From NCBI GenBank assembly GCA_024275415.1, contig JAJRZD010000063.1:1-32000 (forward strand): DNA of 32,000 nucleotides, written 5' to 3'. The stretch is from an archaeon (lineage in GTDB: Archaea > Asgardarchaeota > Thorarchaeia > Thorarchaeales > Thorarchaeaceae). A model generated the notes under the pieces. That model saw nothing but the letters and a program-made list of their open reading frames with translations. It made no database searches and was not told the DNA's origin. This document shows, piece after piece, positions 1 through 32,000 of this stretch. The translations under genes and the position numbers were made by a program. The stretch's first letter is position 1. The number at the start of each line of letters is the position of its first letter.

Positions 1-134
1 TGATCAAAATATACAAGATTCGCAATGTGAGGGCGTGCAGCCGGATCCCATGTCTTTGGGAGAGGGGGCACCTTACATGAGAAAGCACCCATGGCAGATT
101 TCAATAGGAAGTATGCACCCTCATCGACCTTCAT
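1..134 (-). CDS. 5' part of a hypothetical protein running off the left edge (MKVDEGAYFLLKSAMGAFSCKVPPLPKTWDPAARPHIANLVYFD...)
   Basis: Manual translation: ATG at 134 is preceded by GAGGTAA, and the frame stays open to position 1. A TATA-like TTTATATAT lies about 70 nt upstream. No family recognised. Confidence 0.35.
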   Translation of the reverse strand, partial: MKVDEGAYFLLKSAMGAFSCKVPPLPKTWDPAARPHIANLVYFD

Positions 135-204
135 TACATTTACCTCACATTACAGCCTGCTGCCAGAAGCAGTTTGTGGTGGGTATTAGCCCATACAGTA
201 GAGG

Positions 205-213
205 ATATATAAA
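205..213 (-). promoter_or_regulatory. Candidate archaeal TATA box (TTTATATAT) for the edge-truncated minus-strand gene
   Basis: Matches the TTTAWATA-like consensus and lies in intergenic DNA upstream of ATG 134. Confidence 0.3.
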
Positions 214-367
214 GAAATGTCGCAGGGCGTTTCCTGCTTCATGTTAGCACATCTGACACACAGGTAGGCTTATCATCAGGGGATGTAGACAGCCAATAAT
301 CACAAAAGCATCATCTATTTCAATTCTCGCTGCATTATTCTTAACAATTGGTCAGTATAAGGCGTCA

Positions 368-1039
368 TCATAGAAGTGAGTCAATCTCATTTATCGACTG
401 CATGACATATTTCGCGCCGAGATCCTCCAAGACCTCAGCAGGAGTTTCACCACTGGCAACTCCCCAGAACTCGATGCCTGCACGATGAGCTGCAACACCA
501 TCAATCAGTGCATCTCCTACATAGACCACTTCTGAAGGATGCAAGCCAAGCAGTTCGGTGATATGTAGTAGCCCGTCAGGTTGCGGTTTGGGAGAAGGTG
601 ATTCATGTCGTGTTTGGATCTTCTCGAAATATCGGTCAAGTGGAATCCTTTCGAGAATGATATCCATTGCATGACGGCTGTTGTTTGTAAGAACCGCAGT
701 TCGGATCCCCTTTGACTTGATGTACTGCACGGTTTCTAAAGCGCCTTTGATGAGAGACACGTCTTTCGCAGATGACCGTTCATATGATGCCATCAGGACA
801 TCCAGCTCATCCTGCATAGACTTCCACTCGGCTTCGGAAGTCCCATTTGAGAGGAAGAACTCTTTTGCCTTCGCCGTAGAGGAAGATATTCCATCAGCAG
901 GCTCCAAGAGGTCGGGCGGTAGTCCCTTTTCTATATAGAACCGTTTTGCCTCAGACCGCATCGCTTCAAGTGGCAGAGTAAGTTTTATGATAGTCCCATC
1001 GAGGTCAAAAATCATGGCCTTTGGCATCGGTTGCACCAC
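368..1039 (-). CDS. HAD-superfamily hydrolase, subfamily IA (phosphoglycolate phosphatase-like)
   Basis: Motif I FDLDGT, motif II LTNN, motif III KPQP, motif IV YVGDALID. Confidence 0.9.
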   Translation of the reverse strand: MVQPMPKAMIFDLDGTIIKLTLPLEAMRSEAKRFYIEKGLPPDLLEPADGISSSTAKAKEFFLSNGTSEAEWKSMQDELDVLMASYERSSAKDVSLIKGALETVQYIKSKGIRTAVLTNNSRHAMDIILERIPLDRYFEKIQTRHESPSPKPQPDGLLHITELLGLHPSEVVYVGDALIDGVAAHRAGIEFWGVASGETPAEVLEDLGAKYVMQSINEIDSLL

Positions 1040-1083
1040 ACCTCTTCACCACTCATTCAGTACTTAAGTATAGTCTTCGATAT

Positions 1084-1719
1084 TTATCCATCCCAAACAC
1101 TCCTGATGAAGTTTTCAATGTGATCAGCAACTGACAGTAGGGATGAAACAAAGAAATGATTCTCGTTCTCAATTTGGTATGTTTCAACGTGATCGCCGAT
1201 AAGATTGGACAGAGCATCCATATCGCTGAATGGCACAACAGTATCGGATAGTCCATGAACCAAGAGGACAGGAGGTCTGACCATTCCGAGAGATTCTACT
1301 GGGGTTCCTGTGTCTACTAACAAATCCAACGATGCACTCAACGTAATAATGAAGTCAAGTTTGATTCTGGTGGCTAATGCCAATGCGATAGAACCCCCAT
1401 AAGAATATCCGACAACACCAACTGACCGCACAGCCAGATTCTCATACAGGTATCTGGCAACCTGTATAGCATCATCAAGCGAGCCGGCGGGTTCTTTGTA
1501 AGTCTCTGTGGATGGCATCACTCCTCTGAAATTGAACCTGAGAGTCGAATATCCCATCTGATTAATCGTCTGTCCAACAGATGTAATTACTCGGTCATCC
1601 ATGGTGCCTCCGTAAAGAGGATGTGGATGGAGAAGGAGTACACATCTTTCCGGTGATGTGTCACCCTTATGGAAATGGGCCGGTAATGTAACGTCCTCGA
1701 TTGGAATACTAATCTTCAA
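1084..1719 (-). CDS. Alpha/beta-fold hydrolase (COG2945-like)
   Basis: HPHPLYGGTMDDRV and LRFNFRG segments; nucleophile elbow GYSYG; D in SDTVVP and H in NHFF complete a Ser-Asp-His triad. Confidence 0.85.
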   Translation of the reverse strand: MKISIPIEDVTLPAHFHKGDTSPERCVLLLHPHPLYGGTMDDRVITSVGQTINQMGYSTLRFNFRGVMPSTETYKEPAGSLDDAIQVARYLYENLAVRSVGVVGYSYGGSIALALATRIKLDFIITLSASLDLLVDTGTPVESLGMVRPPVLLVHGLSDTVVPFSDMDALSNLIGDHVETYQIENENHFFVSSLLSVADHIENFIRSVWDG

Positions 1720-1734
1720 CGTTTGCCATCCCGT

Positions 1735-2232
1735 TTACTTGTCAGTGAGGACAATTGCTTTCTTGCATGCTTTTTCGAGTGTGGCAGGTCTTGGAACCTC
1801 CATCCGAGACCCCTGTGCTATGCCTGTAGCGACGGCACCAACATATGGCTGACAAACCGGTTCGCAATACAATCTACCAATCTCGAGGAATGATGCATGT
1901 TGAGGACAAAAGGGGTGATCGGTTTCCACATGGTTCTCAGAGACCCAGTTCGTTTCGATTTTGGTGCCCATTATGTTGCCAATGACTATCCATGCATCTA
2001 AAGCGTCTTTCAATGCAGAATCAAGTCCCAGTCGGTCTTTCAGGGCCTTGGCGTCTTCTTCACCTAATCGTCTGAAGACTTCAGCAACTGCATCAAGTCC
2101 ATCCTGTCCGAACCGTTCTTCCATAACAACTGCGGTCATGGTCATCAGGCGCATTAGATTGTTTCTTAGTTCTGTCACCTTGTTTCCAGCGGGAATGATG
2201 CCTTTTACAGCAGCGGTTCTCATAAGTCCCAT
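1735..2232 (-). CDS. Cys-rich small protein of the ATC-hydrolase/DUF6125-like (V4R-related) group
   Basis: Helical N-half (EERFGQDGLDAVAEVFRRLG) followed by FCP, YCEPVC and ACK cysteines typical of this metal-binding fold. Assigned by pattern only. Confidence 0.5.
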   Translation of the reverse strand: MGLMRTAAVKGIIPAGNKVTELRNNLMRLMTMTAVVMEERFGQDGLDAVAEVFRRLGEEDAKALKDRLGLDSALKDALDAWIVIGNIMGTKIETNWVSENHVETDHPFCPQHASFLEIGRLYCEPVCQPYVGAVATGIAQGSRMEVPRPATLEKACKKAIVLTDK

Positions 2233-2440
2233 TATGACATTCCTCTTATGTTTAGGAGCGTACTGTTACCTATTTAGTGTTCTTATGGACTTCCACAAAC
2301 GTACTGACGACTATCTTCTTTGATGTCCAATAGTTTGCTGAATATGCCAATAGAGAAAAGATGGAATGCATGAATGTTCGGGTGTTGTTTTGATTAGACA
2401 TGGAAACCAATATAGCCAACAATGAAAATGACCATCAGGG

Positions 2441-3466
2441 ATGAACCTATTGTTTGACGAGATTGATAAGGGTAGCATGAAAAGCATGGTCAAGGCATTC
2501 CCGTACATGCTGGGGGCTGTAGAACCGGATATGAAAGTCATCCAGTCCCTTCGTACATTGGACGGGAAATCTATTGCAGGAATTTGCATGGTAGGAATGG
2601 GGGGCTCAGCGATTGCTGGCACTCTATGTCGTGATCTCCTCTCAAGAACCTCACATATCCCATTAGTATGCATTCAGGACTATGACATCCCTCATTTTAT
2701 TGACAAAAATTGGCTGGTCATCGCTACGAGCTATTCAGGCAACACATAAGAAACCCTATCAGCAGCACAACAGGCACTTAGTCGTAGATGCAATATATTC
2801 GCTATTACATCAGGTGGGAAGATTAGTGCGATGATTGATGCTGGAAACACAGTAACGATGCCTTCGGGATTCCAACCTAGAGCGGCACTGCCACTCCTTT
2901 TCACTGTACTCCTACGTCTGCTAGAAACAGTTCTTGGTAGGGAACAGACAGACTTGAAAGCTATTGGAAAGGTGCTCATCGACCGTCAGAGTGCTTGGGG
3001 AGTCAAATACAAGGCTCCTCAGGAGCTGGCACATCGTCTTTACGGACGAATACCGTTGTTCATAGGTACTCGGTTCACGAGTGCCATTGCGTATAGGGCA
3101 AAATGTCAGGTGAACGAGAATGCAAAGTATGCAGCATTCCATTCAGTCTTGCCCGAGGCGAACCATAATGAAATTGAGAGCATCGCACATCTAGGTGGGA
3201 TGAAAGTACAACCTGTGTTCCTTCGGAGTATGACTGAATCTGATAACCTATCACGGCGAATCGATGCCACAACGACAATCTATGAGGAGGCGTTGGGCGA
3301 ATGCATTCATCTGAGGTTTGATGCATCATCAGAGATCGAGGAGATGCTCCAGATGACATACTATATCGACCTATTGTCATTAGAATTAGCCACCTTACAT
3401 AGTGCAGACCCTGTGCCTGTTGAGAGGATATTGAGGCTAAAGGATATCCTCTCAAAGGGCCGCTAA
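2441..3466 (+). pseudogene. Bifunctional phosphoglucose/phosphomannose isomerase (SIS fold) interrupted by an in-frame TAA at 2747-2749
   Basis: GMGGSAIAG, SYSGNT*ETL (canonical SGNTEETL), ITSGGK, GFQPRAAL, KCQVNENAK and PEANHNEIE motifs all lie in one frame across the stop. The two track ORFs (2441 and 2831) share that frame. Confidence 0.85.
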
Positions 3467-3469
3467 TAG

Positions 3470-4018
3470 CTAGAAAGGAAGGCCTGACGGCGGAGTGTCC
3501 CAGCTGAAGGCGATTATTCGCACTGAAGTGCCGACTTGGTCAAAGACCTCGTAGAAGATAGTAAGTTGGACGCTTATCACCCACTCTTCGGAGTCATATG
3601 CATCGAAGAGAAGTTGCTTGTCAGCATCCTCTCGCAATGTTGCGCTTACAGAGAATGTTTGGTTGTAATCGGGATACAGGCTTCGCAAGTCACGAGGGAT
3701 GTCCCGTCTGAAATTCTCATAGTTGATTTTATCATTATTGATGTACACCACAGCGGTCAGATAGCTTATCTTCACATCACCGGGAGCTCCAGGTGGCGAA
3801 TAGATGTTGAAGTACAGACTAAGAGTGGGGTCTATGCTATGGTTTGTCGGATCGAGATTGGATACACGGATGTCATTCAGGCTCACTTCCAGATAACGAG
3901 CCATGGTATAGCTTCCGCTATAGTAGTAGGCACTGGACGCAAGTCCTATGCCGCTGATAATACCCAAAATCATAGTAATGATAATGATAATATTCTGAGG
4001 TTTTGTATCGGCAATCAT
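3470..4018 (-). CDS. Membrane-anchored hypothetical protein with a beta-rich (LEA_2/WHy-like) domain
   Basis: N-terminal hydrophobic helix (IIIIITMILGIISGIGLAS) followed by alternating beta-strand patterns (LSLYFNIYSP, ISYLTAVVYIN). Confidence 0.55.
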   Translation of the reverse strand: MIADTKPQNIIIIITMILGIISGIGLASSAYYYSGSYTMARYLEVSLNDIRVSNLDPTNHSIDPTLSLYFNIYSPPGAPGDVKISYLTAVVYINNDKINYENFRRDIPRDLRSLYPDYNQTFSVSATLREDADKQLLFDAYDSEEWVISVQLTIFYEVFDQVGTSVRIIAFSWDTPPSGLPF

Positions 4019-4083
4019 GTTCCGTCATCATTCTTCTGATAACGCATGAATATCTTAGTTGCGTTCAAGGCATGTTGCATGGA

Positions 4084-4953
4084 TCACATGATAAGGAGTG
4101 GGAGTATGGAGATATGGATTATCCAAGGCACCAATGCCAGTAATACCGGCACAGGAATGCTTGGTAGGATCTCATCCTTCCTTACAAGCACAATGCTGTT
4201 AATGACAATTCCTGTAACAGCCAGCATCATAGACATTGCCCATACAAATAGTGGGAAGAAAGCGAAGCCATGTGCAGACAGCAGGGAGAACGCGATATAA
4301 TCGCCAACACCTATAGTAGTATTCTCTGATTGTATCCGTGTATAGTCAAAAGGATCCTCGCCTATTCTTCCCGATAGCATGGCAGTTTCAGCAACTGGTG
4401 AATAGCGAGTGAGGAGAAAGTCCTCTACTGTCAAAGTGACCAGAAGCACGAACATAGTGGATGTGACCATTGTGACACCAAGGAAGATGCCAAAGATACT
4501 GCCATAGAATGCCACGAATAGATTCCTAAGAGAAGAGGGGAAAGCGTCCATCAGTATCATGGCAAGGGACAGCATGGCAACCCCTAGGGACACCATAGAG
4601 AGTAGCCCATGAAGGACGTTAGTAGTGCCTTTGAAAAGGATAAGAAGAAATGCCTCGCCCAGAAAGATGGACACGAAGTAAAGAATGGGTGATACCATGA
4701 ACGCGATCATCAATCTCTTGGCAACCTTTCCCCTACGCTTCATCAACGTAAAAAGGGAAAAAATCACAAGCGTGCCAATGGTGATTGAGAAAATGGATTG
4801 AAGCACAAGGTCAAGAAGAGTATAACTCCGTGTGCTCCCCACAAATTCACCTATGACTGAAGAATCTAGTATCAATGCTGCGAAACCAGACCCGAAAACG
4901 AGAGGTAGTGAAGAAAGAATAATCATTACAAGTTGATTCCGCGTGATGGTCAT
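4084..4953 (-). CDS. Presenilin/SPP-like GxGD intramembrane aspartyl protease (MEROPS A22-like)
   Basis: About nine TM segments; first Asp in TLTVEDFL; GVGD motif at 4300-4311; C-terminal LPSIP at the position of the PAL motif. Alternative TTG start at 4962. Confidence 0.7.
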   Translation of the reverse strand: MTITRNQLVMIILSSLPLVFGSGFAALILDSSVIGEFVGSTRSYTLLDLVLQSIFSITIGTLVIFSLFTLMKRRGKVAKRLMIAFMVSPILYFVSIFLGEAFLLILFKGTTNVLHGLLSMVSLGVAMLSLAMILMDAFPSSLRNLFVAFYGSIFGIFLGVTMVTSTMFVLLVTLTVEDFLLTRYSPVAETAMLSGRIGEDPFDYTRIQSENTTIGVGDYIAFSLLSAHGFAFFPLFVWAMSMMLAVTGIVINSIVLVRKDEILPSIPVPVLLALVPWIIHISILPLLIM

Positions 4954-5020
4954 ACTCCTCAACTAGGGAAGTTATTCATTTTGCTGATTAAAAGCATAGA
5001 GTCTCACGCAAGAATAGACT

Positions 5021-5055
5021 ATGAAAAAGAAAAGGTTAGGGGACATGCGTCCCCT
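5021..5055 (-). terminator. Hairpin AGGGGAC-N4-GTCCCCT plus U-tract after the peptide-binding protein gene
   Basis: 7-bp perfect stem at 5038-5055, followed on the minus strand by CCTTTTCTTTTT, 12 nt after the stop. Confidence 0.65.
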
Positions 5056-5066
5056 TTGTGCTTAAA

Positions 5067-6896
5067 CTATCTCTGTCGAAGCAGGACGTATCCACCAACG
5101 AGGATGACAACCGCTGCGCCCACTGCACCTGCAACTAGTGCAAGGGTAAGCTCGTTCAACAGTCCTCCATCGCCGCCTCCTGCATAGGCTTCGCGGTCAA
5201 GCCCGTAGAAGTAGTTCGGGTTGAATGTCAGCTCTACGAACTCACCAGCAACATAGTCAGACACGTTGAACGGACCAGATGTGACCATCGCCTCATTCGG
5301 TGGGTCTGGATTCCAAAGGTTCCAGTTGTCAAGACCGATGTCCTGGAATACGTGCTTTGGAATGACAGGCTTGTATGCGACAGTGTGTAGGTGCCAGAAC
5401 GACTCACTACCGAACTCGACAATCAATGTGAACGGTGTCGGCGCATAGGCCGCTGTCATCTCAGAGAGATCAGCACCATATGGATTGCCTGGCGCATCTC
5501 GGAAGTAGTTCAGCGAGAATGCGACATCCTCTGCCGTAAGCTGCGTCCCATCAGTCCATGTGGCATTCTGAATCAGGTTGAAGGTGAATCGCGTATATCC
5601 ATCAGGAACGGCAGGATTGTCGGCATGTGTTTCAGCAGTATAACTTTCTGCAAGCCACAATACATCGTTACCGTCCGCATCCTGAGTCATGAGACTGTCG
5701 TAGAGTTCACCCAACACATTCATCGTATAGGCAGAAGAGCTGACCATGAAGTTGAAGGTATCAATATCCAGCGGATTACTCCATCGGAAGGTGCCTCCGA
5801 ATGGGCCACCAAGTGAGCTCTTCAAATGAACCTTGTAGTTGGTCCACCAGCCAGGAACACCGTCACTGACATCGTTAATGAAGCCTTCGAACTTGTCGGT
5901 CCGGTAGGCGGAGAGCAGGATGTTCTCATAGCAGATAATCATTGGAGATTCGTATACCCAAATCCTCTGCATCTCAATAGCTGCCTCATAGACATCATCA
6001 TAGTCTGTTGAGTGAAGCAACTGGTCTCGCCAGGAGTCATAGGATGCATTGCGGAAGTTGGGGAAGTTCCAGTAGGGTTCATCTGCGTATTCTGACCAGA
6101 ACTCGTAAGCGAGCCAGTCAACATCGAAGTTGCTGAATGAGCTTCCAAGGAAGACGATATCATAGTCACCGTGGAAGTAGAGTCTGTTGAGATACTCGTA
6201 GAAGTCTGTTGGGACTGATTTTGCATCAACCCCCAGAGCATTGAGTGCCTCTGCGACTTTCTGTCCGACCTCAATGGCAATGTTTGAAGACTGTGCACAT
6301 TCGACAAGTACATCGAATGGGTCACCATTTGGTGCCTCTAGCCATCCGTCACCATCGCCATCAGCAAAGCCCGCATCCGCAAGCAATTGCTTCCCGAGGA
6401 TGACATTGGACTCGTAGTAAGTGTAGGGCAGCTGACCTTCAATTGAGAATGGGTTCACTTGAGGTACAACGCTGTCCTGTGGGACAGATAGTCCATCCCA
6501 GACGTCATCAGAGATTGCTTCCTTGTCAAGAGCAAAAGCGAGTGCTCTTCGGAAAGCTGTGATATTGAATGGATACTTTGCAGTGTTGATTGTGATGTAT
6601 CCATATCCGTTTCTCAGTACATTTGCGACATCGATATCCTCGGACTGCGTAAGCGTTTCGAGGAAGCTAGGATCGACCATATCACCGATAAGGTCAATCT
6701 CGTTGTCTTGTAGTGCGAGTACTTGCTGGTCGTCTTGGGTGATTACGTTGAAGACAAGTTTGTCAATATATGGTCCGTTCTTCAGTGTACCAGGCACAGT
6801 AGTCTGTGCTGAGATGAAGATCGGAGATACTGCCATCAACATAAAGGCCGCGACGAGTGACAAAGCAAGTGCTCTTTTTGCACGACTGCTAGCCAT
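5067..6896 (-). CDS. Peptide ABC transporter substrate-binding protein (family 5, OppA/DppA-like), circularly permuted, with signal peptide and C-terminal TM anchor
   Basis: PYIDKLVF, FRRALAFALDK, GGTF, WLAESY, WTDGTQLTAEDVAFS and SGPF motifs. Start placed at MASSRAK (6896) because it follows GGAG and gives a signal peptide. A Gly linker plus hydrophobic helix and RQR end the protein. Confidence 0.9.
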   Translation of the reverse strand: MASSRAKRALALSLVAAFMLMAVSPIFISAQTTVPGTLKNGPYIDKLVFNVITQDDQQVLALQDNEIDLIGDMVDPSFLETLTQSEDIDVANVLRNGYGYITINTAKYPFNITAFRRALAFALDKEAISDDVWDGLSVPQDSVVPQVNPFSIEGQLPYTYYESNVILGKQLLADAGFADGDGDGWLEAPNGDPFDVLVECAQSSNIAIEVGQKVAEALNALGVDAKSVPTDFYEYLNRLYFHGDYDIVFLGSSFSNFDVDWLAYEFWSEYADEPYWNFPNFRNASYDSWRDQLLHSTDYDDVYEAAIEMQRIWVYESPMIICYENILLSAYRTDKFEGFINDVSDGVPGWWTNYKVHLKSSLGGPFGGTFRWSNPLDIDTFNFMVSSSAYTMNVLGELYDSLMTQDADGNDVLWLAESYTAETHADNPAVPDGYTRFTFNLIQNATWTDGTQLTAEDVAFSLNYFRDAPGNPYGADLSEMTAAYAPTPFTLIVEFGSESFWHLHTVAYKPVIPKHVFQDIGLDNWNLWNPDPPNEAMVTSGPFNVSDYVAGEFVELTFNPNYFYGLDREAYAGGGDGGLLNELTLALVAGAVGAAVVILVGGYVLLRQR

Positions 6897-7032
6897 TATT
6901 CTCTCTATCTCCTTTCCGAGTCGATTCGGATGAATATCGAGCGATACTAGATAATAAAAGCATTGCGTTGTCAGTGATGACATGAATCATACACCTAGCA
7001 GTCCATTATCTAATAGCAAAAATATAGTATCA

Positions 7033-7063
7033 AAAAAGGAGAAATAAGGCGAGAAACCTCGCC
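7033..7063 (-). terminator. Hairpin GGCGAG-N4-CTCGCC plus U-rich tract after the first OppC gene
   Basis: 6-bp stem at 7048-7063, followed on the minus strand by TTATTTCTCCTTTTTT. Confidence 0.6.
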
Positions 7064-7075
7064 AAATTCGTTTCA

Positions 7076-8656
7076 TCACCGTTCTCGAAGTCGTGGATTC
7101 AAGACCTGATCCAAAGTATGCCCGACAAAGGTGAATGCCAAAGAGAGGATGGTAATCATCATCCCGGGAAAGACGACGACCCACCACGCACCTGCACTAA
7201 AGCCTCCCGAACTCTGAGCATCCGCAAGCATCCTGCCCCAGCTCGGCTGGTTTGGGTCTGTAAGACCAAGAAATGCAAGTCCGGATTCAGAGAGGATTGC
7301 ACCAACGACGCCTAATGTTATGTCTGCGAATAGGATTGGTGTCACATTTGGAAGGATGTGCCTGTAGATGATATAAGTGTCAGAAGCACCAATAGCACGG
7401 GCAGACTCCACATATGCCTTGTTCTTCTCAGCCATGACCTGCGACCGGATCAGCCGCGAGGTCCCAGTCCAGCCGAGAACGGCAATGACCACGATGATGG
7501 TTTCCTGGGCTTGTCCTAGGAACGCCGCAAGAACCATCATCAGCGGGAGTCCAGGGATAACCAGAAGGAAGTCAACAATCCGCATAAGAATCTCGTCAGT
7601 CTTTCCACCAAAGTATCCTGCAGTCATCCCAACTACTACACCTACGATGGTAGAAAGTGCGGTTGCAAGGATGCCAATAGTCAGAGAAATACGAGAGCCA
7701 TACACAAGTTGGCTCCAAGCGTCAGCTCCCTTATCGGTAGTGCCGAGAATACCATAATAATCGCCATAGGGAACCATTTCGAGATTGGTAATAGTAACTG
7801 TAACACTTCCGTTATAGTCACGCCAAGGTTCGCTTCCAAGGAAGTACTCAAATCGTGCAGTTGGAGCAATTCCCACCGCAATTGTAAGGATGTCATCAGG
7901 GTCTTCCTGTGAACCATCCCTCTCAATCATACCTCCCCATCCAGCAGCGATGTCAAAATAGTTCAAGTCTACTCTCCGTGAGATGACATCTTGAGAGTAC
8001 GGAGGATTCGATTGGTAGATTCTCCGCCAATTGCCAGATGAGTCGATCAACCACATATAGACCCTGAACATCAACCCTCCTTCTTCTCGCCCCTGAAAGT
8101 CACCTGTAAGGGTAGTTGCAAATGATAGTGAAATATTGACATCACTTGGGAGGCTATTATAGGTCCAATTGAACGACTGTGTGGCATAGATGAAGCTCTC
8201 GCAATCAGGGAGCTGGCCCTCAGGATCCTTTGTAAAGTTCAACCCCTCCCCGGCAAGATAGTTCCATGTAAGATTCAAATGGGACTCACCAACAGAACTT
8301 CCCGAATCACCGTGGTCATAGGAGAATTGGCTTTGTTGTGGGCCTTCAACTGTGACCTGAGGGTCTTCATCCCAAGAGGGGTCTGGAATTATCTGCTGTG
8401 TAATGACTCCAGTTGGATCAAAGACGGACATCCAGCTGGGTGCAAGAAACGATGGTGCAACCTTATTTGTTGGAGAGGGATCATGTGTTGCAAGTGCGGG
8501 TGCAGTAATCGCCATACCTGTATACAAAAGCAAGATAACAATACCCAACACCCCAATCTTATGCTTGGAGAATTCACCCCATAGGCTGGTAATCCCAATG
8601 TACCAGTTGCTGTCTTTCCAGTCAGTCTTTGCTTCTTTGGACAATCTGAACACCAA
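7076..8656 (-). CDS. Peptide ABC transporter permease, OppC/DppC family, with a large extracytoplasmic insertion (paralog 1)
   Basis: LGTTDKGADAWSQLVYGSRISL, EAA-loop YVESARAIGASD...HILPN, and C-terminal GHTLDQVLNPR. Confidence 0.92.
   Translation of the reverse strand: MVFRLSKEAKTDWKDSNWYIGITSLWGEFSKHKIGVLGIVILLLYTGMAITAPALATHDPSPTNKVAPSFLAPSWMSVFDPTGVITQQIIPDPSWDEDPQVTVEGPQQSQFSYDHGDSGSSVGESHLNLTWNYLAGEGLNFTKDPEGQLPDCESFIYATQSFNWTYNSLPSDVNISLSFATTLTGDFQGREEGGLMFRVYMWLIDSSGNWRRIYQSNPPYSQDVISRRVDLNYFDIAAGWGGMIERDGSQEDPDDILTIAVGIAPTARFEYFLGSEPWRDYNGSVTVTITNLEMVPYGDYYGILGTTDKGADAWSQLVYGSRISLTIGILATALSTIVGVVVGMTAGYFGGKTDEILMRIVDFLLVIPGLPLMMVLAAFLGQAQETIIVVIAVLGWTGTSRLIRSQVMAEKNKAYVESARAIGASDTYIIYRHILPNVTPILFADITLGVVGAILSESGLAFLGLTDPNQPSWGRMLADAQSSGGFSAGAWWVVVFPGMMITILSLAFTFVGHTLDQVLNPRLRER
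7101..7207. repeat. 107-bp exact direct repeat shared with 10091-10197 (3' ends of the two oppC paralogs)
   Basis: Base-by-base comparison; offset 2990. Confidence 0.9.
7366..7441. repeat. 76-bp exact direct repeat shared with 10356-10431 (EAA-loop region of the oppC paralogs)
   Basis: Base-by-base comparison; same 2990 offset. Confidence 0.85.
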
Positions 8657-8784
8657 TAGAAATTTTTCTAAACCAACGCATAGTCGAGTAGATTGCCAAA
8701 ATTCATTTGCTTTATCAAAGTTCCTAACGATGAATATTGTAATTCTGGCTCGTAATTCACGAAAACAAAGAACAAAACGATTTT

Positions 8785-8812
8785 AAAAAATAGGGGGACG
8801 CCCGTAAGGGCG
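8785..8812 (-). terminator. Hairpin CGCCC-N4-GGGCG plus U-tract after the OppB gene
   Basis: Stem at 8799-8812, followed on the minus strand by TCCCCCTATTTTTT. Confidence 0.55.
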
Positions 8813-8832
8813 ACCATAGTTCTCGAAAGCGG

Positions 8833-9882
8833 TTATCCGTACTTGATGCGTGGATCAAGCACACCGTATAGTAGATCTGCAATGAAATTCGCAAGGATAG
8901 CCGTAATCGCAATAATCATGAAAATCGCTTGGACAACGGGATAGTCCAAAATGACGAGGCTATCAAAGATATACCGTCCTAGACCGTACCAGTTGAATAC
9001 AGTTTCAGTCAGCGTTGCGCCATTGATGAGGAAACCAAAAGTCATTGCGATGATCGTGACCATAGGTAGCATTGCATTCTTCAGGCCGTGCTTGTATAGT
9101 ACTTGGTTTTCATCAAGTCCTTTTGCCCTTGCGGTCAAAATGTAGTCCTCAGTCATCACATCTATCAGATTATTTCTCATGTAGAGAAAATAACCTCCGT
9201 ACCCACCAACACCCAACGCAATCATTGGTAGGACAAGATGATGCATGATATTCCCAGCGATTATCAGTGTGCCTAGCGGATCGTTTTTCGCTTCGACCCA
9301 CACCTGATAGTCAATGGTCCCACTGAGCGGAAACGAGATGATATCGTTTGTCGCTGCAGGGATATAAAACGCAAATATCATCAAAAGCATCATACCCAAC
9401 CAAAAGATTGGAAGCGCGTAAATGAACAGTGCCACGGTTACCGCACTGACATCTTTTCGTGAGCCCGGGTCAGCTGCAACCTTAACACCGGTCCAGATGC
9501 CAAGAATAATGGATACGATGGATGATGTTCCCATCAATAGCAAGGTATTTGGAAGCCTTGCCATAATCTCATCCATTACAGGCTTCTGAGACACAAAAGA
9601 GATGCCGAAGTTGCCCGTAAACATATTTACGATGTAACGCCAGAACATGTAAATCCAATCAAAGATATCTGGATCAGGTACGAGTCCAAATCGCTCATAG
9701 AGCTGCTGGAGCGCATCTCGAGTGAGATTCCGTTTGAGCTCGTCACTAATCATGAGATCAACAGGGCTTACGCCAAAAACAAATGTGGGCAATCTAAAAA
9801 GGAAGAAATTGAAGCATACTACAGCTACTATGAGAAGGAACATGTAAATGCTTCTTCGAATGACATATTCTCTTAGTCCCAT
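8833..9882 (-). CDS. Peptide ABC transporter permease, OppB/DppB family
   Basis: GNFGISF, RLPNTLLL, EAA-loop DYILTARAKGL...HGLKNAMLP, DYPVVQ and ADLLYGVLDPRIKY. Confidence 0.95.
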   Translation of the reverse strand: MGLREYVIRRSIYMFLLIVAVVCFNFFLFRLPTFVFGVSPVDLMISDELKRNLTRDALQQLYERFGLVPDPDIFDWIYMFWRYIVNMFTGNFGISFVSQKPVMDEIMARLPNTLLLMGTSSIVSIILGIWTGVKVAADPGSRKDVSAVTVALFIYALPIFWLGMMLLMIFAFYIPAATNDIISFPLSGTIDYQVWVEAKNDPLGTLIIAGNIMHHLVLPMIALGVGGYGGYFLYMRNNLIDVMTEDYILTARAKGLDENQVLYKHGLKNAMLPMVTIIAMTFGFLINGATLTETVFNWYGLGRYIFDSLVILDYPVVQAIFMIIAITAILANFIADLLYGVLDPRIKYG

Positions 9883-10010
9883 TTGTCGAACTCTCCATTC
9901 GAGTACCTAGCGACACTAAGTACTGTAAGACAGTTCAGCATTTTGCCTTGCTACATATAAGGATAATGCTTCGGGTAGGCTAGTCGTTTTCCCGGAAAAA
10001 AAGTTGGTTA

Positions 10011-10047
10011 AAAGAAGAAAGGAGAAACGTGCCCCAAAAATGGGGCA
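10011..10047 (-). terminator. Hairpin TGCCCCA-N4-TGGGGCA plus U-rich tract after the second OppC gene
   Basis: 7-bp stem at 10030-10047, followed on the minus strand by TTTCTCCTTTCTTCTTTT. Confidence 0.6.
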
Positions 10048-10065
10048 GTCATCTCCAATGGTAAA

Positions 10066-11637
10066 CTATCGCTCTCTCAACCGTGGATTTAAGACCTGAT
10101 CCAAAGTATGCCCGACAAAGGTGAATGCCAAAGAGAGGATGGTAATCATCATCCCGGGAAAGACGACGACCCACCACGCACCTGCACTAAAGCCTCCTGT
10201 GCCTTGGGCATCCGCAAGCATCCTGCCCCAGCTGGGTTTGCTCGGGTCAGTCAACCCGAGGAATGAAAGACCCGATTCAGCAAGAATCGCACCAACAACA
10301 CCAAGCGTTATGTTCGCAAAGAGAATTGGTGTCACATTGGGTAGAACATGTCTGAAGATGATATAAGTGTCAGAAGCACCAATAGCACGGGCAGACTCCA
10401 CATATGCCTTGTTCTTCTCAGCCATGACCTGTGACCGGATCAACCGCGAGGTCCCAGTCCAGCCAAGAATCGCAATGACCACGATGATGGTTTCCTGGGC
10501 TTGTCCAAGGAACGCCGCGAGAACCATCATCAACGGCAGGCTTGGAATAACTAACAAAAAGTCGACAACTCGCATGAGCATCTCGTCCACTTTACCGCCA
10601 AAGTATCCTGCAATCAGACCAACTACGACGCCCACAGCAGTTGATAATGCAGTGGCAACAACACCAATAGTCAGAGAAACTTGAGCACCGTAGACCAGCT
10701 GACTCCATGCGTCAGCTCCCTTGTCAGTCGAGCCCAGTATCCCAAAGTAATTCCCGTATACGAGCATACTGACGCGCGCAAAAGTGACTGTGACCGAGCC
10801 TTCATATTCGTTCTCGGGATTAGAACCAAGGTAATTTCTGAAATTGTCAGTTGGTGCTAATCCTACGGCGACAGTCAGCTCATCGAGAGGATCCTCTTGG
10901 TTACCACTTTCATCAGTAATCATTCCACCCCAGCCTGCGGCCATATCGAAGTAGTTCAAGTCGATCCTCCTGCTCTGGAATTCTTCGTTATATGGTGGGA
11001 ATGACCTGTATATGCGCTGCCAGTTACCCGAGGAGTCAATCAACCACATGTAGACCTTGAACATCAGGCCTCCCTCTTCACGAGTTGCAAAATCGCCAGT
11101 CATTGTGACAGACAGCTCAAGTGTCATGTTCACATCACTGGGAAGCTTGTTGAAGCTCCAAGGAATATTCTGTTTAAAGTAGATGAAGCTGAGTGTATCA
11201 GGCATTTGCCCTGAAGGATCCAACAATCTCCAATCCATTTCTCCAGGTGAGTGATCCCATGTCAGATTAACATACCCTTCACCATCAGAATCGGTGTAGT
11301 GAACACCAGAAAACTCGTCACTTTTCGAACCAGTTTTCACAATTGTGTTCGCTTCTGCATTGTTTAGAAGTGGATCAGGCATGTATTCGCCGGTCGTCAC
11401 ACCAGTTGGGTCAAAAATCGACATCCATGAAGGGGCAAGGAAGCTTGGCGCCACCTTTGCAGTTGGAGAAGGGTCATGTGTTGCCAATATTGGTGCACCG
11501 AGTGCCATACCAACATAAAAGCCCAACACAAGTATACCAAGTATCCCAATCTTGTGTTTCCGGTACTCTCTCCAAAATCCACTTAAGCTTACGTACCAGT
11601 TGCTATCTTTCCATCCGCCTTTGCGACTATCAGACAC
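10066..11637 (-). CDS. Peptide ABC transporter permease, OppC/DppC family, with a large extracytoplasmic insertion (paralog 2)
   Basis: Same motifs as paralog 1. GTG at 11637 follows GGAGG; the longest-ORF start is 11667. Confidence 0.92.
   Translation of the reverse strand: MSDSRKGGWKDSNWYVSLSGFWREYRKHKIGILGILVLGFYVGMALGAPILATHDPSPTAKVAPSFLAPSWMSIFDPTGVTTGEYMPDPLLNNAEANTIVKTGSKSDEFSGVHYTDSDGEGYVNLTWDHSPGEMDWRLLDPSGQMPDTLSFIYFKQNIPWSFNKLPSDVNMTLELSVTMTGDFATREEGGLMFKVYMWLIDSSGNWQRIYRSFPPYNEEFQSRRIDLNYFDMAAGWGGMITDESGNQEDPLDELTVAVGLAPTDNFRNYLGSNPENEYEGSVTVTFARVSMLVYGNYFGILGSTDKGADAWSQLVYGAQVSLTIGVVATALSTAVGVVVGLIAGYFGGKVDEMLMRVVDFLLVIPSLPLMMVLAAFLGQAQETIIVVIAILGWTGTSRLIRSQVMAEKNKAYVESARAIGASDTYIIFRHVLPNVTPILFANITLGVVGAILAESGLSFLGLTDPSKPSWGRMLADAQGTGGFSAGAWWVVVFPGMMITILSLAFTFVGHTLDQVLNPRLRER
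10091..10197. repeat. Second copy of the 107-bp exact repeat (see 7101-7207)
   Basis: Base-by-base comparison. Confidence 0.9.
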
Positions 11638-11873
11638 GATAAGGCCTCCGTGTTCATGAACGACCATTGATTGTAACTTGTTTCCTGTCGCTCATATCAC
11701 TGATTCTTCTTGTGTTCACCTCAAGTTTCCACTAAAAAAAGTGTCTGTCAAGGCGGAAGTGCCGAAAAAACGCAGGATTCATGGTAGGCAAAGAAGGTTG
11801 TGCGAACTTGCCATGCGATTTTCTAATGTTTTGACGATTTACTATTGATACAAAGATCAGACTCAACGATCCC

Positions 11874-12218
11874 TCAACCCGAAGAAGACTCTGTTGAGTC
11901 GGTTTCGAGTGTATCGATGAAGGGATCAAACTCAGTGTCCTCGGTTCGCCCCTCCTCACCAAGTTCCTGCATACGCTTTTCTCGAGCTTTGATGATGTCC
12001 TTTGTTCGTTTTGAGGCAGCCCATAGATCTGCAAAGACCATGCCTACAAGAAACACTGTGAGGACTCCGGCTAGCGCGATGATTGAGCCAATAAAACGAA
12101 GGGACTCATGCAATAACCCAAGGCCCCATCCGCCAAATACCATGGCTGGAGGAATAAGTAGTATTCGCTTGCGGGGTTCCTTTCGTGTTTCAGGAAAAGA
12201 CCTTACTTTCAAAGCCAT
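11874..12218 (-). CDS. Small two-TM membrane protein with a basic/acidic cytoplasmic tail
   Basis: Two hydrophobic helices, then RTKDIIKAREKRMQE and an acidic C-terminus; lies inside the Opp locus. Confidence 0.7.
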   Translation of the reverse strand: MALKVRSFPETRKEPRKRILLIPPAMVFGGWGLGLLHESLRFIGSIIALAGVLTVFLVGMVFADLWAASKRTKDIIKAREKRMQELGEEGRTEDTEFDPFIDTLETDSTESSSG

Positions 12219-12527
12219 CTCAGTTCAATGCTTGTTCAACTGTCTTCCTTTTTACTATTTTCGAACTAGGCGGATTGCATAGCTCGTACAACAAGTACAT
12301 CATGCTGTCTAGTTTACAAAGGCATGCCAGATCGTATCGGAAATAGCACTATTATGTAAATTGCTTGTTCTGAGACACTTAAATCCGGTGCAAATAGTTT
12401 CCGGTAGCTTAGAGTACAAAATGTTGCGTGCTTGTGCAGAAACGTATTTAAGATGCACAACGACAGCGAAAGCCGAAAGGGGTATGATGGAACCCCATAC
12501 ATTTGTGCTCATTTGGAGTGTACGTCT

Positions 12528-13517
12528 ATGAATCTGCTTGATATACGGAATCTACGGATGTTCTATCAGACACAGAAAGGTCTGGTAAAGGCCGTAGACA
12601 ACGTTTCACTACAGTTGGATGTCGGCGAGTCCATAGGCCTTGCAGGAGAAAGTGGTTGCGGTAAAAGCTCCCTCGCGTATTCAATCATGCAGCTTTTGCC
12701 ACCCGCCGCCAACATCGTCGGTGGAAACATCTACTTCAAGGGACAAGACTTGCTTAGAAAATCCGCCAGAGAAATGCGAGACATTAGATGGAAGAACGTA
12801 GCAATAGTCTTTCAGGGTGCGATGAATGCTCTCAATCCCGTCTTCGAGATTGGAGAGCAGATTGCTGAAGCAATCCTCATGCATGAGAACGTGACTGAAG
12901 AAGAAGCGCTAGACCGTTGTTCCAAGTTGTTCGAGATGGTCGGTTTGGATCCCGGAAGGATTCACAACTATCCTCACGAGTTCTCTGGTGGAATGCGTCA
13001 GCGTGCGATGATTGCCATGGCACTTGCCTGCAACCCAGACTTGGTGATTGCAGACGAACCCACGACAGCGCTTGATGTTACAATCCAAGCTCAAATCCTT
13101 AAACTCATGCAAAAACTTCAGAAAGATCTTGGACTGTCATTGATTTTAATCACTCACGACCTATCAGTGATTGCTGAAACTTGTGATAAGACAGCGATCA
13201 TGTATGCAGGTAGGATAGCCGAGCTTGCGGATGTTGTTTCCGTGTTCAAGGAACCAATCCACCCATATGCGACAGGTCTTGTCGGTGCAATTCCAAGCAT
13301 GGTAAAAGCTGAAAAGATGAAACTGACCTCGATTCCAGGTTCGCCCCCTGATCTTATCGATCCACCTACTGGATGTAGATTCCATCCAAGATGCCCCTAC
13401 GCAGAGGACATATGTTCAAGAGAAGAACCATCGTTCGATGAAATAGATCCAGGTAGATTCGTATCATGTCACTTCCATGAACGGCTACGAGGAGAACTGA
13501 CAGTAGATCTTGAATAG
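12528..13517 (+). CDS. Peptide ABC transporter ATP-binding protein, OppD/DppD family
   Basis: Walker A GESGCGKS, signature FSGGMRQR, Walker B IADEPT, and C-terminal GCRFHPRC...VSCH. Start at MNLLDI follows GGAG. Confidence 0.95.
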
Positions 13518-13530
13518 GAGGTAGAAAAAA

Positions 13531-14589
13531 ATGACAACTGATCAATATAGACTTGAACAGTCCACAGATATTGCGGAAGGAGAACCATTAATTCAAGTGC
13601 GAAACATGCGAAAATGGTTTCCAGTCAACACAGGATTTCTCTCCTCCCTACTGTACAAACAAGAGCTTTTCGTGAAAGCAGTTGATGGCGTAACATTTGA
13701 TGTCATCAAGGGAGAGGTTCTTGTTCTTGCAGGCGAATCCGGATGTGGAAAGACCACAACGGGTAGATGTATATTGAACCTTGAAATCCCCACTGATGGA
13801 AAAGTAGTCTATGCGGGATATGACCTCAGTACACTCGACAGGAATGAGATGAAAGAACTGCGAAAAAGAATGCAAATCACATTTCAGGATCCATACGAGT
13901 CACTGAACCCCAAACAAAGTATCGCGAGCATAGTTGAAGAACCCCTTACTGTACACAAAATACCTCTATCTCCGAGTCAAAGGAGAGAACGCGTTCTTGA
14001 AGCACTTGAAAGTGTTGCATTGACACCAGCGGAGGATTACATCGACAGATATCCACACGAGCTTTCTGGCGGACAGCGACAGAGGATTTCGGTAGCTCGA
14101 GCACTCATCCTTCACCCAGAGTTCATGGTTGCTGATGAGCCTGTTTCGATGCTGGATGTGTCGATTCGTGCAGAAATCCTGAACCTACTTCTTCAACTCA
14201 GAAAAGAGTTAGGGCTGACCTATCTCTTCATCACACATGACCTGGCAGTTGCCACATATATCGCTGATAGAATCGGCATCATGTACCTTGGTAAGATCGT
14301 CGAGATGGGACCGGCTCATGATGTGGCTTTTGACCCACAGCACCCATACACTCGTGCGCTAATCTCAGCTGTACCTTCTGGAGATCCAACTGTGAAACGA
14401 AGGGTGGAGTCACTGAAAGGAGAGCCACCGAGCCCAATCAATGTGCCAACTGGTTGCAGGTTCCATCCACGATGTCCATATGCTCAGGAAATCTGTGTGA
14501 GGGAGATCCCTGAAGATAGAGACATGGGTAACAATCACTATGTGGCATGTCACTTTGCTGGAGAGTTGGGTGACGCGCCCAGTCAGTAA
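13531..14589 (+). CDS. Peptide ABC transporter ATP-binding protein, OppF/DppF family
   Basis: GESGCGKT, LSGGQRQR, VADEPVSMLDVS, and GCRFHPRC...VACH. Confidence 0.95.
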   Translation: MTTDQYRLEQSTDIAEGEPLIQVRNMRKWFPVNTGFLSSLLYKQELFVKAVDGVTFDVIKGEVLVLAGESGCGKTTTGRCILNLEIPTDGKVVYAGYDLSTLDRNEMKELRKRMQITFQDPYESLNPKQSIASIVEEPLTVHKIPLSPSQRRERVLEALESVALTPAEDYIDRYPHELSGGQRQRISVARALILHPEFMVADEPVSMLDVSIRAEILNLLLQLRKELGLTYLFITHDLAVATYIADRIGIMYLGKIVEMGPAHDVAFDPQHPYTRALISAVPSGDPTVKRRVESLKGEPPSPINVPTGCRFHPRCPYAQEICVREIPEDRDMGNNHYVACHFAGELGDAPSQ

Positions 14590-14600
14590 CACAACAATGC

Positions 14601-14639
14601 TGGGACAGGCTAGCCCCTGTCCCATACGCTTTCTTTTTT
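14601..14639 (+). terminator. Hairpin TGGGACAGG-N6-CCTGTCCCA plus U-tract after oppF
   Basis: 9-bp stem at 14601-14624, followed by TTTCTTTTTT. Confidence 0.7.
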
Positions 14640-14661
14640 CAGTCAATTCCACTGAGGTGTT

Positions 14662-15102
14662 ATGTTGAAAGAACAATCTGACAGACAAAGAGTATTGGGG
14701 GCTATCAAAACCTGTTTATCGAACGCATACGATAAAATACAGGATGCCATGGATGCTCTAGATGCCATTGGAGACGGATCCTTAGGAGCAGGAATGACTA
14801 CTATCATAGGGGGTTATGCTATGCCTAACCCCAAAGAGAATTATCGTTCTGCATTGATTGATATCGATTCTGCAGAAAAGGCATTGAAGCCGCTAATCCG
14901 CCGTTTCAATGATGGTCGGGTCAATCGGGAACATTTTGCTGATGATGAGGCAGTAACCCTGATGACAGATATCGCCGGATTCGAGTATGACATCCTTATT
15001 ATGAAACTTAAGAATAAGACAGGTAGAGAAAGCGTTTGGTATCGATTGCGAGACCTCTCCATAAAAATCGAAAAGGTCTACAGGTTAGTTTCCAGAGAGT
15101 GA
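14662..15102 (+). CDS. Hypothetical all-helical protein
   Basis: ATG preceded by GAGGTG; amphipathic helical composition; no family recognised. Confidence 0.7.
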   Translation: MLKEQSDRQRVLGAIKTCLSNAYDKIQDAMDALDAIGDGSLGAGMTTIIGGYAMPNPKENYRSALIDIDSAEKALKPLIRRFNDGRVNREHFADDEAVTLMTDIAGFEYDILIMKLKNKTGRESVWYRLRDLSIKIEKVYRLVSRE

Positions 15103-15194
15103 ATACTCGCCAAAAATTCTATTCTTTGAAAAAGGTAATAACCAGTCAGTATGGATACAGCATGTAGGACACTACTACCTCAGAGGGGTCTATC

Positions 15195-15860
15195 ATGAGC
15201 GCAAAGGCACTACGGCAAATAGAAAAACAACTCCACAGAGCGATTTCCCTCCTGATGCATACTCAGGACACCCTATTTCGAATAACGGAATCATTGCGGC
15301 CGACCGAACAAGCGCTCATAAGAAAGGAATTCGAAACAAAGACAGTAGTAGACCGAGGGGAGTCCAAAGTCGTCCTGTGTCTTGAGGAGGAGCTAGCTAG
15401 TTCAAAGGCATTCAAAAAGGCCCTTTCAAAGATTGGGAAGCGGAAGCCCACTCTTGTTAGGATTCCGGAAAAAAGTGATTCCCATCTGACGAATCTGACC
15501 ATCGCAAGAATGATACCCTCTGATGTACTTGCCAGTGAGAACGGATCGGTAGTCATAGCCAACATCCAAAAGGAGAAGATGCTGAAACACCTTGAGGACA
15601 AAAAAGCTGTCATCATTGGGACACGGTATCTTCTTGATGACAAGAGCACTATTGGGAAGCTCTCGGAGTCCTTTGTGGAGAAGAACATGACTGTCTACAC
15701 CGACAACGGACTCAACGGTGGGGGACAATTGACCTATGAACTCGTCAGGACACTTGAGCACAGGCTAAATACCTCTGTGGTAGAGATTACCCTCAGTTGT
15801 TCGGTCGCAGAGAATTCCGGAATGCTTGAGAAAGTTCTACAGAGCCTTCTTTCTCTATAG
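15195..15860 (+). CDS. Hypothetical protein, possibly a degenerate N-formylglutamate amidohydrolase-like fold
   Basis: C-terminal DNGLNGGGQLT...VVEITL loosely recalls the N-x-Y-x-GG-x-IT...E-I segment of that fold. This is weak and pattern-based. The stop abuts the next gene. Confidence 0.55.
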   Translation: MSAKALRQIEKQLHRAISLLMHTQDTLFRITESLRPTEQALIRKEFETKTVVDRGESKVVLCLEEELASSKAFKKALSKIGKRKPTLVRIPEKSDSHLTNLTIARMIPSDVLASENGSVVIANIQKEKMLKHLEDKKAVIIGTRYLLDDKSTIGKLSESFVEKNMTVYTDNGLNGGGQLTYELVRTLEHRLNTSVVEITLSCSVAENSGMLEKVLQSLLSL

Positions 15861-18800
15861 GTGATGCTATTGACTAGTGACTCCTCGATGAAGGAAATGA
15901 ACCTTCCATTTCCTCACGGTATCGAAGTGGAGCTTCAGATCATTAGAAGGGATGGCTCATGGATAAGGGGCGAAGAGATACTGGCTATCTTTGACAGACT
16001 GGTATCAAATGCAATATCACTATTGGACAAGAAAATCAGGAAGTCCTTCGTACCATCAGTCAAAAAGAAGTTTCGACATGCCACACAAACCGAGGAAGGC
16101 GAACGGGGCTCCCGAGTCGTTGCAACATATGAAGACCCCAATGGAGAAATCAAAGAGTTCACATTGGTCGGGCATGATCCTAATGTGACAAGTCTCACAT
16201 GGATCCTTGAGATTGCAACACCACCTTGTACGACTCTGGAAGAACTAGCGTGGTGGGTTCAGACACTCATTGCAATCTCATACGAGTCACTCCCAAAGGA
16301 CGCGAATGCCACATTAATATCTACGGGGCTCAATCCTGCACAGGAGTATTTGAAGAATCTCTCTTTCGGAGAGCACCATCACATTCTTGGGCCAGATACC
16401 TCAGAGAGGGTACGAATAGGAGTATACAATCTGATTCGCAACTTCATCCCACATATCATCGCCCTTACAGTGAACTCGCCATTCGAAAACAAAAGGACGA
16501 CAGACGAAGTGTGGGTCGATGACAAAGGCAAGACACGGGCACCCAAGTGCAAGAGGTCGATCAGACTTTTCAGGAACACGACCCAGCTGGGCCCGATAAA
16601 TGAGTTTGAATTCATCCCCCACTTGAAAGATGCTGATGTTGAGGGTTTTGCACGCCATGTCAATAGAAGCTATGCAAGGATGGTTGACCTCTATCCCTTC
16701 ACTCGCTTGAGCACAATCGAGCTGAGAGTATCTGATACCCAGATCTCAGTTCCTAGGCGAGTCGGTATGGCATTGCTACTACAGGCACTTGCCCTTAAGG
16801 CAAAAAAGATGGTCGAAAATGGCATCGATATCCCAGAAGTGGAGGCTGCGTCGCTGGCATCGAACCGAGAAGCTGCAGTTGAGGCAGGACTCTGGGGGCC
16901 TTTCAGGGTAACAAAGACTGATCCAAAGTCCGAGTTCGCCAAGATATATAATATGAGGGTCAACGACGATGGAACCATTGACGAAAAACGGAAAAATCGT
17001 TTCCTAGGCGATGCAGTGAATTCTATGCTGTTCCTGATACGTGATGAGCTTGAGGAAATTGGCTTCATTGACAATCCGTTCGTGCAGCCGTTGTTGGTGT
17101 CAATCTATGGCAGCGAATTTGTTGCTCCCCGTACGACAGGAGCTGACTTCCAGCTTGATGTATACGCAAAGTCAGACCTGAACCTTGTAGTTCTTCTACG
17201 AAGGCTGACAGAAATAACACGTGAGTGTTGTATCAATTGGCTCTACGACCCACTTGAAGGAACCCCACACCTACCTACATGGTTATGCTGGTGGAAAGGC
17301 GTCGAGCCAGAAATAGTAACTGAGAAAGAGCGAATCTTTGCGGGTCAGAAAGCACATGTGTCAATCTCTATCCGGAACGTCCTTGAAAAAGATTTAGTGG
17401 ATCTGACACTCACCTATACGATTGAGGACGCAGACCGGCATGTCGTGGAACGCAATCTAGTTCCCATCATGAGGATAGAATCGGGTGAGATTTTTGTAGA
17501 ACATATTGAATTCGAAACCTCGAAAGGAGTGCCGGCATACAACATCCTTGCCACGGTAGGGTTGGCGGGGCAAGAGATTCATGTTTCAGGGACAATCCAG
17601 ACCTTTTGGACAAAGGCTACAATCAGACCCACTACGACAACAATCTTCGCTGACGGGGCTACACAGATACCTTTCACGGGTGAGATTGAAACAAGTTTCC
17701 CTGACACGGAATTCTTAGCAGCGAAAGTGAGTGTTGTGTCACCTGGGCGAGAGAAAGTCCTTGCAGAGGTTGAACAGCCACTGTCAGTTGAACCTGGAGG
17801 AGTCATCTCATTCAAGAATGAAGACTTCCCACCCCTAGTGGTGCCTGATGATTTTTCTGAGGGCGTTGAGAGATGCATCCTGAGGATCAGTCTCTCAGAT
17901 TCAGACGGGGAAGAGGTCACTGCGAACACATCTCGACCGTTCTATATCGGGTTTGTGCGAAGGGGACCAAAGATAATATTGGATGCGGACATAAAGGAGT
18001 CGTATAGACCGAGAGAGAAGATAATAGGAAATATCGAGTTGAAAACTAGTGGACAAGCCATAGAAAAAGACGCCACGGCTTCGATCGTGTTCGTTGCGGA
18101 TTCTGGGAGACGACACCCGATTACAACAATTCCGATTGAGGAACTGGCAAAGGGGCCAAAATACTTTGAGTGGACGGTTCCCGCAATTCACTCAGAGAAC
18201 ACCTCAGAACGGACTGGTGTGCTGCGTGTGGACTTGCTCAACGCATCAGAGGTCATAAGCTCGACTCAGTCAAAACGGTTCAAGTTAGAACACATCGGTG
18301 TCAGGATGAGCATCGATTCTCTTCGTATCCCGACCGCCACAGAGATTGGAGGGAAAATCACAGGATGGCTCCGGATACGACGGAACACGGAATCAGGAGA
18401 AAAAGCGATACTCGACTTGATCTTCAAATATCCCGATGGAGCAGAAATCCACGCATTCTCGCAGTCTATAAGACAAAGTCGCAATCTATCGGTGGCATTC
18501 GGACCAATCGAAGTCCCTGAGCCGCCATCCGGTAAGAAGTTTGACCAAGTGGATCTTGAAGCTAGGCTGTCTTATGGAGGATCTGTAATAGATACAAGGA
18601 CTGAAAGTCTAAGGTTAGACGGGAAAGACGAACCGCATATGGTGCGAATATCCTTTTCTGGACTTCCCACTTTCGTTACTCCTGACGAAACACTACATGC
18701 CACCATACATGTCACAAATCTGTCCAGAGAGGAGATGCCATGTATGCTTGCCGTACAGCTCGATACTGTAAAAGGGCCAATTCCTATCTGGCAAAAGGAG

Positions 18801-19316
18801 ATATTGCTCAAGCCAAAAGAAACTGGGCTATATGCTATCAGCATTGATATCCCGTTGTCCTTGGAAATGAGTACAGCATATCTGACTGCAAAAGCCACGA
18901 CCACGAAGGGAGTTACAAGGGGCTCAAAACGCCTTAAGATAAAAGCAGTTGAGGAGGCTCACTTTCATTTCAGCTACATGATCAAGGATTCCAAGGGAGT
19001 GGAGATTCCAGGTCTCGTCCCTAGAGTCACGCCAATCAAACTGATTGTCATTGGAAAGGCAACCACCAAGGCACTAGATGATGTTAAGATTCTTCTCAGG
19101 ATAATGTCCAGAAGGAAGGTCGTCAAACTCTTTGAGATAGACACCAAAGATATCACACGACGACACGATAACGAATTTGAGATAGAAATCCCTTGGACCA
19201 CACCTTCAGTGGATATGGTCACAGGATTCTACATCGAAGTATTGGTCGAACAGGGAGGGCAGATATTACCCGACCGTGCAGTAAAACAAGCACCAAAGCA
19301 ATTCACGGTGTATTGA
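15861..19316 (+). CDS. Glutamate-cysteine ligase family 2 (GCS2/YbdK-like) carboxylate-amine ligase fused to about six C-terminal Ig-like beta-sandwich domains
   Basis: GIEVELQII, ILEIATPPC, GEHHHI, ALTVNSPF and TIELRVSD match GCS2 motifs. From about residue 480 to 1151 there are roughly 110-aa beta-rich units. No signal peptide. Confidence 0.8.
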   Translation: MMLLTSDSSMKEMNLPFPHGIEVELQIIRRDGSWIRGEEILAIFDRLVSNAISLLDKKIRKSFVPSVKKKFRHATQTEEGERGSRVVATYEDPNGEIKEFTLVGHDPNVTSLTWILEIATPPCTTLEELAWWVQTLIAISYESLPKDANATLISTGLNPAQEYLKNLSFGEHHHILGPDTSERVRIGVYNLIRNFIPHIIALTVNSPFENKRTTDEVWVDDKGKTRAPKCKRSIRLFRNTTQLGPINEFEFIPHLKDADVEGFARHVNRSYARMVDLYPFTRLSTIELRVSDTQISVPRRVGMALLLQALALKAKKMVENGIDIPEVEAASLASNREAAVEAGLWGPFRVTKTDPKSEFAKIYNMRVNDDGTIDEKRKNRFLGDAVNSMLFLIRDELEEIGFIDNPFVQPLLVSIYGSEFVAPRTTGADFQLDVYAKSDLNLVVLLRRLTEITRECCINWLYDPLEGTPHLPTWLCWWKGVEPEIVTEKERIFAGQKAHVSISIRNVLEKDLVDLTLTYTIEDADRHVVERNLVPIMRIESGEIFVEHIEFETSKGVPAYNILATVGLAGQEIHVSGTIQTFWTKATIRPTTTTIFADGATQIPFTGEIETSFPDTEFLAAKVSVVSPGREKVLAEVEQPLSVEPGGVISFKNEDFPPLVVPDDFSEGVERCILRISLSDSDGEEVTANTSRPFYIGFVRRGPKIILDADIKESYRPREKIIGNIELKTSGQAIEKDATASIVFVADSGRRHPITTIPIEELAKGPKYFEWTVPAIHSENTSERTGVLRVDLLNASEVISSTQSKRFKLEHIGVRMSIDSLRIPTATEIGGKITGWLRIRRNTESGEKAILDLIFKYPDGAEIHAFSQSIRQSRNLSVAFGPIEVPEPPSGKKFDQVDLEARLSYGGSVIDTRTESLRLDGKDEPHMVRISFSGLPTFVTPDETLHATIHVTNLSREEMPCMLAVQLDTVKGPIPIWQKEILLKPKETGLYAISIDIPLSLEMSTAYLTAKATTTKGVTRGSKRLKIKAVEEAHFHFSYMIKDSKGVEIPGLVPRVTPIKLIVIGKATTKALDDVKILLRIMSRRKVVKLFEIDTKDITRRHDNEFEIEIPWTTPSVDMVTGFYIEVLVEQGGQILPDRAVKQAPKQFTVY

Positions 19317-19588
19317 GTTTCATCTTCAGAGAATATTATACGATTGTAAAATGCCCCGTTTGCTGAAAAAAGTGTGAATAATACTGCTGTAGAATAGAAA
19401 AAGCTTCAAGATAGGCGATGACAAGTTCGACAAATCATGCTGTCAAGACCAAAGGTATAATAGGGACAATTCGAGCTTTTCGTATTAATCGGAGCAACCA
19501 ACCAACTCCTGATTTACAACCATAGAATAAGCAATGATGTATCCAAAATTTGACAGTCAATGACGCAGAGAATAAAGGAAGTGATAGC

Positions 19589-20521
19589 ATGTTGGAGTTG
19601 CTAACAAATAGCGTGGTTTCAGGGCTAATTGTAATGGCCATCTTGGGAGCATTGTCATACAAGCTCCATTTTGTTGATGTTTCAGGCTTGATCAGCGCAT
19701 TCGTTGTCGGTGTTACCGTCTGGTACACTGGAGGAGTCGCTGCATTCACGATACTTCTCTTCTTTTTCCTTGCTTCAGGCGTTGCTACAAAGTTCAAGTA
19801 CAAAGCAAAGGCCAAACAGAACCTTGCTCAAGAAGGAAAAGGAAAACGCTCGTGGAGGAATGTCTTCGGCAGCGGTTTCATTCCCATGATGTTCTCAATA
19901 GGGATATACATCTTCAATCCCATGGGACCGTTCAACCTGACCTCGGATCCATTCATGTCTTTCGCAATGTTTGGTGGATTTGTTGGGTCAGTTGCCACGA
20001 CAACCGCAGATACCCTCGCGAGTGAGATTGGGGTCTTCAGTAAGAGCAAGCCTCGCCTCATCACGAACCTGCGAAGAAAGGTTCCAAGAGGAACTATTGG
20101 CGCCGTATCGCTGTTGGGTGAGGGAGTCGCTATTCTCGCAGGAGTAATGATTGGAATAGTGGCAATTTTCTTCGCTCTTTTTGCTCCTGCCATGATCCCG
20201 GTTTACACATACGAGCAGTTCATCATCATTTTCCCACTGTCAGTCCTGACAGCACTCATTGGCTGTAACTTGGATAGCCTTTTTGGTGCGGTTCTTCAGA
20301 ACAGGTTTGTATGCGAGATCTGTGGGGCAATAACAGACAAGGAGTTCCACTGTGACTATGAAACGAAGTACGTAGGAGGATTTAGGAGCTTCACAAACAC
20401 CTATGTCAATTTCGGATCCTCTGGAATGGGAGCTACTCTTGGGATACTCTTGGGTGCTGGTCTATTCGTCTGGATCCTAGGAGGTTTGTTCTTCTGGATC
20501 TTGGTATCATCCAGCAATTAG
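19589..20521 (+). CDS. DUF92/TMEM19-family membrane protein with a small Cys/His zinc-ribbon insert
   Basis: GKRSWRNVFGSG, ADTLASEIG, VPRGTIGAVSLLG, LDSLFGAVLQ and CEICG...HC motifs. Alternative TTG start at 19550. Confidence 0.88.
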   Translation: MLELLTNSVVSGLIVMAILGALSYKLHFVDVSGLISAFVVGVTVWYTGGVAAFTILLFFFLASGVATKFKYKAKAKQNLAQEGKGKRSWRNVFGSGFIPMMFSIGIYIFNPMGPFNLTSDPFMSFAMFGGFVGSVATTTADTLASEIGVFSKSKPRLITNLRRKVPRGTIGAVSLLGEGVAILAGVMIGIVAIFFALFAPAMIPVYTYEQFIIIFPLSVLTALIGCNLDSLFGAVLQNRFVCEICGAITDKEFHCDYETKYVGGFRSFTNTYVNFGSSGMGATLGILLGAGLFVWILGGLFFWILVSSSN

Positions 20522-21834
20522 GTGCCCTTATCGTCGAAGCATCTGTGGAGAGATTCCTCTAAGTCATGTCCTTTCTTGTAGTACTGTAAAAGATCCGAAA
20601 CAAATTCAGGATTCAAATCATCACTAGATGTTTCATAGGAGAACAGCTCAAGCTGCCCTGACTAGCCAGTCATAAGACCAAACTTGGTCTTGTCCAATGT
20701 TATCAATGCCTCGGCATTCGAATGCTTACGTAACGCGCTCATTGGATTGACACCAAGCTGAAGTTTGGCGGTGTCCCATTCCTGAGCGGATATGAGTAGG
20801 ACATCTGCTTGTTTCAGAATGGGGCCTATACTTGGAATCCCAAGCTCCCAGTAATGCGGCGAACACCGGAACACAAGGGGGACGTTGTTAGCTTTGCAGT
20901 AGGTCGCTAGGGATAACGCGACCTCCACGAAGACCTCGCCGATATAGACAATCCCACTGTTTTTGACCACATCCCATGGGATTTGGGAAGGAGAATCTAT
21001 GGATAGCGAGAATCCTTCATCTATACCAACCAAACTATGCCTGTTCGTACCTTCCTCGATTATGAAAGTTTCATTGGTTCGCTTAGCGGGTTCGATGACA
21101 AAATGGGTCACATCCACATCCTGCGCAACCAGATGGGACAGGATGCTCCATCCATTCAAGTCATCGCCTACTGAAGAAACAAATACGACCTTTGAGTTAC
21201 TACTGGCAAGATGAGATGCCAGCTCAATACTGGATCCCCCTGGAAAGCGGGACGGTATAGCACATGTGACCTCAGAAGTCGCCGCAAGAGGTTGTTTGCA
21301 TTGTATCCATGTGAATATCGCAGAAGAACCCAAGATGACAAAGTCAGGAGCGTCATATCTAACGGAACCCTCCATCATCAGTTTCGTCCGGACTCTTGGA
21401 ATTACCTCAAAGAAGATTGATTCCTCAAGGTTATGCTTCCTATAGAACGATATAAGGTTCGTAAGATAATCTTCGAGCAACGACTCGGTCAGCGAGCTAA
21501 TATCTGAGGGGAGCCCCTTTGAAAAGAATCTCACAAAGGACCAGCCCGGTTCGGTCAACTCGTGATAGACGACACGTTTCCCCTTTTCGACTCTTGAGTT
21601 TGTACGAATAAGTCGGTATTTTCGCAATGCATCAAGATATTGGATTATGCTCTTATTGGAGTGCGATAAGGTCTGTATCAGATCTTTCTGAAGAACAGTG
21701 CCCGTTTTTTCGAAGCATGGGAGCACACTTGGAGCAATCTTTGACGCCAGTACGTCCTTGATGAACATGATTCGCTCCTGATGATTGGAGGGCATCAGGA
21801 GGATATAGGGCCAGAAGTCGTGTGATTCTGTCAC
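20518..21834 (-). pseudogene. Winged-HTH plus PfkB/ribokinase-like fusion (probable pseudokinase regulator) with an internal in-frame TAG at 20662-20664
   Basis: N-terminal wHTH (QKDLIQTLSHSNKSIIQYLDALRKYRLI...YHELTEPG) and PfkB signature (PGGSSIELA...VSSVGDDLNG). The frame continues 47 codons past the TAG to a TAA at 20518-20520 that overlaps the convergent DUF92 stop. Confidence 0.7.
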
Positions 21835-21899
21835 TTCCTAGACCTCCGAGAAAGTTAAAATATTGGTCTTCCTACAGGTACTAATGTACAAACATACTT

Positions 21900-21920
21900 A
21901 TGTAGTTTACTTGACTACAT
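21900..21920. promoter_or_regulatory. Candidate operator: inverted repeat ATGTAGT-N7-ACTACAT
   Basis: Perfect 7-bp arms in the short divergent intergenic region between the wHTH-PfkB gene and the ECF S-component gene. Confidence 0.5.
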
Positions 21921-21941
21921 TGAATGAAGGGAGAGAATGCA

Positions 21942-22730
21942 ATGTCTAGCTTTCCAAATTCTAAAGCATATCCATGGGCGCTGACAGGAGTGTTTGCGGC
22001 AGTACATTTGGTTCTCAGTATCATCCCAGCAATCCCTGCTGTCGGTGGTGGGGCCATCTCGCTGGGCGCAATATCGGGCCCTCTGGTCGGGTTCTTGCTG
22101 GGACCTATCTATGGTACGCTTGCCGTTTTGATAGGTACCATCATAGGACTGTGGGCCAATCCTACAGCTGCAATCCTGGGATCTTTTGTGATCTTCCCCC
22201 CTACAGTGGGTGCCTTTGTAGCGGCCACCATCAGGGCAAAAAAGGCAATCGTTGTCCCAGTTTTCACCATATATGCCGCCCTGTTGTTCTTTCTAGGCCC
22301 TCTAGGAGAATACACACTGATCTACATGCAGGTGCACATAATAGCAGCGATACTCGCACTCTTTATGGTTCTGCCTCCGTTAAGGGATTCTTTTGACAAC
22401 ATAGTGAAAGACAAGTCGCCGAAGAATATCGTGCTTCTAATCATTTCCTATTGGATCCTGAGCTTTGCCGCTCTCATGGCAGACCATGCGATTGGTTCAG
22501 CCATTGGAGTTCCGTACTTCAATACAGTCCTTGGATGGTCAGTTCCAGACCTGAAGTTCATCTTCATTGATCTTATCATCTATGTCTTCCCAATTGAAAG
22601 ACTGTTGATGTCATTCTTACTGGCGTTCACGATATTCGCTCTAGACCGAGCGCTATCTAAGACTCAGTTCAGACCGCCCTTGATTTCAGATAGAACATCT
22701 CATATACAAGAATTGCCTAGCCAACAGTAG
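21942..22730 (+). CDS. ECF transporter S-component-like membrane protein
   Basis: TGVFAAVHLVLS...GPLVGFLLGPIYGTLAVLIG pattern of S-components and seven or more TM helices. Substrate not determinable. Alternative ATG at 21924. Confidence 0.65.
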   Translation: MSSFPNSKAYPWALTGVFAAVHLVLSIIPAIPAVGGGAISLGAISGPLVGFLLGPIYGTLAVLIGTIIGLWANPTAAILGSFVIFPPTVGAFVAATIRAKKAIVVPVFTIYAALLFFLGPLGEYTLIYMQVHIIAAILALFMVLPPLRDSFDNIVKDKSPKNIVLLIISYWILSFAALMADHAIGSAIGVPYFNTVLGWSVPDLKFIFIDLIIYVFPIERLLMSFLLAFTIFALDRALSKTQFRPPLISDRTSHIQELPSQQ

Positions 22731-22732
22731 AT

Positions 22733-22767
22733 AGAATAGCGCTTTGCGCTATTCTCCCTTTCTTTTT
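22733..22767 (+). terminator. Hairpin AGAATAGCGC-TTT-GCGCTATTCT plus U-tract
   Basis: 10-bp perfect stem at 22733-22755, followed by CCCTTTCTTTTT, directly after the stop. Confidence 0.75.
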
Positions 22768-23031
22768 CAGAGTGCGCAGTTAGTCTTAAACCATCAGAGG
22801 TAGCGATAATATGTGTGGCATTGTCGCATTCCATCATTGGTTGTGAATCACAGACTTCAACTCAGCCGGTATGCCTAAGTGTGTCCTGTGCTCACAAGAC
22901 TTGTGTCCTCTTGACAGCTCTGCGAGGAACGAAGCTTCATAAGATTTCGCACCACATAGGAGCTTGGAACGGGGGACTCTAATCCGTTCACCGTTGACAT
23001 GTGGATAACAAAAAAAGGAGTATCATGAACA

Positions 23032-23865
23032 ATGCAGATAGAAGCATTTTGGTTCGGACTTTGGTTCCTTGTCATAGTGTTTGCCATCTTTCTCTTGATG
23101 TTCATCGTAAGTGGCATCAAAGTCCTGAAAGAATGGGAACGCGTTGCAGTCCTGAGACTTGGCAAGTTCAAACATATCAGAGGTCCGGGTATCATTTGGA
23201 TAACCCCGATGTTAGACAAGGTAGCCATGAAAGTATCATTACGGTTGCAGACCTACGCGTTCAAGACAGAAAGGTCTCTTACTAAAGACAACGTGCCTGT
23301 GGTCGTTGATGCTGTTATGTATTTCAGGGTCATCGATGTAGAAAAAGCAATCCTAAGCGTAGAACGTTACAATATCGCTGTGGAACTCGCTGCTCAGACC
23401 ACCCTAAGAGAAACAACAGGGAAGGTAACTTTGGATCAACTGCTCTCTGACCGTGACAGCATCGCCGCTCACCTCCAAGAGCTTATTGATGAAAAGACAG
23501 AGCACTGGGGCGTAAAGGTCACTGCAGTGGAAATCCGTGATGTGGTCATCCCAACACAACTCCAAGATGCAATGAGCAGGGAAGCTCAGGCAGAACGTGA
23601 GCGGCGCGCACGCATCACTCTCGCACAAGCTGAGCTAGAGTCCTCTGAAGCTATGCTCAAAGCAGCTCAACTATACGAACAATCCAGTGTTGGCTTCGTC
23701 CTTCGTACCTGGAACATCATGCAGGAAATTAGTAAGAACGCCAATCTAATAATTATGGTGCCTACAAATATTCCCGAGGTGGGCACAACTGTAGGTACGG
23801 CAGCAGCTCTGTCAGCTGGGACAGGTGGAATGAGGATTCCAAAGAACAAGGGGACAGACGTGTAA
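23032..23865 (+). CDS. SPFH/band 7 stomatin-like protein
   Basis: N-terminal TM, EWERVAVLRLG, TKDNVPVVVDAVMYFRV, AQTTLR, WGVKVTAVEIRDV and QAERERRA. Confidence 0.95.
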   Translation: MQIEAFWFGLWFLVIVFAIFLLMFIVSGIKVLKEWERVAVLRLGKFKHIRGPGIIWITPMLDKVAMKVSLRLQTYAFKTERSLTKDNVPVVVDAVMYFRVIDVEKAILSVERYNIAVELAAQTTLRETTGKVTLDQLLSDRDSIAAHLQELIDEKTEHWGVKVTAVEIRDVVIPTQLQDAMSREAQAERERRARITLAQAELESSEAMLKAAQLYEQSSVGFVLRTWNIMQEISKNANLIIMVPTNIPEVGTTVGTAAALSAGTGGMRIPKNKGTDV

Positions 23866-23899
23866 GAAGAGAATCACGATCTGGTGAGAGGTGAAAGAA

Positions 23900-24601
23900 A
23901 TGGACGCCTGGATAAAGATCCTTGTGGTCATGATATTGATATCGGCCCTGAGCATGGTGTTGGGAGTGCTGATTTTCGACCCATTCTACGGGCTGATATT
24001 GATAGGGATAATCCTGACCCTGCTCGTCTTGACCGTGGATCCCGCGACTGGAAAGGCAATGGCGCAGGTGACGATTCCCATCGTTATCATCCTGTTCGTA
24101 TTCGAGCTCGTGCTCTTTGGAGCTGATCTTGTATTCAACCCATTGATGATCTTCGTTATCGGCGCCGTACTCTACATGCTCTTCTCCATGTTCACTGGCG
24201 GAGGTATTGTAGAAGGTGGATTCATTGATGCGAAGTTGTCACTGAAGCTCTTTCCGATCTATGGTGGTGCTATCATCTTGGCGTGGTTCCTGGATCCTAC
24301 GGGGCATCTGCCCGTGTACATCATGGTTGGTACTGTGTTTGGGCTGATGTTGCTGTATATGGGATTCCTGAGAAACTACGACAAATGGCCGCAGTACCAA
24401 TACGGGAAGATGAACAACCTCTTTGCATTGACTGACATCAACCCCAAGGGGAAAGTCAAGAGCGGAGCAGAGATATGGTGGGCTAAAACGATGGGTCCAC
24501 CAATCATGGCTGGTGAGCGTGTGAGAGTGCTTGGGCTGTCGGGGATGACAATGATAGTCATGAAGGACGAGTCAAGTGAGCTCACACTGGATCAAGCATG
24601 A
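23900..24601 (+). CDS. NfeD-like stomatin operon partner (multi-TM N-terminus plus C-terminal OB-fold, no ClpP-like domain)
   Basis: C-terminal GKVKSGAEIWWA...GERVRVLGLSGMTMIV matches the NfeD OB-fold pattern, and the gene is adjacent to stomatin. ATG at 23900 follows GAGGTGA; alternative GTG at 23891. Confidence 0.8.
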   Translation: MDAWIKILVVMILISALSMVLGVLIFDPFYGLILIGIILTLLVLTVDPATGKAMAQVTIPIVIILFVFELVLFGADLVFNPLMIFVIGAVLYMLFSMFTGGGIVEGGFIDAKLSLKLFPIYGGAIILAWFLDPTGHLPVYIMVGTVFGLMLLYMGFLRNYDKWPQYQYGKMNNLFALTDINPKGKVKSGAEIWWAKTMGPPIMAGERVRVLGLSGMTMIVMKDESSELTLDQA

Positions 24602-24607
24602 TACAGC

Positions 24608-24632
24608 AAAAAGGTAGGGATGTCCTACCTTT
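24608..24632. terminator. Bidirectional hairpin AAAGGTAGG-N5-CCTACCTTT between convergent genes
   Basis: 9-bp stem at 24610-24632, between the NfeD and CPBP stop codons. Confidence 0.6.
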
Positions 24633-25469
24633 CTACTTATTTTTTCGAGCGAACTTGTCAAGCAATAGGTATACGACAGACAATCCAAACAGGAAGCCAG
24701 CAATCGTGGTGATTCCCCATTCTATCTGGAAAATCTCCGGCAGGATAACGGTTTCGCGCGGATAGACAGGGAACAGGATATACGCAAGCATGTTCCACAT
24801 GAAATGGAACCCGATGGGCACCCACAGTTTCTCGCCAGACCAGTAGTAGGAGTACGATAGGACGACAGCCCCAAGAGTTATGTTCAACGTGAAAAGCAGA
24901 ACAAGATGGGGTGGCACCGAGCCCAGTGGCGACCACCAGCTGAAATGGAAAAGTCCAAAGACCAAGGAGCTGATGATGATACCTTTGCCCTTGCCGACGA
25001 TGTTCACGATTCGAGTCGTGAGATAGCCCCTGTAAGCAAGTTCCTCGAAAATGGCAGTAGGCACAGTGATAATGATCTCGTTTACGATGAGATCAGCAGT
25101 GAGTACCTCAGGAGGGTTCAGTTGCCCTCCAAAGGCCAAGGCGAAAATGACAACTAGGATTGCAGCCAAAGAACCAGCAATGGCACCAACGACAAGATTC
25201 GAGAACATGTCCTTGTCATCAAGATCCAATCCGAGCTCGGCAGTTGAAGAACCACCTTCCCATCTCACAAAGAATAGCACTATGAAATAAAGAAGGGCAA
25301 ATGTCAGGAAGAATAGTCCGGTCGCGACAAGGGCATATGATTCTGAACCGTAGAAGGCCCCAGCGATTATTGGGGACATTTCAATGATAAGAAGCATCAG
25401 CCCTGCAAAGAGAGTGACCCTAAGTATCTCAACATCGCGACTGCTCTGACTGTGTTCACGCACTTTCAT
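24633..25469 (-). CDS. CPBP (type II CAAX/Abi) family intramembrane metalloprotease
   Basis: EELAYRGY, FGLFH and HFMWN motifs; multiple TM helices. Confidence 0.92.
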   Translation of the reverse strand: MKVREHSQSSRDVEILRVTLFAGLMLLIIEMSPIIAGAFYGSESYALVATGLFFLTFALLYFIVLFFVRWEGGSSTAELGLDLDDKDMFSNLVVGAIAGSLAAILVVIFALAFGGQLNPPEVLTADLIVNEIIITVPTAIFEELAYRGYLTTRIVNIVGKGKGIIISSLVFGLFHFSWWSPLGSVPPHLVLLFTLNITLGAVVLSYSYYWSGEKLWVPIGFHFMWNMLAYILFPVYPRETVILPEIFQIEWGITTIAGFLFGLSVVYLLLDKFARKNK

Positions 25470-25712
25470 TGTAGGAACCAATGAGCCACAGGACAATACA
25501 TCGTTAAATCTTGTCCTATAGATTCACACGCGATTTGATTATCAGCACACTTTTCGTACATATAAGATATGCCAAGCCACCAGATCAGAGAGAAAAAAAA
25601 GTACATAGAGCCAACTGATTTAAGTACCCGATGTGAATCGGACTGTAACATTCATTCATGCTTTGGCCTGAAAGATAACCTGAAGAAGTGAAAACGATAG
25701 GAGCGTACATTT

Positions 25713-26897
25713 TTGTCAGATACGAGAAGAATGTTACTGGATTTCGAAACCGATGAAGTCGGTCGAAAAGCACGGGACGATCCAAAAGTGCGCAAATCGC
25801 TCATCAAGGCTCTATCGGACACTTCAGATATCGTTAGGCAGCGTGCCCTTATTGCGACTATCGAGCTTGGTGACCCTACAATTGTGAAGGATATTGTCAA
25901 GTCGCTCAAGGACGAAGATGACGAAGTGAGAGTTGCTGCTGCCGAGTCATTGGCATACTACAGGCAGCCATCCACAATACCATATCTGTTAGAAGGGCTG
26001 AAGGACTCTAATACGTGGGTCAGATCCCACTGTGCCAACGGGCTTTCCAAGTTGATTGGCGGGCCAATCTGGGCGCGGTTGAAAGAAGAGGATGTTGACA
26101 CGATACTCGCTGATTTCCCAGAGATGGATGAAGAACAGATAAGACAGTTCATGATTGATCTAAAGGTCAGAGAGAACGAGCTCGATAAATTCATGCATTG
26201 GCGTAGGAAAAACTTCGAGATTGACATAGACCCCTCAATTATAGAAGAGCTAGAAACAAAACCACTGATTCTAGAAGGTGCGGACATCAGTGCGCCTGTG
26301 AAACCCACTTCTGCTTCGGGTATCTCAACAGAAGTAGAGGAAATCCTTGCCGAGCTTCCAGACGACATCAGAAGCACTCTACCAGAAGAGGACTTGCGAC
26401 GATTGACTCCCTCCACTGCGCGAGAGCTAGTGGACTCCTTGCTTGCATCATTCGTCAAGAAAGAAGAAGAAAAGCCAAAGAAGAAGAAAAAAGTAAGAGT
26501 CAAGAAAGTCCAGAGATCCAAGAAGAAAAAGGGCCCCACAAAGGAAGAGATGCTTGAGAAGATTCCTGAAGAGATAAGGACACAGATTCCCCCAGATGTC
26601 CTTGATGACCTGACAGTAGAGGACTTGGAAGCACTCATATCAGCAGATAGTGACGGCGCCAAGTTGCTGCCGGATATCAAAGATGACGAAACAATAGTCA
26701 AACCGTCAAAGCCCAAGAAACACAAGAAGATGGCTGATGCACGGTTCCAGACTCTGACAGACAAGTACGGTGAGGAGAAAGCGGAGATCCTTCTCAGCAT
26801 ACCTGAGGACATGCTAGCCGGAATTCCCGACGACCAGATCGAGGAGATGGACATCGATTCCCTGAGGGATCTTGCAGATGCCCTCGCACCAAGGTGA
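25713..26897 (+). CDS. HEAT-repeat protein with three C-terminal acidic helical repeats separated by Lys-rich linkers
   Basis: Three PBS-lyase-type HEAT repeats (ALSDTSDIVRQRA, LKDEDDEVRVAAA, LKDSNTWVRSHCA), then three EILxxIP(E/D)(E/D)...IP repeats and KKKKK tracts. Confidence 0.85.
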   Translation: MSDTRRMLLDFETDEVGRKARDDPKVRKSLIKALSDTSDIVRQRALIATIELGDPTIVKDIVKSLKDEDDEVRVAAAESLAYYRQPSTIPYLLEGLKDSNTWVRSHCANGLSKLIGGPIWARLKEEDVDTILADFPEMDEEQIRQFMIDLKVRENELDKFMHWRRKNFEIDIDPSIIEELETKPLILEGADISAPVKPTSASGISTEVEEILAELPDDIRSTLPEEDLRRLTPSTARELVDSLLASFVKKEEEKPKKKKKVRVKKVQRSKKKKGPTKEEMLEKIPEEIRTQIPPDVLDDLTVEDLEALISADSDGAKLLPDIKDDETIVKPSKPKKHKKMADARFQTLTDKYGEEKAEILLSIPEDMLAGIPDDQIEEMDIDSLRDLADALAPR

Positions 26898-26903
26898 TTC
26901 TAC

Positions 26904-28208
26904 CTATTCATTTCCCCTGATAACAATGGCAAACTCGCTTGCCAACCTACCATACCATTCGAGCAAATCACGCATGTTATCCACATGACGATAGGTTCCA
27001 TTGCCGTATTGGGCAAGTGCCAACATGAGTTCCTCATCCAGTTCGCTTCGTTCGCCCAACCCTATAGTGTACATCACAAAGCGGTTGCGGTCAGGAAAAC
27101 GCTCTTTCATTATCTTCAAGGGGGGAGGGCCAGCTGTCGTCATTCCATCCGTCAACAGGATAATCATTGTCGGTTTGCTTGGGTCTCCGAATGCCTCAAG
27201 CACATCTGCGGCTTTGGCTAGAGCATTCCCCATATTCGTGAGTGTTCCACCTTCTTCTACCTTATCCACAACATGAGTGCTTATGATTTGAAGCCCTAGA
27301 GCTTTCTCACGTCCCGTACATTCTACAAAGGGCTGGACGTCACCTGTGTCTGCATTCAAGAAAGTCATCTCTTGGACTTCCTTCTCGAATGTGATGACAC
27401 CGACCTTCTCTCCGTACCCTCGTCCTACCTTCTCAGCAAGGTAAAGCAAGACCGCCATTGCTGCAGCCTCGGCCCTGCTTACACTACCGCCTTCATTGAA
27501 CCTATCAAGAAATGCCTGTACTTCAGGGTTGTCACCTGCAAGATCCTTTAGTCCCTCACGAGCATGTGCTATGTCCTGAACAGGAACATCAGTAGTCTTC
27601 ATCGAACCGCTGGTGTCAATGCACAGAATCGCATTGAATGGCGTCGCGATACCGATAGTCTTGAACTGGTAACCGGTTTTTTCTTTCAAAGCCTCGAAAG
27701 CCAGCTTCGCAAAGCTCTTACCTGTAAGATTAGGTCGAGTGTTCATTATCTCTACTTTCACATCCAAGTCGGGCCAGTTGAAGGACATGCTTGGGTATAC
27801 CAGTCGTCCATCAATGAGTTCCTCAAGGGAATCCACCTTCTCTGCCGCTTTTGTGACAAGGTCTTCCGCATTCGCATCTTCAGAGAGAGGTTTGAGACCA
27901 AACTCCACATATTCGAGAGCAATCATATCACGCTCATATAGGGTGACATCTACAATATCACCTTCCATCAAAAGTGATGCTTCCAAAACCAAGGTGTCAA
28001 TGTAAATCTGGTCTTCAGGTACATCATTGCTTTTTCGAATTTCTGCAGCACCCCAGAAACTGCTCTCGGGGTCTTCAAAGACGACGATGGATCCAATCTC
28101 TGCATCCAGTGTTTCAGCGACCTTCGGATTCAAAGTTGCATAACCACGAAGATCCCCACCATCTACAATCTCAAGACTTACCTTCGCGACGATCGTGATT
28201 GCCTCCAT
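26904..28208 (-). CDS. Cdc48/VAT N-domain-like (double-psi barrel plus beta-clam) protein fused to a vWA domain with an intact MIDAS
   Basis: RGYATLNPKVAETLDAEIGSIVVF...IYIDTLVLEASLLMEGDIVDV resembles the CDC48_N pattern. vWA motifs: ILCIDTSGS, GTLT, IILLTDG and YTIGLG. Confidence 0.8.
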   Translation of the reverse strand: MEAITIVAKVSLEIVDGGDLRGYATLNPKVAETLDAEIGSIVVFEDPESSFWGAAEIRKSNDVPEDQIYIDTLVLEASLLMEGDIVDVTLYERDMIALEYVEFGLKPLSEDANAEDLVTKAAEKVDSLEELIDGRLVYPSMSFNWPDLDVKVEIMNTRPNLTGKSFAKLAFEALKEKTGYQFKTIGIATPFNAILCIDTSGSMKTTDVPVQDIAHAREGLKDLAGDNPEVQAFLDRFNEGGSVSRAEAAAMAVLLYLAEKVGRGYGEKVGVITFEKEVQEMTFLNADTGDVQPFVECTGREKALGLQIISTHVVDKVEEGGTLTNMGNALAKAADVLEAFGDPSKPTMIILLTDGMTTAGPPPLKIMKERFPDRNRFVMYTIGLGERSELDEELMLALAQYGNGTYRHVDNMRDLLEWYGRLASEFAIVIRGNE

Positions 28209-28238
28209 TATTCCTTACTTTATTCTGCTCGTTAAGGG

Positions 28239-28245
28239 ATATAAA
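28239..28245 (-). promoter_or_regulatory. Candidate TATA box (TTTATAT) about 30 nt upstream of the Cdc48N-vWA start
   Basis: Lies in the 52-bp gap between the genes; spacing fits a leaderless or short-leader transcript. Confidence 0.45.
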
Positions 28246-28260
28246 CAATGGTACACTGTG

Positions 28261-29766
28261 CTAGCGCCCCAAGAGCTTCGGGATAGAACCTATAAAGGGT
28301 GCCTCTTCCTTTTCATAGTTTGTGTTCTTGGTCAGATGCCTGATGATTTCTTCTCCGATATTGGCAGTTGCATAATATGTTGTTCGTACCGAATCTTTCC
28401 CTCGGGTCCGAATCGATGCAACAGTGAGCACATCGCCAGGATTCTCTCGGATCCATAAATGAGACTCGTACCCTTTGCTCTTGTTTCTCAGTGTCACGAT
28501 GTACGAATCATGGTGAATGCCATTGTACCCGCCATCCCCAACACTTCGAACTCGGGGCCATGTATTCTTGGGAGGGATCATCATATCAACTGACGACAGA
28601 TCCCACTCGCTCTGATGGATGATCTGAACAAGCGCGTCTTCCACTTGTGATCTAAGAGTGCCACTCGTGTTCGGGCATGCCATTTGTTTCGAGAGAGCCT
28701 TGCTCTCAAGGCCAGAATTGAAAGGCTTCTGAACCAATGACAGAGTATTGCCACCAAGAATACGCTGGACATCTGATAGATCCCCAGGAAAATCTCGTGA
28801 AAGAGCTTGCAAGATGAATTCGGCACCCTGGACTGAGAGGAAGCTGTAATCGGTTCCAAAAAGAAGTGTTTCAGACCAGTTTCTCGGTTGTACTCTCTCG
28901 GATGCCATCTCGAAGAGAAGGGGGATATCCTGATCATGTAATGTGGAAGTGTCGGCTGTAAATGCAGGGTCTTTGAGGACATCGTAAAGCTTTGGTGATG
29001 CTGGGCTCATCCCGCAATGTGCCAGAATAACCTTGAGATTGCCAATTGACTCCTGATAACGAGGGTCTTCTCTCATAGTAGTCACTAATTGATGAATTCG
29101 AGTCACGGTCCGTATGTTCCGAGTATCAAACAAGACGGGAATTCGAAGTTCTGCTGCTCGATACACGACCCGCTGAACCATCTCATCCTCTAACTCATCG
29201 ATGAACAGCTGAGCCAGAGGATGTAGTTTGAGACCTCTAAGACCAAGATCTAGGATTGCACGATCTAATTCCCGTACCGCAATATCATCATCACCACGGG
29301 TAGCATCTGTCGGATCCACTCTTGCAAATCCGATCAACCTGCTGGAATGAGGAGCGCGTGTAGTCCAACCAGCAATTTTATCATTCGATATCTTGAAGGA
29401 TGCAGAACCATCAGAGTTCTGCTTGGAATAGTCGTCAGAGTATGGGAATACTATTGTTCTGTCAACAAGCCAGCCATGCTTCATCCTACTCCAACTATCA
29501 CGGCTTGAGAAAATCTTGGCGACGAATGGTGTCGGAATGGCATCCACGGGCTCAAATAGCAGCTCATCCCGTTCGATAGCCCTCTCGGCCAACCGCCTCA
29601 TCTCAAACCAGAGAAGCTGGAAGAACTCGTACGACCCTGTGGGAGTATTCCTGTGAGTCTTCTCACGTCCCATATGATGATGTGCATCAACAAGATAGAG
29701 ATGAAACAGGTCATCTTTCTTGATGGATTGTTCAGGGATGTCTTCAATAGCTCGTATCACGAGCAT
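28261..29766 (-). CDS. Amidohydrolase-superfamily TIM-barrel metalloenzyme (Amidohydro_2-like) with an extra C-terminal alpha/beta domain
   Basis: VDAHHH, GFARVDP, GLRGLKLHP, ILAHCG, DTS and LLFGTDY motifs, plus QRILGGN. Confidence 0.88.
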   Translation of the reverse strand: MLVIRAIEDIPEQSIKKDDLFHLYLVDAHHHMGREKTHRNTPTGSYEFFQLLWFEMRRLAERAIERDELLFEPVDAIPTPFVAKIFSSRDSWSRMKHGWLVDRTIVFPYSDDYSKQNSDGSASFKISNDKIAGWTTRAPHSSRLIGFARVDPTDATRGDDDIAVRELDRAILDLGLRGLKLHPLAQLFIDELEDEMVQRVVYRAAELRIPVLFDTRNIRTVTRIHQLVTTMREDPRYQESIGNLKVILAHCGMSPASPKLYDVLKDPAFTADTSTLHDQDIPLLFEMASERVQPRNWSETLLFGTDYSFLSVQGAEFILQALSRDFPGDLSDVQRILGGNTLSLVQKPFNSGLESKALSKQMACPNTSGTLRSQVEDALVQIIHQSEWDLSSVDMMIPPKNTWPRVRSVGDGGYNGIHHDSYIVTLRNKSKGYESHLWIRENPGDVLTVASIRTRGKDSVRTTYYATANIGEEIIRHLTKNTNYEKEEAPFIGSIPKLLGR

Positions 29767-29905
29767 AGGTCGTCAGCACCTCGTGGGAGAAGAGATAGCG
29801 GTGCAAGTGATAAACTATTGCATATCTTTAGATGGATGAGATACACTTTAGACATAAAACGTTTCATTCCAACTGAAGAGCGTAGAGTAGAGGAAGATAG
29901 AAGAA

Positions 29906-32000
29906 ATGTTAGTTGTTGAGGACAGGGACACGAACGAGGTAACAAGGTTCTTCGTGATTGACGCATATGCGAAACTAGGCTCCATCCAGATTGGAACAGA
30001 TATTCAGGTCTTCGATCCTCAACGCTTACTGAGATATTATGCACTTTTAGAAAATCAACTATTCGACTTCGCAGCACGATATTCTGAGGCTTTCAAGTAT
30101 CTCCCGAGAAGAGCATATTCATACCTATCTAAACCCCCGCTTCTTAGTGATATAACTGCAAGCCTAGCATCATCGGGAAATGATTTCTGGACAGTGGATC
30201 AATTCGTCATTCACCCGTTGACTGAGATCTCTTCAAAACCCCTTCCACGATACCAACAAAAGAACAATGTAGAATCATGTGTTAGATGGTCGACCCAGAC
30301 AGGTGTCGCTCCGAGATTGTACAATGTTTCAGATCTAGATGTGGATAGTAGCAGGTACAATTGGGCGGTGTCGATAGATGCATCGGCCCTCTCGAAGACT
30401 ATGAAAAGGTCTTTGAGCAACGAACTGCTAAAGGCAATAAACCATAGTCAGCCTATCTATATCCGAATCGAGAGAAAGGAAGAAATAGCGCGCCTCCTTG
30501 AATGGCTTGTTGTCCTCAAGGACGCTGGAATGCCTAGTCCTACGATATTCCTTGCAGTGACCGAGCATAGAGGATGGGAAAACGAGCTGCTGAAACTTCT
30601 CCAGATGAAGGGGGTTCATCTGCTTTTGTCTGGGGCGACCATAGGCTCATTATCAACCCTCATCAACAGATTGAAAGATTCGGAAAGAACCGATGAGTGG
30701 TCAAAGAAATTCATGTATGCTAGCTCATATCCTGAAACCCAGAAAGGCGACAGTCTTACAGAGATTCTCAGCTTCTTTATGAGCAGGAATCTTGATGCCT
30801 CACGCATAGAGATCCAAAGGGTTCTTGGGGGTAACATGATACAGGCATTAGCACCAATAAATGACCGCCTTACTTTTGAGCCCAGTAAGTCGTCAGTGGC
30901 TGCGGAAGGTGTGTTTGGGAAACCAGCATTTCTTGAGCTGCTTCGTCTGTTCAGATTGCTGTCCACACAGAAACAGCTTGAGATACTATCTGCGGAGATG
31001 GTGACTGATAATCAGGGAGGGCACGTTAAACTGGGCTCAATCATACTTTCGATCAGAGCATCTAAACAGAACAAGTTTCGGAAAGTCCTCATCCAACAGG
31101 AACGAGACGAATCATTGAGAGTGATTGGATGGCAAAAGCCTTTCAACGTTGCCTATCAAACAAGGGATTGGGTAACGCTACAAACCCAAGCCCGGGCATC
31201 AGTGAAAGGGCCAGTCCTAGATTCACCAAGCCATGTTGGTACATTCAATAGGATGCTCCTTGACATCTTGGGAATACGGGACTCTGTGGGCGTATTGTCA
31301 TCATTACATTATGGTATTGAAGAAACTGGGATGAAGGCTGGCTATATCGGTCTTTGCACGGAGGATGCCAAAGCAATAGGTGTGAAAGAAGGAAATCTTG
31401 TCACAGTCTTGGATGCAGATTCGAATCACCTTTGGGGTGCAATTGTACAGACCAGTCGTGGTTGCCCTTCCAAAAGAGTGGGGGTATCAAGAAACGACCT
31501 GAAGTGTTATGGCATGGACGCGTCCTCACAGGTAGACATTGTCAAATACGTAGACACATTATCCGAATGCGACAGAGTTTTGCTTACCTATAGGAGAACA
31601 TTAGGCTTTACCAACTCAGAGCTTGCTGCATTCCTGCACATGACAAGCGATGAAATCATCGAGTCGGTGACCAGCCGGATAATAGGATTGGGAACTCGCT
31701 TCGTGACTGCTAAAGGTTTAGAATTAGAGGTGCGGAGAACAGCACCGCCAATAAGAAAAGGAGAGCTTAGCAAGGCAAACAATGCAGCAATAGAGATACA
31801 GCCAATAGAATTCCTAAATGAATTGAACGTGATCCTTGTGCTGGGCAACGGCAATGATATGTTGGTACGTGATGTAAAGATAACAACCCCAGAGGTGATC
31901 CGGAAATCACTTGACACATTCTCAAAAGAAATCCCTGAGATTGGCGCCTTTTTGAGTTCCATGGGAAAAATCGAGCATAGATGGAGTATCTCAGCCATAT
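29906..32000 (+). CDS. Edge-truncated fusion protein (at least 698 aa): inactive amidohydrolase-like domain, Cdc48-N-like domain, and start of a MIDAS-less vWA domain
   Basis: Manual translation shows an open frame from ATG 29906 to the window end, absent from the ORF track because it has no stop in the window. It aligns colinearly with the 28261-29766 and 26904-28208 proteins. Confidence 0.85.
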   Translation, partial: MLVVEDRDTNEVTRFFVIDAYAKLGSIQIGTDIQVFDPQRLLRYYALLENQLFDFAARYSEAFKYLPRRAYSYLSKPPLLSDITASLASSGNDFWTVDQFVIHPLTEISSKPLPRYQQKNNVESCVRWSTQTGVAPRLYNVSDLDVDSSRYNWAVSIDASALSKTMKRSLSNELLKAINHSQPIYIRIERKEEIARLLEWLVVLKDAGMPSPTIFLAVTEHRGWENELLKLLQMKGVHLLLSGATIGSLSTLINRLKDSERTDEWSKKFMYASSYPETQKGDSLTEILSFFMSRNLDASRIEIQRVLGGNMIQALAPINDRLTFEPSKSSVAAEGVFGKPAFLELLRLFRLLSTQKQLEILSAEMVTDNQGGHVKLGSIILSIRASKQNKFRKVLIQQERDESLRVIGWQKPFNVAYQTRDWVTLQTQARASVKGPVLDSPSHVGTFNRMLLDILGIRDSVGVLSSLHYGIEETGMKAGYIGLCTEDAKAIGVKEGNLVTVLDADSNHLWGAIVQTSRGCPSKRVGVSRNDLKCYGMDASSQVDIVKYVDTLSECDRVLLTYRRTLGFTNSELAAFLHMTSDEIIESVTSRIIGLGTRFVTAKGLELEVRRTAPPIRKGELSKANNAAIEIQPIEFLNELNVILVLGNGNDMLVRDVKITTPEVIRKSLDTFSKEIPEIGAFLSSMGKIEHRWSISAI

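Follow-up and report, generated by a model that had tools for sequence, protein, structure and literature searches.

Asgard archaea share a three-gene module that joins an amidohydrolase and a Cdc48N-vWA protein to a probable carboxylate-amine ligase, accompanied in a Thorarchaeal locus by a fused double pseudoenzyme

What might be the task of an amidohydrolase and a Cdc48N-vWA protein whose genes face, across a short spacer, a single gene encoding degraded copies of both? The question is raised by a Thorarchaeal locus at the end of the window, i.e., the whole 32,000-nucleotide stretch of DNA that was analyzed. In this locus the Thorarchaea carry their version of a three-gene module that recurs across Asgard archaea, composed of a putative ATP-dependent ligase (LIG), a metal-dependent amidohydrolase (AH), and a Cdc48N-vWA protein whose MIDAS is intact. 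The genes of the locus and the shared spacer are the following.

15195-15860, plus strand: P0272, 221 aa, family not known; its stop abuts the start of LIG
15861-19316, plus strand: LIG (P0271), 1151 aa; probable YbdK/GCS2-type carboxylate-amine ligase domain, then beta-rich sequence
25713-26897, plus strand: HEAT-repeat protein, 394 aa, TTG start; the C-terminal half is long, charged, and repetitive
26904-28208, minus strand: Cdc48N-vWA protein (P0002), 434 aa; N-domain, then vWA domain with intact MIDAS
28261-29766, minus strand: AH (P0001), 501 aa; Amidohydro_2 TIM-barrel metallohydrolase
29767-29905: divergent intergenic region common to AH and the fusion gene, a 139-bp spacer
29906-32000 in the window, ending at contig position 32524, plus strand: fusion protein (FUS, P0005), 872 aa; dead AH-like barrel (residues ~1-320), AH-type C-terminal domain (~320-457), Cdc48N-like domain (~469-633), and vWA domain without MIDAS (~634-872)

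The HEAT, vWA, and AH genes and the divergent reading frame from 29906 all lie where the preliminary description had placed them, and the divergent frame, which runs out of the window, was completed on the full contig. The order HEAT> <vWA <AH FUS> is retained in 15 of 19 related loci. In an alignment of five orthologous AH/FUS spacers, the motif GATAAACTATTGC (29809-29821) is conserved, and ATAAA..ATTG is invariant with variable flanks; a TATA-like CATAAAA occurs at about 29853-29859. The spacer may thus contain a putative promoter or operator. An oligopeptide ABC transporter is encoded just upstream in the same window (5067-14589).

AH matches Pfam PF04909 (Amidohydro_2) with 40.8 bits (cut-off 26.4, E 3e-10). 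Its ligands D27, H29, H31, H182, H250, and D306 do not vary across 16 orthologues or about 30 distant clusters, and beyond the barrel it carries a C-terminal alpha/beta domain of ~150 aa. LIG comprises a ligase domain (residues ~1-480) followed by ~670 beta-rich residues that are probably Ig-like repeats. Its profile matches 1tt4 (E 1.1e-9) and Escherichia coli YbdK (1r8g, E 2.7e-9). The match to TIGR02050 (YbdK) has an E-value of 1.5e-12 but a score of 47.5 bits, the cut-off being 176, and Pfam GCS2 gives 18.3 bits for LIG (cut-off 21 bits) and 20.1-24.8 bits for a set of four homologues; of these, three attain that threshold. These scores point to a clear but distant likeness to the YbdK/GCS2 family. 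LIG is also the sole homologue in its genome of the AH-adjacent ligase genes of other Asgard families (E 6e-83 and 3e-80). P0272, for which a Pfam search returned no match, lies directly upstream of LIG in 17 of the 17 Thorarchaeal genomes that have it (families f1 and f2; 21-60% identity), and it may belong to the system, the basis for this being the conserved pairing itself.

The Cdc48N-vWA protein is the most conserved product of the locus, with 78-94% identity within the family. Its model (pLDDT 91.4) shows a double-psi barrel plus beta-clam N-domain followed by a vWA domain, the latter identified by both fold and Pfam match. Essentially every one of the ~60 standalone clusters retains the MIDAS residues D198-x-S200-x-S202, T324, and D354. 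The N-domain is assigned on three kinds of match. Among the 56 members of the family, 22 are recognized by Pfam CDC48_N (PF02359; best E 3.8e-7), which gives no match for P0002 itself; the family profile matches the TER94 and Cdc48 N-domains at E 2e-4 to 1e-3 (TER94, E 1.9e-4); and a Foldseek comparison pairs the domain with p97 N-domains taken in isolation (TM 0.6-0.73). The protein has no AAA Pfam match, its N-domain being followed by the vWA domain and not by AAA+ rings. Ubiquitin-like domains are present in only two of the 56 family members. A close homologue (UniProt A0A5B9D9Q0, TM 0.78) presumably comes from the cultured Lokiarchaeon strain MK-D1, to judge from its accession; if so, experiments would be possible.

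Across 251 genomes of the phylum Asgardarchaeota, sampled from 28 families, AH, the Cdc48N-vWA protein, and LIG co-occur, usually linked, in the same ten families. The numbers of genomes with each gene are as follows.

f1: AH 51/59, vWA 51/59, LIG 51/59
f9: AH 51/54, vWA 52/54, LIG 50/54
f22: AH 10/16, vWA 11/16, LIG 12/16
f7: AH 5/5, vWA 5/5, LIG 5/5
f19: AH 6/6, vWA 6/6, LIG 6/6
f27: AH 5/5, vWA 5/5, LIG 5/5
f24: AH 2/5, vWA 2/5, LIG 2/5
f2, f6, and f28, each: AH 1/1, vWA 1/1, LIG 1/1

The vWA protein and LIG were not found in the remaining 18 sampled families, where AH gives weak matches only, which are probably more distant amidohydrolases. Gene order varies. AH-vWA is accompanied by a convergent LIG in f6, f7, and f19; f22 has a single AH-LIG-vWA operon, and f28 the order AH-LIG(split)-vWA. 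The order LIG-AH is found in f9, f24, and f27, and in the Lokiarchaeia-type genomes of f9 a distance of 9-105 kb separates the vWA gene from this pair. In Thorarchaeota, LIG is on the same contig as the other two genes, 4.5-11 kb off. The genes are also lost jointly: all three are absent from seven f1 genomes (G016, G017, G019, G021, G059, G114, and G180), and G010, without AH and vWA, retains only a divergent LIG of 708 aa. Since related genomes are not independent, the matching distributions overstate the count of independent events.

The genes are single-copy and vertically inherited, and the AH and vWA trees are congruent. These properties bear on the idea that the locus serves antiviral defence or another conflict, with the dead copy as a decoy. 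Some conflict systems do contain vWA domains and inactive paralogues. However, PADLOC returned only a generic HEAT-repeat match, and a vWA protein as conserved as this one is unlike fast-evolving, patchily distributed defence genes; on these grounds the defence reading is disfavored and deemed highly improbable.

The explanation favored here, at somewhat less than an even chance, is a module whose three members make, remove, and bind an amide linkage, accompanied by an old, non-catalytic, fused paralogue. LIG would form an amide bond of the gamma-glutamyl or isopeptide type on a target, and AH would take it off. The Cdc48N-vWA protein, bound to AH, would serve as the targeting subunit, with the MIDAS metal holding an acidic group of the target and the Cdc48-N domain holding a peptide or beta-grasp partner. 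The scheme is drawn from the enzyme classes and the gene linkage. YbdK-family ligases and Amidohydro_2 enzymes act mostly on small molecules, and vWA proteins with a MIDAS are well known as partners of metalloenzymes, for which they serve as maturation or metal-delivery factors. LIG could accordingly make an amide metabolite that AH opens or degrades, with the vWA protein maturing AH or delivering its metal and FUS left as a decaying or regulatory remnant, a role in metabolism with which the nearby oligopeptide transporter would agree. However, that transporter is unlinked to the module in other lineages, and known vWA maturation systems operate with a MoxR-type AAA+ ATPase, none of which was detected in the window, across the downstream 13 kb, or at eight loci from other families. 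The AAA+ partner anticipated in the preliminary description is likewise missing both from those 13 kb and from the window itself. The Cdc48-N domain, like the ~670 beta-rich residues of LIG, is a protein-binding feature, two family members bear the ubiquitin-like domains mentioned above, and FUS is not decaying (see below). A purely metabolic role is thus rather unlikely.

What, then, is FUS? Pairwise BLASTP against its two neighbours is weak (E 0.002 and 1e-4). In contrast, profiles built from orthologues are decisive for both halves, in the same order as the separate genes: residues 1-407 of the fusion align with 1-450 of AH (probability 99.5, E 4.1e-23, 400 columns) and residues 458-834 with 1-391 of the vWA protein (probability 99.6, E 2e-24, 378 columns). 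FUS is homologous to both neighbours, as had been proposed; every peptide pair quoted in support of that proposal is present, and hhalign pairs the peptides with one another.

The suspicion that the fused copy is dead was also borne out, both sites being degraded in the fusion clusters and kept in the standalone ones. The N-terminal half retains the TIM-barrel amidohydrolase fold, but its metal-binding and catalytic residues are gone, and the C-terminal half lacks the DxSxS ... T ... D metal site. H250, D306, and the MIDAS residues are absent from all of the 15 or more fusion clusters, with the position of D306 occupied by A, S, G, N, T, or L in every one. In Thorarchaeal fusions the HxH motif is absent as well, being replaced (DAYAKLG) in 19 of 19 orthologues; P0153, one of the distant fusions, still has HIH, with H250 and D306 both gone. 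The reading frame is nevertheless intact in more than 20 genomes (854-907 aa, 20-56% identity), which argues that FUS is not decaying and indicates, on sequence grounds, that it stays under selection. Its invariant residues cluster at 265-310.

Trees of the AH half and of the vWA half alike place the fusions outside the clade that unites all standalone copies. This points to a single ancient event as the source of all fusions, although the placement could reflect long-branch attraction. The great age of the duplication and fusion envisaged in the preliminary description agrees with the trees, which speak against a local or recent duplication. FUS is an old fused paralogue of the AH:vWA pair that has lost both metal sites; under the favored amide-linkage scheme it most likely binds, without catalysis, targets or partners like those of the pair, acting as a regulator, protector, decoy, or scaffold. 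It may act without the enzymes because it outlives them: FUS is intact in G010, G016, and G021 (95-98% complete), in which AH and vWA were not found.

The fusion of AH and vWA in one polypeptide argues that the two work together. Complex prediction for the AH-vWA pair gives an ipSAE of 0.56, compared to 0.00 for the best of three controls; at least 70% of contacts are common to the runs, and the partners have a pLDDT of 77 or more. In calibration, 58 of 80 solved complexes and two of 110 mismatched pairs attained the mark, yet only seven of the 80 solved complexes, and both of the mismatches that passed, did so at 0.60 or under. The prediction therefore lends weak support to a contact between AH and the vWA protein.

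A larger assembly had been proposed, in which FUS is the scaffold subunit of a hetero-oligomer of active AH, vWA adaptor, pseudoenzyme, and HEAT protein. The conserved divergent arrangement and the predicted AH-vWA contact are compatible with this, and residues 265-310 of the fusion, the region most conserved between AH and FUS, could be an oligomer interface. However, the genomes with FUS and neither AH nor vWA found argue against an obligate complex, and FUS lies 17 kb from AH-vWA-HEAT in G013 and 13 kb from the AH-vWA pair in f19. The HEAT protein (Pfam HEAT_2, E 9.8e-29) is encoded convergently with vWA in 15 related loci and stays with AH-vWA in G013. Copies with 55-57% identity nonetheless occur in three genomes (genus g12, 96-99% complete) where FUS, AH, vWA, and LIG were not found. 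It is a neighbour whose membership in the system is doubtful. Of the proposed assembly, the association of AH with vWA is retained, tentatively; an obligate FUS scaffold and a HEAT partner are not, and the reading as a whole is unlikely.

The structure of the Cdc48N-vWA protein adds a second lead. Outside its own family, the best fold match in the PDB, Swiss-Prot models, and AFDB clusters is DEPDC5/Iml1, a eukaryotic regulator of growth (E 1e-13 to 1e-10), which accounts for all of the top ten PDB matches, 25 of the top 26 Swiss-Prot matches, and most of ranks 3-18 among AFDB clusters. Residues 1-386 align with residues 5-371 of DEPDC5 (E about 1e-13), so that the matched part is its NTD-SABA front half. 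The NTD of DEPDC5 resembles the NSF/Sec18 N-domain and its SABA domain resembles Sec23, a domain make-up described as unique among proteins (PMC8534245). On one reading, the Asgard protein would be the prokaryotic source of the DEPDC5/Iml1 NTD-SABA, working in a hitherto unknown reversible amide-tagging system with the fused double pseudoenzyme as regulator. This is rather doubtful. PF12257 (IML1) has no match in the genome at E up to 1, nor in the 56 family members. On another, the Cdc48N-vWA protein and FUS would be a forerunner of GATOR1, scaffolding longin and Roadblock proteins that regulate a Rag-type GTPase. Most Thorarchaeota genomes reportedly encode NPRL2-like proteins (10.1101/2020.10.19.343400), and the present genome encodes at least 12 Roadblock genes. 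However, longin, Roadblock, and GTPase genes are unlinked to the module in every lineage examined, with no longin or Roadblock gene on the contig, and Pfam NPR2, like IML1, has no significant match in the genome. DEPDC5, for its part, has no ligase or amidohydrolase partner; the intact MIDAS and enzyme partners of the Cdc48N-vWA protein point to a different job, making the forerunner reading quite improbable.

In the archaea most closely related to eukaryotes, a linked pair that would make and break an amide bond, together with a metal-site binder, is a candidate for a new system of reversible modification. The locus also shows, as a clear-cut natural example, how an enzyme and its adaptor can be copied, fused, and deprived of both active sites, with the double pseudoenzyme kept for very long, even past the loss of the active enzymes. 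For part of the nutrient-sensing complex GATOR1, an Asgard protein with the front half of DEPDC5 suggests an origin that can be tested. Were the source reading true, the Cdc48N-vWA protein would join the eukaryotic signature proteins as a new member, and the fusion, devoid of a MIDAS, would illustrate degeneration of the kind leading to SABA.

Comparison with known systems places each component near a familiar one. AH resembles Amidohydro_2/COG3618 enzymes (e.g., 4do7 from Burkholderia multivorans and 3cjp) but has the extra C-terminal domain and is far from solved members in sequence (best PDB E 0.11); the fused copy differs further in lacking the ligands. The N-terminal domain of LIG distantly matches YbdK, a single-domain protein of ~370 aa, to which LIG adds ~670 residues. 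The pairing of a ligase with an amide-bond hydrolase recalls the reversible-tagging logic of PafA/Dop in pupylation, by analogy only: AH has an unrelated fold, and no Pup- or ubiquitin-like tag gene was recognized as linked to the module. The Cdc48N-vWA protein shares its double-psi barrel and beta-clam N-domain with Cdc48/p97/VAT and Ufd1, but lacks the AAA+ rings of Cdc48/p97/VAT and has a vWA domain in place of D1. Other MIDAS vWA proteins (ITIH, TFIIH p44/Ssl1, Rpn10, BatB, and archaeal ArnB) have neither a Cdc48-N domain nor AH and LIG partners.

With DEPDC5/Iml1 (Sea1; GATOR1/SEACIT), the fold order is common over ~380 residues, i.e., a Cdc48/NSF-type N-domain and then a vWA/Sec23-trunk-like domain, but across the whole module the TM is just 0.35-0.40 and the rmsd ~10 Å. 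The Asgard protein stops after the vWA domain, without the SHEN, DEP, and C-terminal domains; it has a perfect MIDAS, and its partners are LIG and AH, not longin proteins. SABA is not described as metal-binding, in which it resembles the MIDAS-less fusion. No description of the LIG/AH/Cdc48N-vWA combination with a fused double pseudoenzyme was found in papers, NCBIfam, or PADLOC. While each domain is familiar, what appears to be new is their combination across at least ten Asgard families.

The window covers the opening 32 kb of contig C42, which is 45 kb long and belongs to a 3.5-Mb genome that is 93% complete; homologues of the encoded proteins carry the name Thorarchaeota, an Asgard lineage. 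The following genes lie where the preliminary description had placed them, and the divergent ORF, which leaves the window, was completed on the contig.

25713-26897, plus strand: HEAT-repeat protein (HEAT), 394 aa, Pfam HEAT
28208-26904, minus strand: Cdc48N-vWA protein, 434 aa, Pfam vWA
29766-28261, minus strand: amidohydrolase (AH), 501 aa, Pfam Amidohydro_2
29906 to contig position 32524, beyond the window, plus strand: fusion ORF, 872 aa

AH and the fusion are divergent and separated by 139 bp. This spacer harbors the motif GATAAACTATTGC (29809-29821), which is kept in five orthologous spacers with differing flanks and may be a promoter or operator element common to both genes. The HEAT gene contains an antisense ORF of 298 aa (25958-26854, minus strand), which is probably a side effect of how charged and repetitive the sequence coded on the opposite strand is.

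The long ORF is a fused copy of AH and the Cdc48N-vWA protein. Because pairwise BLASTP between the fusion and its neighbors was marginal (E 0.002 and 1e-4) and too weak to decide, orthologues of all three proteins were gathered from 19 related genomes and compared as profiles. Residues 1-407 of the fusion align with AH 1-450 (400 columns, probability 99.5, E 4.1e-23), such that the extra C-terminal domain of AH is included in the match, and residues 458-834 align with residues 1-391 of the 434-aa protein (378 columns, probability 99.6, E 2e-24). The short peptide pairs from which homology to both neighbors had been proposed align to one another in these comparisons. The fusion has no match in Pfam or NCBIfam; its AlphaFold2 model (pLDDT 88.7, pTM 0.74) is consistent with a two-part fused copy, in which a Cdc48/p97-type N-domain precedes the vWA fold.

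Both halves of the fusion have consistently lost the sites that the standalone copies retain, in agreement with the earlier view of an apparently dead copy. The AH ligands D27, H29, H31, H182, H250, and D306 are kept in all 16 orthologues and in ~30 distant standalone clusters. D306 and H250 are lost from every fusion cluster and the HxH motif from all 19 Thorarchaeal fusions, while a distant fusion (P0153) retains HIH without the remaining ligands. Similarly, essentially all of the ~60 standalone vWA clusters show a perfect MIDAS (DxSxS, T, D); the MIDAS is lost from every fusion, with the adjoining M203 and D207 widely kept. The fusion is nonetheless not a decaying gene, since an unbroken frame of 854-907 aa is retained across more than 20 genomes with identities of 20-56%, and the invariant residues of the fusion are concentrated at positions 265-310.

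Trees built separately for the two halves unite all the active standalone copies in a single clade (SH-aLRT 99), and all 15 sampled fusions, drawn from Thorarchaeota, the sister family f2, family f19, and metagenomic clusters, fall on the other side with support of 86 (vWA half) and 99 (AH half). The inner grouping of the fusions is identical in both trees. These topologies fit one old duplication and fusion that has evolved as a unit. An old inverted duplication followed by fusion had been suggested; the trees bear out the age but speak against a recent local inverted duplication, with the caveat that the fusion branches are long and prone to long-branch attraction.

When 1.84 billion representative proteins were searched with a profile, only 148 relatives were returned, among them ~25 fusion clusters, ~60 standalone Cdc48N-vWA clusters, and ~30 standalone AH clusters. 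At the standalone-gene loci of other Asgard families, a gene with a weak GCS2 signature (LIG) recurs beside AH. The order is AH-LIG-vWA in one operon in family f22, the same with LIG split in two in f28, LIG-AH in f9 and f24, and AH, vWA, and then a convergent LIG in f6, f7, and f19; in Thorarchaeota, LIG lies 4.5-11 kb away on the same contig. The present genome has exactly one LIG homologue (E 6e-83, 37% identity), at 15861-19316 of the window. The ligase domain occupies the N-terminal 480 residues of this 1151-aa protein, and the LIG profile matches YbdK-type carboxylate-amine ligases (1tt4, E 1.1e-9; 1r8g, E 2.7e-9) and TIGR02050 (E 1.5e-12). The other ~670 residues are beta-rich, with a weak match to TRAPPC13_C (Ig-like) in the split f28 form.

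In Thorarchaeota, a fast-evolving protein of ~221 aa always precedes the ligase. A genome of the same genus (G004, contigs C6 and C84) has two such pairs, with 71% and 52% identity to the query. Directly upstream of the pair in the window is a complete oligopeptide/dipeptide ABC transporter set (5067-14589; one SBP_bac_5 binding protein, three permease genes, and two ATPases with oligo_HPY tails), which is unlinked to the module in the other lineages looked at. Between the ligase and the HEAT gene (23032-25496) are a Band_7/SPFH gene, an NfeD gene, and an Rce1-like CAAX protease. The distant fusion P0153 (locus L042, 8001-10670) also adjoins a Band_7 gene, together with an AN1-zinc-finger/M50 protease; the recurrence of Band_7 neighbors may be a coincidence.

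Among 251 sampled genomes of the phylum, sorted into 28 families, AH, the vWA protein, and LIG occur in the same ten families.

Genomes with AH, the vWA protein, and LIG in the ten families
f1: AH 51/59, vWA 51/59, LIG 51/59
f9: AH 51/54, vWA 52/54, LIG 50/54
f22: AH 10/16, vWA 11/16, LIG 12/16
f7: AH 5/5, vWA 5/5, LIG 5/5
f19: AH 6/6, vWA 6/6, LIG 6/6
f27: AH 5/5, vWA 5/5, LIG 5/5
f24: AH 2/5, vWA 2/5, LIG 2/5
f2, f6, and f28, each: AH 1/1, vWA 1/1, LIG 1/1

The vWA protein and LIG were found in none of the 18 other families, where AH gives weak matches only, probably to more distant amidohydrolases. Seven genomes of f1, a Thorarchaeal family, are without all three genes together, and G010 of the same family is without AH and vWA, keeping a divergent 708-aa ligase only. 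Since related genomes do not sample independently, the counts show a pattern and are no statistical test; shared ancestry by itself, however, would hardly account for linkage in several differing gene orders. Two complete paralogous AH/vWA/LIG sets per genome are present in f7 and f19 (G030 contig C2, 255714-262286 and 344688-351336; G088 contigs C150 and C148), and the module was therefore duplicated as a unit. A third, lone Cdc48N-vWA gene is present in f7. In f9, taken to be a Lokiarchaeia-type family, the Cdc48N-vWA protein (locus L054, 3595-5769; AFDB A0A5B9D9Q0) has an N-terminal extension of ~300 aa and is encoded 9-105 kb from the ligase-AH pair; the extensions of the 590-960-aa Loki-type homologues contain no Pfam domain. 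A literature search found no paper describing the AH/vWA/LIG module.

The fusion had been proposed as a scaffold for its neighbors, possibly with HEAT as a further partner, and a search for an AAA+ ATPase downstream had been suggested. In three genomes of 95-98% completeness (G010, G016, and G021), the fusion is intact and lies beside HEAT, and neither AH nor vWA was found, nor LIG in two of the three; thus, the fusion cannot be merely a scaffold for its neighbors. In another genome (G013), 17 kb separate an AH-vWA-HEAT block from the fusion. Three genomes from another genus, in which the fusion, AH, vWA, and LIG were not found, also encode HEAT (55-57% identity); the position of HEAT beside the others thus seems to reflect a conserved local order of genes and not a partnership. 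No linked AAA+ ATPase was found at any locus looked at.

A direct contact between AH and the Cdc48N-vWA protein is argued for by the fusion itself, and complex prediction lends weak support. The predicted pair scored 0.56, and the best of three controls 0.00; 58 of 80 solved complexes reach the score mark, as do 2 of 110 mismatched pairs, and at 0.60 or under it is reached by only seven of the solved complexes together with both passing mismatches. At least 70% of the contacts agree between runs, and the partner pLDDT is at least 77. Since no similar complex has been solved, the score does not go back to a known structure learned by the predictor. The same groupings appear in the trees of AH and of the vWA protein.

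Downstream of the fusion, contig C42 encodes the following.

32775-34016: 413-aa protein with a W-rich N-domain and a C-terminal coiled coil
after it, both within 32775-35437 (locus L002, 7775-10437): 416-aa vWA protein
35799-36362 (L002, 10799-11362): small protein with an E2F/DP-type winged helix (Pfam E2F_TDP, E 2e-9)
36645-37985 (L002, 11645-12985): 446-aa P-loop protein with a weak CobW match

In some relatives, a further diverged Cdc48N-vWA paralogue lies between the coiled-coil and 416-aa vWA genes. Because all three genes are absent from the locus in the three genomes without AH and vWA, they may be part of the Thorarchaeal version of the system. For the coiled-coil protein, a PDB profile search and a Pfam scan of 11 orthologues gave coiled-coil matches only, and the ESM Atlas gave no usable match. 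The E2F/DP-type gene, with its eukaryote-like DNA-binding domain, is held at the same position in nearly all related loci. The P-loop protein, read as COG2403-like, is 80-89% identical across the family, far above its neighbors. The P-loop gene and a PaaK/F390-synthetase-like gene were considered as AAA+ partners and rejected, as both look like ordinary neighbors.

The module exists, AH and the ligase look catalytically competent, the MIDAS of the vWA protein appears to be working, and the fusion has neither site. In the mechanism proposed here, the ligase would form an amide bond that AH would remove, while the AH-bound Cdc48N-vWA protein would select the target. The MIDAS metal could hold an acidic group of the target, and the N-domain a peptide or beta-grasp partner. 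The fusion would bind without catalysis, whether to regulate, to protect, or to compete. The Cdc48-N domain, the beta-rich ligase repeats, and the ubiquitin-like domains found in two family members are protein-binding features, and a protein or peptide target is favored on their account; a metabolic role, with a free metabolite as the target, is nevertheless a serious rival. PADLOC assigned no defense family. The structural and evolutionary statements are very probable, the scheme of maker, remover, and binder is doubtful, and the reading that joins them is held tentatively.

The domain make-up of the 434-aa protein invites comparison with known systems. Of 56 family members, 22 match Pfam CDC48_N (best E 3.8e-7), the family profile picks up TER94 and Cdc48 at their N-domains (E 2e-4 to 1e-3), and the model (pLDDT 91.4) matches isolated p97 N-domains at TM 0.67-0.73; hence, the name Cdc48N-vWA given in the preliminary description is correct. 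DEPDC5 and yeast Sea1/Iml1, of GATOR1/SEACIT, fill the first ten places in a PDB fold search (E 3e-13 to 3e-10, ~430 columns), ranking above p97 N-D1. Among Swiss-Prot models, DEPDC5/Iml1 from animals, fungi, and Dictyostelium make up 25 of the top 26, with residues 1-386 matching DEPDC5 5-371. In 2.3 million fold clusters, ranks 1-2 are the protein's own family (the 724-aa homologue A0A5B9D9Q0, TM 0.78, and an 848-aa fusion), with DEPDC5/Iml1 taking most of ranks 3-18. An atlas search with vWA families masked gave no usable match.

DEPDC5 has an N-terminal domain like that of Sec18/NSF and a SABA domain like Sec23, a make-up described as occurring in no other proteins (PMC8534245, review). 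According to a genomic survey, most Thorarchaeota have NPRL2-like proteins, with no DEPDC5 counterpart reported (10.1101/2020.10.19.343400). Pfam NPR2 and IML1 gave nothing significant in the present genome, Robl_LC7 has no match on contig C42, and no longin, Roadblock, or GTPase genes are linked to the module. Membership of the DEPDC5 family was rejected for the Cdc48N-vWA protein: the TM is just 0.35-0.40, PF12257 gives no sequence-level match in this genome, and the remaining DEPDC5 domains are absent. However, the 434-aa protein is built like the front half of DEPDC5/Iml1, and common descent of the two is possible.
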